Below are positions 1 through 64,000 of a DNA stretch of 64,000 bases, in pieces. The DNA is taken from NCBI GenBank assembly GCA_963748815.1, contig CAVVKJ010000010.1:662124-726123 (forward strand). Direction: 5' to 3'. Positions within the stretch are counted from its first letter, which is position 1. Each line of letters begins with the position of its first letter. A program made the translations under genes and the position numbers. A model generated the notes under the pieces. The model saw only the letters and a program-made list of their open reading frames with translations, searched no databases and was not told where the DNA came from. The DNA comes from an uncultured Gemmatimonadales bacterium. GTDB taxonomy: Bacteria; Gemmatimonadota; Gemmatimonadetes; Gemmatimonadales; GWC2-71-9.

Positions 1-237
1 GTCGAGGTGTCGATCGCGTTGAGTGCGGCCGACCGCGAGCGCGAATGCGCGCGGCTGGCCAAGGAGGAGGCGCACCTCCGGCAGCTCGTCGCGGCGCAGG
101 AAAAGAAGCTCGGCAACGAGCAATTCGTGGCGCGGGCCCCCGCCGCCGTCGTCGAGGGAGAGCGCCAGAAGCTCGCCACCTGGTCGGAACAGGCGGACGC
201 GCTCGGCGAGAACCGCCGCCGCCTGGGTTGTGCATGA
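1..237 (+). CDS. valS: valine--tRNA ligase, C-terminal fragment (5' end outside window)
   Basis: Frame open from base 1. KLGNEQFVARAPAAVVEGERQKL matches the ValRS C-terminal coiled-coil signature (E. coli [23 protein letters not shown]). TGA at 235-237 overlaps the next ATG. Confidence 0.8.
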   Translation, partial: VEVSIALSAADRERECARLAKEEAHLRQLVAAQEKKLGNEQFVARAPAAVVEGERQKLATWSEQADALGENRRRLGCA

Positions 238-1511
238 CCGGGCGCCGCCTGGCGGGAGCGATCCTGGCGCTCGCCATCGCGGCGTGCGCCAAGATGGAAC
301 CCCCGCCGGGCGGCCCCCCTGACCTCGTTCCCCCCGGGTTGATCGCCACCGTTCCGGAATCACTCACCGTCCTGCCCGAGTTTTCCGGAGACGTCGAGTT
401 CCTCTTCAACGAGACCGTCTCCGAAGGCGGCAGCCCGAACATGGGCCTCGGCACCGGCGACCTTGAAAAGCTCGTCATCCTCTCGCCGAGCGAGAAGGTG
501 CCCAAGGTCCGGTGGAAACGGAGCCGCGTCACCGTCCGACCGGCGGAGGGCTGGCAACCAAACACCGTCTACCGCGTGCAACTCCTGCCCGGCGTGATGG
601 ACATCCGGCGCAACCGCTTCGACAGTACCCGGGTCGTCACCTTCACCACCGGCGCCCCGCTTCCCGAGTTGCACCTGACCGGCCAGGTCTGGGATTGGAC
701 CACCGGCCGCCCCGCCCCGCGCGCCCTCGTCATTGCCGTGCTCCTCCCCGACAGCCTGCGGTACCGGATGATGGCCGACAGCGCGGGCAAGTTCGACTTC
801 GGCCCGCTGCCGGCAGGCGACTACCTCGTCTACGGCGCCATCGACCAGAATAGGAACGCCCGGCTCGACCGCCGGGAGGCGTGGGACTCCCTTCCTGTGC
901 CGCGCGACAGCACCGCGGTCCCGGAACTGTGGGCCTTTCCGCACGACTCTGTCGGGCCACGGCTCTCGAAGGCCGAGGTGAAGGACTCGCTGTCCGCCAC
1001 CCTGACCTTCAGCCAGCCGCTCGACCCCACCCAGCAGTTTGCGCCGGGCACGGTTCGCGTCGTCCTCCTCCCCGATTCGACCGTCGTCGAGGTGCTCTCG
1101 CTGCTGCCCAAGGCGGAACACGACTCGCTGTACCGTCCCCCGCCGCCACCGCCCGACACGACGGTGCCCGAAGCGCCGGCGCCGCCAAAGAAGGCCGTCG
1201 TCCCACCCGTCGTTGCGGACAGCGTGAAGCCGTCGCGGTCGCCCCTGTACACCTCCCTGGTGCTGCGGGTGGCCGCGGCCTGGAACCCAAAATCCACCTA
1301 CGTGATTGAGATCGACTCGCTCCGAAACGCGAACGGCGCCCCGGCGGACATCCGCGGGCCGCTGGAGGTGCCGGAGGTGAAGGTCGACTCGACCGCCGTC
1401 GCCGCGGATTCCGCGGCAGCACTTCGCGATTCGATGCCGACGCCGCCGGATTCCGCCGCCCCGCCCACGCCGCCGGGGGACTCCCTCCCGCCGAAGCCGC
1501 CGGCTCGATGA
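234..1511 (+). CDS. lipoprotein with Ig-like (SbsA-type) domain and Pro-rich C-terminus
   Basis: Internal ATG at 234 in ORF 45..1511 gives MTGRRLAGAILALAIAAC (signal peptide plus lipobox Cys). The upstream part of the ORF is Arg/Gly junk overlapping valS. ATGA overlaps at both ends. Confidence 0.7.
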   Translation: MTGRRLAGAILALAIAACAKMEPPPGGPPDLVPPGLIATVPESLTVLPEFSGDVEFLFNETVSEGGSPNMGLGTGDLEKLVILSPSEKVPKVRWKRSRVTVRPAEGWQPNTVYRVQLLPGVMDIRRNRFDSTRVVTFTTGAPLPELHLTGQVWDWTTGRPAPRALVIAVLLPDSLRYRMMADSAGKFDFGPLPAGDYLVYGAIDQNRNARLDRREAWDSLPVPRDSTAVPELWAFPHDSVGPRLSKAEVKDSLSATLTFSQPLDPTQQFAPGTVRVVLLPDSTVVEVLSLLPKAEHDSLYRPPPPPPDTTVPEAPAPPKKAVVPPVVADSVKPSRSPLYTSLVLRVAAAWNPKSTYVIEIDSLRNANGAPADIRGPLEVPEVKVDSTAVAADSAAALRDSMPTPPDSAAPPTPPGDSLPPKPPAR

Positions 1512-2881
1512 ACGACGACCCGCGCCGACGGCTGCCGTCGGTGGACCGGGTGCTGCAGGAGCCCGCCGTCCGCCGGCTCCTCGAGTCGGTTCCCCGGAGC
1601 GTGGTCGTCGCCGCCGCCCGCGAAGCGGTGGCGATCGCGCGCGAGGGCCGCGGAGACCCGCCGGAGGATTGGGGCGCGGAGGTCGAGGAACGGGCGACAC
1701 GCATCGGCCGGCGGTCGCTCCAGCCGGTGCTCAATGCCACCGGCGTCGTCCTGCACACAAACCTCGGCCGAGCCCCGCTGGCCCGGACGGCGCTGGAAGC
1801 GGTTGCTGCCGTCGCCTCGGGATACAGCTCCCTGGAGTTTGATCTCGAGGCCGGCGTGCGCGGACATCGGACGGACCACGGGCGTCGCCTCCTCGCGGAG
1901 TTGACTGGCGCGGAGGATGCGCTCGTGGTCAACAACGCCGCCTCCGCGCTGGTCGTCGCGCTCAACACCGTGGCCGCCGGAACGGAAGTCGTGATTTCGC
2001 GAGGGGAACTGGTGGAGATCGGCGGCTCGTTCCGCATCCCCGACATCCTGGCGAAGAGCGGTGCGCGGCTCCGCGAGGTCGGCACCACCAACCGGACCCA
2101 TCTCGACGACTACCGCGGCGCACTCGGGCCGGCCACCGGCGCCATCCTCAAGGTCCATCAGTCGAATTTCGGTCAGTCGGGTTTTGTCCACTCCCCCGCC
2201 GGCCCGGAGCTGGCCCGACTCGCACAGGAGCACGGGCTGCCCCTGCTGCACGACATCGGCAGCGGGCTGCTCGCCGATCTCACCGCGTTCGGGCTGGACA
2301 CGGAGCCCCGGGTGCCGACCGCGGTCGCCGAGGGCGCCGACCTGGTCATCTTTTCGGGAGACAAGCTCCTCGGCGGCCCGCAGGCCGGGTGCCTCGTCGG
2401 CAAGGCGGCGTTGCTCGCGCGCTGCCGGGCCAATCCCTTCGCCCGCGCGGCGCGCGCGGACAAGATGACCTTCGCCGCGCTCGAGGCGACCCTCGAACTC
2501 TATCGCGATCCCGAGCTGGCCCTTCGCGAGATTCCGGTCCTGACCATGCTGACACTGACCGGCGACGAGCTGGCGCGTCGAGCACAGGCGCTGGCGTCTT
2601 CGATTCACACTCACTTCCCCGCTTCCCCGCTTCCCCGCCTTGTCACCGGTTCGTCGGCGACTGGCGGCGGCTCCTTTCCGACAGCCGAGCTGCCGACCAC
2701 GCTCGTGGTCCTCGACCCCGGCCCGCGCGGCGCGGATGCCCTCGCACTCGCGCTTCGCCTCGGCGACCCGGCCGTCGTGGCCCGGGTGGAGAACGGAGCG
2801 GTCGTCCTCGACCCCCGGACACTTCCGGAGGGCTGCTTCCCCGAATTGGCAGCGGCAATCGCGAGAGCAGTTCAGGAATGA
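1508..2881 (+). CDS. selA: L-seryl-tRNA(Sec) selenium transferase
   Basis: 457 aa. Contains LQPVLNATGVVLHTNLGRAPL and FSGDKLLGGPQAG (PLP-Lys region), both typical of SelA. Confidence 0.9.
   Translation: MNDDPRRRLPSVDRVLQEPAVRRLLESVPRSVVVAAAREAVAIAREGRGDPPEDWGAEVEERATRIGRRSLQPVLNATGVVLHTNLGRAPLARTALEAVAAVASGYSSLEFDLEAGVRGHRTDHGRRLLAELTGAEDALVVNNAASALVVALNTVAAGTEVVISRGELVEIGGSFRIPDILAKSGARLREVGTTNRTHLDDYRGALGPATGAILKVHQSNFGQSGFVHSPAGPELARLAQEHGLPLLHDIGSGLLADLTAFGLDTEPRVPTAVAEGADLVIFSGDKLLGGPQAGCLVGKAALLARCRANPFARAARADKMTFAALEATLELYRDPELALREIPVLTMLTLTGDELARRAQALASSIHTHFPASPLPRLVTGSSATGGGSFPTAELPTTLVVLDPGPRGADALALALRLGDPAVVARVENGAVVLDPRTLPEGCFPELAAAIARAVQE
2615..2638. repeat. tandem octamer array (TTCCCCGC)x3 inside selA
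   Basis: Three perfect 8-nt units read directly from the sequence. They translate as FPASPLPR, and 24 nt is frame-neutral. Confidence 0.9.
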
Positions 2882-3480
2882 CCAACCGCCCGCCCGCAGG
2901 CCTCCCCGCTTTCCCGCTTCCCCGCCGGGCAGCCTTCATCGACCGCGACGGCACCCTCGTCAACGATCCCGGTTTCCAGCGCGATCCCTCCACGGTCGAG
3001 CTCCTGCCGGGTGCCGCCGCGGCGGTGGCGCGGCTGAACGCGGCGGGGGTCGCGGTCATCGTCGTCACCAACCAGTCGGGAATCGCCCGGGGACTCATCA
3101 CGCCGGCGGAGTATGCCGCCGTCGAGCGGGCCATCACCACGCGATTCGCCGAGCAGGGCGCGCGGCTCGACGCGACCTATCACTGCCCGCACTATCCCGA
3201 CATCGGCGGCCCCTGCGACTGCCGCAAGCCGGGCACCCTGCTCTACCGGCGGGCCGCGGAGGAGTGGCAGATCGACCTCGCCGCCAGCTGGGGGGTCGGC
3301 GACCGCGTTTCGGACCTCGAGCCGGTGCTCGCCCTCGGCGGGCGGGGCCTCCTGGTGCGGACCGGAGCGGGACGAAAGCACGAATCGGCGGCCAGGGCGG
3401 CGGCGTACCCGGTGGTGGAGGATCTCTCGGCGGCCGTGGACCTGATCTTGGGCGGGATCCCGCCGAACGGCACCCCCTAG
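2878..3480 (+). CDS. gmhB: D-glycero-D-manno-heptose 1,7-bisphosphate phosphatase (HAD-IIIA)
   Basis: ATG at 2878 (ATGA overlap with the selA stop). Motifs FIDRDGTL, VTNQSG and Zn-type CPHYPDIGGPCDCRKP are present. Confidence 0.8.
   Translation: MTNRPPAGLPAFPLPRRAAFIDRDGTLVNDPGFQRDPSTVELLPGAAAAVARLNAAGVAVIVVTNQSGIARGLITPAEYAAVERAITTRFAEQGARLDATYHCPHYPDIGGPCDCRKPGTLLYRRAAEEWQIDLAASWGVGDRVSDLEPVLALGGRGLLVRTGAGRKHESAARAAAYPVVEDLSAAVDLILGGIPPNGTP
2902..2925. repeat. tandem octamer array CTCCCCGC-TTTCCCGC-TTCCCCGC inside the gmhB 5' end
   Basis: Three near-identical 8-nt units in the same orientation as 2615-2638. They translate as LPAFPLPR. Confidence 0.8.
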
Positions 3481-3514
3481 GGAGGGAGGGGGTCCCCCCT
3501 TACTTTTCAGGGTT

Positions 3515-4108
3515 ATGTCGTATCGCGTGGCGGTCTGTGTTTCGGGCGGGGGCAGCAACCTGCAGGCGCTGCTCGATCAGCTCCAGGGGGACGCGCCAGC
3601 GCGGGTCGTGCTGGTGCTGAGCAACCGGGCGGAGGCGGGCGGGTTGGAGCGGGCGCGCCGGGCGGGTGTCCCGGCCGAAGTCCTCGCCGACCCGGCCGAC
3701 GCTTCGGAGTGGATTACCCGGCTGGGCCGTCGGGATGTGGACCTCCTGGTGCTCGCCGGGTACCTGAAGCTGGTGCCGCCTGGCGTGGTGCAGAAGTTTG
3801 CGGGCCGGATCGTGAACGTGCACCCGGCCCTCCTGCCTGCGTTCGGCGGGCCGGGGATGTACGGAACCCGGGTGCACGAGGCGGTCATCGCCAGCGGCGT
3901 CCTGGAATCCGGCCCGACCGTGCACCTGGTGGACGAGGTGTACGACCGGGGAGCGATCCTGGCGCAGCGCCGGGTCCCGGTGCTGCCGGGCGACACGCCG
4001 GCGGCGCTGGCGGCGCGGGTGCTGGCGGAGGAACATCGCCTCCTGCCGGAGGTGGTCCTGGCGGCGGCGCGGGCCGGACGCCCGGTCGCGGTGTCGAACA
4101 CGGATTGA
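3515..4108 (+). CDS. purN: phosphoribosylglycinamide formyltransferase
   Basis: Contains VCVSGGGSNLQALLD and IVNVHPALLPAFGG motifs. 197 aa. Confidence 0.9.
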   Translation: MSYRVAVCVSGGGSNLQALLDQLQGDAPARVVLVLSNRAEAGGLERARRAGVPAEVLADPADASEWITRLGRRDVDLLVLAGYLKLVPPGVVQKFAGRIVNVHPALLPAFGGPGMYGTRVHEAVIASGVLESGPTVHLVDEVYDRGAILAQRRVPVLPGDTPAALAARVLAEEHRLLPEVVLAAARAGRPVAVSNTD

Positions 4109-4138
4109 TTCAGCAGTCGGATTCTACCTGGGAGTACC

Positions 4139-5668
4139 ATGCCGAGGGCATTGCTTTCTGTCAGTGACAAGCGGGGCGTCGTCGCCTTCGCGCAGGGCCT
4201 GGTGCAGTTGGGGTGGGACATCGTCTCCACCGGCGGGACGGCGGCGGCGCTGAAGGCGGCGGGCGTCCCGGTGCAATCGGTGGAGTCGATCACGAACTTC
4301 CCCGAGATGCTCGACGGGCGCGTCAAGACGCTCCACCCGATGGTGCACGGCGGCCTGCTTGGGCGCCGCGACAACCCGGTCCACCTCCGCGCCATGGACG
4401 AGCACGGCATCACGCCGATCGACCTGGTGGCGGTGAACCTCTACCCCTTCCGCGCCACCATTTCGCAGCCGGACGTCTCGTTCGAGGACGCGATCGAGAA
4501 CATCGACATCGGCGGGCCGTCGATGCTCCGCTCGGCGGCCAAGAACCACGAGTTTGTCCTCCCGGTGGTGGAACCGTCGGACTACCCGGAAGTCCTCGCC
4601 CTGCTCCGCGCCGGGGAGATTCCGCAGCAGACGCGCCGCGCGTACGCCGCGAAGGTCTTTGCCCATACCGCCGACTACGACACCGCCATTGCCGGCTATC
4701 TCACCCCGCGCGAGGAAGGGCTCCCCGCCCGCCTCGGCGGATCGCTCGAGCGGATGGCCTCGCTCCGGTATGGCGAGAACCCGCAGCAGCGGGCGGCGCT
4801 GTATGTCACGGAGGAGCCGCGTGGCATCCGGGACCTGACGCAGCGCCAGGGGAAGGAACTCTCCTTCAACAACATCCTCGACCTCGACGGCGCCATGGCC
4901 GCCGTGGCGCCGTGGACCAACCGGCCGGCCTGCGCCGTCATCAAGCACACCACGCCCTGCGGGCTGGCCGTCGGCCCGTCGGCGCTGGAGGCGTGGCGGA
5001 AGGCGGTGGCCACCGACCCGCAGTCGGCCTTCGGCGGCGTGGTCGCGTTCAACACCGTCGTCTGTCGGGCCACCGCCGAAGCGATGGTGGGGATGTTCCT
5101 CGAAGTGATCGTGGCCCCCTCCTTCCATGAGGAGGCGCTCAAGATCCTGGCCACCAAGAAGAACTTGCGGGTCATCGAGCTTCCGGTCAGTCACGGCGAG
5201 CAGGGACTCGACTACAAGTGCGTGCGCGGCGGGTTCCTCGTGCAGGATCGCTTCCAGTTCGATCCCTCCGAGGAGGCCTGGCGCGTCCCGACGGTGCGGC
5301 ATCCCACGGAGAAGGAGTGGGGCGACCTCCGGTTCGGATGGGCCGGGGTGGCGGCGGTGAAGTCGAACGCGATCATGCTGGTCCGGGACGAGGCCGCGAT
5401 CGGGATCGGCGCCGGCCAGATGAGCCGGGTGGACGCGTCGTTTCTCGCGGTGCACAAGGCGCGGCAGCAGGGGCACGAGCCGCGGGGCGCCGTCCTCGCG
5501 AGCGACGGGTTCTTCCCCTTCCCCGACGGCGTGGAAGCGGCGGCGGAAGCCGGCGTGACCGCCATCATCCAGCCGGGCGGGTCGGTCAAGGATGACGACG
5601 TGATCGCCGCGGCAGACCGGCTCGGCCTCGCGATGGTGCTCACCGGTTCGCGGCAGTTCAGGCACTAA
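4139..5668 (+). CDS. purH: bifunctional AICAR transformylase / IMP cyclohydrolase
   Basis: 509 aa. Contains ALLSVSDKRGVV, GRVKTLHP and a C-terminal GGSVKDDDVI motif. Lies downstream of purN. Confidence 0.95.
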   Translation: MPRALLSVSDKRGVVAFAQGLVQLGWDIVSTGGTAAALKAAGVPVQSVESITNFPEMLDGRVKTLHPMVHGGLLGRRDNPVHLRAMDEHGITPIDLVAVNLYPFRATISQPDVSFEDAIENIDIGGPSMLRSAAKNHEFVLPVVEPSDYPEVLALLRAGEIPQQTRRAYAAKVFAHTADYDTAIAGYLTPREEGLPARLGGSLERMASLRYGENPQQRAALYVTEEPRGIRDLTQRQGKELSFNNILDLDGAMAAVAPWTNRPACAVIKHTTPCGLAVGPSALEAWRKAVATDPQSAFGGVVAFNTVVCRATAEAMVGMFLEVIVAPSFHEEALKILATKKNLRVIELPVSHGEQGLDYKCVRGGFLVQDRFQFDPSEEAWRVPTVRHPTEKEWGDLRFGWAGVAAVKSNAIMLVRDEAAIGIGAGQMSRVDASFLAVHKARQQGHEPRGAVLASDGFFPFPDGVEAAAEAGVTAIIQPGGSVKDDDVIAAADRLGLAMVLTGSRQFRH

Positions 5669-5678
5669 CGGAGACTTC

Positions 5679-7841
5679 GTGACGAACAGCAAACCCGCGA
5701 CCCCGTACCGCTGGGCCGCCCTCGTCGGGCTGGCAGTCTTCGGCATCTACATTGCCACCCTCGCCCCGACGACCGCCTTCTGGGACACCTCCGAGTACAT
5801 CGCCGCGGCGAAGGTGCTCGGCATTCCCCATCCGCCGGGCAACCCGCTCTTCGTGATCCTCGCCCACACCTGGGGATTGCTCCCGCTGGCCGGCGAGTAC
5901 GCCAAGCGGATCAACCTCTTCGCCGCCTTCACGAGTGCGGCCTCGGCGGCGCTCTGGTTCCTCATCGCCGAGCGCTGGCTTCGCGAGATCGTGCCGGTCC
6001 GCTGGGGCCGCCTCCTCGCCGCGGCCGCCGGGACGCTGGTCTCCGCCACCTCGTGGACCGTCTGGAACCAGTCGGCGGTCAACGAGAAGGTGTACACGGT
6101 GTCGCTGCTCTCGATGGCGCTGGTCACCTGGCTCGCCGTGCACTGGGGCGACGACGACCCCGGCCCGCACCGCGACCGGTGGGTCATCCTGATCGCCTAC
6201 ATCATCGCGCTCTCCACCACCAACCACCTGATGGGGCTGCTCGCGGCGCCGGCGGTCGCGATCTACATCCTCTGGACCGACTGGAAGGTGGTCACGCGCC
6301 CCTGGGTCGTGGTGGGCGTCATCACCGCCGTCCTCGTGGGCGTGTCGCTCAACTATCTCTTCCTCCCGATTCGGGCCGGGCTGTTCCCCCCGATCAACGA
6401 AGGGGAGCCGGTCGGCTTCTTCAGCCAGGCGCTGATGGACGTCATCAACCGGGTCCAGTACGCCAAGCCGCCGGTCCTCGACCGGCAGGCGGACCTCCTC
6501 TCCCAGTACGGGAACTACCTGCAGTATTTCCGCTGGCAGTTTGCCCGTGACTGGGGCAGCGCCGCCGGGGCCGCCGCGGCGCTCTTCGCGATGCTCGGCC
6601 TGTACGGCCTCTGGGAGTTGATCCGCCGCGACAAGCGCGCGGGCTTCGCGGCGCTCGCCATGTTCGGCACCCTGACGGTGGCGCTGGTGTTCTACCTCAA
6701 CTTCAAGTACGGCTTCTCGATGCACCTCGAGCGGGACATCCCGCGCGAGGTGCGTGAGCGCGACTACTTCTTCATGGGGTCGTTCTCCTACTTCGGCGTG
6801 CTGGTCGCACTCGGGCTCGGCGCGCTCTATCGGGGCATCGCCGACTCCCTGGCCGTCCGGATCCCTGATGCGAAACGATGGCTCTTCGCGTCTCCCATCT
6901 TCCTGGTCGCCCTGATTCCGCTGGCCGGCAACCACGCCTCCGCGACGCGAGCCAACGAGTACCTGGCCCGGGACCTCGCCATCGACATGCTGGAGTCGCT
7001 CGAGCCGTACGGCATCCTCATCACCGCGGGCGACAACGACACCTTTCCGCTCTGGTTCGCGCAGGAAGTCCTCGGTGTCCGGCCGGACGTGACGCTGGCG
7101 AACCTCTCGCTGATGAACACCCGCTGGCATCTCCGGCAGCTGCAGCGCCGGGAGACGCCGGAGTTCGACCCCGCCAGCGCGGCCCGCGTCTGGCGACCCG
7201 GCCCCGCCGAGACCGGCATCGCGCTGGCGGACAGCGCGGCCGGGGCTCCGGCCGCGGCCTGGCCTCGCCCCGACGGGTCCGTCTTCCAGAGCTTCTCGGC
7301 GGCGCAGATGGACAGCCTGCCGGAGGCGATCGCGGTCAAGAAGGGCACGGGCCTCCGGGTGGACAGCCTCGTGATCGCGTTCGGCCAGGAATACCTCACG
7401 CTGCAGGACATCGCCACCGTGGCGCTGATCCGCGACAACCTGGGCAAGCGGCCGATTTACTTCAGCTGGAGCGACGGCAACTACCCCGACGGCGTCCTCG
7501 GCCTGACAGAGTACCTCCTCACCACGGGGCTCGTCCGCAAGGTGATGCCGAAGCCGATCAAGGAGGGCAACGGCATCGTGCTGTCGAAGACCCTCGGCTT
7601 CGTGGACCTCGAAGTCACCCGGAAGCTGCTCTGGGAGACGTACCACTGGCCGAGCGCCACGCGCAGCCGCGAGCGGGGCTGGGTCGACGTCCCCTCGTCC
7701 TCGATCCTCCAGCTGTACGGGATCATCTATCGCGAAACCGGGGTCATCCTGCGGTCGGAGGGCCTGGTGGACGAAGCGGCCCGGGCCGACTCCATCTCGG
7801 TCATGGTGCAGCAGAACATCATGCGGGGAGAACGAAACTAG
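5679..7841 (+). CDS. polytopic membrane protein, DUF2723/GT-C-like glycosyltransferase family
   Basis: GTG start. Contains TAFWDTSEYIAAAKVLGIPHPPGNPLF and many hydrophobic segments. 720 aa. Confidence 0.7.
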   Translation: MTNSKPATPYRWAALVGLAVFGIYIATLAPTTAFWDTSEYIAAAKVLGIPHPPGNPLFVILAHTWGLLPLAGEYAKRINLFAAFTSAASAALWFLIAERWLREIVPVRWGRLLAAAAGTLVSATSWTVWNQSAVNEKVYTVSLLSMALVTWLAVHWGDDDPGPHRDRWVILIAYIIALSTTNHLMGLLAAPAVAIYILWTDWKVVTRPWVVVGVITAVLVGVSLNYLFLPIRAGLFPPINEGEPVGFFSQALMDVINRVQYAKPPVLDRQADLLSQYGNYLQYFRWQFARDWGSAAGAAAALFAMLGLYGLWELIRRDKRAGFAALAMFGTLTVALVFYLNFKYGFSMHLERDIPREVRERDYFFMGSFSYFGVLVALGLGALYRGIADSLAVRIPDAKRWLFASPIFLVALIPLAGNHASATRANEYLARDLAIDMLESLEPYGILITAGDNDTFPLWFAQEVLGVRPDVTLANLSLMNTRWHLRQLQRRETPEFDPASAARVWRPGPAETGIALADSAAGAPAAAWPRPDGSVFQSFSAAQMDSLPEAIAVKKGTGLRVDSLVIAFGQEYLTLQDIATVALIRDNLGKRPIYFSWSDGNYPDGVLGLTEYLLTTGLVRKVMPKPIKEGNGIVLSKTLGFVDLEVTRKLLWETYHWPSATRSRERGWVDVPSSSILQLYGIIYRETGVILRSEGLVDEAARADSISVMVQQNIMRGERN

Positions 7842-7856
7842 GGACACACCGCGTTC

Positions 7857-7940
7857 GTCATTGCGAGGCCGCGCGGCGGCTGGAGCAACCTTGGACCGAG
7901 CTTGCTTCGTCGGCCCCGCCCGGGGCCTCCTCGCAATGAC
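7857..7940. repeat. 12-bp perfect inverted repeat (GTCATTGCGAGG / CCTCGCAATGAC) with a 60-nt spacer
   Basis: Arms at 7857-7868 and 7929-7940, read directly. Lies between the DUF2723 stop and tRNA-Ser. Confidence 0.8.
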
Positions 7941-7959
7941 ACAACGTGGTGCCTGGCGA

Positions 7960-8046
7960 GGCGTGGTGGCCGAGTGGTTTAAGGCAGCGGTCTTGAAAAC
8001 CGCCGAACCGGAAACGGTTCCGTGAGTTCGAATCTCACCCACGCCG
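7960..8046 (+). tRNA. tRNA-Ser (anticodon TGA)
   Basis: Acceptor GGCGTGG pairs with CCACGCC. Anticodon loop is CT-TGA-AA. A long variable arm is present, the T-loop is TTCGAAT and the discriminator is G. Confidence 0.9.
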
Positions 8047-8065
8047 TGGTGGCTGACGGGCCAAC

Positions 8066-8122
8066 GAGAAAGGGCGGGAAGGACAGACCGGGCATTCCCG
8101 GTCGTCCCTCCCGCCCTTCTTC
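8066..8122. terminator. long imperfect hairpin between convergent tRNA-Ser and the OMP gene
   Basis: GAGAAAGGGCGGGAAGGACAGACCGGG - CATT - CCCGGTCGTCCCTCCCGCCCTTCTTC. About 22 bp pair, with bulges. Confidence 0.5.
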
Positions 8123-8142
8123 GCGCCGGACTGCCTGAGGGG

Positions 8143-8757
8143 CTAGCGGCGCCCCATGAACGACAGGCCGACGCTGAGGTACTGGTACGACCCCGACTCG
8201 CCGCCGATGTACTTGCCGGCGTTGGCGGGATAGTTGTACTTGCCGAAGACGGCGATCTCGGTCTGCGATCCCTTGTTCAGGATGAACCCGAGTTCCGGGG
8301 CGAACCCCATGATCCAGTTGCTGGTCTCGACCGTGCCCGGGCCGATGTCCATCAGCTGCTTCATGTAGTACACACCGAGCCCGAGGCCGATGTAGGTCTG
8401 GACCCGGCCGCCCGCCTTGCTGTAGAGGTGCCCGGTCACCAGCAGCGGGAAGACGTTCATCGAGCGATACTGCTCGCCCGAGACGGTGCCGCCGGGAAAG
8501 TAGATCGCGTCGGTGGTGCTCTCGTAGAACGCGGTGTAGCCCAGCGAGACGCCGACGGTCACGTTCGGGTTGATGAAGCGGCGGCCCTCGACCGAGACGC
8601 CGATCCAGCTGTCGTTGCCGATGAAGTTCTCGGAGAGGTCGCCGGCGGGATTGGCCCAGGAGTAGGTCAGGCCGCCGAGGACCTGCGCGGAGGCGGGCGC
8701 GACCCCGGCCAGGCCGAGGGCGATGACGAGCATCGCGGCGCGGAGACGGGGGGTCAT
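8143..8757 (-). CDS. small outer-membrane beta-barrel protein (OmpW/OmpA-TM-like)
   Basis: Internal ATG at 8757 gives MTPRLRAAMLVIALGLAGVAPASAQ (signal peptide). The remainder has alternating beta-strand-like pattern. The upstream part of ORF 8143..9039 is junk. Confidence 0.7.
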   Translation of the reverse strand: MTPRLRAAMLVIALGLAGVAPASAQVLGGLTYSWANPAGDLSENFIGNDSWIGVSVEGRRFINPNVTVGVSLGYTAFYESTTDAIYFPGGTVSGEQYRSMNVFPLLVTGHLYSKAGGRVQTYIGLGLGVYYMKQLMDIGPGTVETSNWIMGFAPELGFILNKGSQTEIAVFGKYNYPANAGKYIGGESGSYQYLSVGLSFMGRR

Positions 8758-9389
8758 GGGTTCACCCGGAAGATGTAGAGGGATTGGGCGAAGGCCTGGT
8801 CGATGCCGTCGATGATGTCGTTGGCGAGCGCCGAGCCGGAACTCCCGGACACCACGCCGTTGATGCCGGCGAGCCACATCACCGGCGGCCGCGTCACGAC
8901 GGGCGGAACGCCGCCGGTGAGGTCGGCCATCGGGATCAGGATGGTGCCGGTGCTGTAGGTGTACCCCACGACGTCGGTCGGATAGTCCGGAATCCAGCCG
9001 CTGCAGACCCAGGGATACCAGTCCTCCCAGACCGCGCACCAGTCCTCGATGGAAATGTCGTAGTTGTCCTTGAGGGTCACGACCGGGTTGAGCGAGAGGT
9101 CGGCCGTGGCGGGATCCATGACCCGGGTGTACCCGCGGACCGTCATATTCGCGGCGGTGCGGGCGACAATCAGGCTGTCGTAGACGTGGCTGATGTTGTC
9201 GGTGCCGCCGAGATGGACAACGGTGTCCGGCATGTAGAAGGTGACAGCCGAGTCGAAGGCAAACAGGGTGTCATAAATGGTGGTGACCGACGCGTAGACG
9301 TTCGGCTGGCTGGCACGTTCGGGATAACAGGCGGCGAGCCCTGCCCCGACCGCCATCACAAGCCCGGTCGCCCGCAAGAACTTGCGCAT
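8754..9389 (-). CDS. lipoprotein (DUF4136-like)
   Basis: The last 211 codons of the 850-aa ORF start MRKFLRATGLVMAVGAGLAAC (lipobox). ATGA overlap with the downstream OMP gene. Confidence 0.7.
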   Translation of the reverse strand: MRKFLRATGLVMAVGAGLAACYPERASQPNVYASVTTIYDTLFAFDSAVTFYMPDTVVHLGGTDNISHVYDSLIVARTAANMTVRGYTRVMDPATADLSLNPVVTLKDNYDISIEDWCAVWEDWYPWVCSGWIPDYPTDVVGYTYSTGTILIPMADLTGGVPPVVTRPPVMWLAGINGVVSGSSGSALANDIIDGIDQAFAQSLYIFRVNP

Positions 9390-9515
9390 CAATGGCTCCG
9401 TAAGTGGTGGAAGGTGACCGAAAGATACCCATATGACGCCGGGGGAACCACCCGGCGCACACCGCGCACTCGGGGTTGCGTAAACCCTTCCCCGGTGGCA
9501 GTTTCCTCGCGCGTT

Positions 9516-9607
9516 GGAGCGGTGGCCGAGTGGCTGAAGGCATCGGTTTGCTAAACCGACATAGGGGTCTAAAGCTTCTATCGGGGGTTCGAATCCCCCC
9601 CGCTCCG
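9516..9607 (+). tRNA. tRNA-Ser (anticodon GCT)
   Basis: Acceptor GGAGCGG pairs with CCGCTCC. Anticodon loop is TT-GCT-AA. A long variable arm is present and the T arm is GGGGG-TTCGAAT-CCCCC. Confidence 0.9.
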
Positions 9608-9620
9608 TGCAGCACGAAAC

Positions 9621-9690
9621 GAGGACTGGGGACTGAGGACTGAGGGCATCCCCCTCGCCGATCTCAGTCGCCAGTCCTCCGTCCTTTTCT
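9621..9690 (+). terminator. hairpin built from GGACTGR heptamers, followed by a T-rich run (tRNA terminator or gltX leader)
   Basis: GAGGACTGGGGACTGAG (9621-9637) pairs with CTCAGTCGCCAGTCCTC (9663-9679) with one mismatch, followed by CGTCCTTTTCT. Confidence 0.4.
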
Positions 9691-9701
9691 GGTGACCCAC
9701 C

Positions 9702-11109
9702 ATGACCGCACGCGTTCGCTTCGCCCCCTCCCCCACCGGGTACCTCCACGTCGGCGGCGCCCGCACCGCCCTGTTCAACTGGCTCTACGCCCGCAAGGTG
9801 GGGGGCGTCCACATCCTCCGGATCGAGGACACCGACCGCGAACGGAGCACCGAGGCGCACACCCAGGTCATCCTCGACGGACTCCGCTGGCTGGGCGTCG
9901 AGTGGGACGAAGGCCCCTTCTTCCAGGGCTCCTACGGCACGCGGCACCGCGCCGACGCCGAACGCCTGCTGGCCGAGGGGAAGGCCTACCGCTGTTTCTG
10001 CACCTCGGACGACCTCGACGCGCAGCGGAAGGCGATGGCCGGCATGAAGGCCGCCTTTCGCTATGACGGGCGCTGCGGCCGGCTCCCGGCGGCGGAGGTC
10101 GAGGCCCGGGTCGCCGGCGGCGCGCCCAGCGCCATCCGGTTCCGGATGCCGCAGCAGGAGATCGCGTGGGACGACGCGGTCCACGGCCGGATCAGTTTCC
10201 AGGGCCACGATCTCGACGACCTGGTCATCCTGCGGAGCGACCACACCCCGATCTACAACCTGGCCGTGGTCTCCGACGACATCGAGATGCGGATTACCCA
10301 CGTCATCCGCGGCGACGACCACGTCTCCAATACCCCCAAGCAGATCGCCCTCTACCGGGCGCTCGGACACGAGCCGCCGGTCTTCGCGCACGTCCCGATG
10401 ATCCTCGGCGACGACGGGAAGAAACTGTCCAAGCGCCACGGAGCCACCGCCGTCGGCGACTACCAGGACAAGGGCATCCTCCCCGCCGCCATGCGGAACT
10501 TCCTGGCCCTCCTCGGCTGGAGTCCCGGCGGCGACCGGGAGATCATGTCCGAGGCCGAGCTGATCGAGGCGTTCTCGCTGGAGGGGATCCAGAAGAAGCC
10601 GGCGGTCTTCGACACCGCCAAGCTGGAGTGGATGAATGGCCAGTATCTCTCGCAGCGGTCGGCCGACGAACTCCTCGCCCCGACTGAGCGCGAGCTGGAG
10701 CGGATGGGCGTCGCCACGGCCGGCCGCGATCTCAAGCCGTTGATCGACTCGGTCAAGGCGCGCTCGCGCACCATCCTCAACATCGCCGAGCAGGTGGCGG
10801 TCCGGCTCGACGCCAGCCGAGTGGTGCGCGACGACAAGGGCGAGAAGCTGGCCGCCAAGCTCGGCGCCGCGTTCGGCGCCAATCTGGCGCTGGTCGCCGA
10901 GGCGCTCGAGGCCATCCCCCCCGGCGGAGTGGAACTCGGAGCGGATTCTGGCCGACGTGAAGGCGCTGGCCGAGGCACAGGGCGCCAAGCTCGGTGATTT
11001 GATGCAACCGGTGCGGGTGGTGCTGACCGGCTCGACGGTCTCGGAGCCGGTGAACGACCTGCTCGTGGTGATCGGGCGGGATGAGAGCCTGAGACGAATC
11101 CGCGGGTAA
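9702..11109 (+). CDS. gltX: glutamate--tRNA ligase with an apparent frameshift at the C7 run 10916-10922
   Basis: Contains RFAPSPTGYLHVGGARTALFNWL (HIGH) and KLSKRHG (KMSKS). The annotated frame ends at 10997 in Gly/Arg junk. The adjacent frame from 10924 reads AEWNSERILADVKALAEAQGAKLGDLMQPVRVVLTGSTVSEPVNDLLVVIGRDESLRRIRG, with a stop at 11107-11109. Confidence 0.85.
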
Positions 11110-11122
11110 GCTCCCGGAGCGC

Positions 11123-12060
11123 ATGCGCGTCGCATCGTGCAGGATGAAGTGAGCCGACGCTTGCCCTCGGCCTCGAGCGTACCAGCGCGTTGACGCGCGA
11201 GGCCGCCGCCGGCGGAGCCCGGCTCGTCGTCTTCCCCGAGACCTGGCTCCCCGGATATCCCGCCTGGCTCGACCACTGCGGCGATGCCGCCTCTGGAACC
11301 ACCCACCCACGAAGACCGTCTTCCGCCAGATGGCGGAGCAAAGCGTCGACCTCAATGGTGAATCCGGCGCGGCGCTCGCCGCCATCGCCCGCCACAGCGC
11401 CGTCACCTCGTGGTCGGGGTGACCGAGCGTGTCGCTGCGGGACCGGGCCGAGGCACACTATTCAACGCCCTCCTCACCCTTGGCCCCGACGGTTCCCTCC
11501 TCAACCATCACCGCAAGCTGGTGCCGACCTATACCGAGCGACTGGTGTGGGGGCCGGGCGACACGGCGGGGCTGCGAGCGGTCGAGACACCGGCGGGACG
11601 GGTCGGCGGACTCATCTGCTGGGAACACTGGATGCCGCTCACCCGGCAGGCGTTGCACGAATCGGGAGAGGACATTCACGTGGCGGTCTGGCCGACGGTG
11701 CACGAGATGCACCAGGTGGCCAGCCGGCACTACGCCTTCGAGGGACGCAGCTTCGTTTTGGCGGCGGGAGGGCTGATGCGGGCGTCAGCGTTGCCGGTGG
11801 AATTTGTTTCAGCCGCCGGCTCCGAGGATCCGGATGCGTGGGTCCTGCGGGGTGGGAGTGCCATCATGGCCGGATGGGGCGTACAGGCCCGGCTCGGCGG
11901 CGATCTTGACGGCTGACCTGGGCCTCGGCAGGATTCAGCAAGAATCGACGACACTGGACGCTGCCGGGCGCTACGCCCGACCGGATTGTCTCGAGGTTCG
12001 AGTGCCGCGCCTCTCCCCCGGCTCACGCCTGTGGGGCCCAGAAAGAATCCGTAGTTCTCC
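11123..12060 (+). pseudogene. nitrilase / C-N hydrolase family gene with at least 5 frame disruptions
   Basis: Family-like peptides are spread over the frames in this order: [104 protein letters not shown], then [45 protein letters not shown]. The 3' limit is approximate. Confidence 0.75.
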
Positions 12061-13169
12061 TGCGCAGCAATTTGCGATACGCCCGTCGCCACCGATGCCG
12101 GGACGAGCACATCCGGCCCGGTCTCTGCATGACCCCAGCACCAGACCTCGTCGAGAGAGCTGCGACCGCACGCAAAACCGCTCCCGACCGCCAATTGAAC
12201 GAATTTGTGCCCCCCGGCCACGAGCACCGGTGTCTCAGAGGGAGTCACGGTCCCATCACCGAGGGGGCCGGGGCCCCAGCAGGCGGCAGTGGAGTCGGTG
12301 AGGGTTCCGCAGACCCCGACGCGAAAGCCAGAGCTCCCGATGATGTAGGTGCCCTCCATGGCGAGGCTGGTGAACTGCAGCGTTGCAGAAACCTGCTGCG
12401 GCATTCCACCGACCTGCCAGCACCACGCGGTAGAATCGCTCACGGCAAGCGCACAGAAGCCTGGGCTCACCGTGGCACTCACAATTCCCCTCACGGGGGG
12501 AAGCCCGCTGACTTGCGTCGGGGCCGGCGGGACTCCGTTCGAACACCAGATGGCCGCAGAAACATCGAGTGCGCACACCGCCTCGAAGATGCTGCCAGAA
12601 GCGCTCACAGCGAGCTCGATGTAGTTCCGAGTGTCATCCACCAAGCCGGGGCTCACATTCCACCAACCAAAGTCCAGATTGTTTGACACCGGTTCGGCAT
12701 TGGCCCAGAAAGACAGTCCCCAGCAGCGGAGCTCTCCGTTCGCAAGGCCGCAGCCCATTCCGCCCGCCGCCGCCAATTGGTCCACCCGAAATGCCTCACC
12801 CGTGGACTCAAAATCAATCGGCTCGCCCTCTGGGATGCTGGCCCGGACCTGGTTCACGCCCGACGTGGCGCCGAGCGTCCACACCGCCTTCGCGTACCCG
12901 TCGGCATCCGTCGTCACGCCGGTGGGCGCGATGCTCCCCCCACCCTGCCGAATCGACCAGGTCATGGCCACGCCGGCCCTTGGCGTCCCCGACGGGTCGA
13001 CCGCCCGGACGACGAGTGTGTCAATCAACTCCCACCCGGGCGCCCCGACCATCGAGGGCGCCTGGACGATGATCAACTCGGCCGGCAACGGCTCGGTCGT
13101 CTGGTCGTCGCAGGCGACAGAGCTCAGCATCGCGATCGACATCAGCCCTGCATAACGCAGTGTGATCAC
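11730..13169 (-). CDS. lipoprotein paralog A: Ig-like domain plus RCC1-like (xCGLxxxGxxxCWG) repeats, probably 3'-truncated
   Basis: GTG start gives [19 protein letters not shown]. Repeats include LRCWG, AIWCS, AWCWQ, AACWG and VWCWG. Family similarity stops near 12024. The last ~97 codons are antisense to the nitrilase remnant. Confidence 0.65.
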
Positions 13170-13240
13170 GGAAACCCTCTCGTTGAGACCATCGTGGTCC
13201 GCGCCGTGAGCGTTTCACTTCGGACCGGCTGCACCGGCTC
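12770..13240. repeat. copy 1 of the ~1885-bp-period tandem duplication (best-conserved block)
   Basis: 13081-13240 aligns by eye with 14966-15125 (for example GCCGGCAACGGCTCGGTCGTCTGGTCGT..GCTCAGCATCGCGATC). The N-termini of paralogs A and C are highly similar over ~130 aa. Block limits are approximate. Confidence 0.6.
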
Positions 13241-14011
13241 GTAGTGGGTGACATTCAAATAAACTATGCTCGTGTTGGAAAGATCACTGCTGCAATAAAC
13301 TTCGTCATCGGCCAAGCGCACGCAGGTGAGCGAATTGTAGGCGAATCCGGCGATGGGGAGCTCCGGCAATCCCGTGGGCCCCGGCCGTACCTCTGCATTT
13401 GCCCAGAGCCAGAGCGAGTTGGCTCCGGCAAATCCGAGCACCAACGCCTTGACGCTGTACCCGGCCAGACGGGATCCGCCACCCGGCCCAAGCACCATCG
13501 TCGGAAGCCGAACATCTTGATCGCCCCAGCACCACACCTCGCCGTTGGCCTTCCTGCCACAACTGAACCCGTCCGCCACCGTCAGCTCGACGAAGCGGTG
13601 CTCGCCAGCCACATACCCCACACCGTTGTACCCCGTAATTGTGCCATCTCCCGGCGGGCCGATACCCCAACAGGCGGCGGTCGAGTCTGCTAGGAGTCCG
13701 CACGCCCGGTAATCTGGATACAGCACGGGGATTCCCACGCCGTCAGACCACGACATCCAAAGAGCGGTGAAAGCCGGCGAACCCGCGATTTGCTCCGGGG
13801 CTGACCCGTAAATCCAGCACCAGGCGGTCGAGTCGGCGACCGAGATGCCGCAGAATCGTTTGTCCCTCCCCTCACCGGGACGCATGCCGCCGACGAGCTG
13901 ACGAATCACGGGAAGGCCCGCGACGAGAGCGACGTCGGGCGCGCCTGCACTCGCGCACCAGACCGCTCCCTGTGTGTCGAGCCCGCAGGCAACGGATCCG
14001 GCAACGGCCAC
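13166..14011 (-). CDS. RCC1-like repeat paralog B (no signal peptide; begins mid-repeat)
   Basis: GTG lies 2 nt after the TAG of paralog C and gives VAVAGSVACGLDTQGAVWCAS. Contains AWCW, ACWG and VWCWG. The C-terminus [25 protein letters not shown] is shared with paralog D. GTGA overlap with paralog A. Confidence 0.6.
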   Translation of the reverse strand: MAVAGSVACGLDTQGAVWCASAGAPDVALVAGLPVIRQLVGGMRPGEGRDKRFCGISVADSTAWCWIYGSAPEQIAGSPAFTALWMSWSDGVGIPVLYPDYRACGLLADSTAACWGIGPPGDGTITGYNGVGYVAGEHRFVELTVADGFSCGRKANGEVWCWGDQDVRLPTMVLGPGGGSRLAGYSVKALVLGFAGANSLWLWANAEVRPGPTGLPELPIAGFAYNSLTCVRLADDEVYCSSDLSNTSIVYLNVTHYEPVQPVRSETLTARTTMVSTRGFP

Positions 14012-14013
14012 GC

Positions 14014-15054
14014 CTATGCCTCCTCGCCGGTGGTGCGCCCACAGCTGAACCGATCGCCGACCACCAATTCCACGAAGCGATGCCCACCGGACACCACCAC
14101 CGCACTGTCCATCCCGCTACCCACAGGGCCATCGCCTGCAGGACCAACGCCCCAGCAGACGGCTACCGAATCCGCTTGCAGGCCGCACGCCCGGTAGTCG
14201 CCATACGGAACCACCGCTGCGCCGAAGGCATTGCCACGTGACAACCATATGGCGCGAAGCGCCGGCGAGGCGATGACCTGGCTCGGCGGCGAGGCGAGCG
14301 TCCAACACCACGCTGTCGAATCAGCCGCGGCGGAACCGCAATATTGTGGCGACCGTAGGTAGGTGAATCCGAGGAGGGCCCCTGCGATTTGGCGAATGGC
14401 CGGAAGGTCTGAAATCTGAGTCGGGGTCGGCGACTGTGCGGTGGCACACCACACCATCCCTACACCGTCCAGCCCGCAGACCGAAGGTCCTGCCACCGCG
14501 AGATCAACGAAGTGATGGGTATCGTCCACCAGACCAGGGGTGAAATTCGCTCCGGCATTCGGCGCGACGGATACGGGCGAGGAGTTGCCCCAGAATGGCG
14601 CCCCCCAACACCAGAGCGCTCCTGCGCGCAGCCCGCAGGCAAACCCGTCCTCCGCGGACAGGCGGTCCACCCGAAATGCCTCGCCCGTGGACTCGAAATT
14701 CGCCTGAGCGCCCTCGAGAGTCCCGGCCCGCACCCGGTTCACGCCCGACGTACTCCCCAGCGTCCACACCGCCTTCGCCAATCCGTCCGCATCGGTCTCA
14801 TCGGTCGTTGGCGCGATGCTCCCCCCACCCTGCCGCACCACCCACGTCACCTCGACCCCCGCCCTTGGCGCCCCAGAGGGATCGACCGCGCGGACGATGA
14901 GAGTATCGATCAACTCCCAGCCAGGCGCGCCCACGGTAGAGGGGGCTTGGACGATGACCAGGTCGGCCGGCAACGGCTCGGTCGTCTGGTCGTTGCAGGC
15001 GACAGTGCTCAGCATCGCGATCAACATCAGCCCTGCGTGACGCGATGGGATCAC
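14014..15054 (-). CDS. lipoprotein paralog C: Ig-like domain plus RCC1-like repeats, ending abruptly at TAG
   Basis: GTG start gives IPSRHAGLMLIAMLSTVAC. The ORF ends SCGRTTGEEA-stop at the point where the paralogs continue GEVWCWG. Confidence 0.65.
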   Translation of the reverse strand: MIPSRHAGLMLIAMLSTVACNDQTTEPLPADLVIVQAPSTVGAPGWELIDTLIVRAVDPSGAPRAGVEVTWVVRQGGGSIAPTTDETDADGLAKAVWTLGSTSGVNRVRAGTLEGAQANFESTGEAFRVDRLSAEDGFACGLRAGALWCWGAPFWGNSSPVSVAPNAGANFTPGLVDDTHHFVDLAVAGPSVCGLDGVGMVWCATAQSPTPTQISDLPAIRQIAGALLGFTYLRSPQYCGSAAADSTAWCWTLASPPSQVIASPALRAIWLSRGNAFGAAVVPYGDYRACGLQADSVAVCWGVGPAGDGPVGSGMDSAVVVSGGHRFVELVVGDRFSCGRTTGEEA

Positions 15055-15125
15055 GGCAGACCTCTCGTTGACATCATCGTCGTCCGCGCCGTGAGTGTCT
15101 CACTTCGGACCGGCTGCACGGGGTA
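14655..15125. repeat. copy 2 of the ~1885-bp-period tandem duplication
   Basis: See 12770-13240. The start codons of paralogs A (13169) and C (15054) are exactly 1885 bp apart. Confidence 0.6.
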
Positions 15126-16037
15126 GTACGCGAGCTCGCCAACGATCGTACTGCCGCCGTCAAGCTCGTCCGAACAGTACACTTCGTTCCCGGCCATCCG
15201 GAGGCAGGTGACGGTGTTGTAGGCCATCGAAAGGACGCCGGCGTTGGGCAGCCCGGTTGGGGGGAGGAGCATCGGGGCGGTGGGTGCCCACCAGTGCTGG
15301 AACTGGCCCGGCGACAGGGCGGTGAGGACCCTGGCCTGGGATCCGCCGAGGAGCGTGGCGCCGGAACCGACCGCAGTCGGGGTCGTAGGCGTCAGGTCCG
15401 GCCCGCCCCAGCAATCCACCTCTCCCGTCGGCAATCGTCCACAGGAGAAGCGATCACCCACGGTCAGCTCCACCCAGCGGCCCCCTCCCGTCACGGCCAC
15501 CACCGAGTCGAGCCCGCCCCACAGAGATCCATTCCCAGGCTGGCCCACACCCCAGCAGTAGGCGGTCGAGTCCGCCGTAATCCCACAACCGCGATAGTCC
15601 TTGTACCGAACAGGGGCCGCACCGAACGTATTCCCATTCGCCACCCAGATCGCCGCGAAGGCCGGTGATCCCACCACCGGCTCCGGGACGGAGTCGGTGC
15701 GCCAGCACCAGGCAGTCGAATCGGAGGCCGCAAGCGCGCAGAACCGCATGCGCCCGCTGCCCCACCAATTATTGGCGCCGACCAACTGGCGGGCGGCGGG
15801 CAGGCCGCCCACCTGTTGGAGGGCGTGGGACGCTCCTGTACTACACCACACTACCTGCGCAGGATCGAGTCCACAGACTGTGGACCCCGACACCGCAATA
15901 TCCGTAAATGCGTGGAGGTCATCCACCAGCGCCGGCGATACGTTCGCAGGTGGGAAAGGTCCTTGGGATACCGGTTCCCCGTTCGCCCAGAAACCAGGTC
16001 CCCAGCACCACAGTGTCGTTCCGACCATGGGAGCCAC
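15051..16037 (-). CDS. RCC1-like repeat paralog D (no signal peptide or Ig-like domain)
   Basis: GTG start gives APMVGTTLWCWGPGFWANGEPVS, which aligns with the middle of paralogs A and C. An in-frame TGA lies 11 codons upstream. GTGA overlap with paralog C. Confidence 0.6.
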   Translation of the reverse strand: MAPMVGTTLWCWGPGFWANGEPVSQGPFPPANVSPALVDDLHAFTDIAVSGSTVCGLDPAQVVWCSTGASHALQQVGGLPAARQLVGANNWWGSGRMRFCALAASDSTAWCWRTDSVPEPVVGSPAFAAIWVANGNTFGAAPVRYKDYRGCGITADSTAYCWGVGQPGNGSLWGGLDSVVAVTGGGRWVELTVGDRFSCGRLPTGEVDCWGGPDLTPTTPTAVGSGATLLGGSQARVLTALSPGQFQHWWAPTAPMLLPPTGLPNAGVLSMAYNTVTCLRMAGNEVYCSDELDGGSTIVGELAYYPVQPVRSETLTARTTMMSTRGLP

Positions 16038-16146
16038 CCGCCAATGGATACTTACGGCGCGGGTCCGCAGAGTTCAAGGGGGCGCGGCAATAGCTCCTGT
16101 CTTGACGATGAGCCTCGATTTGGGACAGATGCCCCCCGGAGCCGCC

Positions 16147-17040
16147 ATGATCCGCCCGCCCGCACTCGTGCTGGCCCTTTCCCTCCTTGCCGCACCCGCC
16201 ATCGCCCAGGTCACCACACCGCAGGACACCACCCTCGGGGACACACTCCTCGTCGACCGGACGCTCAGCGGTGTCGCCGACTCGTTCCGCGTGAAGCTCG
16301 CGGAGGGCGGCCAGTATCGAATCCTGCTGACGCCGGGCGCCGCTACCCTGACCGCAATCAGCGCGGACAAGCGCGCTTCCTCGGCGTTTCCCGCCCGCGT
16401 CCGCGAAGGCGCCGGGGCCAACCCCACGCTCATCGAGCTCTACCCGCCACGAACCGCCGAGTACACGGTCCGGATCAGCGCGAGCGCCGGCCTGGCAGGC
16501 GGGCGCCTGCAGTTGTGGTCGGACCGCAAGCTGGCGGAGGAGAAGCAGGCGACCCAGGACCGGGCGTGGGGCGTCGGGCTGGGGTTCGCTGGCGGGTGGC
16601 ACTCCGGGTTCTACACCGGCGCGGATGACGCGAATTCGGGACAGTCGGGGGCGGTCATCGAGGGGTGCCTGCTGGTGGGAAGCAGCGGGCCGGTCAGCGG
16701 CTGCCTCGGCTTCTCGAGCATGGAACTCGGCAGCGAAGAGAACAAGCTCACCTGGTTCTTCGTCGAGCCGAGATTCCGGGTGGTCAGCATCGGCTCGCTC
16801 GGCCGGCCGCTCGACCTGATCGTCTCGGCCCGCATCGGGCAGGGCAACTCGGAGCGCGTCGGGGTGGACCCGACCATGCTGGCCCCGGGGCTGATCGTCT
16901 CCTACCACCTCGACAGCCGACCCGGCGCGCGCGGCTGGCGACTCAACTTCCAGTTCTTCTACGCCCTCCTCGGCAACGTCGACACGCCGAACAACTCCGA
17001 CTTCGCGCAGCTCACGCTGGGACTGGCGTGGATTCCGTAG
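16147..17040 (+). CDS. secreted hypothetical protein (PPC-like N-domain, Gly/aromatic-rich C-half)
   Basis: ATG at 16147 gives MIRPPALVLALSLLAAPAIAQ (signal peptide). An alternative ATG lies at 16108. The upstream part of ORF 15601..17040 is antisense to paralog D. Confidence 0.6.
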   Translation: MIRPPALVLALSLLAAPAIAQVTTPQDTTLGDTLLVDRTLSGVADSFRVKLAEGGQYRILLTPGAATLTAISADKRASSAFPARVREGAGANPTLIELYPPRTAEYTVRISASAGLAGGRLQLWSDRKLAEEKQATQDRAWGVGLGFAGGWHSGFYTGADDANSGQSGAVIEGCLLVGSSGPVSGCLGFSSMELGSEENKLTWFFVEPRFRVVSIGSLGRPLDLIVSARIGQGNSERVGVDPTMLAPGLIVSYHLDSRPGARGWRLNFQFFYALLGNVDTPNNSDFAQLTLGLAWIP

Positions 17041-17133
17041 CGCGACCGCTTGACACCCCGAATGGCAATCCCGATACTGGAAGGTGCGGTACAGGTGCGC
17101 CGCACCCCTGCCCCCTCGAGCCTCGGACCGCCG

Positions 17134-17754
17134 ATGCCGGTGCGAATCGTCCCGCCCAGCGAATCGGATACCCTCCTCGCCGTCCTCTGCGACGCCTTCT
17201 TCGATTACCCCGTCATGCGCTACGTCCTGGGCCCGGAGCCGAACTACGCGGAACGGCTCGGCACCCTGATCGGCCTCTTCGTCGCGGCCCGCGTGGCACG
17301 CGAAGACCTGATGCTCAGCCTCGACGACGACGTCGGTACCCCGGTAGCCGCCGCGTTGGTGAATCTCCCTGGGGGCAGCGTCCCCGGCCCCGCGTTCGAG
17401 TCCCTTCGGGAGAGCGTCTGGGCGGAGTTGGGGCAGGAGGAGCGACGGCGCTACGAGGCCTTCGGCGCCGCGACCCAGCCCTTTGAGATCGGGGAACCCC
17501 ACCACCACCTCGGCATGATCGGCGTGCGGACCGCCCACCAGGGCGCCGGGCATGCCCGCATCCTCCTGCAACACGTCCACGCCGTGGCCGCCGCCGACTC
17601 CGACAGCGCCGGGGTGTCGCTCACCACCGAACTGTCCCGGAACGTCGGGTTTTACGAGTACTTCGGCTACGAACTCTCCGGCTACGCGCGCGTGGCACCC
17701 GAGCTGGAAACGTGGTCGTTCTTTCGGCCGGCCACGGCGGCAGATCGACGCTGA
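17134..17754 (+). CDS. GNAT family N-acetyltransferase
   Basis: Contains GMIGVRTAHQGAGHARILLQHV (motif A, Q/RxxGxG/A) and FYEYFGYE. The start was chosen at the internal ATG at 17134. Confidence 0.7.
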   Translation: MPVRIVPPSESDTLLAVLCDAFFDYPVMRYVLGPEPNYAERLGTLIGLFVAARVAREDLMLSLDDDVGTPVAAALVNLPGGSVPGPAFESLRESVWAELGQEERRRYEAFGAATQPFEIGEPHHHLGMIGVRTAHQGAGHARILLQHVHAVAAADSDSAGVSLTTELSRNVGFYEYFGYELSGYARVAPELETWSFFRPATAADRR

Positions 17755-17778
17755 CCCTCACCCCCTCCGGAGGGACGG

Positions 17779-18189
17779 ATGAACAACCTCGTCGTGGCAC
17801 GCTACCTGGACGGGACGATCCTCAAGGGAACCAGCCTGGATGTGGACCCGACGAAGCCGGCGTTCCACCTGCGACCCCCGGAGGGCGTCACCGCCGAGGT
17901 CAAGCTGAAGGACCTCAAGGCGCTCTTCTTCGTGCGCTCCCTCGAGGGCGACATGGCCCGCCACGAAACCCGTACCCTCGACCCCGGAGATCCGCGAACG
18001 CATGGCTCCACCGCCGTGTCCCTGCAGTTTCCCGATGGCGAGGTCATGGTCGGCCTCACCAACCGCTTCCCGCCCAACCGCCCGTTCTTTTTCGTGGTAC
18101 CGGTCGATAAGGAGAGCAACAACATCCGGGTGCTGGTCAATCGCAGCGCCGTGAAAAAGATCGAGCCGCTGGGCAGCGGCTCGATGTAG
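17779..18189 (+). CDS. hypothetical protein
   Basis: 136-aa ORF with balanced, non-junk composition and an ATG start in an intergenic slot. No family recognised. Confidence 0.55.
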   Translation: MNNLVVARYLDGTILKGTSLDVDPTKPAFHLRPPEGVTAEVKLKDLKALFFVRSLEGDMARHETRTLDPGDPRTHGSTAVSLQFPDGEVMVGLTNRFPPNRPFFFVVPVDKESNNIRVLVNRSAVKKIEPLGSGSM

Positions 18190-18208
18190 CAAGGGCCTGG
18201 CGCGCAGC

Positions 18209-18787
18209 CTACTTCGGGCCGATGGCTCCCGCCGCCGGCCAGTCGGAGTCGCCCACGCGAAGGAGGTTGCTCTCGTAAAACCGCACCGGATCCTTGCCAG
18301 GCGCCAGTCGGTCGCCGACCTCGTTCCACTTGCCGTCCTTGACGACCGCGGTGTAACGGATGGTCATCGGACCCGCCGGGATCTCCCAGACGAAGCCATC
18401 GGGCGTCGGCGTAAGGGTGAAGTCGCCGACGCTCCCTTGTGCGTATGAGCGCATCGTGTAGGCCTTCGTTGCCGGGTTAAAGGAGATCGTCGCGAACGCA
18501 TTGAACGCGAGCGTGCCGTCCGCCTCATAACCCCGCCCCTCCACTACCTTCACCGCCCCATCGAGGAAGGGTCCCACCCGCTCCGTCTGCGCCAGCGTGT
18601 GCCGCTGTCCGGACTGGTCAATCGTCCACGCCGTGCCGCGCCATACCCCGTCCATGAAGGCCAGCGGCGCCATGGCCTGCCGCTCAGCCGCCAGAAGCAC
18701 GCCGGGGTCCGGGCGCCCCTGTGCCCCCGCCTCGCTGGTGCCAACCACCATCAGGACGACCGCCGCAATCCGTCGAACAGGCCACAT
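18209..18787 (-). CDS. secreted protein, DUF1579-like
   Basis: Internal ATG gives MWPVRRIAAVVLMVVGTSEAGAQ (signal peptide). The FMDGVWRG..W pattern is reminiscent of DUF1579. Confidence 0.6.
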   Translation of the reverse strand: MWPVRRIAAVVLMVVGTSEAGAQGRPDPGVLLAAERQAMAPLAFMDGVWRGTAWTIDQSGQRHTLAQTERVGPFLDGAVKVVEGRGYEADGTLAFNAFATISFNPATKAYTMRSYAQGSVGDFTLTPTPDGFVWEIPAGPMTIRYTAVVKDGKWNEVGDRLAPGKDPVRFYESNLLRVGDSDWPAAGAIGPK

Positions 18788-18893
18788 CGTCTGCTCCGTG
18801 AGTGGGGAATTCGAGTGCGCCCCACCCAAGCCTGGTGTGGCGCGACCACCAAGCTAGTCCGGTCCGTCGACGCCGGCTTGAAGAAATGCGACA

Positions 18894-19688
18894 TCAGGGC
18901 CGGACACCCCCATGTCCAATGTTCCGGACCCGCTCAGCCACTTCGACGGGGGTCAATCCCGAGAGGGCGCTGAATTCCCGGATCAGGTGGGCCTGATCGG
19001 CAAAACCGAGCTCGGCCGCGACGGCGGACCAGCTCATCGGCGATTCCGACACCAGGTGCTGCAGCGCACTGCGGAGTCGGCGCACCCGGGCGAACTGCTT
19101 GGGGGAAAGTCCCACGGCGTCGCTGAACCGGCGCTGCAACTGCCGGGGACTGCGGTGGACCGCCGCGGCGAGTTCGCCAAGCGGCGCCTCGCCACGCGCC
19201 GCCACGATGGCCACCACGGCGACCCGAACCAGCGTGTCGATCGGCGGACACCGCCGCAGCATTTCGTCGAGCGCATCCCCCCACGCCAACCCAGAAGCCT
19301 CCGCGTCCCGACAGGTGCCTTGCGCGGACGCGAGCTCGAGCGCCACCGCGCCGAGCGTCCCGGCGGCCGGTTCGATGACGTCCCTCAACCCACGTGCCGG
19401 TCGCCGGACCATCCGTGGCCCCATGTCGGGCCAGAAACGAACGCCCCAGAACTGATCCCCCGGCAGGACGGGAATCCAGAGGGGTGACAATCGTGGGCCT
19501 TGCAGCGTGAGCTGCGTCGACCCATCGGCGCGCCGGCTTGCGATCAGGCTGACGCATCCATCCGGGATCACCTGGTGGAGATGCCCGGGCGCCACGTCGT
19601 GGACCATGGCCCCCCAGTAGGAAGCCACATGTTGACTGAACCGCGGCTGCGGATCGAATTCGTGATAAACGATCGACGGCGGGTGCAC
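18894..19688 (-). CDS. AraC family transcriptional regulator
   Basis: C-terminal HTH region reads LAAAVHRSPRQLQRRFSDAVGLSPKQFARVRRLRSA and GFADQAHLIREFSALSGLTP. GTG at 19688 was chosen as the start. The upstream ORF part is junk. Confidence 0.8.
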   Translation of the reverse strand: MHPPSIVYHEFDPQPRFSQHVASYWGAMVHDVAPGHLHQVIPDGCVSLIASRRADGSTQLTLQGPRLSPLWIPVLPGDQFWGVRFWPDMGPRMVRRPARGLRDVIEPAAGTLGAVALELASAQGTCRDAEASGLAWGDALDEMLRRCPPIDTLVRVAVVAIVAARGEAPLGELAAAVHRSPRQLQRRFSDAVGLSPKQFARVRRLRSALQHLVSESPMSWSAVAAELGFADQAHLIREFSALSGLTPVEVAERVRNIGHGGVRP

Positions 19689-19713
19689 TAGGCGACCCCT
19701 CCCCGCAGCGAGA

Positions 19714-20547
19714 TCACTCCGCTGCTTCCCGCTGCTGCTGGTTGAGCCCGCGTTCGGCCTCGGCTCGCTCCCGGATCTCCTTGATCTGTTCCCGCTGATC
19801 TGCGGCCGCCGCCGCGCGCGGCAGCGCCAGCTGGTAGTCCTGCACCCGCATCCGGCCCTGGACGTCCAGCGCTTTGGATTCGTTGCCACCGTTCGGAAAT
19901 GGAATCAGCGCCAGCACGAGGCTGGGAATCCTGACGCCAGCGACGGTGATCCACTGGCCATCGAGTCCATACTCCCGCCCCCCGATGGTGGCCTTCCAGG
20001 ACGGTGGCAGCACTCGCCCACCGCCGGGCAACGCCGCCAATGAATCGAGATAGTGGTTGAGGATCGCCTTGACCGCGCTGTCGGTGAGCTCGGCGTGGGT
20101 ACGCGGCGCACCGGGCCCAGCCGGCGCGGATCGGTCCCACAACAATCCCGTGCCGAGCGAGCGCCAAGGGAACAGGGAGCGCGGGTCCGTCACCGCCCAG
20201 GCCGGGGCGGAGTCATTCGGCGCGCCACCCACCGGCGTTGGAGCGACGAAGAAACGATCATCGACGGCGGGAGTCGGTACCGGGATGGGTGTGGGGCGAT
20301 CGCGCGGGAGCGAAGGAACGGTGGCGGGCGGAGGCAGGAGGGCCACGAGCACTTCGCGGGGCGGCACTTCCTGCCGCTGGGTAAGCGACCGCAGGAGGTG
20401 CCGCTCCGCAAACCGGGCGGCGGGGTTGAACAAGGAGATCAGAACCACGATCGCCGCCAGGTGCAGGGCGACGCTCGTGGCGAGCGCCCACGGGGGCCAC
20501 CGTGGCGGCCGTGGGAGCTGGAGTTCAGGCGGTGTGCCGGCCCCCAT
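19714..20547 (-). CDS. hypothetical membrane-anchored protein
   Basis: One N-terminal TM segment (WALATSVALHLAAIVVLISLF), a Pro-rich linker and a charged C-terminus. Overlaps the upstream stop by 23 nt. Confidence 0.55.
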   Translation of the reverse strand: MGAGTPPELQLPRPPRWPPWALATSVALHLAAIVVLISLFNPAARFAERHLLRSLTQRQEVPPREVLVALLPPPATVPSLPRDRPTPIPVPTPAVDDRFFVAPTPVGGAPNDSAPAWAVTDPRSLFPWRSLGTGLLWDRSAPAGPGAPRTHAELTDSAVKAILNHYLDSLAALPGGGRVLPPSWKATIGGREYGLDGQWITVAGVRIPSLVLALIPFPNGGNESKALDVQGRMRVQDYQLALPRAAAAADQREQIKEIRERAEAERGLNQQQREAAE

Positions 20548-21717
20548 CTTCCTGCACCCCGGCCAGCGCCCGGGTCAGGCGACCGACCGCCTCCGTGAGT
20601 CGTGCCGGCGGGACCACAAGGGCGATCCGGAAATACCCTTCCCCTGCCGGACCGAAGGCGCTCCCGGGCAGCACCATGACCCCCTCGACTTCGAGCGCGT
20701 GCCGGGCAAAGGCCTTCGAGCTGATTCCCCCCGGCAAGGCCACCCAGAGGTACATCGCCGCCTTGGGCACGGCCACGCGGAACCCCGCCGCGCGCAAGGC
20801 CGGCACCGCGGCATCTCGGCGGCGCGCGATCTCCTCGCAGATCGGCGGAATCAGCGCTTCCGCCTGGTCGAGGACCGCCGCCCCCGCCTCCTGCACGGCC
20901 AGGAACGGCCCCGTGTCCTTGTAGGTCTTGGCGCTCGTGAGCGGCGCGATGAGGTTCGATTCCCCGACCGCGAACCCGATCCGCCACCCGGTCATCGAGA
21001 AACTCTTCGAAAGCGAGAAGAACTCGACCGCCACTTCGTGCGCGCCGCGGATCTCGAAGATGCTCGGCGCCCGGTATCCGTCGAAGACGATGTCGCAGTA
21101 CGCGTTGTCGTACGCCAGGACGATCTGATGCTTCCGGCAGAGCGCTACCACCCGCTCGAGATACTCGAGCGGGGCGACGGCCGCCGTCGGATTGTTGGGG
21201 TAGTTGAGGAAGAGCAGCCGGGTGCGGCGCAGGACCTCCTCGGGCACGCTCTCGAGATCGAGCAGGAAATCGTTTTCCTCGCGGAGCGGGACGACATGCG
21301 CCTCCGCCCCGGAAAGGACCGTCCCGCCGAGGTAGGCCTGGTAGCCCGGCTCCGGCATGACGGCGACGTCGCCCACGTTCAGGAACGCGAAGGGCATGTG
21401 CGCCAGCCCCTCCTTCGACCCGATCAGCGGCAGCAACTCGGTGGACGGGTCGAAGCGCTTCCCGAACCGCCGGTGCACGTAGTCGCTGGCCGCCCGGCGG
21501 AACTCCGGATGTCCCTGCTGGAATCCGTACTTGCTGTTGGCCGGGTTGTCGATGGCGCGCTTGAGGGCGTCCACCGCCACCTGCGGCGGCGGCGTGTCGT
21601 TGTCGCCCGCGGCGACATCGATGATGTCCTTGCCGGCGGCCATCAGCCGCCGCTTGATCCCCGGCAGCTCGGCCAGGGGATACCCCGGCAGGGCGAGCAG
21701 CCGGGCGCTTGGTGTGA

Positions 21718-21721
<4 letters not shown>
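20525..21721 (-). CDS. class I PLP aminotransferase (LL-diaminopimelate/aspartate aminotransferase-like)
   Basis: Internal ATG at 21721 gives MITPSARLL. Contains LNYPNNPT and FSLSKSFSMTGWRIG (PLP Lys). 398 aa. Confidence 0.8.
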
Positions 21722-22340
<619 letters not shown>

Positions 22341-22344
<4 letters not shown>

Positions 22345-24854
22345 TCCAGTACCCCCAGCCCGTGACGGGCAAAGAAATCCTCGCACTTGGTGCGCACCTG
22401 CGCCCACGACCCGATGACCCGCTCCGCCCGCGGGAGCCCCGCCAGCACCAGGGGGCCGTACCGCTTCGTCACCACCCGGCGGTCGAGCAACACCACCACG
22501 CCGACGTCAGTGGTGGAGCGGATCAGCCGCCCGAACCCCTGCTTGAGCTTGAGCGCCGCGTGCGGGAGGAGATAGCCCATGAAGCCGTCCTCCCCCGCCT
22601 CCGCCAGCCGCTCGAGACGCGCCGCGGTGATCGGCTCCGACGGCACCTTGAACGGCAACTTGCACAGCACTAATCCTCGCAGCGCACGCCCCGGCACGTC
22701 CACCCCCTCCCAGAAGGAGTCGGTGCCGAGGAGGATCGCGTTCCCCGCGTCGCGGAACCGGCGGAGCAGCGTGTCCCGGCTGCTCTCCCCCTGTACCAGC
22801 AGCGGCCACCGGGGGTCGAGCATCGTCCGCAGCTGCTGCGCCGCCCGCCGCAGGGCGGCGTGGCTCGTGAACAGGACGAACAACCCCCCGTCGGCGGCGT
22901 GCGCCAGGTCGGTCACCGCCTGCGCGAGGGCGGCGTCGTGCGCCGCCTCGTCCTCCCGCGGGTCGGGGAAATCGTCGGGGATGCCGAAGAGGCATTGCGA
23001 GGGGTAGTCGAAGGGAGACGAGAACACTTCGCGGGTGGTCACCGGGCTCGGCGAGACCGCGAGCCCCAGCCGCCGCTCGAGGAACTCGAACTCGCCACCC
23101 GCCGCCAGCGTCGCGCTGGTGAGGACGACCGTCTTCAACCGCTCGAACAGCAGCTCCCGGAGCACCGGCGCGAGATCGAGCGGCACCGCCGAAAGCTGGG
23201 TGTGCTGCCGCTTGGCGCCGGAACGTTCGATCCAGCGGACGGTGGCGGCGCCACCGGCCGCGGGGCGGAGCGTCCGGTTGAGGCCGTCGGACACGTTGTT
23301 CAGGCGGCGGACGACCGCGCGCATTTCCTGCAGCAGCTGGTCGCCCCGTTCGGTCGACTCCACCTGGGCCAGGCGGTCCTCCACCGTTTCCACCTGGTTC
23401 TTGATCTGGTCGAAGCTCGACAGGAGCGCGTCCAGCTCCATCCGGAGCCCCTCCTCCCAGACCTCGTCCTTCTCAAACTCGTCGGTGAGACGGCGCTGGC
23501 CGCCACCCGCCGCCTCCGCCATCCCGTGCAGGCGAAGGAAGAGCTGCTCCGCGGCGCGGCGCGCGTCGCCGATGGCCGGCATCAGCCGCTCGCGCACCAG
23601 GTCGAGGCTGGCCCGGCTCAGCAGGTCGCCGCGCCCCGAGAGCTCCATGACCAGCGACGGCACCAATCCCTTGCGGTTCCGCTCGAACCGGCCGAGCAGG
23701 CGCTGGACGCCGCGGCTCGTGACCTGCGTCCCGAGGTGGGACGCCGCGACATCTTCGAGGTGGTGGGCCTCGTCGAGGATGAGCCGCTGGTAGGGCGGGA
23801 GCACCGCCGCCTCTTCCCAGTTGTCCGACGCCTGCCGGACGGCAAGGTCGGCGGCCAGGAGGTGGTGATTCACCACCACCACGTCGGCCTCGGCCGCGCG
23901 CCGCCGCGCCTTGAAGAGGAAGCACTGGTCGAAGAAGCCGCACTTCACACGGGTGCACAGATCGGCCTCGGCCGAGATCTCGTCCCACACTTCGCTGGTC
24001 GGCTGCACCGGCAGGTCGCTCAGCGTCCCGTCCGCGGTGCGCGACGCCCATTCCGCGAGGCTCACCAGCTCGTCCTGCTTGTCCGGCTCGAGCAGGCTCT
24101 GCTGCGCCCCCGTGGCGTGCTGCAGCCGGGAGAGGCACAGATAGTTCCGCCAGCCCTTCAGCAGCGCAAACTTCGGCGCCCAGCCCTCCTCCGCCAGCGC
24201 TTCCCGGAGCATCGGCAGGTCCTTGCCGACCAGCTGCTCCTGGAGGTTGATCGTGTTGGTGCTGATGACCGTGCGCTCGTTGTTGGCCCGCGACCAGGCC
24301 AGCGCCGGCACCAGGTAGGCGAACGACTTCCCGACCCCGGTGCCCGCCTCCAGGACGAGGACGCCGCCGTCGTTGTAGCCGTCGGCAATGAAGGCCGCCA
24401 TGTCGCGCTGGCTCTGCCGATCCTCGTACTGGCCCAGCACCCGGGCGACGGGCCCGTGCTCACCCAGCGTTTCCACCACGGCGTAGGGATCGAGCCGCTG
24501 GAGCTTCTGTGCGTGCGGGACTTCGACGACGACGTACAGCCGCTCGCCGGCGTTATCGATGATGCCGAAGCCCACCCCCTCATCGTGCAGCCGGGCTGCC
24601 ACGGCCAGGTCGGGCTCGGAGGGCTCGAGGTTGCCGCTGGGATGGTTGTGGAGCAGCATCTGGCCGCGGCGGGCGGCCCCGGGGAGGGCGAGCACCATCT
24701 GGACCGTACCGCGGGCGACCGCGCGCGCCGCGGTGACTACCCCCTCCTCGTCCACGTCGGCGACGAACGACACCTCGCGACCGCCGGCCGCGCGAATCTC
24801 GCCGGCCAGCAGGGTGCGCACGGCCACGGCGATGCGAACCACGGAAACGGTCAC
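22341..24854 (-). CDS. RadC/JAB(MPN)-like N-domain fused to a DinG-type Fe-S DNA helicase
   Basis: The N-terminus carries LLHNHPSGNLEPSEPD (JAMM-like). The helicase part has EAGTGVGKSFAY (Walker A), LILDEAHHLED (DEAH), and Cys spaced C..C-x4-C-x5-C as in E. coli DinG (C120/C194/C199/C205). One continuous 837-aa ORF. Confidence 0.8.
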
Positions 24855-26821
24855 GGGGCCGGCGCGGGATCGATAAGAATGAAGGGTGCGTCGTCCTCGC
24901 CCATGGCGCGGAACCAGGCGATCAGCGCGTCGATGCTGTCAGGCGGGAAGATGCCCCGCGTGCCGATCATCCGGCGGGTGATTTCCAGCGTCCCGTCGAC
25001 AAAAGCGTAGGTGCCCCAATACTCGCCAAACACGCTGGCCGCGTGCACCGAAGGCGGCAATTGGGGGCGCCATCCGGCCGGCAGGACGATGCGCACCTTG
25101 ACGACGTCCTCCTCGGGGCCGAAGACGCGGGCGGCGTCGATCGGGAAGCGGCGCACCGGCAGCTGCTCCAGCGCATCCGCCGCGTCGGTGAACGCCGCCA
25201 CGGTTCCCACGGGGTTCTCGAGGATCCAGTTGCTGCCGGAACGGCGCAGCGCCTTGCCGTCCTGCACGGAGAGCGAGACCCGCACCGGCGCGGCCAGGTC
25301 CAGCCCCTGGAACGTCTCCAGGCTGTCTCCCCGGGCGCCGGTAAACCACCCCTGCGCGATCTTGCGCGCGAAGTTGGCCCGGCCGGCCGAATCCATGGGT
25401 GACTCGAACAATTCCCGCAGCTCCCACTCCCGCGACCCGGTCATCTCCTCGCTGTACGCCCCGTTGAACTTGCCGGCCGGATCGAGCCGGCCGGACAACT
25501 GGATGAGCGACAGGCGCTCGGCGGGCGTCTCCTCCGGAAAGGTGAGTTCCTCCACCGCGCCCGCGGCGGGCACCCCGAGGCCGAACTCCCCCTGCAGCTG
25601 CGGCGGCAGGACGCCGAGCGGCAGCAGCGCCACCGTCAGGTCGGCGTAGACCCGGCCCTCGGGAAGCGTGACGTACGCGATGGCATGGTCGAACTGGTCC
25701 ATCGAAGGGAGGCCCCGTTGGACGCCCCCGTCGCTGCTGGTGAGGACGGTGACGGCGTTGAATCCCAGCGACCGGAGCGCGGCCACGAACAGCGTCGCCT
25801 TGTCCTTGCAGTCGCCGAAGCCGCTGGCCACCACCTCGGCGGGCGGGCGGGGCTGGTAGCCGCTGATGCCGAGGGAAATCGACACGTACCGAATATCCTG
25901 CGCCACCCAGCGCTGAATCGCCGCCGCCGTGTCGCGCGCCGTGGTGGCGTCCGTCACCAGCGACCGGACCTGGCGCACCAGCTCGGGCGAGAGGGCGTAC
26001 CGGTCCTCCGCCAGTGTTCCGTACCACCGGCCGATGTCACCCCAGGTCAGCGGCGACGAGGCCGCCACCCACATGTAGATGTCGTTCGAATCGGCCGCGT
26101 AGGCCTCGGGCTTGATGCGCGGGAGATCTTCCGTGGCCCAGGTCATCACCTGGCGGCCGTTGGACCGCTCCGTCAGGCGCGGAAAGTTGAGGTTCCGTTC
26201 CTCGATCCGGAGCCGTTCCCCCTCCGGCGCGTCGATGATGAGCCGGGACCGCTTCACCATGAGTCCGGTGCTGACCCCCCACCACTGGTAGAAGTCACCC
26301 GGCACCCACGCCTTCGTCTTGACGGTCGTGTAGCTGTAGTCCACGATGGTGCCCACCGCCACGCCGCTCATCGAGACGCGCACCACCTTGCGATTGGCGT
26401 ACACCGGGGCGCCCATCGCCGCGGGGACGTCGCTCTCCTGCTGCTGCGCGGGGCCGGCGCTGAGGACGGTGCCGTCGGGCTGGACCACGCGAATCCAGTT
26501 GAGGGTGAACTCCTCGTTGTCCGGCGACCAGGAGAAGGAATGCTCCGCGAGCCCCTCGACCGCGGCCTGCTTCAGGACCTGGACCACCTGTCGAAAGGTC
26601 CGCCGCTCGCGACCGTCGGCCTCGACGACGATGACACCGTCGTCGAGCAGGAAGGCGGCGGACTCCTCGGGAAAGTCGGCGGGATCGACGGCGAGCCGGT
26701 AAATCGAGTCGGAACGCACCGAGGGATCGCCGGCGGGGGTGATGCGGGGCGCCTGCGCCGACGCGCCTCCCGGCAGGAGCAGGATTCCGACGACGATCCA
26801 GCGGAGTCGCTTCAGGCTCAC
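24851..26821 (-). CDS. secreted DUF3857 plus transglutaminase-like domain protein
   Basis: Signal peptide is MSLKRLRWIVVGILLLPGGASAQ. The transglutaminase core reads SGFGDCKDKATLFVAALRSLG..DHAIAYV (Cys-His). Confidence 0.75.
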   Translation of the reverse strand: MSLKRLRWIVVGILLLPGGASAQAPRITPAGDPSVRSDSIYRLAVDPADFPEESAAFLLDDGVIVVEADGRERRTFRQVVQVLKQAAVEGLAEHSFSWSPDNEEFTLNWIRVVQPDGTVLSAGPAQQQESDVPAAMGAPVYANRKVVRVSMSGVAVGTIVDYSYTTVKTKAWVPGDFYQWWGVSTGLMVKRSRLIIDAPEGERLRIEERNLNFPRLTERSNGRQVMTWATEDLPRIKPEAYAADSNDIYMWVAASSPLTWGDIGRWYGTLAEDRYALSPELVRQVRSLVTDATTARDTAAAIQRWVAQDIRYVSISLGISGYQPRPPAEVVASGFGDCKDKATLFVAALRSLGFNAVTVLTSSDGGVQRGLPSMDQFDHAIAYVTLPEGRVYADLTVALLPLGVLPPQLQGEFGLGVPAAGAVEELTFPEETPAERLSLIQLSGRLDPAGKFNGAYSEEMTGSREWELRELFESPMDSAGRANFARKIAQGWFTGARGDSLETFQGLDLAAPVRVSLSVQDGKALRRSGSNWILENPVGTVAAFTDAADALEQLPVRRFPIDAARVFGPEEDVVKVRIVLPAGWRPQLPPSVHAASVFGEYWGTYAFVDGTLEITRRMIGTRGIFPPDSIDALIAWFRAMGEDDAPFILIDPAPAP

Positions 26822-28116
26822 GTCTTCAGTTCCTTCTTCTTGGCCGCGGGGAAGAGCACGTTGTTCAGGATCAGGCGGTACCCGGGTGAATGCGGATGCA
26901 TCGACAAGTCGGTCGGGGCGTCACCGATCTGGTGCTGGGGGTCTTCCGGGTCGTGCCCCCCGTAAAAGGTCCAGGTGCCCTGCCCGTGCTCCCCATGAAG
27001 ATACTTGGCCCACGGCGCTCCCGGCTCGTCGGCCAGGACGGTGACCCCCGGCTTGATCCGGCTCTTCCGGAACGAGGTCGTGAGTCCGTAGAAATCGGGG
27101 ATCGACTCCCGGTGATTCTGGACGAGCATCGTCGCCACCGGGTCGATCTTCGCGCTGAAGCCGAACGACCGGAAGCTCCCCAATTCCTGCCGCCGGCTGA
27201 GCGCGTTGACCTCGTGGCCGTCGATGTCGGAGAACTGCGACACGGTCGGGCTCAACTCGAGGCGCGCGTCCTGGAAGGCGAGGGCGCGGCTCCAGTCCAT
27301 CTTGGCGGTGGCGTTGGGGTCCATCGGCGTCTGGTCGGCGTACGCCGCCGCGATGTCCACCCCCGCGCCGGCCAGCGCAAGGTCGAGCGTCTCGGTCGCG
27401 GCGCACATCGCGAAGAGGAACCCCCCCTGCTGGACGTAGGCCGCGATCGCTTCCGCGACAGCGCGCTTCTCCGCCGGGACGTTGGGAAAGCCGAACGCCC
27501 GCGCCATCGCGGTGTTGCGCTCGACCATCTCGGTCAGCCAGGGCGCGCCCGCGTACGTGAGGTAGAACTTGGAGTACTGCCCCGTGAAGTCCTCGTGGTG
27601 CAGGTGAAGCCAGTCATACCGCGCGAGCCCCGTCCCGCCTGGCGCCAGGACCTCGGGATCCCAGACCTTGTCGAAGTTGATGCCGGCATACCGCAGCACC
27701 ATGGTGACCGCGTCGTCCCACGGCGCGGCATTGGGCGGGGCGTACACGGCGACCTTGGGCGCCTTTTCCAGCGGCACCGCCTCCATGTTGCCCAGCTGGA
27801 GCTCGGCGCGGATGCCGAGGAGGGCACTCTCATCCAGCGGTTCGGTGGTCACTCCGGCCAGCGCGGCATCGCGCGCCGTGACGGGATCGGACGGGACCAG
27901 GAAGGCGCCGCTCCGATAGTTGAGGAACCATTCCGCCCGACCACCTCGCTCGAGGAGCCGGAAGACGACCCCGTACGCCTTGAGATGGTCGCTCTGGGTG
28001 TCGTCCATCGGAATGAGCAGCCAGGGCGCGCGCCACACCGACCGCGGCGGCCACGCGAAGAAGGGGGCCGCCGCGAGGACGCCACCGGCGCTCCGGAGAA
28101 ACTCCCGGCGTCGCAT
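26818..28116 (-). CDS. Tat-signal protein of unknown function (possibly class I glutamine-amidotransferase-like fold)
   Basis: Internal ATG at 28116 gives MRRREFLRSAGGVLAAAP (twin-arginine signal). The LLIPMDDTQSDHLKAYG family is often mis-named in annotations. The fold assignment is from memory only. Confidence 0.65.
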   Translation of the reverse strand: MRRREFLRSAGGVLAAAPFFAWPPRSVWRAPWLLIPMDDTQSDHLKAYGVVFRLLERGGRAEWFLNYRSGAFLVPSDPVTARDAALAGVTTEPLDESALLGIRAELQLGNMEAVPLEKAPKVAVYAPPNAAPWDDAVTMVLRYAGINFDKVWDPEVLAPGGTGLARYDWLHLHHEDFTGQYSKFYLTYAGAPWLTEMVERNTAMARAFGFPNVPAEKRAVAEAIAAYVQQGGFLFAMCAATETLDLALAGAGVDIAAAYADQTPMDPNATAKMDWSRALAFQDARLELSPTVSQFSDIDGHEVNALSRRQELGSFRSFGFSAKIDPVATMLVQNHRESIPDFYGLTTSFRKSRIKPGVTVLADEPGAPWAKYLHGEHGQGTWTFYGGHDPEDPQHQIGDAPTDLSMHPHSPGYRLILNNVLFPAAKKKELKT

Positions 28117-29840
28117 CAGCTCTCCGGAATCCCGCCGCGCGCGGCGTCGAGCACCCGCCGGGCCTGCGGCACGGCGGCGCTCCCGGGGTACGCGAGGATC
28201 AGGTGCTCGAGGTGGTCCACCGCCTCGGCGGCTCGATTGAGCGAGAGGAGCAGGCGCGCGAGCGCCAGTTCCGCGGCAGGCGCGGTGGCAGGCGCCGAGG
28301 AGTCGGCCGCCGAGCGGAGTAGTCGTTCCCCCTCGACGGGGCGTCCACGCGCCACTTCGACCTGCCCGGCCAGGAGGCGAAGTTCCGCCCCGCCTGCGGC
28401 GGGGGCGAGCCCCTCCGCCACCGCGAGCAGGCCGGTGACCGCCGCGGCCGAATCGCCGCGCGCCAGCGCCAGGAGCGACGCGCCGAGCGGCGGCAGGGAA
28501 TCTTCCTCGATCGGCTGGATGAGCGCGAGCATCGCCGTGCGGGCGGTCGCCTCCTCGCGCGTCCCGGCAAACGGCCCGGCGGCACGGAGCGCGGTCGACG
28601 CCCCCGCGAGGTCGCCACGATAGAGGCGGATCCGCCCGAGCACGGCCATCGCCTCCACCGTGCTGTCGGATGCCAGGACCGCCGCCGCACGGTCCAGGTT
28701 TCCCTGTTGAATCCACCCCTCGGCCACCTGCAGCGTGAGTCGGTCGGCGTTCTCCTGCCCAAGGTGGGTCCGCAGTTCGTCGAGCTGGCGCTGGGCCTCC
28801 GCCACCTGCCCCTCGCGCAGGAGCACCGTCACCAGCGTCGCCGTTGCCCCGGCCGCCATGTCCGGCGGCGTGCTCCCGTCCGCCGCCAGCGCCACGAGCA
28901 TCCGCCGCGCAGACGCGGCGTTGCCCGCGTCGGCATAGGCGCGGGCCGCCTCGAGCCGCATCCGCGACGCGGCGCTGCCACTGCTCCGGTCGGCGATCTG
29001 TTCGAGCGCCTCGCCCCGCACCTCGGCGGCTTCCGTCCCCTCGACGGTGCGCGCCGCATCGAGGAACTGCCGCAGGGCCTCGACCGTCTCGGTCTTCGCC
29101 TCTGGCAGGCTGCTCATCAGGAGCGCATAGGCGGCTGCGGGAGCACCCCACTGGACCTCGAGCTCCGCGCCGAGGCGGCGCGCGGCCGGGGTGCCGCGAG
29201 AGAGCTGGCGGACGATCCTGTCCCGATCGGCGACTGGCGCGCGCGCCAGCGCGTTCCGCGCCGTCAGTCGATATCCGGGATACCGGTCCATCGCGAGCGC
29301 CCACTCCCGGGCCGCTTCGTCCCAGTTGTTCTGGGCGGCGGCGAGCAAGGCCATTTCCCCGGCAAGCGCAGCTGGATCGCCCAGCCGCTCCCGTCCCGTG
29401 AGGTAGGCGCGGCGGGCGCCACTCCCGTCCCGCTGGCCGAGGAGAGTGTTGCCCCAGTCGCGATAGGGGGCCTCGCTCCCCGGCTCGACCACGGCCCAGC
29501 GCCTGGCGACCGCGCCCACGCTGTCGGGCCGGTTGGCAGCGGCCCAGCCTCGCATGGCGACGGAGTATCCAGCGATGATGGACGGGTTGCGGGTCAGCAA
29601 CGCCTCGGCAGGCAGCGCCAGTTCAGCGTCGCGCCGCAACGGCCCCAGCGACCGCTCGAGTCCCAGCAGCGCCGAGAGGTTGTCCGGATACTCGCGAAGG
29701 ACGCGCAGGTAGGCGTCTGCCGCGCCGGAGAAATCGCTCCGACGCTCCAGTTCATAGGCGCGCGTCATCAACTCGGTCTGTCCGGCGAGCTGGCCAGACA
29801 TTCCGAGGAGCAGCAGCAGCGGCAGGAGCGCGCGCCTCAT
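28116..29840 (-). CDS. secreted TPR-repeat protein
   Basis: Signal peptide is MRRALLPLLLLLGMSGQLAGQ. The rest is a repetitive Ala/Leu/Arg helical-repeat pattern over 574 aa. Confidence 0.7.
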   Translation of the reverse strand: MRRALLPLLLLLGMSGQLAGQTELMTRAYELERRSDFSGAADAYLRVLREYPDNLSALLGLERSLGPLRRDAELALPAEALLTRNPSIIAGYSVAMRGWAAANRPDSVGAVARRWAVVEPGSEAPYRDWGNTLLGQRDGSGARRAYLTGRERLGDPAALAGEMALLAAAQNNWDEAAREWALAMDRYPGYRLTARNALARAPVADRDRIVRQLSRGTPAARRLGAELEVQWGAPAAAYALLMSSLPEAKTETVEALRQFLDAARTVEGTEAAEVRGEALEQIADRSSGSAASRMRLEAARAYADAGNAASARRMLVALAADGSTPPDMAAGATATLVTVLLREGQVAEAQRQLDELRTHLGQENADRLTLQVAEGWIQQGNLDRAAAVLASDSTVEAMAVLGRIRLYRGDLAGASTALRAAGPFAGTREEATARTAMLALIQPIEEDSLPPLGASLLALARGDSAAAVTGLLAVAEGLAPAAGGAELRLLAGQVEVARGRPVEGERLLRSAADSSAPATAPAAELALARLLLSLNRAAEAVDHLEHLILAYPGSAAVPQARRVLDAARGGIPES

Positions 29841-32800
29841 GGCGCCGGTCGCTCGGTCAGGCGCCTGAAGTACTCCAGCACCAGCCGGCGATCCTCCGGC
29901 GAGAGCCCCTGCAGCTGTTCCCAGCTCGGCAGCCGGAGCTGCTGATCGTCCACGCCCAGCTGCGCCCGAAGCGCCGGCGGAAGGCGCACGTCGTCCTGCG
30001 CCCCGGTCGTGCTCTGCCGCTCCTTCTGGTCGTCCTGCTCCTCCCCCTGCAGCGTCCGTCCGGCATCGAGCATCCGGCGGAACAACCGCTCCTGCCGTTC
30101 CACCGTGCGCTTGTCGAGCCGACCGGCCTCCAGTTGCCGCGCGAGGTCCCGCGCCTCCCCGGCCAACTCCCCTGCCCCTTCCGACTGGGTTTCGGCCCGC
30201 AGCCGTTCCAGCTCCTCGGCGAGTGCGCGCTGCTGCGCGGACAGCTGCCGGATCTGCTCCTGCATCGCGCCTCCGCCCACCATCGGCAGCATCTGGGCGC
30301 CTTGCTGGCTCAGCTGGCCCTGCTGCTGGGCCATCTGGTTCATGCGCGCCATCGCCTCGGCGAGCCCGGAGCCGGACCCGGAGCCGGACACATCCCCCCG
30401 CGCCCGCGACATCTGGTAGGCCGCAGCGTTCAGCGCTTCCACCGCCTCGCCGGCCTGCGCCGTGGCGTCGCGCTGCCCCGGCACCGCAGTCGAGAGCGCC
30501 TCGCGGGCCGCGCTCATCTGCCGGCGGGCCGACTCGAGCGTCGCCCCGATCTGCGGCGGCACCAAAGCGTTCTCCCCCGACACCTTCTTGTACTGTTCCG
30601 TCAGCTTCTCGACCCCCTCCTCCACCACGGCCTGCTGGGCCCGGAAGGTCGACGCTGACTCACCCAGGCGCAGCGCCTCGCTGATGGCCAACTGCCGCTC
30701 CGCAAGGCGGCTCGTTTCCGCCAACATCTGGTCGATGGCCGCCAACACCTCCGCCTTCCACTCGCCCTGCACATCCTGGCGTTGCTCGTCTATCTGCTTC
30801 TCGAGCGCCTGCAGCCGCTCCTCGGCCTGCTGCCCCTGGCGCTTCGCCGCCTGCGGCTTGCCTTCCTTGGCCGCGGCCGCCGCCTGCTTCATTTCCGCTG
30901 CCGCGGCGGAGGCCGCCTTGGCCGTCGCCTCCATGCGATCGGCCTGCTCGCTGTTCTGCATCCGGTCAAGTTCCTTTGCCGACTCCTGCATCGCCGAGGC
31001 GAGCGAATCGGCCCGGGCCGCGAGCGCTTCCTCCTGTGCGGCGGCACGGGTCGAATCGGCGCGCGCCACCTCCTCGTTCCAGCGCCCCTGCTCCTTCGCA
31101 AGGTCGCGCGCCTCGGCCGCCATGTTGGCCATTTGCCCCTCCATGGCCGCCCGTTCGAAGAGCTTCTGGCTCCGTTCCAGCGCCTCCTTGAGCTGGCGCT
31201 GCGCCTCCGCAAGCTCCTCGAGCGCGCGCCGGGACCGCGCCGCGTCGAGCTGGCTCAGCGCCTCCCGCAACTCCTCCAGCTGCTGGCGCATTTCCGGGGT
31301 GAGCGCGCGGTCGAGCTGCTCGGCGATCTCCTGCATCCGGCGCTCGAACTCCGGGTCCTGCACACCCGCCTCCGCCGCCGCGCGCTGCAAGTCGTCGATG
31401 GCCGCGCGCGTCTCCTCGGCCTGCCGCACCAACTCCTCCTGCTGCCGGGCCACCGCTTCAGCCCGCTTCGCCTCGTCGAACGACATCGCGGCCGCTTCGC
31501 GCCGGCCCGGCTGTTCAGCGCTCGAGCGGGACGCCTCGCGCGAGAGGTCTTCCGTCTGGCGCTGCAGCCGCTTGCTCGCCGCGGCGAGCGAGTCGAGCTG
31601 GGCGCCCACCGACTCCGTGGCGGCGCGCTCGGCCGCCCGCACCTCGGCGAGCGTCGGGAGGCGGAGCACGTACTCGCGCGAGCGCCCAGTCCGCCGGCCC
31701 GGCGCGTTGTCGGTCGCGACCGCGTAGTAGCGCACGGTGTCGCCCGGCAACAGCGAGCGTCCCCCGAGCTCCAGCACCCACGGGACGATCAATCGGTCGG
31801 GCGCCCCAGCCGGGATCGGGACCTCCTCCCGCCGCTCCAGCTCCTCGATCCCCAGCCGACTGATGCGCCGGCTCACCACCACGAGCGCCGTGACCCCGTG
31901 GTCGTCTCGCGCGTCGACGACCAGCGGCACCCGGAGCCCGAGGGGGGCGAGCGTGTCCGCTCCCGGCACCGGGATGCCGACCGCCGGCACGCTGTCCGGC
32001 GCGATGCGCAACAGCAGGGCGCCGTCGTTCCCGGCCAGCGGCATCCCGTTCGAGGTCGTCAGCGCCAGGCGATACGCCCCCGACGCGACGGGGACGCTCC
32101 GCCCTTCGAACCGCCCTCCATCGACGACGAGCACCACGGGACCCCGCGGGCCGACCAGGGCCGCGGCGGAGAGTGGCGCGGTGGCCTCCCCTTCCACCAG
32201 CAGGCGCGTCCCCTCGGGGAGCAGGATCGAATCGGGGCCGAAGGCCAGCGATTCGTCCTCGATGCCCAGATACCTCGGGTACTGCGCGGTCACCGACAAC
32301 GACCCGAGGAAGGCGGGAATGCGGACCGCGACGTGAAGGGTGTCCGATCCCCGACTGCCGCTGGTGGCGCGGACGAAGAGGTCGGCGGTGAGAGGCTGGC
32401 TTAGGACGGTCGCTTCCCCGATCGAATCGAGCGTGACCTCCTCGGGTCGCCAGGTCTCGCCCGGCGCTCGCGTCCAGAGGGTGGCGACGCCGCGGCCCGG
32501 GGCGCGCACCACGAGCGAAACCCGGGCTCCCCGGTCCACGGAGAGCGCAGAGGCGTCGAGTTGGACGGCGCCCATCGCGAGTCCCAGAGCCTCGGCGGGA
32601 TGCCAAAGCATTCGGACCGGCGCGCGGCCCGGCCCGGCCCCGAGCAAACAGGCCCCGCCGACGACCAGCGCGACGGCGCTGATGCGGTTGGATCGCAAGA
32701 CGCGGGCGGTGATCGGCGCCAGCGCCGCCGGACCCCGTGCCGCGAGGTCCGCCGCCCCGGCGTTGTCGGCGGCAAGGTAGAGGTCGTGGCTCAGGCCATC

Positions 32801-33124
32801 TGCCGGCGGAGCGAGCATGCCGGTGAGCGCGCCGAGCCGCCAGGCGCCCTCCGCCTCCAGGCGCCGGGCGAGCAACGGCACCCTGAGGCTCCGCACTCGA
32901 CGCGCCACCAGGACGGTAGCGGCGGCGGCGCCCACCAGCGCCACGATCCACGCGGCCGGCACCCACCAGAGCGACTGCACCAGGCCAAGCCTCGCGAGCC
33001 ACGCCGCGCTCCCCAGCACAATGAGCCCGATGCCGATGACCAGCGCGCCGCCGCCAGTGAGCGACCGCCGGGTGATCGGGAGGGTCAGCCGCTCGAGGGC
33101 GTCCCGCGTCTGCACCGGAGTCAC
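29837..33124 (-). CDS. large membrane protein with extended coiled-coil (DUF4175-like)
   Basis: 1095 aa. N-terminal TM segments, a central beta-rich region, then ~450 aa of A/E/Q/R-rich coiled-coil. GTGA/ATGA overlaps with neighbours. Confidence 0.7.
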   Translation of the reverse strand: MTPVQTRDALERLTLPITRRSLTGGGALVIGIGLIVLGSAAWLARLGLVQSLWWVPAAWIVALVGAAAATVLVARRVRSLRVPLLARRLEAEGAWRLGALTGMLAPPADGLSHDLYLAADNAGAADLAARGPAALAPITARVLRSNRISAVALVVGGACLLGAGPGRAPVRMLWHPAEALGLAMGAVQLDASALSVDRGARVSLVVRAPGRGVATLWTRAPGETWRPEEVTLDSIGEATVLSQPLTADLFVRATSGSRGSDTLHVAVRIPAFLGSLSVTAQYPRYLGIEDESLAFGPDSILLPEGTRLLVEGEATAPLSAAALVGPRGPVVLVVDGGRFEGRSVPVASGAYRLALTTSNGMPLAGNDGALLLRIAPDSVPAVGIPVPGADTLAPLGLRVPLVVDARDDHGVTALVVVSRRISRLGIEELERREEVPIPAGAPDRLIVPWVLELGGRSLLPGDTVRYYAVATDNAPGRRTGRSREYVLRLPTLAEVRAAERAATESVGAQLDSLAAASKRLQRQTEDLSREASRSSAEQPGRREAAAMSFDEAKRAEAVARQQEELVRQAEETRAAIDDLQRAAAEAGVQDPEFERRMQEIAEQLDRALTPEMRQQLEELREALSQLDAARSRRALEELAEAQRQLKEALERSQKLFERAAMEGQMANMAAEARDLAKEQGRWNEEVARADSTRAAAQEEALAARADSLASAMQESAKELDRMQNSEQADRMEATAKAASAAAAEMKQAAAAAKEGKPQAAKRQGQQAEERLQALEKQIDEQRQDVQGEWKAEVLAAIDQMLAETSRLAERQLAISEALRLGESASTFRAQQAVVEEGVEKLTEQYKKVSGENALVPPQIGATLESARRQMSAAREALSTAVPGQRDATAQAGEAVEALNAAAYQMSRARGDVSGSGSGSGLAEAMARMNQMAQQQGQLSQQGAQMLPMVGGGAMQEQIRQLSAQQRALAEELERLRAETQSEGAGELAGEARDLARQLEAGRLDKRTVERQERLFRRMLDAGRTLQGEEQDDQKERQSTTGAQDDVRLPPALRAQLGVDDQQLRLPSWEQLQGLSPEDRRLVLEYFRRLTERPAP

Positions 33125-33816
33125 TGGCCGGACCCGACCGCATAGGCGATCAGGTTGACGCCCATGCGGAGCGCAGACTCCCGAATCGCCGGATCGTCCT
33201 TGTGGACGTCGGGATCCTCCCAGCCGTCGCCGAGGTCGGATTGATAGGTATAGAAGAGGGCGAGGCGGCCGTCGAGGAAAATGCCGAACCCCTGCGCCGG
33301 CTTGCCGTCGTGCTCGTGCACCTTCGGCACGCCGCGGGGAAACTGGTAGATGAGGTTGTAGATCGGGTGGTCGAGCGGCACTTCCTCAAGCGGCCGGTCC
33401 GGGAAGAGCCGGGCCAGTTCGCGGCGGAGCGACTCGTCCATCCCGTAGTTGTCATCGGCGTGGAGGAAGCCTCCCTGCAGCAGGTAGCGTCGGAGGGTGA
33501 CGAGGTCCTCGTCGCTGAACCGCACGTTGCCGTGTCCGGTCATGTAGAGGTAGGGAACCTCCCATAGACTCGGCGAGGACAGGGTGACCACCAGTTCCCG
33601 GGACGCCGTCTGCACATCCGTGCGGGCCCGGACCGCCGCCAGCAGATTGGGGAGGCTCGACGGGTTGGCGTACCAGTCTCCGCCACCGTCGTAATGGAGC
33701 CGACCGATGGTCACGCCCGACTCGCCCTGCGCCGACAGGGGGTGGACCCCGGCGAGGCAGAGGGCGGCGATCGACGAGAGACAGAGGCCCCGCACGGGGG
33801 ACCCGACCAGCTTCAC
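33121..33816 (-). CDS. DUF4159 domain-containing secreted protein
   Basis: Contains GRLHYDGGGDWYANPSSLPNLL and LRRYLLQGGFLHADDNYG..HPIY, matching my recollection of DUF4159. A signal peptide is present. Confidence 0.7.
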   Translation of the reverse strand: MKLVGSPVRGLCLSSIAALCLAGVHPLSAQGESGVTIGRLHYDGGGDWYANPSSLPNLLAAVRARTDVQTASRELVVTLSSPSLWEVPYLYMTGHGNVRFSDEDLVTLRRYLLQGGFLHADDNYGMDESLRRELARLFPDRPLEEVPLDHPIYNLIYQFPRGVPKVHEHDGKPAQGFGIFLDGRLALFYTYQSDLGDGWEDPDVHKDDPAIRESALRMGVNLIAYAVGSGQ

Positions 33817-34652
33817 GGGAGCTCCATGACCAGGCGGTACACCTCATTACGGCCAAGGCCGCTCGATTCCGTCAACCGGCGAACCACATCCTTCCGGCTC
33901 AGGCCCTCCGCCAGGAGCGCCTCGGCGGCCAGGCGAATTTCGCCGAGGTCCGGGGCGGCGTCCGGTTGATCCGCCGTTCCCTCCAGCACCAGGGTGATTT
34001 CACCCTTGGGCGGATGCTCGTCGTACCACGCCTCGAGCTCCGCGAGAGTGCCTGCCCGGAATTCCTCGTGCACCTTCGTGAGCTCCCGCGCGACGACGGC
34101 CCGCCGCTCCGCCCCGCACACCTCAGCCAAGTCGCGCAGCAGCGCCACCAGGCGGGGCGGCGCCTCGTAGAAGACCACCGTCCATGGCGCCGCGGCGGCG
34201 CGCGCCAGTTCCTCGCGGCGCTCACGACCCTTGCGCGCGGGAAACCCGAGGAAGAGGTACCGGTCGGCCGGCAGGCCGGCGGCGGAGAGCGCGGTCGCCA
34301 CCGCCGACGGCCCGGGAATGGGGACGACGGCGCAGCCGGCCCCCCGCACCGCCGCTACCAGCCGGGCGCCGGGATCGCTGATGCCGGGGGTGCCGGCGTC
34401 GGTCACCAGCGCCACTGCCTGCCCCGCCTGGAGCAGCGCGATGATCGGGGCGGCCTGGCTCGCCTCGGTATGCGCATGGACGGAAAGGAGCCGCGGGGTC
34501 GCCCCGATGTGCTGCAGGAGCGTGCGGCTCCGCCGGGTGTCCTCGGCGGCGACCACGTCGACCGCGCGGAGCACGTCCGTGGCGCGAGTGGTCAGGTCTC
34601 CGAGGTGTCCGAGCGGGGTGGCGACGACGTAGAGCGTACCGGGGACTACCAG
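33813..34652 (-). CDS. rsmI: 16S rRNA (cytidine1402-2'-O)-methyltransferase; start codon uncertain
   Basis: Contains GTLYVVATPLGHLGDLTTRATDVLRAVDVVAAEDTR and VTDAGTPGISDPG. No ATG/GTG/TTG lies between ATG 34790 and the conserved N-terminus. CTG 34652 is used here as a provisional start. Confidence 0.8.
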   Translation of the reverse strand: MVVPGTLYVVATPLGHLGDLTTRATDVLRAVDVVAAEDTRRSRTLLQHIGATPRLLSVHAHTEASQAAPIIALLQAGQAVALVTDAGTPGISDPGARLVAAVRGAGCAVVPIPGPSAVATALSAAGLPADRYLFLGFPARKGRERREELARAAAAPWTVVFYEAPPRLVALLRDLAEVCGAERRAVVARELTKVHEEFRAGTLAELEAWYDEHPPKGEITLVLEGTADQPDAAPDLGEIRLAAEALLAEGLSRKDVVRRLTESSGLGRNEVYRLVMELP

Positions 34653-35662
34653 GTGAGGCTCCAGGGAAAATGCGAATAGAAGCCGGCGGCTTGCAGGAGG
34701 TGGCGCTGCTCGCGGGTGGCGGTCTGCAGGATGCGCGGCCCCGCCCCGGGGGAAACCACCTCGATTTCCGTGAGCAGCGCCCCGGTCCACGCCGCCAGGT
34801 CGGCGGTCAGGTCGGCGGCCGGCGTGGCCACCATCGATGGATCCCCTCCGTTCGAGGGCAGGAGATGCGCGAGCGACTGGCGCAGCGGGGCCAGCCGGCC
34901 CGTCACGCGGTCAACCCGACGGAGCCCGTCCCCCGGCGACTCAGCCTCGATCGCTTCCGAAATCCGGATGAACAGCTCCCGATACATCCGGATCTGGGAC
35001 GGCAACGCCTGGGCCGGCAGGCCGGCAATGGAAGGAATCCCGCTCACGGAGAGCGCCGGCCGTACCCCATCGGCGTCCGGCTGGAAGATCCCCTCGATGT
35101 ACGCCGGAAGGGAAACCGTCTCCGGGCGCGCGTAAAAGTAGCCGCCGCTGAACTTTCCCCGGTCGAACTGCAGGTAGTTGACCCGGCCGTTGGAGATGAT
35201 CTCGAGCCCCCCGGTCAACGACTCCTCCACGACGCGCGGGAAGATCAACTCCGGATGCTTGGAGTCCACCACCCACGGCTCCGCCGGCGCGGCGCACGCC
35301 TGATACATCCACTCGAGCTGGGCCATCGGGGCGGCGCAGTACGCGGCCTCCGCGCGTTCCGGGTCCGCCTTGAGCCGGCGCACGGCCTCGGCGATCGGCA
35401 GGACGGTCCGCTGCCCGGCCCCGATGCCCGCCGCGGTGACCAGCTCCCCCGCCTGGAAGAAGAGCAGGATCAGTTCGTCGGGGAGATAGCCGAGGAAATA
35501 GGCGTCCACCTTGCCGTCGCGATCCCGCTTGGCAAAGGAGATGAGATTGTCGAGGTGGAGGTAGATGAGCCGGGTGCGCGCAAGCAGGGTGTCCGACGCC
35601 GGAAAGGCGACGTCGCTCAGCCGGATGGCGGAGTGAAGCAGGCGGGTGCCGCTGACGCGCAT
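34646..35662 (-). CDS. hypothetical protein
   Basis: 338-aa ORF with ordinary composition and an ATG start. No family recognised. Confidence 0.6.
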   Translation of the reverse strand: MRVSGTRLLHSAIRLSDVAFPASDTLLARTRLIYLHLDNLISFAKRDRDGKVDAYFLGYLPDELILLFFQAGELVTAAGIGAGQRTVLPIAEAVRRLKADPERAEAAYCAAPMAQLEWMYQACAAPAEPWVVDSKHPELIFPRVVEESLTGGLEIISNGRVNYLQFDRGKFSGGYFYARPETVSLPAYIEGIFQPDADGVRPALSVSGIPSIAGLPAQALPSQIRMYRELFIRISEAIEAESPGDGLRRVDRVTGRLAPLRQSLAHLLPSNGGDPSMVATPAADLTADLAAWTGALLTEIEVVSPGAGPRILQTATREQRHLLQAAGFYSHFPWSLTW

Positions 35663-35713
35663 AGACCCTCGGCGGGACGGGCCGCCCGGCTGGGCGGCCC
35701 GTGACGCGGCGCC

Positions 35714-36046
35714 TTACGCCGCGAGGTGGTGCTGAATCTTCGACGCGATGGTGGGCTTCGGCACCGCGCCGATGACCGTGTCCACGTGCTTGCCGTCCTT
35801 GAAGAACAGCAGGGCCGGGATCGACCGGATGTTGAACCGGGCCGCCACCCGCTGGTTCGCGTCGACGTCCAGCTTGGTGATCCGGACCTTGCCGGTGTAC
35901 TCCTCGGCCAGCTGCTCCAGCGACGGGGCGATGATCTGGCAGGGGCCGCACCACGTGGCCCAGAAATCCACCAGCACCAGTCCCTTGGTCTGCTCCACTT
36001 CGGAGGCAAACGTGCTCTCGGTTACTTCAATTGTGTGCTGCCCCAT
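35714..36046 (-). CDS. trxA: thioredoxin
   Basis: Internal ATG gives MGQHTIEV. Contains VDFWATWCGPCQ (active site). 110 aa. Confidence 0.9.
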   Translation of the reverse strand: MGQHTIEVTESTFASEVEQTKGLVLVDFWATWCGPCQIIAPSLEQLAEEYTGKVRITKLDVDANQRVAARFNIRSIPALLFFKDGKHVDTVIGAVPKPTIASKIQHHLAA

Positions 36047-36137
36047 GTGCGACGAACCTCCCAGAGTGCGGCGGGATGCGTAGGTCCGCGTCCCGCAGTT
36101 AAGTTCAAGTCCATTCACCTGCCACGCCGGAGTCGCC

Positions 36138-36533
36138 GTGCCGGATGCCCCCCGGATTGCCCATATCGGGATCGCGGTCAAGGACCTCGACGACGCCCTG
36201 CGGTTCTATCGAGACGTCCTCGGCCTCGTGCCCCACCCCCCCGAAGTTGCCGACGGCGCGACGATCGTTTCGCTTCCCTTCGGCGAGTCGGAGGTCGAAC
36301 TCCTCGAGGCGCGCGACGCCGACTCCCCGATCGCGAAGTTCATCGAGCGCCGCGGTCCCGGCATCCACCACGTCTGCTACCGGGTGGCCGACCTCGACGC
36401 TGCCCTCGACCAGGCCCGGCAGGCCGGCTACCGGCTCGTCGATGACGCGCCACGGACCGGCGCGGGCGGCTGCCGAATCGCGTTCCTGCACCCCAAGTCC
36501 ACCGCTGGCATCCTGATCGAGCTCACGGAGTGA
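36138..36533 (+). CDS. methylmalonyl-CoA epimerase (VOC family)
   Basis: Contains IAHIGIAVKDLDDALRFY, SPIAKFIERRGPGIHHVCY and AFLHPKSTAGILIEL. GTG start. Confidence 0.75.
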   Translation: MPDAPRIAHIGIAVKDLDDALRFYRDVLGLVPHPPEVADGATIVSLPFGESEVELLEARDADSPIAKFIERRGPGIHHVCYRVADLDAALDQARQAGYRLVDDAPRTGAGGCRIAFLHPKSTAGILIELTE

Positions 36534-36553
36534 GCGCGGCCGGGGCGCCTGCC

Positions 36554-37009
36554 CTACATCGGGTTGCCCTGGGCGTCACAGGGCCGGCCGGGGGTGGCGG
36601 TCATGGTCACGTCCACGTTCTGCACCAGGTACTGGTCCTTCCACTTGCCCACGATGAAGGGCACGTTGTTCTGGCATCTCCCGACGAAGATCTTCATCGT
36701 GACCATCACCTGGTCGGAATGCCCGTCGACCGTCCCGAGCCCGGCCACCTTCGCGGAGTCGTTGGTCAGGTACTTCTGGAGCACCCGGATCCGCTTTTCG
36801 TAGTCCGGCGGCTGCTTGCTCGTGGCGGCCGGGCCGGCGGAGCCACCCCAGTAGGTCGCCATGAGGGTGAGGTTGGTATCCTTCGCCGCCGCCAGGAACG
36901 CCTTGACGGTCGTTTCCGGGGAGCGGTTGGACATCGGTGTGCCGCTGCTCGCGCCGCCGCTTGCACAGGCCGCGACGAGGAGTACACAGGGAATCCAGCG
37001 CAGAGTCAC
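36554..37009 (-). CDS. small lipoprotein, unknown function
   Basis: GTG at 37009 gives TLRWIPCVLLVAACASGG (lipobox). The upstream part of ORF 36554..37711 is antisense to pdxJ. Confidence 0.6.
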   Translation of the reverse strand: MTLRWIPCVLLVAACASGGASSGTPMSNRSPETTVKAFLAAAKDTNLTLMATYWGGSAGPAATSKQPPDYEKRIRVLQKYLTNDSAKVAGLGTVDGHSDQVMVTMKIFVGRCQNNVPFIVGKWKDQYLVQNVDVTMTATPGRPCDAQGNPM

Positions 37010-37069
37010 GGGCGTTCCACCTTCTGAAGTAGACTGTCTCAAACGTAAACCGCGCGCGGAGTGCGAGCA

Positions 37070-37792
37070 ATGACGCCTGTCAGGCTCTACGTCAACATCG
37101 ATCACGTCGCGACGGTCCGCGAGGCGCGGCGGACCGATGAACCCGAGCCGCTCGCCGCCGCGCGCGCCGCCCTGGCGGGGGGAGCCGACGGCATCACCGT
37201 GCACCTGCGCGAAGACCGCCGACACATCCAGGACGCGGACGTCATCGCGATTGCCGAGACCCTCCCCGCGCCGCTCAACTTCGAGCTCGCCCTGAGCGAC
37301 GAGATCGTCGCCCTCGCCTGCCGGCTCCGCCCCCTCCAGGCCACGATCGTCCCCGAACGGCGCGAGGAAGTCACCACGGAGGGGGGGCTTCGGGTCAGCT
37401 CCCGGGACGCCCGGCTCCGAACCGCCATCCGACGCCTCGATGAGGCCGGCTGCCGGGTCAGCCTCTTCATCGATCCGGAGCTCGACGCCATCGACGCCGC
37501 CAAGGACCTCGGCGTCCCCGCCATCGAGCTCCACACGGGAGAGTACGCCCGCCGCTGGCGCGACGGCCCCGCCCCGCTCGACCACCTCCGGCAGGCCGCC
37601 CGCCACGCGGCGGAACTTGGCCTCGCCGTGCACGCCGGCCACGGACTCACCTACCTGAACGTGCAAGCCGTGGCGTCGGTTCCCGAGATCGAGGAGCTCA
37701 ACATCGGCCACAGCATCGTGAGCCGGGCCCTCTTCGACGGGATGGAGGAAGCGGTACGTGAGATGCGGCGCCTGATGACCTCGGCGCGGTAA
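37070..37792 (+). CDS. pdxJ: pyridoxine 5'-phosphate synthase
   Basis: Contains [29 protein letters not shown] and ELNIGHSIV. Confidence 0.9.
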
Positions 37793-37851
37793 CCTCCCCC
37801 GGCCCGCCCGAGCCTTTCCCGGGAACGCCGCACACCCTAACTTGTTTCGAC

Positions 37852-39495
37852 ATGCCCAATCCCCTCGGCCCGACTGACTTCTTCGCGTTGGAGGCCGGCG
37901 AGTACCTCGAGCGGCTCGCCAGGCTGGTGGCCATCGACGGCGGCCCGCCCCCGGAGGAGTTCGTCCGTTACGCCCGCGCCCTGCGCGGGTCCGCCCTGAT
38001 GGCCAATCAACCGGAAATCACCAGGGCTGCCGGCGCGCTCGAGGGGGTCGCCCGCGCGTTCCACGAACGGGTGTGCGCCTGGGATGCCGCCCTCGCGGAG
38101 GTCGTGGGACAGTCGGTGGACGACCTGAAGCGGCTGGTCCGGCAGGCCCGCGACTGGACCGCCGACGACACCGCCCGGGCCGACCGCCTCTCCCGCTCGC
38201 TCGAGTCCATCAGCGGCCGCCCTCCGGAGGGCAGCCGGCCCCCCACGCGGAGCCGCGGGGAGCTCAACGCGGGCGTCCGCGCATTCGTGGCCCGCGAGGG
38301 CGCCCTGGTGGCCAGCGCGCTCGATCGCGCCGCTCGCGCGCTCGAGGCGGAGCCCGGCGCCCGTGACCCGCTCCACAATATCCTGCGGCGCATGCAGTCG
38401 CTCCGGGGCCTGGCGGCGCTGGCCGACCTCGCGCCGCTCCCCGAGATGCTCGATGGCCTCGAGATGGCCGTCGGCAGCCTCCTCCGGGCCCACGTCCCCC
38501 CCACGGGCGTGAGCGAGGTCTTCGAGGCGGCGGCCCAGGCCCTCACCCGCGCCTCGCGGGACGTCGCGGACAACGGGCATCCCGACCCCGACGCCCCCGA
38601 GGCTCGCCACTTCGCCGTGCTGCTCATCCGCCGGCTGGCGGACGACCGGGACGTGGTCGACATCGAGACCCTCTGCCCACTCGGGCAGGCCAGCATCGTC
38701 AAGGCCGGCACCCCTCCCGAACAGCCGACCCCCGTCACCCTCGGTTCGGTCGAACTCCTGACCCACGGCGAGTTCCTCGTCCAGGCCGCCGACGAGCTCG
38801 AGCGGGCGGAGACTGATACCCAGCGTGACCTCCGCCTCTTCAACCTGACGGGGGCGCTCGACTCTCCCCGCCTCGTGGCGGCGGCCACCATCGGACACGG
38901 CCTCGACAGCTTCGGACGGGCGGTGCGCCTGGCCATCGTCAGCGGCACCGCCGCCGGCGATCCCGCCGGATTCGCGGCGGCGCTGCGCTCCGCGGGCACC
39001 CTGATTCGCGGGCTCGGTCCCCGCAGCGATCCGGAACGGGCCTCGACCGAACTCGCGGGGCTGGCCGCCGTCCTCGGGCAGGCGCCCGACGACATCGTCC
39101 CCATCGAGTCCCTGGCCCCCGATGACGACGTCATTCCGGTCGCGGACCTGGCGCCTGAAGCCGAAGAGCTCCCCTCGGCGGAAGCCCCGGAGGATGCCTC
39201 GCTCGCCGGGAGCTTCCTGACGTACGCCCGCCTCTCGGGCGCCCGGAGCCGCACCTCGGGCAACGGCTCGGCGCGCACCTCCGCGCCGACGGCCGCTCCC
39301 GAACCGCCGGCCGTCGAGGAGGCCGTCGAAATCGGCACGCTGCTCTATCGCGGCGACGCGGCTCTGCGCCGGGCCGATGTCGTCCGCCGCGACCTCGCGC
39401 ATCTCCTCCGCGCGGGCGCCCAGCTGGGCAGCATCCGCCCCCTCCTCGACGAACTCCTCGACCTCGTCCCGCTGGCGCTCGAGCCCTCCGCTTGA
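37852..39495 (+). CDS. hypothetical protein with degenerate Hpt-like helices
   Basis: 547 aa. YARALRGSALMA and RRMQSLRGLAAL resemble the Hpt signature HxxKG but lack the His. The C-terminus is acidic and Pro-rich. Confidence 0.6.
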   Translation: MPNPLGPTDFFALEAGEYLERLARLVAIDGGPPPEEFVRYARALRGSALMANQPEITRAAGALEGVARAFHERVCAWDAALAEVVGQSVDDLKRLVRQARDWTADDTARADRLSRSLESISGRPPEGSRPPTRSRGELNAGVRAFVAREGALVASALDRAARALEAEPGARDPLHNILRRMQSLRGLAALADLAPLPEMLDGLEMAVGSLLRAHVPPTGVSEVFEAAAQALTRASRDVADNGHPDPDAPEARHFAVLLIRRLADDRDVVDIETLCPLGQASIVKAGTPPEQPTPVTLGSVELLTHGEFLVQAADELERAETDTQRDLRLFNLTGALDSPRLVAAATIGHGLDSFGRAVRLAIVSGTAAGDPAGFAAALRSAGTLIRGLGPRSDPERASTELAGLAAVLGQAPDDIVPIESLAPDDDVIPVADLAPEAEELPSAEAPEDASLAGSFLTYARLSGARSRTSGNGSARTSAPTAAPEPPAVEEAVEIGTLLYRGDAALRRADVVRRDLAHLLRAGAQLGSIRPLLDELLDLVPLALEPSA

Positions 39496-40511
39496 CCGGA
39501 TCGCGTCACCGGGTGTGGCAGCTCCTGCTCGCCATCTCCCTGTCCGCCCTGCTCCTCTGGTGGGCGTTCCGCGACGTCAACTTTGCCGAGGCACTCGGCT
39601 ACCTCCGGTCGGTGCGTCTCGGCTGGCTCCTCACCGCGGTCATCGTCGCCACCTCGCTCTTCCCGTTGCGACTCTTCCGCTGGCGCCTCCTCCTGCGGAA
39701 GGAAAACGGCGACCCCTACCCCTGGACCCCGCTCTGGCACGCCATCGCCATGGGGTTCGCCGCCAACAACCTCCTGCCGTTCCGGGCGGGCGAGGTGGTG
39801 CGCACCGTCGCGGCCAGCCGCCTGACCGGCGCCCGGCTCACGACCTCGCTCGCCTCCGTGGCCGTCGAGCGGGTCTTCGACGCGCTCACCGTCGTGGGGC
39901 TGCTGGCGGCGGCGCTCCTGATGCCCGGCATGCCCGCGGGGCTCTCCGTCGCGGGGATTCCCGTCCAGCGGGTCGCGACGACCGCGGGCCTCCTCGCGCT
40001 CGCCGCCCTGGGCTGCGCCACGCTCGTCGTGACATTCCCGCGGGCAGCGGAGGCGGTCGTGCGACGGATCATCCCGTCCGATCGCATCGCATTGCGACTC
40101 ATCGAACTGATCGAGGGGATCCGCCAGGGTCTCGCGGTACTCCAGTCCCCGATGCGGCTCATCGGCGTGATCGCCTGGTCAGTGGTGCTCTGGCTCGTCA
40201 ACGCGCTCTCCTTCTACCTCGCCTTCCTCGCCTTCGACCTGCCGGTCAACTACATCGGCGCGGTGGTGCTGCAGGGCGTCCTCGCCTTCGGCATCGCCGT
40301 GCCGTCTGCGCCAGGGTATGTCGGCCCGTTCGAGGCGGCCATTACCGCGGTCCTCGCCCTGTACGCCATCGGCGCGAGCCAGGCGGTGGCCTACGCGGTG
40401 GGCTACCACATCACCACCTTCATTCCGATCACCCTGCTCGGGGTCTGGTCCGCCACGAAGACGGGGCTCGGGCTCGGGGCGACGGCGCGCGAGGCGCCCC
40501 CCAGTGTCTGA
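39492..40511 (+). CDS. flippase-like / lysyl-PG synthase TM-region family membrane protein (UPF0104)
   Basis: Multi-TM protein. Contains AANNLLPFRAGEVVR, typical of this family. Confidence 0.7.
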   Translation: MTGSRHRVWQLLLAISLSALLLWWAFRDVNFAEALGYLRSVRLGWLLTAVIVATSLFPLRLFRWRLLLRKENGDPYPWTPLWHAIAMGFAANNLLPFRAGEVVRTVAASRLTGARLTTSLASVAVERVFDALTVVGLLAAALLMPGMPAGLSVAGIPVQRVATTAGLLALAALGCATLVVTFPRAAEAVVRRIIPSDRIALRLIELIEGIRQGLAVLQSPMRLIGVIAWSVVLWLVNALSFYLAFLAFDLPVNYIGAVVLQGVLAFGIAVPSAPGYVGPFEAAITAVLALYAIGASQAVAYAVGYHITTFIPITLLGVWSATKTGLGLGATAREAPPSV

Positions 40512-41365
40512 GGATCGGCTCTCCCGGCCGGCGCCCGCCAAGGCGAACCTGTTCCTCCGGGTGCTGGCGCGGGAATCGTCGGGGTATCACGGCATCGAGA
40601 CCCTCTTCTGCCTGCTCGACCTGGCCGACGACCTGACGGCGGAGCGTCGCCCGGGCGGCGAAGTCACCATCGAGGTGCTGGGTGCCGATGTGGGACCCGC
40701 CGAGCAGAACCTCGCGGTCCGCGCGGCGGAGATGGTCCTGCAGGCCACCGGCCGGCGATTCGGCGTGCATCTCACGCTGGAGAAGCGCATTCCGATGCAG
40801 GCGGGGCTGGGCGGCGGCTCGAGCGACGCCGCCTCGGCGCTGATCCTCACCAACCAGCTGGCCGGCAACGCCGTCCCCCGGCACGAACTGCTCCAGTTCG
40901 CCGCCCGACTGGGGAGCGACGTGCCGTTCTTCCTGAGCGAGGCCCGCCTCGCCCTGGCCTGGGGACATGGCGAGCGGATGCTGCGACTCCCGCCGCTCTC
41001 CACGGCGCCGGCGCTCCTCCTCGTCCCCGCCGAGGGAATGCCGACGGCCGAGGCCTATGCCTGGATCGATCAGGGCGGCGAGGCGACCCGGCGGGGCGGG
41101 CTCGCGCTGGACCTCGACGCGCTGCGGGGGTGGGGGGACATCGCGCGGATGGCGGGGAACGATTTCGAGGCGGCGCTCTTCTCCCGGAGGCCGGCGTTGC
41201 GGGCGGCGTTCGAGGCGCTGGCCGGCACCCACCCCCTCCTCTGCCGGCTGACCGGCTCCGGCTCGGCCTTCCTGGCGGTCTACCGGAACGCGGACCGATC
41301 GGACCGACGCCGCCATGATGCTGGGCCGGAAGCATGGGAAGCTGCTGGAGGTCACCGCCGGCTGA
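40504..41365 (+). CDS. ispE: 4-diphosphocytidyl-2-C-methyl-D-erythritol kinase, with an apparent frameshift near 41284-41310
   Basis: GTG at 40504. Contains PAKANLFLRVL, IPMQAGLGGGSSDAA and LTGSGSAF. The original frame runs through tRNA-Gln to 41601. The adjacent frame ends DAAMMLGRKHGKLLEVTAG with TGA at 41363-41365. Confidence 0.8.
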
Positions 41366-41376
41366 TTCGACGCCAC

Positions 41377-41460
41377 CCAGTCTCCAGCCATCAGTCCCCA
41401 GTCCTTTCCCCTTCTCCCTTCCGCCCCTCCAAGTCCCAAGTCCACTTCCTCCTTTCTCCC
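41377..41460. repeat. pyrimidine-rich tract with loose 7-nt periodicity
   Basis: The tract reads CCAGTCT CCAGCCA TCAGTCC CCAGTCC TTTCCCC TTCTCCC TTCCGCC ... and contains the reverse complement of GGACTGGGGACTGA (seen at 9623-9636). Confidence 0.6.
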
Positions 41461-41490
41461 GTGCTTGCAATGCTTTACCTTTGCATTCGC

Positions 41491-41561
41491 TGGCCCTTCG
41501 TCCAATGGCAGGACAGCAGACTTTGGATCTGCGAATGGTGGTTCGAATCCACCAGGGCCAA
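41491..41561 (+). tRNA. tRNA-Gln (anticodon TTG)
   Basis: Acceptor TGGCCCT pairs with AGGGCCA. Anticodon stem-loop is GCAGA-CTTTGGA-TCTGC. T arm is GGTGG-TTCGAAT-CCACC. 71 nt. Confidence 0.9.
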
Positions 41562-41637
41562 TCCTCCTACCGGCCGATCCTGTTGTCCCCGCACGAGTTG
41601 ACTCTCCCCGGTTTGCCCGGTTAGATTTGAGGGCTCT

Positions 41638-42591
41638 ATGGCGCAGATTTCTCTCGAACGAAGCCAGATGTTGCTCCTCAGCGGGACGGCCAACCGGCCG
41701 CTCGCCGAGGAGGTGGCGCAGCACCTCGGTCAGCCGCTCTGCAAGGTGACGGTCAAGCGGTTCGCCGACGGGGAAATCTTCGTCAAGATCGACGAGAACG
41801 TGCGCGGGCGGGATGTCTACATCATCCAGCCGACCAATCCGCCGGCCGACAACCTGATGGAGCTGCTGCTCCTGATGGATGCCGCCAAGCGGGCCAGCGC
41901 GGCCCGGGTCACACCGGTCATCCCCTACTTCGGGTATGCCCGGCAGGACCGGAAGGATCAGCCGCGGGTGGCCATCAGCGCGCGACTGATCGCCAACATG
42001 GTGTCGATGGCTGGGGCGGACCGGGTGCTGGGCATGGATTTTCACCAGCACCAGATGCAGGGGTTCTTCGACATCCCGGTGGACCATCTCTACGCGGCGC
42101 CGGCGTTCGTGAACCACTTCCGGCAGAAGCGGCTGAAGGATCCGGTGGTCGTGGCGCCCGACGTCGGCTCCGCCAAGATGGCCCGCGGGTTCGCCAAGCG
42201 GCTGAACGCCACGCTCGCCATCATCGACAAGCGGCGGCCCTCGGCCAACATCGCCGAGGTGGTCAACGTCGTCGGCGACGTGAAGGACCGGGACTGCGTC
42301 ATCCCGGACGACATGATCGACACCGCGGGCACCATGTCGGAAGCGGTGCACGCGCTGAAGCGGCTCGGGGCCAACGACGTGTACTGCTGCGCCACCCACG
42401 CCCTGCTGTCGGGGCCGGCGGTCGAGCGGCTGAGCGCGTCGCCGGTCAAGGAAGTGGTGGTCACCAACACGATCGCCATTCCGCCCGAGCGGCATTTCAA
42501 GCAGTTGACCGTTCTCTCGGTCGCCGGCCTCCTGGCCAAGGCGATCGGTTACACCCACAGCGACCAGTCGGTCAGCTCGCTGTTTGACTGA
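41638..42591 (+). CDS. prs: ribose-phosphate pyrophosphokinase
   Basis: Contains KRFADGEIFVKIDENVRGRDVYIIQ and IPDDMIDTAGT. 317 aa. Confidence 0.95.
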   Translation: MAQISLERSQMLLLSGTANRPLAEEVAQHLGQPLCKVTVKRFADGEIFVKIDENVRGRDVYIIQPTNPPADNLMELLLLMDAAKRASAARVTPVIPYFGYARQDRKDQPRVAISARLIANMVSMAGADRVLGMDFHQHQMQGFFDIPVDHLYAAPAFVNHFRQKRLKDPVVVAPDVGSAKMARGFAKRLNATLAIIDKRRPSANIAEVVNVVGDVKDRDCVIPDDMIDTAGTMSEAVHALKRLGANDVYCCATHALLSGPAVERLSASPVKEVVVTNTIAIPPERHFKQLTVLSVAGLLAKAIGYTHSDQSVSSLFD

Positions 42592-42635
42592 TTGAGGACG
42601 CCGCCTCGGCGCCCATTACCTCGAAGGATCGGACT

Positions 42636-43295
42636 ATGGCACAACAGGTGAATCTCGCGGCGGCCTCCCGCCCACAGACTGGTACCGGCGCCGCCCGCGC
42701 GCTCCGTCGCGCAGGCCAGGTGCCCGCGGTCATTTACGGCCACGGCCGTGAGCCCGAGCCGCTCGCCATCGACGCCGGCGTGCTGTCGCGGCTCCTGCCC
42801 ACGATGACGGCCAGCACCATCCTCGACGTCACCGTCGACGGGCGCGCGCCGATCAAGGCGCTCCTGCGCGACCTGCAGCGGCACGCCCTGCGCTCCTCGA
42901 CCATCGTGCATCTCGACCTCTACGAGATCCACGCCGACGAGGAAGTCGACGTGCGGGTGGCCATCCACCTCCTCGGCGTGCCGGACGGCGTCCGGAACTT
43001 CGGCGGCGTGCTCGACTTCGTGCATCGCGACGTCGAAATCCGGGTCCTGCCCGGCGACATCCCGGCGGGCATCGACGTCGACGTGACGAACCTGGCCATC
43101 GGGCATTCCATCTTCGTCCGCGACCTCGTGCTGGCCAAGGGCGAGATTCTCGACGACGCCAACGTGCCGGTCTGCACGGTCGTCGCGCCGCGCGTCGAAG
43201 AGACCGCCGTCCCGGTGACCGAGGACGCCACGGTCGAGCCCGAGTTGATCCGCAAGGCGAAGGCCGAGGACGACGAGGGCGACGACAAGGAGTAA
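42636..43295 (+). CDS. rplY: 50S ribosomal protein L25 / general stress protein Ctc
   Basis: Contains GQVPAVIYGHG and LQRHALRSSTIVHLDLYEI, with an acidic tail. Sits in the prs-ctc-pth order. Confidence 0.85.
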   Translation: MAQQVNLAAASRPQTGTGAARALRRAGQVPAVIYGHGREPEPLAIDAGVLSRLLPTMTASTILDVTVDGRAPIKALLRDLQRHALRSSTIVHLDLYEIHADEEVDVRVAIHLLGVPDGVRNFGGVLDFVHRDVEIRVLPGDIPAGIDVDVTNLAIGHSIFVRDLVLAKGEILDDANVPVCTVVAPRVEETAVPVTEDATVEPELIRKAKAEDDEGDDKE

Positions 43296-43299
43296 GGCC

Positions 43300-43869
43300 C
43301 TGCGCGCCATTCTCGGACTCGGGAACCCGGGTCCTGAATACGAGCGGACCCGCCACAACGCGGGGTTCGTCCTGGCCGATCACCTGGCGCGGCGCTGGGG
43401 TTTTGGGGCGTTTCGACGCGGCGAGCGGGCCCGCGAAGTCAGCGGCCGGCGCGACGGCACGGAGATCCGGCTGATCAAGCCGACGACCTACATGAACCGG
43501 AGCGGGGCGGCACTCGCCCCGCTTCGCGCGTTTCCGGGATTTGACCCCGCGCGGGACCTGCTGGTGCTGGTGGACGACGTGGCGCTCCCCGCGGGCCGGT
43601 TTCGCCTGCGAGGCGCCGGCACGGCGGGTGGGCACAACGGGCTCAAGAGCGTCGAAGGGGCGTTGCTGCGTCAGGACTACGCCCGCCTCCGGATCGGCGT
43701 CGGCCCCCTGCCCCCCGACGGCCGCGACCTCGCGGACTTCGTCCTCGACGAATTTGCGGGCGACGAGTGGGACATCCTCACGGCATTGCTCGACCCGATG
43801 GCGGACGCCGTCGAGTGCTGGCTGGCTGAAGGCATCGAGCCGGCCATGAACCGATATAACGGAGGCTGA
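43300..43869 (+). CDS. pth: peptidyl-tRNA hydrolase (apparent CTG start)
   Basis: The frame reads [38 protein letters not shown]. An in-frame TGA lies at 43246-43248, and no ATG/GTG/TTG occurs before the conserved GLGNPG. Confidence 0.85.
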
Positions 43870-45920
<2,051 letters not shown>

Positions 45921-45959
45921 GCGGGGAAGCGGGGAAGCGGGGAAGCGGGGAAGCGGGAA
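45921..45959. repeat. tandem octamer array (GCGGGGAA)x4 plus one degenerate unit
   Basis: Read directly. Begins 1 nt after the hppA stop. It is the reverse complement of the units at 2615, 2902 and 46026. Confidence 0.9.
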
Positions 45960-45987
45960 CGAAGGTTGAGTTCGCGGGAGACATCGC

Positions 45988-46023
45988 AAGGGGCAACCGG
46001 AATCCGGTTGCCCCTTTGCTTTT
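45988..46023 (+). terminator. rho-independent terminator of hppA (between convergent hppA and korB)
   Basis: A 13-bp perfect stem AAGGGGCAACCGG-AAT-CCGGTTGCCCCTT, followed by TGCTTTT. Confidence 0.75.
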
Positions 46024-46025
46024 AC

Positions 46026-46049
46026 TTCCCCGCGTCCCCGCTTCCCCGC
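46026..46049. repeat. octamer array TTCCCCGC-GTCCCCGC-TTCCCCGC
   Basis: Read directly. Inverted relative to 45921-45959. Ends 7 nt before the korB stop. Confidence 0.85.
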
Positions 46050-46056
46050 CCTGCCC

Positions 46057-47061
46057 CTAGACCTTCCACGTCTTCCCCTGCATCAGCAGCGCCTTGATAT
46101 CGGGTGCGCCGGTGGGCTGCTTCGCGTAGACCGCCGCGGTATAGCTCTGGACCGGGTCGGCGTAGAGCACGCCGAGGGCGACCGGGAACGGCGGGGTGAG
46201 GGCGGCAAGCATCCCGGCCAGCGTCCGGTTGGTCTCGTCGTGGACCAGGATGTCCTCCATCGAGACGCCCCCCTCCCCGAGGGTCACCACCTCGAGCGCG
46301 ATGTTCGAGGGATCGAATCGCAGCCCCTGCTGCCGTCCCTTCCCGAAGAGGAGCGGCTGGCCGTGGACCAGGTGCAGTTGGCGCTCTTCCGCCACCGCCC
46401 GGTCGGTGAACTCGTCGAAGACACCGTCGTTGAAGACCAGGCAGTTCTGGAAGATTTCCACGAACGACGCCCCGCGGTTGGCATGCGCCCGCTTCAACAC
46501 GTCGATGAGCTGGGCCTGCTGGGTATCGATGCCGCGCGCGACGAACCGGCCGCCGGCGCCGAGCGCGAACGTGGCGGCGGAGAGCGGCCGCTCGATGGAT
46601 CCCCCCGGCGAGGTCGGGCTCTTCGTGCCCGTCCGCGACGTCGGCGAATACTGTCCCTTGGTGAGCCCGTAGATCTCGTTGTTGAAGAGGATGATCTGCA
46701 GGTCCACGTTCCGGCGGAGCACGTGCAGCATGTGGTTCCCGCCGATCGAGAGTCCGTCGCCGTCGCCCGTCATGACCCACACGTCGAGTTCAGGATTCGC
46801 GAGCTTCACCCCCGTCGCGATGGCGGGCGCGCGTCCGTGCACCGTGTGGAAGCCGTAGGTCGACATGTAGTAGGGAAATCGCGACGAGCAGCCGATCCCC
46901 GAAACGAAGACGGTGTTCTCCCGCCGGGAGCCGATCTCGGCCAGCGCCTTCTGCACCGCCTTCAGGATGGCGTAGTCGCCGCAGCCCGGGCACCAGCGGA
47001 CCTCCTGGTCGGAGGCGAAGTCCTTTGGCTGCAGCTTGACGAGCGTCGGGGTCGCGGTCAT
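46057..47061 (-). CDS. korB: 2-oxoglutarate:ferredoxin oxidoreductase subunit beta
   Basis: Contains WCPGCGDYAIL and GDGDGLSIGGNH (TPP binding). 334 aa. Confidence 0.9.
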   Translation of the reverse strand: MTATPTLVKLQPKDFASDQEVRWCPGCGDYAILKAVQKALAEIGSRRENTVFVSGIGCSSRFPYYMSTYGFHTVHGRAPAIATGVKLANPELDVWVMTGDGDGLSIGGNHMLHVLRRNVDLQIILFNNEIYGLTKGQYSPTSRTGTKSPTSPGGSIERPLSAATFALGAGGRFVARGIDTQQAQLIDVLKRAHANRGASFVEIFQNCLVFNDGVFDEFTDRAVAEERQLHLVHGQPLLFGKGRQQGLRFDPSNIALEVVTLGEGGVSMEDILVHDETNRTLAGMLAALTPPFPVALGVLYADPVQSYTAAVYAKQPTGAPDIKALLMQGKTWKV

Positions 47062-48959
47062 GCGGCACCTCCCTTCCCATTGCCACGGGTCCGTTCCATG
47101 ATCGCCGCGAGGATGGTGGAAACCTTGAAGGGCTTCCCGTTGACCTGGCTGAACCGCTCGGCCGGGAGGAGATACGCGGCGCGGAGGAGGGTCACCAGCT
47201 GCCCGTTGTTCATCTCTGGCACCAGGATCTTGTCGAACCGCTTGAGCAGGTCGCCCAGGTTCCTGGGGAACGGCGAGATGTACCGGAGGTGAATGTGCGA
47301 CACCCGCCGGCCCTCGGCCCGCGCCCGCTGCACCGCCATGTGAATCGGCCCGAATGTGGACCCCCAGCCGACCACCGCGAGTTCGCCGCTGTCCTCTCCC
47401 TGGTTCACCGCCTGTTCGGGAATGTCATCGGCGATGCGGGCCACCTTGGCCGCGCGCGCCTCCGTCATCCTCGCATGATTGTCGGGGTCGTAGGAGATGT
47501 CCCCGGTCTCGGCGTTCCGTTCGATGCCACCGATTCGGTGCTCCAGTCCCGGCGTGCCCGGACGCGCCCATGGCCGCGCCAGAGTGGCGGGGTCGCGCTG
47601 GAAGGGCTGGAACCCTTCGGCATCGGTGCGGTAGCTCACGGGAAAGGTGGGCAACGCATCGGCGTCGGGGATTCGCCAGGGCTCGGCGGCGTTCGTCAGG
47701 TACCCGTCGGTCAGCAGGAACACCGGCGTCATGTACTTGGTGGCCAGCCGGACGGCCTCCATGGCGACCTCAAAGGCATCCGCGGAGGTCGCGGCCGCGA
47801 GGACCGGCAGAGGCGCGTCGCCGTTCCGGCCCAGCACGGCCTGGAAGAGGTCGGACTGCTCGGTCTTCGTGGGTAGCCCGGTGGAGGGTCCGGCCCGCTG
47901 TGCGTCGATCACGATGAGCGGGAGTTCCGTGGCAATGGCCAGTCCGAGCGCCTCGGTCTTGAGGGCAATCCCCGGCCCCGAGGACGAGGTCACGCCGAGG
48001 GAACCGGCAAAGGAGGCGCCGATGGCGGCGCAGATGGCGGCAATTTCGTCTTCGGCCTGGAAGGTGACCACCCCGTGCGCACGGAGACCGGTCAGCGCGT
48101 GCAGGACTGGCGAGGCCGGGGTGATCGGGTAGCCCGCGAACACCATGCGCTCGATGCCGGCGGCCTTGAGCCCCGCGAGCAGCCCCCAGGCCACGGCCTC
48201 CGTGCCGCTGATGGTCCGGTAGGTACCGGGTTCCGCCGGCGCCGGACCGATCGCGACCGGCCGGAGGAAGTTCGGAAGTTCGGCCGTCTCACCGAAGGCG
48301 TGCCCGGCGTTCAGCACCGCGACGTTGGCCGCCGCGATGGCGGGGTCCTTTCCGAACTTCCGCTCGATCCAGTCGGTGGTAGTCTTCCGCTCGCGGTCGT
48401 ACAGCCAGAGCACCAGTCCCAGCGCCCACATGTTGCGGGAGCGCGCGGTCTGCTTGGAGGTCAGGCCGAGACCATCCACGGCCGCCTCGGTCAGCCGCCC
48501 GATGTCGAGGGGAAGGACCGAGAAATCGGACAGGGTGCCGTCCTCGAGCGGATTCTTCGCGTATCCGGCCTTGAGGAGGTTGCGCTCGGTGAACGCGCCC
48601 TTGTCGACGATCAGGGTCCCGCCCCGCCGGAGGTCGCCGACGTTGGTGATCAGCGCCGCCGGGTTCATCGCGACCAGGACGTCGAGGTCGTCGCCGGCGG
48701 TGGCCACTTCCACCGACCCGAAGTGGATCTGGAACGCCGAGACCCCGAAGGTGGTGCCGACGGGGGCCCGGATCTCCGCCGGAAAGTCGGGAAAGGTGGC
48801 CAGGTCGCTGCCGGCGAGCGCCGTTTCCATGGCGAACCGGGCCCCGGTGATCTGCATGCCGTCGCCGGAATCGCCGGCAAACCGGACGACCGCCTGCTCG
48901 CGCCGCGCGGGCGTACCGGCCGCATTGGCCCCGCCAGGAACGCTGGTTGTCGATGACAT
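47058..48959 (-). CDS. korA: 2-oxoglutarate:ferredoxin oxidoreductase subunit alpha
   Basis: Contains VVRFAGDSGDGMQITG. ATG at 48959 is preferred over GTG at 49007. ATGA overlap with korB. Confidence 0.9.
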   Translation of the reverse strand: MSSTTSVPGGANAAGTPARREQAVVRFAGDSGDGMQITGARFAMETALAGSDLATFPDFPAEIRAPVGTTFGVSAFQIHFGSVEVATAGDDLDVLVAMNPAALITNVGDLRRGGTLIVDKGAFTERNLLKAGYAKNPLEDGTLSDFSVLPLDIGRLTEAAVDGLGLTSKQTARSRNMWALGLVLWLYDRERKTTTDWIERKFGKDPAIAAANVAVLNAGHAFGETAELPNFLRPVAIGPAPAEPGTYRTISGTEAVAWGLLAGLKAAGIERMVFAGYPITPASPVLHALTGLRAHGVVTFQAEDEIAAICAAIGASFAGSLGVTSSSGPGIALKTEALGLAIATELPLIVIDAQRAGPSTGLPTKTEQSDLFQAVLGRNGDAPLPVLAAATSADAFEVAMEAVRLATKYMTPVFLLTDGYLTNAAEPWRIPDADALPTFPVSYRTDAEGFQPFQRDPATLARPWARPGTPGLEHRIGGIERNAETGDISYDPDNHARMTEARAAKVARIADDIPEQAVNQGEDSGELAVVGWGSTFGPIHMAVQRARAEGRRVSHIHLRYISPFPRNLGDLLKRFDKILVPEMNNGQLVTLLRAAYLLPAERFSQVNGKPFKVSTILAAIMERTRGNGKGGAA

Positions 48960-49069
48960 TAGGCCCGCCTTGTCTGGGGGGAGCGTCTGCACTCGAATTG
49001 TATCCACGAGGCCCCGTGCCGCGCCAGCGCCCCGCTTCCATTGGGGGCCCTTCCCTGCGATAATTCCGC

Positions 49070-50167
49070 GTGCTCAGACTCGGTATTGTCGGTCTTCCGA
49101 ACGTCGGTAAGTCCACGCTCTTCAACGCCCTGACCTCCGCCGGGGCGCTGGTGGCCAACTACCCCTTTGCCACCATCGAGCCGAACACCGGCGTCGTCCA
49201 GGTGCCGGATCCGCGGCTGGACGCCATCGCCACCTTCGTCAAGCCCGAACGCACCCTCGCCGCCACCGTCGAGTTCCTGGACATTGCGGGGCTGGTCAAG
49301 GGCGCCAGCCAGGGCGAGGGGCTCGGCAACCAGTTCCTCGCGAACATCCGCGAGGTGGATGCGGTGGTGCACGTGGTCCGGTGCTTCGAGAACGACGACA
49401 TCCAGCACGTGATGGGGAGCGTCGACCCGGCCCGGGACCGCGAGATCATCAACATCGAACTGGGCCTGGCCGACCTCGCGTCCGTCGAGAAGCGGCTGGA
49501 CAAGGCGGCGCGGACCGCCAAGTCAGGCGACGCCCAGGCCAAGATCGAGGTCCGCCTGCTCGACGCGCTGCGCACCGCGCTCGCCGCGGGCCGGCCCGCC
49601 CGGTCGGTGGTCCCCGCCCCCGAGGACGCCGCCGTCTACCGGGCGTTCAATCTCCTCACCGCCAAGCCGGTGCTCTACGCCGCGAACGTCGGTGAGCAGG
49701 AAATCAACGCCGGCAACGCCCACGTCGCGGCGCTGCAGGCAGCGCTGACGCGGGATGGGGAGCCGGCGGAAGTCGTGACCTTTTCCGCCCAGGTGGAGGC
49801 GGAGTTGGCGGAACTCGCCCCGGAAGACCGCGCGGAGTTCCTCGAGTCGCTCGGCCTGTCTGAATCGGGGCTCGACCGCTTGGCGCACGCCGCCTATCAC
49901 CTCCTCGGCCTGCAAAGCTACTTCACAGCGGGCGAGAAGGAGGTCCGCGCCTGGACCATTCACAAGGGCGACCGGGCACCCCAGGCCGCCGGGGTCATCC
50001 ACTCCGATTTCGAGCACGGCTTCATCCGGGCGGAGACGGTGGCCTACGACGATTTCGTCCGGGTCGGTGGATGGAAGCCCGCCCGCGAGCAGGGGCTCGC
50101 CCGCGCGGAGGGCAAGGAATATGTCGTCCAGGATGGCGACGTGATGCTCTTTCGGTTCAACGTCTAG
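49070..50167 (+). CDS. ychF: redox-regulated ATPase YchF
   Basis: Contains LGIVGLPNVGKSTLFNALT and a C-terminal VQDGDVMLFRFNV. 365 aa, GTG start. Confidence 0.95.
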   Translation: MLRLGIVGLPNVGKSTLFNALTSAGALVANYPFATIEPNTGVVQVPDPRLDAIATFVKPERTLAATVEFLDIAGLVKGASQGEGLGNQFLANIREVDAVVHVVRCFENDDIQHVMGSVDPARDREIINIELGLADLASVEKRLDKAARTAKSGDAQAKIEVRLLDALRTALAAGRPARSVVPAPEDAAVYRAFNLLTAKPVLYAANVGEQEINAGNAHVAALQAALTRDGEPAEVVTFSAQVEAELAELAPEDRAEFLESLGLSESGLDRLAHAAYHLLGLQSYFTAGEKEVRAWTIHKGDRAPQAAGVIHSDFEHGFIRAETVAYDDFVRVGGWKPAREQGLARAEGKEYVVQDGDVMLFRFNV

Positions 50168-50179
50168 GAGAACACACAT

Positions 50180-50893
50180 ATGACCAGTCCATTCGGCGCC
50201 GCCCAGGGGCGCACCGGATTCGTTTCCGATGTCGACAGCGCCCGCGTTGCCACTTTCATGCGCGGTGTCTACTGGTGGATGTTCGGCGGCCTCGGCGTCA
50301 CGGCCACCGTGGCGCTGGCCGTCGCCAGTTCGCCGGCGGCGATGAGCACCCTGATCAGCAACAAGCTGCTCTTCTTCGGCGTCATCATCGCCGAACTGGT
50401 CCTGGTGGTCTATCTGTCCGCCCGGGTGGCCAAGATGTCGCCCTCCACCGCAGGCACGCTCTTCCTGGCCTACTCGGCGCTCAACGGCGTCACCTTCGCG
50501 ATCATCCTGCTGGCGTATACCGGCGCATCGGTGGCCAACGCCTTCTTTGTCACCGCGGGAATGTTCGGCGCGCTCGCCGTCTACGGCAGCGTGACGAAGC
50601 GCGACCTGACCGGCATGGGCCGGTTCATGTTCATGGGCCTGATCGGGCTGGTGCTGGCGAGCGTGGTGAGCATCTTCTGGCAGAACAACGCCATGAACTT
50701 CGTGATGGGCGTGGTGGGGGTCCTGGTCTTCTCGGGGCTAATCGCCTACGACACCCAGCGCCTGCGGGCCATGGCCCTCCAGGTCTCGGGCGAGCAGACC
50801 GGCTCGTATGCCGTCCTCGGCGCGCTGAGCCTCTACCTCAACTTCATCAACCTCTTCCTCTCCCTCCTCCGGCTCTTCGGCGACCGCCGGTAG
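50180..50893 (+). CDS. Bax inhibitor-1/YccA family membrane protein
   Basis: Seven hydrophobic segments. The patterns FMRGVYWWM and GLIAYDTQRL are typical of the family. Confidence 0.8.
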   Translation: MTSPFGAAQGRTGFVSDVDSARVATFMRGVYWWMFGGLGVTATVALAVASSPAAMSTLISNKLLFFGVIIAELVLVVYLSARVAKMSPSTAGTLFLAYSALNGVTFAIILLAYTGASVANAFFVTAGMFGALAVYGSVTKRDLTGMGRFMFMGLIGLVLASVVSIFWQNNAMNFVMGVVGVLVFSGLIAYDTQRLRAMALQVSGEQTGSYAVLGALSLYLNFINLFLSLLRLFGDRR

Positions 50894-50899
50894 GGGATC

Positions 50900-51559
50900 T
50901 CAGCGGGCGGGCGCGGCGGCCGACAGGGTGCCGCGCCAGCTCTCGCTCAGCGCCGGACAGGCCGCAAGCCGGAGACACTCCTCCCGGCGACGGGACCGCT
51001 CGACCATGAGCTCCGACGCGAGATAGACCGGCCACTGCGGGTACGGCCGGTCCACCAGCGTCACCGCCATCCCCCCCTCCACCCAGCCTTCGGTGAGCAC
51101 CCGGAGGTACCATCCGGTTCGCAGGTCCTCCTGCACCAGCTTGACCATGTCCTTCCGGTGAAAGCGCCGATTGAGCGTGGCGCAGGGCTGCCGCGGTTGC
51201 GACACCTCCACCCGGGCCTGCCCGATGGCAAACCGGTCGCCGACGCACACCGTCCGCTCCTCCGCGCCGTCGATCGTGAGATTCTCCCCAAACCACCCCG
51301 GGCCGACGTCGGTCCGACCCAGCACCTCGCGCCACCCGGCATAGTGCCCGGCGGCGTAGGCCAGGACCGCCTTGTCGGGCCCGCCGTGCACCGTCCGGTC
51401 AGCCTGCATGTCCCCGGCGACCCCCAGCCGGCCCACCCAGACCGCGCCGGACACTGGCTGTTTGGCGATGGCGCTGGTCCACGGCCGGTCGAGCGGTTCG
51501 TCGGCCCCTTCGGCCCCGTAGGAACGGGGGACGCCGACTTGAATTGAGCGGAGGATCAT
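50900..51559 (-). CDS. MOSC domain-containing protein
   Basis: Contains DRTVHGGPDKAVLAY, GENLTIDG and VSQPRQPCATLNRRF. Confidence 0.8.
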   Translation of the reverse strand: MILRSIQVGVPRSYGAEGADEPLDRPWTSAIAKQPVSGAVWVGRLGVAGDMQADRTVHGGPDKAVLAYAAGHYAGWREVLGRTDVGPGWFGENLTIDGAEERTVCVGDRFAIGQARVEVSQPRQPCATLNRRFHRKDMVKLVQEDLRTGWYLRVLTEGWVEGGMAVTLVDRPYPQWPVYLASELMVERSRRREECLRLAACPALSESWRGTLSAAAPAR

Positions 51560-51584
51560 GCGGGGAAGATAAGGGGGCCGCCCT

Positions 51585-51613
51585 TTGACTCAAGTCCGCG
51601 TCGCGACTATACT
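51585..51613 (+). promoter_or_regulatory. sigma70-type promoter candidate for rpsF-rpsR-(DUF2232)-rplI
   Basis: TTGACT (51585-51590), a 17-nt spacer, then TATACT (51608-51613), about 68 nt upstream of the rpsF ATG. An AAAGGAAGG Shine-Dalgarno sequence lies at 51668-51676. Confidence 0.5.
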
Positions 51614-51680
51614 TCCCCGCTCACAATACTCCTCCTCAGCCCCACACCAGGGCTGGGGCAACAGTCCAAAGGAAGGTGTC

Positions 51681-52022
51681 ATGACCCGTCAGTATGAAGC
51701 GGTCTATATCTTCGATTCTGCCCTCGAAGAGCCCGCAATCAACGAACGCCTCGAGCGGTTCCACGCGCTTCTGGCCCAGCCCGACACCGAGGCGCCGCAG
51801 CTGTCCCATTGGGGCAAGCGGACCTTGGCCTACCCGATCAACCGCCACGAAACCGGCTACTACGTCATTGCCAAGCTCGCGACCGCGCCCACGGCGCTGC
51901 CGGAGTTCGAGCGCGCCGTCAAGCTCGACGAAGGCGTGCTGCGGTTCCTGATCGTGACGAACGAAGGCCCCCAGCCGGTTCCGCCCAACGCCGACAAGGG
52001 TGACGGGGAGGACGACGAATGA
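51681..52022 (+). CDS. rpsF: 30S ribosomal protein S6
   Basis: ATG at 51681, preceded by a good Shine-Dalgarno sequence. Contains YEAVYIFD..HWGKRTLAYPI and an acidic tail. Confidence 0.9.
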   Translation: MTRQYEAVYIFDSALEEPAINERLERFHALLAQPDTEAPQLSHWGKRTLAYPINRHETGYYVIAKLATAPTALPEFERAVKLDEGVLRFLIVTNEGPQPVPPNADKGDGEDDE

Positions 52023-52240
52023 GGCGCCCACAGAAGAGCTGCTCGATTTGTGAGTCTGGCGTGCGCGTCGTCGACTTCAAGGACGAGCGGACGCTCTCCC
52101 GGTTCCTGTCCGAGCGCGGCAAGATCCTGCCGAGCCGCCTCTCGGGCACCTGCGCGCGGCACCAGCGCCAGCTGAGCACCGCCATCAAGCGGGCGCGTGT
52201 CCTGGCGCTGCTGCCGTACCTGAAGGGCCACGGCGGCTGA
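52019..52240 (+). CDS. rpsR: 30S ribosomal protein S18
   Basis: Contains VDFKDERTLSRFLSERGKILPSRLSGTCARHQRQLSTAIKRAR. ATGA overlap with rpsF. Confidence 0.9.
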   Translation: MRRPQKSCSICESGVRVVDFKDERTLSRFLSERGKILPSRLSGTCARHQRQLSTAIKRARVLALLPYLKGHGG

Positions 52241-52272
52241 CCGTCCCGGGTGGGCGGCCTCCGGAGGGACAG

Positions 52273-53202
52273 GTGCTGTCCTTCCGGGCCCGCCTCGCAG
52301 TGGCAGCGTTTGTCCTGTTCACCTGGCCGGTCATGACAGCGTTTCTTTTCGGCCCGCTCGCCGTGCTCGTCGCGGCGAGCCGGCCACAGGGCCGGCGGGC
52401 GTGGATCTGGCTGATGGCCCTGCTGCTCTGGCTCTCGCTCTGGGCTGCGCAGCCTGGAGGACTCCTGGAGGAGCTGGTCCGGGCGGCGGGGGTACTGTCC
52501 ACCGGCATCGGGGTGCTCTTTCTGCTTTTCTCCGCCGGGTCGGTTTCCACCCGGGCACTCCGGGGCACGGCGGCGGTCGTGGTTTCCACGGTCGGGTTGT
52601 CGCGTCTGGTGGGGTTGCACTGGGGCGACGTGGTGCGGGCAGTCGTGCAGCAGGGGATGATGGCCCAGCGTGCCGCCACCGATTTGCTGAGCCGCGGGGG
52701 CTCGCCCCCCGACGACGCCACCCGGGAGGCGCTGCAGACGCTCGGCGAGGGTCTGCGCCCAATGGCGCCGTTCTTCCCCGGCCTGCTGGCCCTGATGCTC
52801 TTTGCGGGGCTTTGTCTCGCGGCGCTGCTGGCCCCACGGATCGCCGGCCGGTCGGTCGCCCCCATCCCGGGGCGGTTCGACGACTTCCGGTTCAGCGATC
52901 ACCTCGTTTGGCTGATCATCGTCGGCCTGGTGGGAATCCTCTTCGCCAGCTCGACGCCGATCGGTGGCCCGTCGGCAAGCCTGCTGGCATTCGGCGTCGG
53001 CTTGTATGCCCTGCGCGGCTCGGCGGTGCTCGCCACCGCGCTTCGCGCCGCCCCGCGCCTCTTTATCGTGCTGCTCGTCGTTGGTGCGTTGTTCCTGTTG
53101 CCGTTCGCCGTCGGGGGGCTGGCCCTCCTCGGCCTGGCCGATACCTGGCTCGACTTCCGGCGGCGCATGGCGCCGCCGCTTTCCGGAGGGTTGGACCGAT
53201 GA
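52273..53202 (+). CDS. polytopic membrane protein (DUF2232/YybS-like position between rpsR and rplI)
   Basis: Hydrophobic 309-aa ORF with a GTG start. The family call rests on gene position and is tentative. Confidence 0.6.
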   Translation: MLSFRARLAVAAFVLFTWPVMTAFLFGPLAVLVAASRPQGRRAWIWLMALLLWLSLWAAQPGGLLEELVRAAGVLSTGIGVLFLLFSAGSVSTRALRGTAAVVVSTVGLSRLVGLHWGDVVRAVVQQGMMAQRAATDLLSRGGSPPDDATREALQTLGEGLRPMAPFFPGLLALMLFAGLCLAALLAPRIAGRSVAPIPGRFDDFRFSDHLVWLIIVGLVGILFASSTPIGGPSASLLAFGVGLYALRGSAVLATALRAAPRLFIVLLVVGALFLLPFAVGGLALLGLADTWLDFRRRMAPPLSGGLDR

Positions 53203-53645
53203 TGGAAGTAATCCTGCGCGACGACATCAAAACGCTTGGCAAGGCTGGAGATCTCGTCCGCGTGAAGCCGGGCTACGCCCGCAACTTCCTGCTGCCGAAG
53301 GGGCTCGCCTACGAGGCCACCGAGGGCAACAAGAAGCGGATCGTCGCCGAGACCAAGGCGCGGAACGTCCGCCTCGCCGCCGAGAAGGACGCGGCCGTGG
53401 CCGCCGCGGCCGGCATCTCGGCTGTGCTGCTCACCTTCACCCGCAAGGCGGGGGAAGAGGGGAAGCTGTTCGGCTCGATCACGTCGCAGGACATCGCCGA
53501 CAGCCTCGCCAGCCAGGGGCAGACCGTGGACAAGCGAAAGATCGAGCTCACCCATCCGATCAAGACCGTGGGCGAGCACACCGTCATCGTCCGCCTCCAC
53601 CCCGAGGTGCACGCCGACGTCCGCGTGACGGTTGTCGCAGAATAA
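53199..53645 (+). CDS. rplI: 50S ribosomal protein L9
   Basis: ATG at 53199 inside the longer ORF 52401..53645. Contains MEVILRDDIKTLGKAGDLVRVKPGYARNFLLPKGLA. Confidence 0.9.
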   Translation: MMEVILRDDIKTLGKAGDLVRVKPGYARNFLLPKGLAYEATEGNKKRIVAETKARNVRLAAEKDAAVAAAAGISAVLLTFTRKAGEEGKLFGSITSQDIADSLASQGQTVDKRKIELTHPIKTVGEHTVIVRLHPEVHADVRVTVVAE

Positions 53646-53658
53646 GGAGCGCCCGCCG

Positions 53659-55500
53659 GTGGGCGTCGGCATCGCGTACATGGACGGGCCCCGGCTCGCC
53701 CGTTCGCTCTTCGCGGCGTCGGATTGGGTCGCGGCCGGCCGGGAAGAGATCAACCGCATCAACGTCTTTCCGGTGCCCGATGGCGACACCGGCACCAATT
53801 TCAGCCTGACGCTCCGCGCCGTCGCCGACGCCCTCCGGGCGCTCGGCGACGCATCGCTTCCCGTCACGGCCACGACGATGGCGCGTGCCGCCGTGCTCGG
53901 CGCCCGCGGCAACTCCGGGATGATGCTCGCCCATTTCCTGATGGGGGTGGCCGAATCGATCGGGGACCGCGAGACCGCCACACCCACCGAACTCGCCGCC
54001 GCCCTGAGCGCCGGGGCCTCCCGGCTCTACGGCGCGCTCGATGACCCCAGGGAAGGGACCATCCTGACCGTCGCCCGCGAGGCCGCGGCCGCGGCGGAAC
54101 GCGCGGCCGGGCGCTCCCCCGACATCGCCGAGTTCATGCGCCAAATGCACCTCGAGGGAGAGAAGGCGCTGGCCAGGACGCCGGAGCTGATGGCGGTGCT
54201 CAAGGAAGCCGGTGTGGTGGACGCCGGGGGCATGGGCTTCATGCGGATGATCGAGGGAGTCGTCCGCTTCATCGACGGCGACCCGATCCTGGCGGTGGAA
54301 CCGGGGTACACGGGGGAGTATGCCGTGCCGGCCGCCGACATGGAGGTGGCCGCCGACCAGGACTTCCAGTTCTGCACCGAGGTGGTGGTGCGCGGCGAGC
54401 AGCTGCCGCCCGCCAACGAGGTCCGGGCCGCCCTGCGCAACTTCGGCGGCTCGCTGGTCGTCGCCGTGATGGGCGACATTCTCCACGCCCATGTGCATAC
54501 GAACACCCCCGACGCCGTCTTTACCTATGTGTCGCGATGGGGGCGCCTCGAGAAGACCAAGGCCGAGGACATGCGGGCGCAGCATCGCGGGCTCCAGCAC
54601 GGCGTCCAGAAGGACGTGGGCATCGTCACCGACAGCGCCTCCGATCTTCCCGACGCCGTGCTCGATCGGCATGGCATCTCACTGGTGCCGCTGCAGGTCA
54701 TCTTCGGCGACGAGGTGCTGCTCGACCGCGTCCAGCTGAAGCCGGAGGAGTTCTACCGCCGGATGCGGACGAGCCCGCAGCTGCCGTCCACCTCCCAGCC
54801 GACCGTGGCCGACTTCGTGCGGGTGTTCCGGGAGGCGCGGCACGAGGCGGAGCATGTGATCGCCGTCTTGGTCTCCTCGGGCCTCTCGGGAACCTTCCAG
54901 TCGGGGGCGGCGGCGATCAAGGCGGGCGGCCTGACCAACATCCGCCTGGTGGACAGCAAGTCCGCGTCGCTCGGCGCCGGGATGCTGGCCCTGCGGGCGG
55001 CGGAGCTGGCAGAACTGGGATGGCCCTCGGAGGCCATCGCCGGGGAAATCGAGCGGGTCCGCGACCAGTCCGGCCTGTTCCTGACCGTGGACACGTTCGA
55101 CAACCTGCTCCGCAGCGGGCGGGTGAGCCGGGGCAAGGCGTGGCTCGGCGGGCTCCTCGACGTGAAGCCGATCCTCTCGCTCGACGCGGCGGGGCGGGTC
55201 GTCCCGGTGGACCGGGCCCGCGGCCGGGAGCAGGTCATCGGCCGGGTGTTGTCGCTGCTGGAGGCGCGGCTCCAGCCCCGCCCGAAGCAACTCCGGTTTG
55301 GCGTGGTCCACGCCGAGGCTCCGGAGGTCGCCGGCCGGGTGCGCGACGCCTTGGTGGCGGCATACCGTCCGCGGGATTGTTTCGTGTCACTGGCGACCGG
55401 GGTTCTCGGGACGCATGTCGGGGAGGGCGCGTGGGCGGTCTTCTATCAGGTCGAGGACGGGACACCACCGGCACCGCCCAATCCACGGAGTCCCGGTTGA
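53659..55500 (+). CDS. Dak2 (DhaL/FakA-N-like) domain fused to a DegV (FakB-like) domain
   Basis: The N-half has VFPVPDGDTGTNF and ARGNSGMML (Dak2). The C-half has GIVTDSASDLP..LVPLQVIFG..PSTSQPTVADF (DegV). GTG at 53659 lies 9 nt after AAGGAG. Confidence 0.75.
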   Translation: MGVGIAYMDGPRLARSLFAASDWVAAGREEINRINVFPVPDGDTGTNFSLTLRAVADALRALGDASLPVTATTMARAAVLGARGNSGMMLAHFLMGVAESIGDRETATPTELAAALSAGASRLYGALDDPREGTILTVAREAAAAAERAAGRSPDIAEFMRQMHLEGEKALARTPELMAVLKEAGVVDAGGMGFMRMIEGVVRFIDGDPILAVEPGYTGEYAVPAADMEVAADQDFQFCTEVVVRGEQLPPANEVRAALRNFGGSLVVAVMGDILHAHVHTNTPDAVFTYVSRWGRLEKTKAEDMRAQHRGLQHGVQKDVGIVTDSASDLPDAVLDRHGISLVPLQVIFGDEVLLDRVQLKPEEFYRRMRTSPQLPSTSQPTVADFVRVFREARHEAEHVIAVLVSSGLSGTFQSGAAAIKAGGLTNIRLVDSKSASLGAGMLALRAAELAELGWPSEAIAGEIERVRDQSGLFLTVDTFDNLLRSGRVSRGKAWLGGLLDVKPILSLDAAGRVVPVDRARGREQVIGRVLSLLEARLQPRPKQLRFGVVHAEAPEVAGRVRDALVAAYRPRDCFVSLATGVLGTHVGEGAWAVFYQVEDGTPPAPPNPRSPG

Positions 55501-55527
55501 CGAGGCCCCCCGCCCTGCCCGGCCTCG

Positions 55528-55854
55528 TTGCGCGCCGCCTACCGGGCCGCCGACGACCTGAAGGCCCGCGACCTGACGGTGCTCGACCTGCGGGGCCTCC
55601 ATGACGCGGCCGATTTTTTCGTTCTCGGTTCCGGCACCTCCGACGCGCACGTCCGGGGCATCGCCCACGCCGTGCTCGACGCCCTGGCCCGCCAGGGTCA
55701 CAAGCCGCACCACGTCGAGGGGCTCCCCTCCGGGCGCTGGGTCCTGCTCGACTTCGTGGACTTCGTGGTGCACCTGTTCCATCCGGACGCGCGCGCCTTC
55801 TACCAGCTCGAGCGCCTCTGGGACGACGCCCCGACGCTCACGCCGCGCCCCTGA
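55528..55854 (+). CDS. rsfS: ribosome silencing factor
   Basis: Contains DLTVLDLRGLHDAADFFVLGSGTSDAHVRGIA and VHLFHPDARAFYQLERLW. TTG is the first start after an in-frame stop. Confidence 0.85.
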   Translation: MRAAYRAADDLKARDLTVLDLRGLHDAADFFVLGSGTSDAHVRGIAHAVLDALARQGHKPHHVEGLPSGRWVLLDFVDFVVHLFHPDARAFYQLERLWDDAPTLTPRP

Positions 55855-55864
55855 CCACCATCGG

Positions 55865-58800
55865 ATGCCCATGACGCTGCGGTCCCTGCTCCTGCTGGCC
55901 CTCCTCGCGATCGTTCCCACGGTCGCGTCGGCCCAGTATTTCGGGCAAAACCGCGTCATGTACGCCAAGTTCGACTTCAAGATTATTCATACCGAGCACT
56001 TCGACGTCTACTACTACCCGGTCGAGAAGGAAGCGTCACTGGACGCCGCGCGGATGGCGGAGCGCTCCTACGGCCGGCTCTCCACCCTGCTCAACCACCG
56101 CTTCATCGAGCGGAAGCCGATCATCCTGTACGCCTCACCCTCCGACTTCCAGCAGACCAACGCGCTCGGCGGGGACATCGGCGAGGCGACCGGCGGCGTC
56201 ACCGACTTCATGAAGCACCGCGCCATCATGCCGTTCACCGGCGCGTACAAGGACTTCGACCACGTCCTGATGCACGAGATGGTGCACCAGTTCCAGTACG
56301 ACACCTGGTCGCGCGGCAAGGCGGGGACCGGCGTCGCCACCATCATCCAGGTCAACCCGCCCCTCTGGTTCGCCGAGGGGATGGCCGAATACCTGTCGCT
56401 CGGCAAGATCACCCCCGAAACCGCCATGTGGCTGCGGGACGCCGTCCTCCAGGGCAAGCTGCCGACCATCCAGCAGCTCACCTACGACCCCTACATCTTC
56501 CCCTACCGGTTCGGCCACTCGATCTGGGCGTATGTCGGCATGCGGTGGGGCGACGAGGCGGTCGGCGCGATTCTCTCCTCCACCCTGGGCGGCGGCGGCG
56601 TGGAAGGGGCGTTCCAGCGCGTCCTCGGCATTTCCCTGAACCAGCTGTCCGTGCAGTGGCGGGACTGGGTGCAGGAGACCTACCTGCCCGACGTGGCGTC
56701 GAAGCAGCTCGCCGCCGCCGTCGGCAAGCCGCTCCTCACCAAGGAGCGCTCCGACGGCACGCTGCACATCGCGCCGGCGCTCTCGCCGGACGGCAAGCTG
56801 ATCGCCTACCTGAGCGAGAAGAACTTCTTCTTCATCGACTTCTACCTGGCCGACGGGGAAACGGGCAAGGTCATCAAGAAGCTCGCGAAGTCGATCTTCG
56901 ACGCGAACTACGAGACCTTTCGCTACATCAGTTCCACCTCCTCCTGGTCGCCCGACAGCAAGTATCTGGTCTTCGCGGCCCGCGCGCAGGGCGGCGACGA
57001 CATCGTCGTCTTCGACCCGATCCGCCGGAAGGCGGTCCGCCGCATCCGGGTGGAGCTGAGCGGCGTGTCGTCGCCGGTCTACAGCCCCGACGGCACCCAA
57101 CTGGCGTTCACAGGCATGGAAGGCGGGCTGTCGGACCTGTACGTGATCAACGCCGACGGGACCGGCCTCCGGCAGCTGACCCGGGACAAGTACGCGCAGC
57201 TCATGCCGGCGTGGTCCCCGGACGGTCACACCATCGCCTATGTCACCGACGAGGGGCCCGGCACCAACTTCACCGACCTGAGCTACGGCAACTTCCGCAT
57301 CGCGCTCTTCGACGTGGACCTCGGGCGCCGGGAACTCCTCCCCCACATGGACGACGGGCGCAACATCAGCCCGCAGTGGGCGCCGGACGGCAAGTCGTTC
57401 GCGTTCGTGTCCGACCGGACCGGGATCGCCAACATCTTCCTGTACGAGCTCGGCGGAGACATCTACCAGCTCACCAATCTGTTCACCGGGGCGCAATCCA
57501 CCACGCCGCTCTCCCCGGCGCTGAGCTGGGCGCGCGAGGCCGACCGGCTGGCCTTCGTGTACTTCGAGAACCAGAACAACGACGTCTACACCATCCAGGA
57601 CCCCCGCTCCCTGAAGCGCGAGCCCTGGCGGCCGGCCCCCGCGGAGCCCGAGCAGGTCGCCGCGCGGCCCGACTCCGGGCAGGCCGCCGCGCCCGCGGAG
57701 GTGGTCTATCCCCGCGCCGATTCGATCTCCGTGGCCGGCACGCCGCCCGCCCCCGACTCGGCGGCGCCCGCGCCGGTCCCGGGCGCAGCCCAGGCCCGCG
57801 AAGGCGGCTCGATCTACCGGACGCCGTCCGGATTCCGCGCGGCCGCGGCGGCGCCGGTCGTCACCGACACCGCCGGCCGCCGTCAGACCGACGTCACCGT
57901 CATCGGGCTCCTCGACTCCGCGTCGCTCTTCCTGCCGGACACCAGCAGCTTCACCCTCGGACCGTACAAGCGGAAGTTCACCCCCGAGAGCTCGGCGCGG
58001 CCCTCGGTCGGCTACACCCGCGACAACTTCGGCAACGGCATCTACGGCGGCGGCGCCATCCAGTTCGGCGACATGCTCGGCGACGAACAGCTCATCTTCG
58101 CGGGCTACATCAACGGCTCCCTGAACCAGGGCGACTTCCTCGCCGCGTACGCCAACCTGAGCGGGCGGCTCAACTGGGCCGTCGGGTTCCAGCAGTACCC
58201 CAACTACTACGTGCTGCAGCCGTTCGTCATCGAGAACGAGCCCGCCCCCGGGCTCAACACCTACGTGACACGCACCCGCCTGCTCACGACGCGGCAGATC
58301 TTCGGCCGGGGCTTCTACAACATCAACCGGTTCCAGCGACTCGAGCTCGGACTGGCGCTTGGCCAGATTGACGACGGCATCCAGAGCTACTACGAGACAT
58401 ACGACCGCGCCACCGGCGTGATCGTGGACGCGCCGCGCCGGGAGACGATCTACTTCAACGGCCAGCAGGTGGCCACGCCCTCGGTGGCGCTGGTGTACGA
58501 CGCCACCTTCATGGGATGGATCGGCCCGCTGTTCGGCACCCGGTACCGCGCCGAGGTCCGCCAGACCATCGGCGGCTGGAACGTCACCCAGCTGCTGCTC
58601 GACTACCGGCGCTACATCCCGTTGAAGGGGCCGGTCATCCTCGCGGCGCGCGCCCTGTACGCCGGGCAGAAGGGGCCGGATGCGGACCGGCAGCGCTACT
58701 TCCTCGGCAGCACCGACCTGGTCCGCGGCCGCACCTCGGGTTCGTACTACCGCTACGAGTGCGCCACCACCAGCGGCAACCTCGCGCCGCTGACCGGGTG

Positions 58801-59152
58801 CTACGCGCTCGACCAGATGGTGGGCACCGAGATCGCGGTCGGGAACCTCGAACTCCGCTTCCCCCTCGTGAACTCCTTCCTCGGCATCGGCCCGCAGGGA
58901 TTGCCGTACGTCGACGGCGTGGCCTGGGTCGACTACGGCGTCGCGTGGAACAGCTGGAACACGGTGGCGTTTTCGAAGGACCCGAACGCGTCGCTCGAAA
59001 CGCAGGCCCTGACCCGGACCCCGGTCACCACGCTCGGCGTGGGAGCGCGCATCAACCTGTTCGGGTACATGATCCTCCGATTCGACTGGGCCTTCCCGCA
59101 GGGCCGGGGCATCCCCTCGTACTGGACCATCACCCTCGGTCCGCCCTTCTGA
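55865..59152 (+). CDS. outer-membrane protein: HExxH peptidase-like N-domain plus PD40/TolB-like beta-propeller plus Omp85-like C-terminal barrel
   Basis: ATG at 55865 gives MPMTLRSLLLLALLAIVPTVASAQ. Contains HVLMHEMVHQF. PD40 motifs recur (SPDGKLIAY, SPDGTQLAF, SPDGHTIAY, APDGKSFAF). The barrel-like C-terminus ends in Phe. Confidence 0.75.
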   Translation: MPMTLRSLLLLALLAIVPTVASAQYFGQNRVMYAKFDFKIIHTEHFDVYYYPVEKEASLDAARMAERSYGRLSTLLNHRFIERKPIILYASPSDFQQTNALGGDIGEATGGVTDFMKHRAIMPFTGAYKDFDHVLMHEMVHQFQYDTWSRGKAGTGVATIIQVNPPLWFAEGMAEYLSLGKITPETAMWLRDAVLQGKLPTIQQLTYDPYIFPYRFGHSIWAYVGMRWGDEAVGAILSSTLGGGGVEGAFQRVLGISLNQLSVQWRDWVQETYLPDVASKQLAAAVGKPLLTKERSDGTLHIAPALSPDGKLIAYLSEKNFFFIDFYLADGETGKVIKKLAKSIFDANYETFRYISSTSSWSPDSKYLVFAARAQGGDDIVVFDPIRRKAVRRIRVELSGVSSPVYSPDGTQLAFTGMEGGLSDLYVINADGTGLRQLTRDKYAQLMPAWSPDGHTIAYVTDEGPGTNFTDLSYGNFRIALFDVDLGRRELLPHMDDGRNISPQWAPDGKSFAFVSDRTGIANIFLYELGGDIYQLTNLFTGAQSTTPLSPALSWAREADRLAFVYFENQNNDVYTIQDPRSLKREPWRPAPAEPEQVAARPDSGQAAAPAEVVYPRADSISVAGTPPAPDSAAPAPVPGAAQAREGGSIYRTPSGFRAAAAAPVVTDTAGRRQTDVTVIGLLDSASLFLPDTSSFTLGPYKRKFTPESSARPSVGYTRDNFGNGIYGGGAIQFGDMLGDEQLIFAGYINGSLNQGDFLAAYANLSGRLNWAVGFQQYPNYYVLQPFVIENEPAPGLNTYVTRTRLLTTRQIFGRGFYNINRFQRLELGLALGQIDDGIQSYYETYDRATGVIVDAPRRETIYFNGQQVATPSVALVYDATFMGWIGPLFGTRYRAEVRQTIGGWNVTQLLLDYRRYIPLKGPVILAARALYAGQKGPDADRQRYFLGSTDLVRGRTSGSYYRYECATTSGNLAPLTGCYALDQMVGTEIAVGNLELRFPLVNSFLGIGPQGLPYVDGVAWVDYGVAWNSWNTVAFSKDPNASLETQALTRTPVTTLGVGARINLFGYMILRFDWAFPQGRGIPSYWTITLGPPF

Positions 59153-59218
59153 TTCTCGCCTGAACCGGACCCAATATCCGGTCTGGCCCCTGCCCCTCCA
59201 CGCGCCTATTTTTGGCCT

Positions 59219-60625
59219 GTGCCGTTCCCCCACCTGAAAGGCCTGGCCGCGCTCGCGGTCGGCCTCATGGCCTGTCAAGCAGCCCCCGGCTCCGACGCCG
59301 GGGCGCTTCCGCCAGCCTCCCAGGCCGTCCCCACGACCAGCCTCCTCCGCCTCCCCCGTGCCGGGGGGACGCCCCGGCTGTACAGTGGCCCCGCCCTCGC
59401 CGATCTCGGCTGGCGGCCACGGGGGCGCACGCCCGCCGTGCAGATGGTGGTCGGGTTCGATCAGGACCAGGCGCTCGCCTACGCCGTGGATTCCGCCGGG
59501 GGACTCCAGGCGCTGGATCTCAGCACCGGTACGCCGCGGCTCCTGACCTCCGGCGTCAGCGGTGTCGCCCTGGGTCCCGAGGGAACCCTCTGGGTCGTCA
59601 ACAAGCGGGATTCCGTCATCCGGATCCGGAATCGGCTCGCCAAGTCCACCGATGCCGCCCTGCCCGGCCGCCCCACCGCGCTCTACGGCACGGGCGACCG
59701 GCAGCTCATCGCGGTCGAAGGGGGCGACACCGCGCGCGCGTGGCTGGTGACCGGCGCCCAGCCGGGCGTTTCCGCCGATCTCCCCACGACACAGACCGCG
59801 GCCTCCCCGTGGGGAGACCTCGTCGCCGCGGCGGCCCCGACCGGGGTGTACCTCTGGGCGCCAAGGGGGGGCACGCCGATCCGCCGGGTCCGTGTCAGCG
59901 GCACGCCAACCTCGGTGCGATTTTCCGCGTCCGGCCATCGCATCTACGTCGGCCGCGACGCCGAGGACATCGCGGTGATCGACCGGTACGCCGGTGAGCG
60001 GATCGACGACATCCGGATCCCGGGCTCCGCCGCTGGGCTGCGGGTGGCTCCCTACGGAGGGTGGTTGCTCGCGCGGCCGGCGACCGGCGACACCATCTGG
60101 GTCATCAACCTGGCCACCGGCGAGTACGCCGGAGTGGTCAGCGGCCCATGGGCCGCCGACCTCCCCACGGTCTTCGGCGATGCGACGCTGCTGGTCCGCG
60201 AAGGCAAGGACGTGGTGGCGCGGGACCTCGCCAGGCCGGAGTTCCCCGAAACGGGACGACTCAAGGGCGGGGCGGCGGATCTCTACCTGCCGATGCCGTG
60301 GTCCGCGCGCGGCAGCCAGCCCGAGCCGGTGCAACCCCGGCCCGAGCCGGGTCAGGTCGCCCAGGCGGCCGACACCTCCACCGGGGCCGACGTGGCGCGG
60401 GGCCGCCCTCGCACGGTCTACCTGCAGGTGAGCCGATCCCAGAATCCGGCCTGGGCGCAGGCGCTCGCCGGCGAAATCCGGGACGACGGCTTCCCCGCCC
60501 TCGTGCTCACGCCCAACACCGGCGAGGAAGCGTACCGCGTCGTCGTCGGCCCGTACCCCTCCCGCGAGGCGGCCGAGTCCGCCGGCCGCCGGCTGGGCCG
60601 CCCTTCATTCATCTATCATCCGTAG
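59219..60625 (+). CDS. lipoprotein with a C-terminal SPOR domain
   Basis: GTG start gives PFPHLKGLAALAVGLMAC (lipobox). The C-terminus VYLQVSRSQNPAWAQALAGEIRDDGFPALV..YRVVVGPYPSREAAESA is SPOR-like. Confidence 0.7.
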   Translation: MPFPHLKGLAALAVGLMACQAAPGSDAGALPPASQAVPTTSLLRLPRAGGTPRLYSGPALADLGWRPRGRTPAVQMVVGFDQDQALAYAVDSAGGLQALDLSTGTPRLLTSGVSGVALGPEGTLWVVNKRDSVIRIRNRLAKSTDAALPGRPTALYGTGDRQLIAVEGGDTARAWLVTGAQPGVSADLPTTQTAASPWGDLVAAAAPTGVYLWAPRGGTPIRRVRVSGTPTSVRFSASGHRIYVGRDAEDIAVIDRYAGERIDDIRIPGSAAGLRVAPYGGWLLARPATGDTIWVINLATGEYAGVVSGPWAADLPTVFGDATLLVREGKDVVARDLARPEFPETGRLKGGAADLYLPMPWSARGSQPEPVQPRPEPGQVAQAADTSTGADVARGRPRTVYLQVSRSQNPAWAQALAGEIRDDGFPALVLTPNTGEEAYRVVVGPYPSREAAESAGRRLGRPSFIYHP

Positions 60626-60645
60626 CCGTCCCGGGAAGACCCTCC

Positions 60646-63600
60646 ATGAAGCTCTCCAAGCTCGAGCTGTCCGGCTTCAAGTCGTTCGCTGACACCGTCA
60701 CCCTCACGTTCGAGGAAGGCGTCACCGCCATCGTCGGGCCGAACGGCTGCGGGAAGTCGAATGTCAGCGACGCCGTGCGCTGGGTCCTCGGCGAGCAGTC
60801 CGCGCGGCTCCTGCGCGGCGGGAAGATGGAGGACGTCATCTTCCAGGGCGCGGCCGGCCGCCGGCCGGTCAACGTCACGGAGGTGTCCCTCTATCTCGAC
60901 AACTCCGACGGCACCCTCCCGATCGCCTACCAGGAAGTGCAGATCACCCGGCGGCTCTCCCGCTCCGGGCACAGCGAGTACCTCCTCAACCGGGCCTCCG
61001 TCCGCCTGCGCGACATCCAGGACCTCCTGCGCGGCACCGGCCTGGGGGGCGACGCAGGCGTCGTCATCGAGGCGAAAATGATCGACCTCCTCCTCTCCGA
61101 CCGGGCGGATGAGCGCCGCTCGCTGTTCGAGGAGGCGGCCGGCATCGGGCTCTACCGGGACCGGAAGCACAGCACCGAGCGCCGTCTCGAGGAGACCGCC
61201 CTGGACCTGCAGCGTGTCGAGGACCTCGTGGCCGAGGTGCAGTCGCAGCTTCGCAGCCTGGCCCGGCAGCGGGGCCGTGCCGAGCGACACGTCAAGCTGA
61301 TGGAGGAGAAGTTCGCCGTGCAGCTGACGCTGGCGCGGCAGCATCTGGACCGCCTCACAGCGGAGGTGCGGGACAAGGAAGCCCGCTACGCGGAGCTCGC
61401 CGGCACCCTGCCGGATCGCCGGGTGGCGCTCGCGGCCCTCGAGGTGGAGCGCGAGGAGGCGGCCCGGCGCCGCGCCGCCGCAGAGGCCGCGCGCACCGAC
61501 ATCGCCCGCCGGCTCGGCGAAATTCGCGTCACCCTCGGCCGTCTCGAGGGCGACCTCAACCTCGCCTCTGAACGGCTGGCCAACGCCGGCCAGCGCCGGG
61601 TCCGGGCCCTCGAAGAGCGCGGCGTGATGGAGCAGCGCGCCCAGCAGGCGTCCCGGGAGCGCGACGTCGCCCTGCAGGAGCGCGACGCCGCCCAGGCGGA
61701 CTACAGCCGCATCCAGGCCGAACTGCAGGGCCGGGCCAGCGTCGAGGACGCCGTGAAGACCCGGCTCGCCGAGCAGCGGGCCCAGGTGCGCCAGACGGAG
61801 GAAACGCTGCAGCGGCAGGCCCAGACCCTCCGCTCCCTCGAGGGCGAGCGGGCCGCGCTGGAAACCGATCTGGTCTCGCTCCGCGACCGCGCCGTGCAGG
61901 CCGCGACGCTGCGGGACGGCCTGCGTCAGGAACTCGAGACGACCACACAGCGCCGTGACGCCCTCGCCGCGGAGGCGGGGCGCCTGCTCGCGACCCATCG
62001 CGCCGCCGCGGCCGACGCCGAGCGGGCCCGCCATCTCCTCGCCGAGACGCGTGAGCATGAAGCCCTCGCCCGCGCCGACCGTCGCCGCGCGGAAGAAACG
62101 GTCGCCCAGCTGTCCGCACGCCACGAGGCGCTCGGCGAACTGGAGCGGGATCGGGTCGGGTTGGCGCCGGGAGCCGCGGCCCTGCTGGCCGCGCGGGACC
62201 GGTTCGATGGCGGCGTCCTCGGACCGCTGAGCGATTTCCTCCGCACCGGCGCGGACGACGCCGACATCGCCGAGCGGCTGCTTGGTGAGTGGGTCCACGC
62301 CGTGCTGGTCCGCGATGACGCGGCCGTCCGCGCCATCCAGCAGTGGCACGCCGAGTCCGAAGCCGGCGCGATCGTCCTCCTCTCGGCCGAGCGCGGCCCC
62401 GCCCGGGACGGTGGGAGCCACCCCCTCGAGCAGACCCTCCAGGTGGACAACCCCGCGGCCGCGCGCTGGGTCCGCGCCCTGCTCGGCGGCTCCGAGGTCC
62501 TGGATCGGTCCGGCCGCGCCTTGCGCCGCAGCAACGGCGCGGTGCTCCTTTCCGGCGGCGGGACGCCGTCCGGCCCGCTGCGCCGTCGCGCCGAGCTCGA
62601 AACGCTCACCACCGACCTCCAGGCGGCCCGAACCACGCTGACCGCCGCGGAAACCGCGGTGGCGACTACGGTGGCGCGGCTGGCTGAACTCGAGGCCGCC
62701 CTCGGCACGGCCACCGAGGCCGCCGAGCGCGCCCGCGAGGCGGAGCGCATCGGCGTCTCGGCGCGTGACGACGCCGAGCGATCGGTCGCGACGCGGACTC
62801 GCGAATTGCAGGAAGCCGAGACCCAGGTCGTGCGGATCACCGAGCGGCTCTCGGCGTCCGAATCGCGGCTGGGCGAGGTCGATGCCGCGCTGACGGAAGG
62901 GGAATTGTCCAAGGTCCGGCTCGACGAGGCGCTCAGCGTTGGCCGGCAGCAGCTCGCCGAACTCGAGACCGAGCAGGAATCGGCGCGTGAGGCCCGCGTC
63001 CACTGGCAGGTGCAACTCGCCCACGTCGAGGCGCGATTGCTCGGCGCCAGCGAGCGGCTGACGCGCGCGGAGCAGATCGGGCAGGAAGCGGCCGGCTCCG
63101 CCGCCACCCTGGCGGGCGAACTCACGCAGCTGGAAGGCGATGCCCACGCGCTCGCGGCGGAACAGGTCACCTGGCAGGAGGAGCGGGCCGAGCGGCGCGT
63201 GACCCTGCTGGAACTGGAGGCGGCGGCGGCGGATGCCGAGGAGGCACTGTCGGTGGCCGCCGAAATCCTCAGCACGGCGGAGCGCAGGGTTCATGACGAC
63301 CGCGAAGGCCTCGAGCACTCGACCGAAGAGCATCACCGCCTGCAGCTCGAGCTCTCCGAGGCGGCGGCCGAGCGCCGGCGCATCATCGAGCGGGTGGAGA
63401 CGGAATGGAAGCGCCCGATCGACCAGCTCTTCGACGGGGCGCCGTTCCTCGACCTCGACCTCGAGACGCTGGAGGCGGAATCGGCGCGGATCGTCGCCGC
63501 GCTCGAGGGCATCGGCGTGGTGAATCCGCTGGCGGTGGAAGAGCACGCGGAGGAAAGCAAGCGGCTCGAATTCCTGTCGGCGCAACGGGACGACCTCGTG

Positions 63601-64000
63601 GCGGCTCGCCAGTCACTGCAGCAGGCTATCCGGGAAATCGACGGCACCGCCCAGGCGATGTTCCTGGAGACCTTCACCGCGGTCCGCGCGAACTTCCTGA
63701 CCGTCTTCCAGACCCTCTTCGGCGGCGGGGAGTGTGACCTCAGGCTTTCCCTCGAAGGGGATCCGCTCGAGAGCGAAATCGAGATCCACGCCGCCCCGCG
63801 GGGCAAGCGAACCCAGCGCATCCACCTCCTCTCCAGCGGCGAGCGGACGCTGGTGGCGGTGTCGCTCCTCTTCAGCATCTACCTGACGAAGCCGAGCCCC
63901 TTCTGCCTGATGGATGAAGTGGACGCGCCGCTCGACGACTCCAACGTGGGGCGGTTCACCAAGCTGCTCGACGAGTTCAAGCACAGCAGCCAGTTCCTCG
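60646..64000 (+). CDS. smc: chromosome segregation protein SMC (3' end outside window)
   Basis: Absent from the ORF track because it has no stop in the window. ATG at 60646 gives MKLSKLELSGFKSFADTVTLTFEEGVTAIVGPNGCGKSNVSDA (Walker A). Long coiled-coils, a hinge region, LSSGERTLVAVSLLF and CLMDEVDAPLD (Walker B) follow. Confidence 0.9.
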   Translation, partial: MKLSKLELSGFKSFADTVTLTFEEGVTAIVGPNGCGKSNVSDAVRWVLGEQSARLLRGGKMEDVIFQGAAGRRPVNVTEVSLYLDNSDGTLPIAYQEVQITRRLSRSGHSEYLLNRASVRLRDIQDLLRGTGLGGDAGVVIEAKMIDLLLSDRADERRSLFEEAAGIGLYRDRKHSTERRLEETALDLQRVEDLVAEVQSQLRSLARQRGRAERHVKLMEEKFAVQLTLARQHLDRLTAEVRDKEARYAELAGTLPDRRVALAALEVEREEAARRRAAAEAARTDIARRLGEIRVTLGRLEGDLNLASERLANAGQRRVRALEERGVMEQRAQQASRERDVALQERDAAQADYSRIQAELQGRASVEDAVKTRLAEQRAQVRQTEETLQRQAQTLRSLEGERAALETDLVSLRDRAVQAATLRDGLRQELETTTQRRDALAAEAGRLLATHRAAAADAERARHLLAETREHEALARADRRRAEETVAQLSARHEALGELERDRVGLAPGAAALLAARDRFDGGVLGPLSDFLRTGADDADIAERLLGEWVHAVLVRDDAAVRAIQQWHAESEAGAIVLLSAERGPARDGGSHPLEQTLQVDNPAAARWVRALLGGSEVLDRSGRALRRSNGAVLLSGGGTPSGPLRRRAELETLTTDLQAARTTLTAAETAVATTVARLAELEAALGTATEAAERAREAERIGVSARDDAERSVATRTRELQEAETQVVRITERLSASESRLGEVDAALTEGELSKVRLDEALSVGRQQLAELETEQESAREARVHWQVQLAHVEARLLGASERLTRAEQIGQEAAGSAATLAGELTQLEGDAHALAAEQVTWQEERAERRVTLLELEAAAADAEEALSVAAEILSTAERRVHDDREGLEHSTEEHHRLQLELSEAAAERRRIIERVETEWKRPIDQLFDGAPFLDLDLETLEAESARIVAALEGIGVVNPLAVEEHAEESKRLEFLSAQRDDLVAARQSLQQAIREIDGTAQAMFLETFTAVRANFLTVFQTLFGGGECDLRLSLEGDPLESEIEIHAAPRGKRTQRIHLLSSGERTLVAVSLLFSIYLTKPSPFCLMDEVDAPLDDSNVGRFTKLLDEFKHSSQFL

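Follow-up and report, generated by a model that had tools for sequence, protein, structure and literature searches.

The gene at positions 22341–24854 on the minus strand of the window (the whole stretch of 64,000 nucleotides that was analysed) encodes a protein of 837 aa (~91.7 kDa), as judged from the ORF, Pfam and NCBIfam matches, homologs and an AlphaFold (AF2) model. This protein is very probably the Gemmatimonadales ortholog of RadC-like DinG and would most likely act as a single-chain helicase-hydrolase for replication-blocking damage. All features described below are on the minus strand, and their positions refer to the window.

[quoted passage not shown] A review of 2025 coined the name RadC-like DinG for the subgroup and modelled it; according to this review no experiments have been performed on it to date, and its carriers lack HolC (chi) (PMC11981726). 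The earlier note had suggested that the fusion provides a different accessory activity. The architecture is real, but it had been published in 2011 (PMC3239186) and named in 2025 (PMC11981726), and since the same point had been made twice, identifying a RadC-like DinG adds little by itself. The contrast drawn in the note to E. coli DinG, which has no N-terminal domain, and to S. aureus DinG with its exonuclease domain agrees with the literature (PMC11981726, PMC12345164). The kind of fusion is thus not new; what is added here is a further phylum, a JAB clade specific to the fusion, strong purifying selection and the placement as a housekeeping gene. Gemmatimonadota is listed as a phylum with the fusion in neither PMC3239186 nor PMC11981726. 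The sole Gemmatimonadales representative in the review, G. aurantiaca, is listed there as a "DinG" lacking the JAB domain (PMC11981726).

The open reading frame and its start codon

GC3 of the 22341–24854 ORF was 0.93, while GC2 was only 0.45, which identifies this frame as the coding one. The GTG at 24854 is the earliest start codon within the ORF and overlaps by 4 nt (GTGA, 24851–24854) with the TGA stop of an upstream DUF3857/transglutaminase-like gene. At the other end, the TGA stop of the helicase gene shares an ATGA (22341–22344) with the ATG start of a downstream gene of the FAA hydrolase family.

We considered whether a small JAB gene and a helicase gene had been joined through a frameshift or the loss of a stop codon, or whether the true start lies past the JAB domain. 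The GTG start is not preceded by an obvious Shine-Dalgarno sequence, and the G. aurantiaca protein in PMC11981726 starts at the linker and has no JAB domain, both of which would fit such an artefact. However, over 120 clusters of close homologs (similar length of ~833–840 aa, at least 73% identical to the 837-aa protein) have the same unbroken ORF, as do 31 distant full-length representatives. The fusion ORF was full-length at 69 of 80 genomic loci, in genomes of many phyla, and 7 of the other loci run off the contig end. A genuine stand-alone form of the JAB clade was not found among the best domain matches (see below). Furthermore, a structured linker joins the two parts, and the model of the complete chain reached a pTM of 0.86. 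Translation from a codon beyond the JAB domain is not supported, because helix alpha1 (residues 10–22), with which the domain opens, was predicted with high confidence and is conserved among the homologs. The JAB domain belongs to the helicase ORF, as the earlier note had assumed. On grounds of conservation, a merged gene or other artefact appears so improbable that we regard it as effectively refuted.

The N-terminal JAB domain

Residues ~7–112 (24519–24836) form a minimal RadC-type JAB/MPN+ domain according to Pfam, the match to the solved RadC JAB structure 2QLC, the model and Foldseek. The whole protein matched the RadC profile PF04002 with 27.0 bits, and the isolated JAB domain matched it with 33.1 bits, at a gathering cutoff of 22.1. 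A profile built on the JAB domain found 2QLC with E = 4.6e-8. The AlphaFold prediction for the N-terminal domain (pLDDT 90.8) had 2QLC as its best Foldseek match, followed by CSN5, BubCD, AfJAMM, an Rpn11 homolog and PfJAMM1. These results agree with the assignment of the N-terminal ~110 aa to the JAB family in the earlier note. The topology of the domain is alpha1 (10–22), beta1 (28–34), beta2 (40–48), a loop, beta3 (65–70), alpha2 (80–91), beta4 (95–99) and beta5 (106–110).

The JAMM motif HNHPSGNLEPSEPD is present at residues 69–82 (24609–24650), as the note had stated, and has the form HxH-x7-S-x2-D. Its residues H69, H71 and D82 are the predicted zinc ligands, and Glu27 (codon at 24774–24776) is the predicted general base. 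The protein thus carries the complete JAMM/MPN+ signature E...HxH-x7-S-x2-D on an MPN fold. In the conservation alignment of 32 full-length representatives, which are diverse with only 33–54% identity, Glu27, H69, N70, H71, P72, G74, S79 and D82 were invariant in 32 of 32 sequences. Judged by these residues, the predicted metal-hydrolase site of this RadC-type JAB/MPN+ domain is fully intact. Across the clade the domain is acidic, with a median pI of 5.0 and a net charge of -5.9.

Inactive MPN domains commonly serve as scaffolds in eukaryotes. The JAB domain might likewise be a non-catalytic binding or regulatory module, for example a recruitment surface that replaces the missing contact to chi (HolC), or an autoinhibitory lid. 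Some fusobacterial RadC-DinG fusions have indeed lost the zinc ligands (PMC3239186), and HolC is missing from the organisms with RadC-like DinG (PMC11981726). Against this stands the invariance of E27, H69, H71, S79 and D82 among such diverged representatives. Since scaffolding alone would not keep catalytic residues invariant, we consider a non-catalytic JAB domain improbable.

The helicase body

The remainder of the protein is a complete Fe-S helicase of the DinG family, and Pfam (Helicase_C_2, DEAD and DEAD_2 beside RadC), NCBIfam and the full-length model agree in this with the earlier note. The JAB domain is connected to motor domain 1 by a structured linker (residues ~113–145, 24420–24518), for which AF2 predicted helices at 123–129 and 135–139 with a pLDDT of 82–96. 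The motifs that the note had listed were all found. Walker A, GTGVGKS, comprises residues 171–177 (24324–24344; G171, K176 and S177 within the motif), of which G173, G175 and K176 are invariant. The DEAH box (Walker B) is located at residues 361–364 (23763–23774) with invariant D361, E362 and H364. The Fe-S domain (23922–24137), recognised by sequence and conservation, has four cysteines in the spacing C...C-x4-C-x5-C, namely Cys240 followed by C300-x4-C305-x5-C311. Cys305 and Cys311 were conserved in 32/32 representatives, Cys240 in 30/32 and Cys300 in 26/32.

The Arch domain spans residues ~395–530 (23265–23672), with approximate boundaries and AF2 helices at 397–406, 411–448, 464–495 and 502–529. 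Motor domain 2 corresponds to Helicase_C_2 (residues 649–808, 22431–22910; PF13307, 144.9 bits) and contains motif VI, Q772-G-x-G-R-x-x-R779, in which Q772, G773, G775, R776 and R779 are invariant. The AF2 model also shows a C-terminal helix (residues 817–830, 22365–22406), the counterpart of the YoaA helix discussed in PMC11981726. The full-length model had a pLDDT of 88.9; its top Foldseek matches were DinG and SaDinG, with E = 1e-41 for E. coli DinG (6FWR). The conservation of the catalytic residues of the JAB domain and of the ATPase/helicase motifs shows purifying selection on both parts of the protein.

Comparison with related proteins

The 837-aa protein has the domain order of RadC-like DinG: JAB, motor domain 1 with the four-Cys Fe-S insert, Arch, motor domain 2 and C-terminal helix. 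It shares with the members of this subgroup the conserved E / HxH / D site, that is, a centre of one Glu, two His and one Asp in a JAB domain N-terminal to a four-Cys, YoaA-like body with a terminal helix, all in one chain. Two proteins serve as reference members of the subgroup in PMC11981726. The alignment to A0A0M4DKS9 of Desulfuromonas soudanensis gave 48% over 383 aa (residues 20–399, E = 3e-112), and that to A0A2C9CFG9 of Ca. Kuenenia stuttgartiensis gave 41% over 371 aa (E = 1e-104); both alignments cover the first 399 reference residues and are collinear from the JAB domain to the Fe-S domain. Only its lineage sets the protein apart from the subgroup, since Gemmatimonadota is missing from the 2011 list.

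Among the NCBIfam models, YoaA (NF053712) gave the best score with 582.5 bits over residues 129–813, which is below the equivalog cutoff of 680. Like the 837-aa protein, YoaA has a C-terminal helix and four cysteines for the Fe-S cluster, but it lacks the N-terminal JAB domain. The model for E. coli-type DinG (NF008729 / PRK11747) reached 430.4 bits (cutoff 598). By these scores, the helicase body resembles YoaA more than E. coli DinG. The label "DinG-type" in the earlier note therefore holds for the family, but the body itself scores higher with YoaA (582 bits) than with the DinG models (457 and 430 bits). In E. coli, YoaA is a chi/HolC-associated Fe-S helicase that confers AZT tolerance (PMC4636137). 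No match to a HolC-like protein was found among the 30 proteins scanned of the 64-kb window.

ExoDinG (PDB 8ZEF, 9II8) likewise has a hydrolase domain N-terminal to a DinG-family motor, and its helicase parts align with the 837-aa protein (457 bits; Foldseek E = 1e-29). The accessory fold of ExoDinG is RNase H-like (DEDD), whereas that of the 837-aa protein is JAB/deaminase-like. The ExoDinG models all scored below their cutoffs (NF005981, 457.5 vs. 789; TIGR01407, 329 vs. 548; NF005569, 151 vs. 794), and the part for the DnaQ-type exonuclease was unmatched, as the alignments begin at model positions 244–249. SaDinG has a pseudo-FeS domain without cysteines, while the 837-aa protein has retained all four. 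Canonical RadC/YicR (2QLC), the closest solved structure, has the JAB fold and the HNHPSG...PS..D motif in common with our protein. It differs by its HhH domain, which is missing from the 837-aa protein with its N-terminal JAB domain, by a longer beta2–beta3 segment, and by the usual "DH" after beta4, which is replaced by "DN" in the 837-aa protein. The RadC equivalog models matched the JAB core only, with 25.2 bits for NF000642 (cutoff 180) and 19.1 bits for TIGR00608 (cutoff 134).

Possible mechanism and chemistry of the JAB domain

ExoDinG is the sole DinG with an N-terminal extension for which a phenotype is described: S. aureus mutants show sensitivity to mitomycin C and formaldehyde, and crosslink repair requires both activities (PMC12345164). 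By analogy we infer that a helicase-hydrolase role against replication-blocking lesions, like that of exonuclease-DinG, is most likely also for the 837-aa protein. The protein would act as a stand-alone SF2 DNA helicase with a [4Fe-4S] cluster and, with its JAB domain, as a single-chain helicase-hydrolase. After loading on ssDNA, the motor would move in 5'->3' direction towards a replication block, and the tethered JAB domain would hydrolyse whatever the motor exposes.

All characterised JAB enzymes hydrolyse, to our knowledge, amide bonds, and the relatives of JAB with a deaminase-like fold hydrolyse C-N bonds. This chemistry of the relatives argues for hydrolysis of an amide (C-N) bond in a protein or peptide that is attached to or clamped on DNA. 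The invariant residues, which represent the exact JAMM isopeptidase constellation including the Ser, favour the same chemistry, as does, as weak evidence, the acidic character of the domain across the clade. Amide hydrolysis is therefore our tentative first choice, a plausible candidate rather than a probable one.

Cleavage of phosphodiester bonds, as proposed in 2011, is a possible second candidate, and other or regulatory roles account for what remains. The JAB domain could be a metal-dependent nuclease that replaced the DnaQ-type 3'-5' exonuclease by non-homologous domain displacement and turned the protein into a helicase-nuclease. This was proposed with a rationale in PMC3239186. Exo, pseudo-Exo or Endo domains occupy the same N-terminal place in sister DinG subgroups (PMC11981726), and by the logic of domain displacement these nucleases would favour a nuclease over a peptidase. 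The Bacillus-type ExoDinG model (positions 249–928) aligned with residues 136–827, the helicase part only, so that the JAB domain sits in the place of the exonuclease. In addition, canonical RadC has a DNA-binding HhH domain (PMC3239186), which was also seen in the RadC of locus L063. Several points speak against a nuclease: the full isopeptidase constellation is invariant including Ser79, the domain is acidic, and by NCBIfam score the helicase body resembles YoaA more than ExoDinG. Moreover, we know of no JAB or deaminase-fold enzyme that cleaves phosphodiester bonds. A nuclease in exchange for the exonuclease thus seems possible to us, though not likely.

The more specific assumption of a JAB peptidase coupled to the helicase, which would clear crosslinked or clamped proteins or their remnants from the translocated strand, is rather unlikely as it stands. 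The suggestion of the earlier note that the fusion processes DNA-protein crosslinks or nucleoprotein is speculation. Two points count against our best explanation in general. For canonical RadC, no repair phenotype of E. coli radC/yicR mutants is reported, according to the account of Attaiech 2008 given in PMC11981726, and we found no demonstration of a biochemical activity of RadC/YicR or RadC-like DinG in the searchable literature.

Distribution and genomic context

The JAB domain was matched by 610 of 1.84e9 cluster representatives. Of the 150 best matches to the domain, 79 extend into the helicase, and the other 71 are all ≤277 aa long. Many of these short sequences are cut inside the JAB domain or have frameshift-like tails rich in Arg and Pro, and none of the 150 was a convincing stand-alone protein of the JAB clade. 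These domain matches show a narrow clade that appears essentially confined to the helicase fusion. The phyletic survey proposed in the note found the clade in the genomes of at least 434 species from many phyla including Gemmatimonadota. The survey used a subset of 10 sequences sharing "VVIHNHPSG", so that 434 is a lower bound: the pattern misses the "MLLHNHPSG" variant, which is the one in the window. In at least one genome with the fusion (locus L063), canonical RadC with the HhH domain coexists as a separate gene.

For the neighborhood analysis, ORFs of ≥90 aa within 7 kb were clustered for 78 loci (77 of the 80 genomic loci and the window). No neighbor was conserved across these loci; the broadest cluster comprised 20 of them, and widely shared clusters were mostly from Geobacter-related loci or consisted of spurious high-GC ORFs. 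The window was absent from all 25 largest clusters. Even among Gemmatimonadales relatives, one lacked the DUF3857/transglutaminase neighbor and another lacked the FAA hydrolase. Although the gene overlaps by 4 nt with the adjacent gene on either side, we therefore rejected any functional inference from an operon. Genomic context gave no functional clue, a point that we count against our best explanation. The window is filled with genes of core metabolism, and Rfam and tRNA scans of it detected only three tRNAs and nothing tied to the locus. A scan for promoters and terminators in its surroundings added no information.

A role of the protein in defense, as a CRISPR-associated DinG (type IV Csf4/CasDinG-like) or another helicase of a conflict system, was suggested by matches to the PADLOC typeIV_DinG models (best score 436 bits) and by the frequent occurrence of RadC-type JABs on mobile elements (PMC3239186; Iyer 2017). 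However, the PADLOC score is lower than the 582 bits for YoaA, and the Csf4 equivalog TIGR03117 reached 105.9 bits at a cutoff of 400. The four Fe-S cysteines are kept, while CasDinG has a pseudo-FeS domain without cysteines. Neither cas nor other defense genes were present near the helicase gene in the window, and no neighbor is conserved over the 78 loci. A tblastn search of 72,556 plasmids and 50,697 phage genomes gave no match to the JAB domain, and the PADLOC hits reflect generic DinG homology only. We rejected an origin from a mobile element or defense system on these grounds. The gene is chromosomal in a housekeeping-type context, which speaks for a housekeeping rather than a defense gene; a defense or CRISPR-associated function is highly improbable and effectively refuted.

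Implications for the RadC family

RadC-type JABs are found in the majority of bacterial lineages and are carried by many mobile elements, and no substrate is known for any of them. When the original "radC" phenotype had been discredited, the RadC branch was left with no assigned function. The fusion couples a strictly conserved predicted JAB site to a motor with an understood substrate (ssDNA, 5'->3') and is therefore a good entry point to the function of RadC-type JABs. It may also show how bacteria that have neither chi/YoaA nor ExoDinG handle replication blocks.

In vertebrates, the Fe-S helicase FANCJ (DinG/XPD family, 5'->3') cooperates with SPRTN, a zinc metallopeptidase, against protein obstacles on DNA. 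The analogy to the bacterial fusion is functional only. FANCJ and SPRTN are separate proteins, and SPRTN belongs to the zincins instead of the JABs. If the JAB domain is a peptidase, the fusion would be a single-polypeptide bacterial counterpart of this FANCJ-SPRTN pairing, and the RadC branch of the JAB superfamily would thereby gain its first biochemical activity.

Results

A single minus-strand ORF (22341-24854) encodes the 837-aa protein. It begins with a GTG at 24854, the earliest start codon of the ORF, which overlaps the stop codon of the upstream gene (GTGA); at the other end, the stop codon of the ORF shares bases with the downstream gene's ATG (ATGA). The GC content in this frame was 0.93 at third positions versus 0.45 at second positions, and more than 120 clusters of homologs, 73-96% identical, matched the protein in length (about 833-840 aa) and bore a Gemmatimonadales label wherever a source name was given. 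We concluded that this is the coding frame and not a spurious long ORF of 70% GC sequence. A 716-aa antisense ORF (22860-25010, plus strand), of a kind typical for high-GC sequence and with a translation rich in Arg, Gly and Pro, was not treated as a gene, since the homologs and the third-position GC content support the opposite frame, that of the helicase.

All motifs listed in the earlier note were present: the JAMM motif HNHPSGNLEPSEPD (residues 69-82), Walker A GTGVGKS (171-177), DEAH (361-364) and the Fe-S cysteines Cys240 and C300-x4-C305-x5-C311. Pfam matched RadC (PF04002, gathering cutoff 22.1 bits) to residues 37-94 with 27.0 bits for the full protein and 33.1 bits for the isolated N-domain, and Helicase_C_2 with 145 bits; DEAD was also matched, while DEAD_2 stayed below threshold. 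A profile of 32 N-domains matched the solved RadC JAB domain 2QLC (E = 4.6e-8) and, weakly, AfJAMM. The AlphaFold2 model of the N-domain (pLDDT 90.8) had the topology alpha-beta-beta-(loop)-beta-alpha-beta-beta. A Foldseek search of the PDB with this model returned RadC 2QLC first, followed by CSN5, BubCD, AfJAMM, Rpn11 homologs and PfJAMM1; the top-ranked matches are therefore JAB/MPN proteins. The feature is thus real, and the earlier note had read the RadC/JAB-helicase fusion correctly.

The full-length model was confident overall (pLDDT 88.9, pTM 0.86), with a structured linker between JAB and motor. It was closest to E. coli DinG (6FWR, E = 1e-41), then to S. aureus ExoDinG, CasDinG and XPD, and a PDB sequence search gave the identical order. 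The former description as a DinG-type Fe-S helicase held for the family and the four cysteines, but the nearest NCBIfam model was not DinG: YoaA scored 582.5 bits (under its cutoff of 680), Bacillus-type DinG 457.5 bits and E. coli DinG 430.4 bits. Csf4 reached 105.9 bits (cutoff 400). Judged by these profiles, the helicase body is better described as a YoaA-like member of the DinG family. The SF2B motor, with its four-Cys Fe-S domain, and the JAMM site are both intact and lie in a single chain.

The JAB N-domain scores near the PF04002 gathering cutoff. The precomputed Pfam annotation lacked PF04002 in about one third of the close homologs of the same length (P0014, P0016, P0017, P0019 and others). 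Close homologs were named only "DinG" or "helicase C-terminal domain-containing protein"; public databases thus under-annotate the architecture.

Residues 1-125, searched with phmmer in a set of 1.84 billion cluster representatives, matched only 610 proteins at E ≤ 1e-3. Among the best 150 of these, a helicase followed the JAB domain in 79; the other 71 were at most 277 aa long, and many of them were cut inside the domain or had frameshift-like tails. We also used the clade pattern G[QDE]VVIHNH to collect 80 genomic loci. The JAB domain lay within a full-length helicase ORF in 69 of them, and a contig end truncated the ORF in seven. The fusion ORF was interrupted in two more, L049 (9970-11041) and L052 (9976-10729), where it stopped early after Walker A although the contig continued; this could reflect a pseudogene, a frameshift or an assembly error. 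For the last two loci, L063 and L065, the ORF recorded by the script was a second, downstream JAB ORF, and L063 has a full-length fusion as well. JAB domains of this type form a narrow clade linked to the helicase fusion.

L063 harbors a canonical 227-aa HhH-JAB RadC (13175-13858, plus strand), which follows the fusion gene downstream at a distance of about 650 nt, with a 203-aa ORF in between. L065 has an ORF similar to this RadC at about 13234-14014; canonical RadC and fused JAB paralogs thus coexist, even as neighbors, in these Desulfuromonadales and deltaproteobacterial MAGs. From the coexistence in L063 we concluded that the fused JAB is a paralog with its own role, and we rejected the view that it is a relocated RadC.

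Among 32 full-length representatives with 33-54% identity, E27, H69, N70, H71, P72, G74, S79 and D82 of the JAB domain were invariant, as were K176, D361/E362/H364 and motif VI of the motor. The Fe-S cysteines C305 and C311 were invariant, C240 was present in 30/32 and C300 in 26/32. Both the JAB half and the helicase half are under purifying selection. The JAB domain was acidic across the clade (median pI 5.0, median net charge -5.9).

The phyletic survey proposed earlier found at least 434 GTDB species genomes matching the single narrow pattern G[QDE]VVIHNH of the JAB clade. Record titles among the matches included Geobacter, Geomonas, Desulfuromonas, Thermodesulfobacteriota, Binatia, Nitrospirota, Nitrospinota, Spirochaetia, Acidobacteriota, Dadabacteria, Poribacteria, Calditrichota and Longimicrobiales. 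The JAB clade was not found in plasmid and phage collections, and PADLOC reported just generic DinG similarity for the helicase.

The window is ordinary core chromosome, with purN, purH, selA, prs, L25, H+-PPase, 2-oxoacid:ferredoxin oxidoreductase and thioredoxin genes. The immediate neighbors of the helicase are a DUF3857/transglutaminase-like gene, an FAA-hydrolase-family gene and an aminotransferase. Synteny was kept in two Gemmatimonadales relatives, each immediate neighbor being absent from one of the two, and no neighbor gene was conserved across the fusion loci compared. Upstream of the helicase, a minus-strand run (26818-33816) encodes a 432-aa protein with a Tat-like signal, a TPR protein, a 1095-aa protein without Pfam match and a DUF4159 protein; the first three were syntenic in the Gemmatimonadales genomes L081 and L082. 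Four tandem paralogous genes on the minus strand (11730-13169, 13166-14011, 14014-15054 and 15051-16037) look like a recently duplicated surface-protein family. All four have Cys/Trp-rich "CWG...GDG" repeats, and the first and third start with a lipoprotein-like N-terminus and continue into a nearly identical Ig-like segment, with a weak Big_1 match on the first. This region has a lower GC content (0.65-0.67) and a strong AT skew compared to the rest of the window. The selA gene (selenocysteine synthase) lies at 1508-2881 on the plus strand; ARAGORN found two tRNA-Ser and one tRNA-Gln, and no tRNA-Sec in the window.

Discussion

The window protein has all testable defining features of the RadC-like DinG subgroup. 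We compared it to both reference members in Table S1 of the review PMC11981726: Desulfuromonas soudanensis (48% identity over residues 20-399, E = 3e-112) and Kuenenia stuttgartiensis (41%, E = 1e-104). Both alignments were collinear and extended from the JAB to the Fe-S domain. The protein thus joins a family that Iyer et al. noted in 2011 and that received its name in 2025. Gemmatimonadota are missing from the lists of both publications (PMC3239186, PMC11981726). The only Gemmatimonadales entry of the review is a JAB-less "DinG" of Gemmatimonas aurantiaca (C1A7T8), whose N-terminus appears to match the window protein's linker (about residues 125-165). Either the domain was truly lost in Gemmatimonadaceae or the start was mis-called. 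What is added here is the link of the JAB clade to the fusion, purifying selection, phyletic spread, genomic context, coexistence with RadC and the acidity of the domain. The finding will not surprise a specialist.

The motor of the DinG family (E. coli DinG, XPD, YoaA, SaDinG) is expected to bind single-stranded DNA, to translocate 5'->3' and to place its Fe-S/Arch region at the junction. The window protein probably acts in repair as a combined helicase and hydrolase. Among parallels, the one studied best is S. aureus ExoDinG, whose deletion causes sensitivity specifically to mitomycin C and formaldehyde and is complemented by neither a nuclease-dead nor a helicase-dead allele (PMC12345164). 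The closest helicase body is that of E. coli YoaA, which together with chi and exonucleases helps to remove chain-terminating 3' ends (PMC4636137).

Iyer et al. suggested that the JAB domain might be a nuclease, since RadC-DinG helicases are closely related to forms that carry a 3'-5' exonuclease and nuclease domains hold the same N-terminal position in sister subgroups (non-homologous domain displacement, PMC3239186). Several points speak against a nuclease: the invariant JAB residues are exactly the isopeptidase constellation, Ser included, the structural neighbors among solved proteins are peptidases, and the domain is acidic. Moreover, no phosphodiester-cutting enzyme is known in the JAB fold. 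For these reasons we tentatively favor, at somewhat below even chances, an amide bond in a DNA-linked or DNA-clamped protein or peptide as the substrate, and we rank a nuclease only slightly lower. The narrower proposal of a helicase-coupled DNA-protein-crosslink peptidase is rather unlikely. No repair phenotype is known for E. coli yicR/radC mutants (PMC11981726). A non-catalytic JAB domain is improbable, and the probability left after amide cleavage, nuclease and non-catalytic function falls to other JAB chemistry. The RadC-like DinG family is a tractable starting point for learning how RadC-type JAB domains function.

Follow-up and report, generated by a model that had tools for sequence, protein, structure and literature searches.

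A Predicted Four-Gene Envelope Operon of FCB Bacteria Encoding an Exported GATase1-like Protein Annotated as Asparagine Synthetase B

Do five adjacent genes of an uncultured Gemmatimonadales bacterium encode one envelope system, and which of them belong to it? The genes lie in a stretch of DNA of 64,000 nucleotides (hereafter, the window) and were regarded in a preliminary description of that sequence as an uncharacterised module of extracytoplasmic proteins. In the open literature that we searched, none of the four families discussed below as conserved was the subject of an experiment or a paper. The term DUF4159 was found in the Pfam paper only, DUF4175 occurred only incidentally, in connection with A. 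baumannii AdvA, and a query combining "asparagine synthetase B" with the type IX secretion system (T9SS) gave no relevant titles.

Gene Organization of the Locus

The five ORFs flagged between positions 24851 and 33816 are genuine minus-strand genes, and their coordinates proved to be exact:

Gene 1, 33121..33816, minus strand, 231 aa: exported DUF4159 protein (predicted)
Gene 2, 29837..33124, minus strand, 1095 aa: inner-membrane DUF4175-related protein (predicted)
Gene 3, 28116..29840, minus strand, 574 aa: exported TPR protein (predicted)
Gene 4, 26818..28116, minus strand, 432 aa: twin-arginine-signal protein, GATase1-like or "AsnB-like"
Gene 5, 24851..26821, minus strand, 656 aa: exported DUF3857 and transglutaminase-like protein (predicted)

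All five have a coding-like codon bias (GC3 0.85–0.9), and neighbouring stop and start codons share 1–4 nt. These overlaps run on past the module, reaching rsmI on its upstream side and a gene for a DinG-type helicase on its downstream side, so operon structure by itself cannot delimit the five genes. Gene boundaries are overlapping or close throughout the minus-strand run at 20.5–36 kb, and terminator-like sites were not found on the minus strand between 22.4 and 36 kb. An exact-sequence lookup of a window protein returned no record.

By inspection, four of the five products have hydrophobic N-termini. Together with three transmembrane (TM) segments in the gene 2 product and an RRxFL motif in that of gene 4, this supports the view of the module as a set of extracytoplasmic proteins; the products of genes 1–4 are all predicted to carry export or membrane signals.

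Conservation of the Gene Order across Phyla

Co-occurrence was tested from two sides, using 80 genome loci collected through gene 4 and 80 metagenome loci collected through DUF4159 from an independent collection. On the gene 4 side, the DUF4159, DUF4175-like, TPR and GATase1-like genes were found together in 32 of the 36 evaluable Gemmatimonadota loci, and the complete set was present in 9 of the 24 evaluable loci of other FCB phyla. On the DUF4159 side, the large gene (gene 2) came next in 53/54 metagenome loci, and the full set of four was recovered in 19 of the 20 loci with enough flank. The four genes are co-oriented and keep one order in five or more phyla with differing flanks; stop–start overlaps connect all four in distant lineages too. 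In a Marinimicrobia locus (L070), they form a unit of their own, bounded upstream by a divergent gene and downstream by a gap. Based on these gene neighbourhoods, we suggest that genes 1–4 represent a conserved operon of the FCB (Fibrobacterota-Chlorobiota-Bacteroidota) superphylum, occurring in Gemmatimonadota, Marinimicrobia, Eisenbacteria, Krumholzibacteriota and related lineages.

It should be noted that rsmI and the helicase gene share the module's synteny to the same extent in Gemmatimonadota, and therefore the adjacency within this phylum could partly be inherited gene order. In addition, gene 4 was found alone in 8/24 other-phylum loci (Bacteroidota, Cloacimonadota, Kapabacteria). This, together with the standalone form bearing a C-terminal sorting domain (CTD) described below, indicates that its product can work without adjacent partners.

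Judging from the alignments, genes 1 and 4 are unusually conserved, with about 50–57% identity between phyla, and gene 4 is the most strongly conserved of the four. An FAH-family gene, likewise situated on the downstream side of the module in the two lineages compared, reaches 35%. Exported proteins seldom keep about 50% identity between phyla. The level seen in genes 1 and 4, above that of the FAH-family gene, points to a tightly constrained envelope function that is probably enzymatic.

Gene 5 Is a Probable Recent Insertion

The preliminary description placed all five genes in a single module. The conserved unit comprises four genes, not five: gene 5 was found in 1/80 genome loci and 1/20 evaluable metagenome loci (L001 and L087, near relatives). 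It is missing from L167, the closest relative found, whose gene 4 product is 91% identical and where the gene 4 stop codon overlaps the helicase start. Failed domain calls or a lack of co-occurrence elsewhere had been named beforehand as observations that would speak against the module; by this measure the module holds for genes 1–4 and is refuted for gene 5. Gene 5 appears, on comparative grounds, to be a recent, lineage-specific and patchy insertion that separates the module from the helicase gene.

The assignment of its product as a DUF3857-transglutaminase protein holds, with both domains above the Pfam cutoffs (DUF3857, 115.1 bits, cutoff 24.6; Transglut_core, 38.3 bits, cutoff 23). A search against the PDB gave a weak match to 3KD4. 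The single cysteine, Cys338, is found in a GDCKD context, and His379 and Asp394 were assigned by inspection only. The product has the same two domains as the DUF3857 and transglutaminase-like putative proteases represented by 3KD4, and, unlike genes 1–4, gene 5 stands outside the conserved module.

Products of Genes 1–3

Gene 1 encodes a DUF4159 protein, as had been proposed: PF13709 is matched with 227.7 bits (gathering cutoff 25.9, E 1.3e-67) over profile positions 2–201 of 202. The gene 1 profile also matches PDB entry 4I66 (Hoch_4089) at E 2e-22. Identity between phyla is 44–65%, and the motifs GGGDWY, TGHGN, GGFLHADDNYG and PKIHEHDG are invariant. The protein may adopt a class-I GATase-like fold, in which Asp121/Asp122 sit, according to motif inspection, where the gene 4 product has its cysteine. 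A GGFL[HF]A motif upstream of the elbow is common to genes 1 and 4. When the DUF4159 and AsnB-like profiles were compared by hhalign, a 15-column motif alone was aligned, with a probability of 32%. This 15-residue match is suggestive of homology between the two putative relatives and is no proof of it.

The gene 2 product was described beforehand as a 1095-aa coiled-coil membrane protein, and its features agree with this. Three TM segments (residues 26–44, 55–73 and 148–166) are followed by a beta-rich, Ig/PKD-like part at about 170–490. The region at about 491–1040 is amphipathic, helical and coiled-coil-like, consists of 57% A/E/Q/R and has a hydrophobic periodicity of 3.3–3.8 (z = 4.6 versus shuffles). 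PDB matches of the gene 2 profile include a PKD domain (E 3e-5) and designed antiparallel coiled coils. The C-terminus bears the conserved motif ERQERxxxRMLDAxRxL ... YF.

The label "DUF4175-like" stands through the orthologues but not through the window protein itself, which gave zero matches to Pfam and NCBIfam even at E <= 10. It aligns over its full length with orthologues from at least five phyla, and 7 of 12 positional orthologues match PF13779 (DUF4175), with a best E of 8.8e-17; the orthologue in the Latescibacterota locus L054 scores 37.6 bits, above the gathering cutoff of 27.3. NCBI gives close relatives the name "DUF4175 family protein". By transitive homology, gene 2 is probably a distant DUF4175 relative whose membership runs through orthologues only. 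Like DUF4175 and alphaproteobacterial TIGR02302-type proteins, it combines N-terminal TM segments with a long low-complexity helical region, and it differs from the DUF4175 proteins in matching no PF13779 profile directly.

The TPR assignment of gene 3 is weakly supported. The protein itself gave sub-threshold Pfam TPR matches only (E ~1e-4), and its orthologues gave strong ones. An HMM was built from the TPR proteins of 605–665 aa that occupy the same operon position in other phyla; gene 3 encodes the sole window protein matching it, collinearly and with E 1e-12. Furthermore, a TPR gene is located immediately upstream of, or near, gene 4 in 16/24 evaluable loci of other phyla.

Gene 4 Encodes a Predicted Exported GATase1-like Protein

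Gene 4 has more than 8000 homologues, 49–57% identical among FCB phyla, and the family is present in at least 598 species genomes. NCBI names it "asparagine synthetase B". Asparagine synthetase B has an N-terminal Ntn (Cys2) GATase-2 domain and a C-terminal ATP-pyrophosphatase domain. This identity was rejected for gene 4: no asparagine-synthase or GATase-2 match was found in Pfam or NCBIfam, no PDB sequence matched at E <= 10 (a search that would cover any deposited AsnB), the predicted fold is of class I and not Ntn-type, and the N-terminus is a signal peptide. The two share nothing but the database name.

Searches with gene 4 against Pfam, NCBIfam and PDB sequences gave no match, and Pfam at E <= 10 returned noise only for gene 4 and all 70 family members. 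An AlphaFold2 (AF2) model based on 31 close homologues (pLDDT 50.6) was superseded by one from a 70-sequence cross-phylum alignment, with pLDDT 75.7 and pTM 0.80. The best Foldseek matches of this model were 2gk3, 3soz, the GATase-like domain of GH42, SpuA and TrpG. At E <= 1e-3, nearly all matches were GATase1-like, with probabilities of 0.99–1.0 and TM scores of just 0.3 (query) and 0.5 (target). According to the model, gene 4 has a class-I glutamine-amidotransferase-like fold (flavodoxin-like GATase1), which bears out the GATase-like domain expected in the preliminary description. The closest PDB matches (2gk3, 3soz and the GH42 domain) are presumably non-catalytic GATase1-like proteins with no activity assigned in the PDB.

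The only cysteine of the protein, Cys238, is placed by the model between strand 233–237 and helix 239–249, and the sequence GGH388DPE391 comes after strand 380–385. Near-invariant motifs are H171-x-H173-H174-E-D176-F-T-G and G-G-H388-D-P-E391-D. Residues C238, H174, D176 and H388 are invariant in the 70-sequence and 42-sequence alignments and are retained in 20–24 of the 25 most divergent representatives. Given this position and conservation, Cys238 may be catalytic. In the placement of the cysteine between a beta-strand and a helix, the model resembles the nucleophile elbow of class-I GATases, and the His-x-Pro-Glu sequence after a late strand may correspond to the GATase "HPE" motif. Unlike class-I GATases (STM3548, 2gk3; STM1381, 3soz; the GH42 domain; SpuA; TrpG), gene 4 lacks a sequence-level Pfam or PDB match, exceeds them by about 180 residues and has long insertions, carries a Tat or Sec signal and the extra invariant HxHHEDFTG motif, and has no synthase partner domain.

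The N-terminus, MRRREFLRSAGGVLAAAPFFAW, has a hydrophobic stretch behind a twin-arginine motif (S/T-R-R-x-F-L-K). RRxFL was present in 115 of 117 Gemmatimonadales-type homologues versus 6 of 120 in other phyla, and the match of gene 4 to Pfam TAT_signal was weak (E 4.3). The signal of the family is accordingly predicted to be of the Tat type in Gemmatimonadales and of the Sec type elsewhere.

A CTD of the Por_Secre_tail type (E 7e-8 to 7e-15) replaces the invariant C-terminal KKKxxKT tail in six representatives, each about 500 aa long, and was seen only in Bacteroidota homologues of this size; one of the six bears the name of a T9SS type A sorting domain protein. A CTD-bearing Bacteroidota form stands alone, with no module genes adjoining. 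The window protein ends in ...AAKKKELKT and has no CTD.

Proposed Assembly and Alternative Interpretations

Based on the above results, we suggest that genes 1–4 encode an extracytoplasmic assembly in which a membrane-anchored periplasmic scaffold is combined with an exported Cys/His enzyme that has its substrate in the envelope; we put the probability of this reading at about 50%. The gene 2 product would be anchored in the inner membrane through its three TM helices, and its Ig/PKD-like and coiled-coil parts would project into the periplasm as the scaffold. The DUF4159 protein, with an apparently paralogous fold in which Asp/His replace Cys/His, may bind this scaffold, and the TPR protein could serve as an adaptor for the gene 4 protein. 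The latter is the candidate catalytic subunit, a putative hydrolase or transferase with Cys238, His174 or His388, and an acidic residue, and its substrate may be an envelope peptide, an amide linkage or a protein. Gene 5 would be a recent, dispensable passenger whose translational coupling to the operon is limited to this lineage. Of the earlier proposal of a periplasmic scaffold or a cross-linking/processing system, the scaffold part is kept on the features of gene 2, but the patchiness of gene 5 speaks against cross-linking.

The module might also consist of two independent pairs (TPR with AsnB-like, and DUF4159 with DUF4175-like), or reflect mere inherited gene order. The TPR and AsnB-like genes occur without the other two in 6/24 other-phylum loci (L055, L066, L068, L072, L073 and L076); in a Calditrichaceae example, they are situated among lepA-lepB-hemW and yjbQ. 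The loci in which the AsnB-like gene is alone also fit this view, as do the equal synteny of rsmI and DinG in Gemmatimonadota, the tightly packed minus-strand run and its lack of terminator-like sites between 22.4 and 36 kb. However, nearly all DUF4159-side loci with enough flank have all four genes, the same order recurs in at least five phyla with different flanks, and the stop–start overlaps join all four in distant lineages; we therefore consider this explanation unlikely. Far less credible still, and rejected on the synteny data, is a five-gene periplasmic cross-linking/processing system with the transglutaminase-fold protein as an integral catalytic part. Gene 5 is coupled on both sides through 4-nt overlaps, its product is predicted to be exported, and a Cys-His-Asp set is kept by inspection. 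Nevertheless, the gene is confined to the window, L001 and L087, is absent from 79/80 genome and 19/20 evaluable metagenome loci, and has no counterpart in L167 despite the close relationship.

Two further alternatives link the module to known envelope systems. The preliminary description placed families of this kind next to MoxR-DUF58-vWA (Bat) genes and noted that these partners are absent from the window. The absence was confirmed by a six-frame search of the window, with no MoxR-type Walker A or DEINR motifs, and by a profile scan of 36 window proteins, with no match to AAA_3, DUF58 or VWA. Such a neighbourhood was recovered once: among 160 neighbourhoods (+/-10 kb), MoxR motifs were found in one ORF, in L054, where DUF4175, TPR and AsnB-like genes are followed by a HEAT/PhyH protein gene and then by MoxR (AAA_3, E 5e-62) and DUF58 (E 1e-51), one gene past the module. 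The other 159 neighbourhoods did not have it, and a MoxR/DUF58/vWA link was also lacking in two annotated-plasmid DUF4159 contexts, a Corynebacterium resistance plasmid and a Gemmatirosa megaplasmid. Bat operons (B. fragilis BatI, Leptospira, Borrelia bb0170-bb0176, R. leguminosarum RL3499-RL3502) are, like the module, multi-gene envelope sets with periplasmic domains on membrane proteins, and combine MoxR, DUF58, vWA membrane proteins and TPR proteins (PMC5700661). Gene 3 likewise supplies a TPR protein, weakly by itself and strongly through its orthologues. The best PDB matches of gene 4, 2gk3 and 3soz, probably belong to a GATase1-like group that accompanies BatA-type proteins. Unlike Bat operons, the module has no MoxR ATPase, DUF58 or vWA/BatA protein in the window or in 159/160 neighbourhoods, and has instead DUF4159, the DUF4175-like coiled-coil protein and the exported Cys/His GATase1-like protein. 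An aerotolerance-like Bat/MoxR-type system with its MoxR, DUF58 and vWA partners encoded elsewhere in the genome is quite unlikely. Even more doubtful is a role at the cell surface, with the AsnB-like protein as a surface enzyme that the other three products deliver or anchor by way of type IX secretion. The six CTD-bearing representatives, the T9SS type A name, the exchange of the KKKxxKT tail for a CTD and a CHU_C T9SS-signal protein upstream in L054 point in this direction. Cargo of the T9SS presumably passes the inner membrane through Sec, whereas the window protein has a Tat-type signal and no CTD; moreover, T9SS core genes were not seen near the module, and the CTD-bearing form is isolated from it.

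Significance of the Family

A broader proposal is more tentative, and we regard it as possible but rather unlikely: the AsnB-like family may be a previously unrecognised extracytoplasmic Cys/His enzyme and a core envelope-biogenesis factor of the FCB group. In many lineages it would act on an inner-membrane-anchored platform of DUF4175-like, DUF4159 and TPR proteins, a novel type of periplasmic machine that works with no ATPase; in Bacteroidota it would be delivered through Sec or T9SS and act alone. A wrong name conceals the family, for which Pfam has no model. Its carriers, which are environmentally dominant, are Gemmatimonadota, Marinimicrobia, Eisenbacteria, Calditrichota and Bacteroidota, and little is known of their envelope biology. 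With the name "asparagine synthetase B" corrected, thousands of annotations would be put right, and MAG-based metabolic reconstructions would be freed of false nitrogen-metabolism calls. The value of the module is that of a lead rather than a discovery. As a candidate, the four-gene operon is open to genetic work in Gemmatimonas or Gemmatirosa, and the standalone homologue can be approached in tractable Bacteroidota.

Gene Organization

Five minus-strand ORFs were found exactly where the preliminary description had placed them, as a single envelope module that might be a periplasmic scaffold or a protein cross-linking/processing system. The genes and their neighbours are as follows:

34646–35662, minus, 338-aa protein without Pfam or NCBIfam match, between a thioredoxin gene and rsmI
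33813–~34574, minus, rsmI, upstream of gene 1
33121–33816, minus, gene 1, DUF4159 protein
29837–33124, minus, gene 2, 1095-aa protein
28116–29840, minus, gene 3, TPR protein
26818–28116, minus, gene 4, Tat-signal protein (start at the ATG of MRRREFLRS)
24851–26821, minus, gene 5, DUF3857 and transglutaminase protein
22341–24854, minus, DinG/YoaA-type helicase with an N-terminal RadC-JAB (JAB/MPN) domain, downstream of gene 5

The G+C content of the window is ~70%, and its closest matches all come from metagenome-assembled genomes (MAGs) of Gemmatimonadales. Genes 1–5 have a strongly coding-like codon bias, and each stop codon overlaps the next start codon by 1–4 nt. The packing is equally tight at rsmI, extends to the 338-aa gene and, after the helicase, runs on through an FAH-family gene and an aminotransferase gene. 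Since it continues in both directions and no terminator-like site was found on the minus strand between 22.4 and 36 kb, operon structure alone does not delimit the five genes. The 338-aa protein is kept at the same position in many Gemmatimonadales loci, and the helicase gene follows the module in conserved synteny across Gemmatimonadota; its fusion to a RadC-like JAB/MPN domain is also present in a close relative, locus L167.

In Pfam searches, the predicted domains of gene 1 (DUF4159, 227.7 bits) and gene 5 (DUF3857, 115 bits; Transglut_core, 38 bits) were confirmed; gene 3 gave only weak, sub-threshold TPR matches.

Conservation of the Four-Gene Module

Gene neighbourhoods were compared in 80 genome loci containing gene 4 with ±10 kb flanks, 36 of which from Gemmatimonadota and 24 from other phyla were evaluable. 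Gene 4 was preceded by the DUF4159, large protein and TPR genes in 32 of the 36 Gemmatimonadota loci and in 9 of the 24 others. The four Gemmatimonadota exceptions each lack one or two genes, and in one the TPR protein and gene 4 lie within a single ORF. In this Gemmatimonadaceae locus (L026, 8129–11218), both matches share one stop-free ORF, the result of either fused genes or a sequencing frameshift. Eisenbacteria, Krumholzibacteriota, Marinimicrobia, an 'FCB group' MAG and unclassified MAGs account for the nine complete loci from other phyla; in the Marinimicrobia locus L070 the four genes stand apart as a unit of their own, with a divergently oriented gene on the upstream side. The other phyla also included one locus lacking only DUF4159, six with TPR alone next to or near gene 4, and eight, mostly from Bacteroidota, Cloacimonadota and Kapabacteria, with gene 4 alone. 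In 80 metagenome loci collected independently from the DUF4159 side, the large gene followed DUF4159 in 53 of the 54 that extend at least 1 kb downstream, and all four genes were present in 19 of the 20 that extend at least 7 kb.

Genes 1–4 are thus a real, conserved and uncharacterised envelope operon, and it is very probable (about 0.85) that they constitute a conserved four-gene extracytoplasmic module. The inclusion of gene 5 did not hold. Among the compared loci, only the near relatives L001 and L087 carried the transglutaminase gene. L167 has a gene-4 product with 91% identity and, apart from gene 5, a matching gene order; there, gene 4 runs straight into the helicase gene, with overlapping stop and start codons. 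Gene 5 is therefore a recent, patchy insertion, a lineage-specific passenger. The transglutaminase is rejected as a core part. As an observation, the preliminary description was right for the most part; its five-gene cross-linking interpretation holds only in part.

Relation to MoxR/Bat Operons

A link of such genes to MoxR-DUF58 operons had been suggested, together with the absence of these partners from the window. The absence was borne out both by a six-frame search for the MoxR Walker A/DEINR motif and by a Pfam scan of 36 window proteins for MoxR, DUF58 and vWA, neither of which gave a match. The link has one instance but is not general at neighbourhood level: across 160 neighbourhoods, MoxR motifs occurred in one ORF only, in Latescibacterota locus L054 (MAG JAJEIO010000049.1, 5831–14683). 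Here, the order is DUF4175, short TPR, AsnB-like (gene 4), HEAT/PhyH, MoxR (AAA_3, E 5e-62) and DUF58 (E 1e-51); DUF4159 is missing, and a DUF6785/DUF6784 membrane protein and a CHU_C T9SS-signal protein are encoded upstream. The module is not a Bat/MoxR operon, since the window lacks the ATPase, DUF58 and vWA proteins that define one. Among known systems it comes closest to the Bat-like envelope operons, a loosely defined class, and appears here in an ATPase-less form around two putatively GATase1-like exported proteins. No papers on DUF4159, or on DUF4175 in this role, were found in the searchable literature.

The two DUF4159 contexts on plasmids, a Corynebacterium resistance plasmid and the Gemmatirosa megaplasmid, showed no MoxR link. 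The former gene, on C. crudilactis pCRULAC1 (L083, NZ_CP015623.1, 129740–130357), is 49% identical to that of the window and adjoins a dihydrofolate reductase gene inside an IS26/IS6/Tn3-rich multi-resistance region. An exported protein of FCB type would not be expected on an actinobacterial plasmid.

Gene 4 Family

Gene 4 is the most informative of the five products. Its homologues number >8000 at 90% clustering and occur in at least 598 species genomes, with 75–91% identity within Gemmatimonadales and 49–57% in Eisenbacteria, Latescibacterota, Krumholzibacteriota, Marinimicrobia, Calditrichota, Cloacimonadota, KSB1, Zixibacteria, Ignavibacteria, Kapabacteria and Bacteroidota. No Pfam domain, NCBIfam or PDB sequence match was found for family members. 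Where named, the family is called 'asparagine synthetase B' in databases; this function is rejected, given the signal peptide, the different fold and the lack of similarity to solved AsnB or asparagine-synthase families. The main value of these results lies in an exported, enzyme-like family that is very highly conserved and misannotated, and in a clear target for genetics.

RRxFL is present in 115 of 117 Gemmatimonadales-type proteins, and ordinary Sec-type signals in 113 of 120 from other phyla. The basic C-terminal tail AAKKKxxKT-COOH (window 26818–26850) is invariant across phyla, and six divergent ~500-aa representatives, one a Bacteroidota protein annotated with a T9SS type A sorting domain, carry a type IX secretion sorting domain instead. 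As the signal type varies by lineage, the T9SS form included, gene 4 is predicted to work outside the cytoplasm in every lineage, and the exchange of the tail for a sorting domain suggests that the tail may itself be a targeting or anchoring element.

An AlphaFold model built from a 70-sequence cross-phylum alignment (pLDDT 75.7, pTM 0.80) best matched class-I glutamine-amidotransferase (GATase1)-like proteins and domains in the PDB: STM3548 (2gk3), STM1381 (3soz), SpuA, TrpG and the GATase-like domains of GH42 and lacto-N-biose phosphorylase. Probabilities were high but TM-scores low (0.3 by query, 0.5 by target), a pattern compatible with a GATase1-like core that carries large insertions. 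In the model, the sole cysteine, C238, sits between beta-strand 233–237 and helix 239–249, a predicted nucleophile-elbow geometry, and the invariant GGH388DPE391D, which resembles the GATase 'HPE' motif, follows a late strand. The most conserved element, even in the most divergent representatives, is HxHHEDFTG (171–179).

Large Membrane Protein and Proposed Mechanism

Gene 2 gave no direct match in Pfam or NCBIfam at E ≤ 10, and a distant relationship to DUF4175 is supported through positional orthologues from other phyla, with which it aligns full-length: 7 of 12 match PF13779 DUF4175 (best E 8.8e-17), one reaching 37.6 bits, above the cutoff. Close relatives are named 'DUF4175 family protein' at NCBI. 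Three TM segments (26–44, 55–73, 148–166) are followed by a beta-rich region with a profile match to a PKD/Ig domain in the PDB. A ~550-residue stretch is 57% A/E/Q/R, shows helical amphipathic periodicity (z = 4.6) and has profile matches to designed antiparallel coiled coils; the C-terminal end carries a conserved motif.

In both DUF4159 and gene 4, GGFL[HF]A directly precedes the elbow position, at which DUF4159 has Asp-Asp and no Cys, and the His-rich DUF4159 motifs TGHGN and HEHD apparently lie at corresponding positions. Plausibly, though with weak statistical support, the two are divergent versions of one fold. We infer, as the most economical model, that gene 2 would be an inner-membrane-anchored periplasmic scaffold, DUF4159 a conserved binding or metal-site subunit, gene 3 a TPR adaptor and gene 4 a Cys/His hydrolase or transferase acting on an envelope substrate. 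This scaffold-plus-Cys-enzyme mechanism is tentative and somewhat doubtful; for the conserved module and the mechanism taken together, the odds are about even. In Bacteroidota, gene 4 may also act alone or from the cell surface.

Other Features of the Window

Four tandem paralogous ORFs (479, 281, 346 and 328 aa) at 11730–16037 (minus) encode a Big_1-like Ig domain and RCC1-type repeats with recurrent 'CWG' motifs. The G+C content of this segment (0.65–0.67) is below that of its surroundings, and its fit to the local codon model is poor; it may represent an array of surface proteins that arose by recent duplication or acquisition, perhaps with split genes. Further genes related to the envelope or to lipids, all on the plus strand, encode a TMEM260-like O-mannosyltransferase-family protein (5679–7841), a fatty-acid kinase FakA-DegV fusion (53632–55500) and a 1095-aa PD40/beta-propeller protein (55865–59152).
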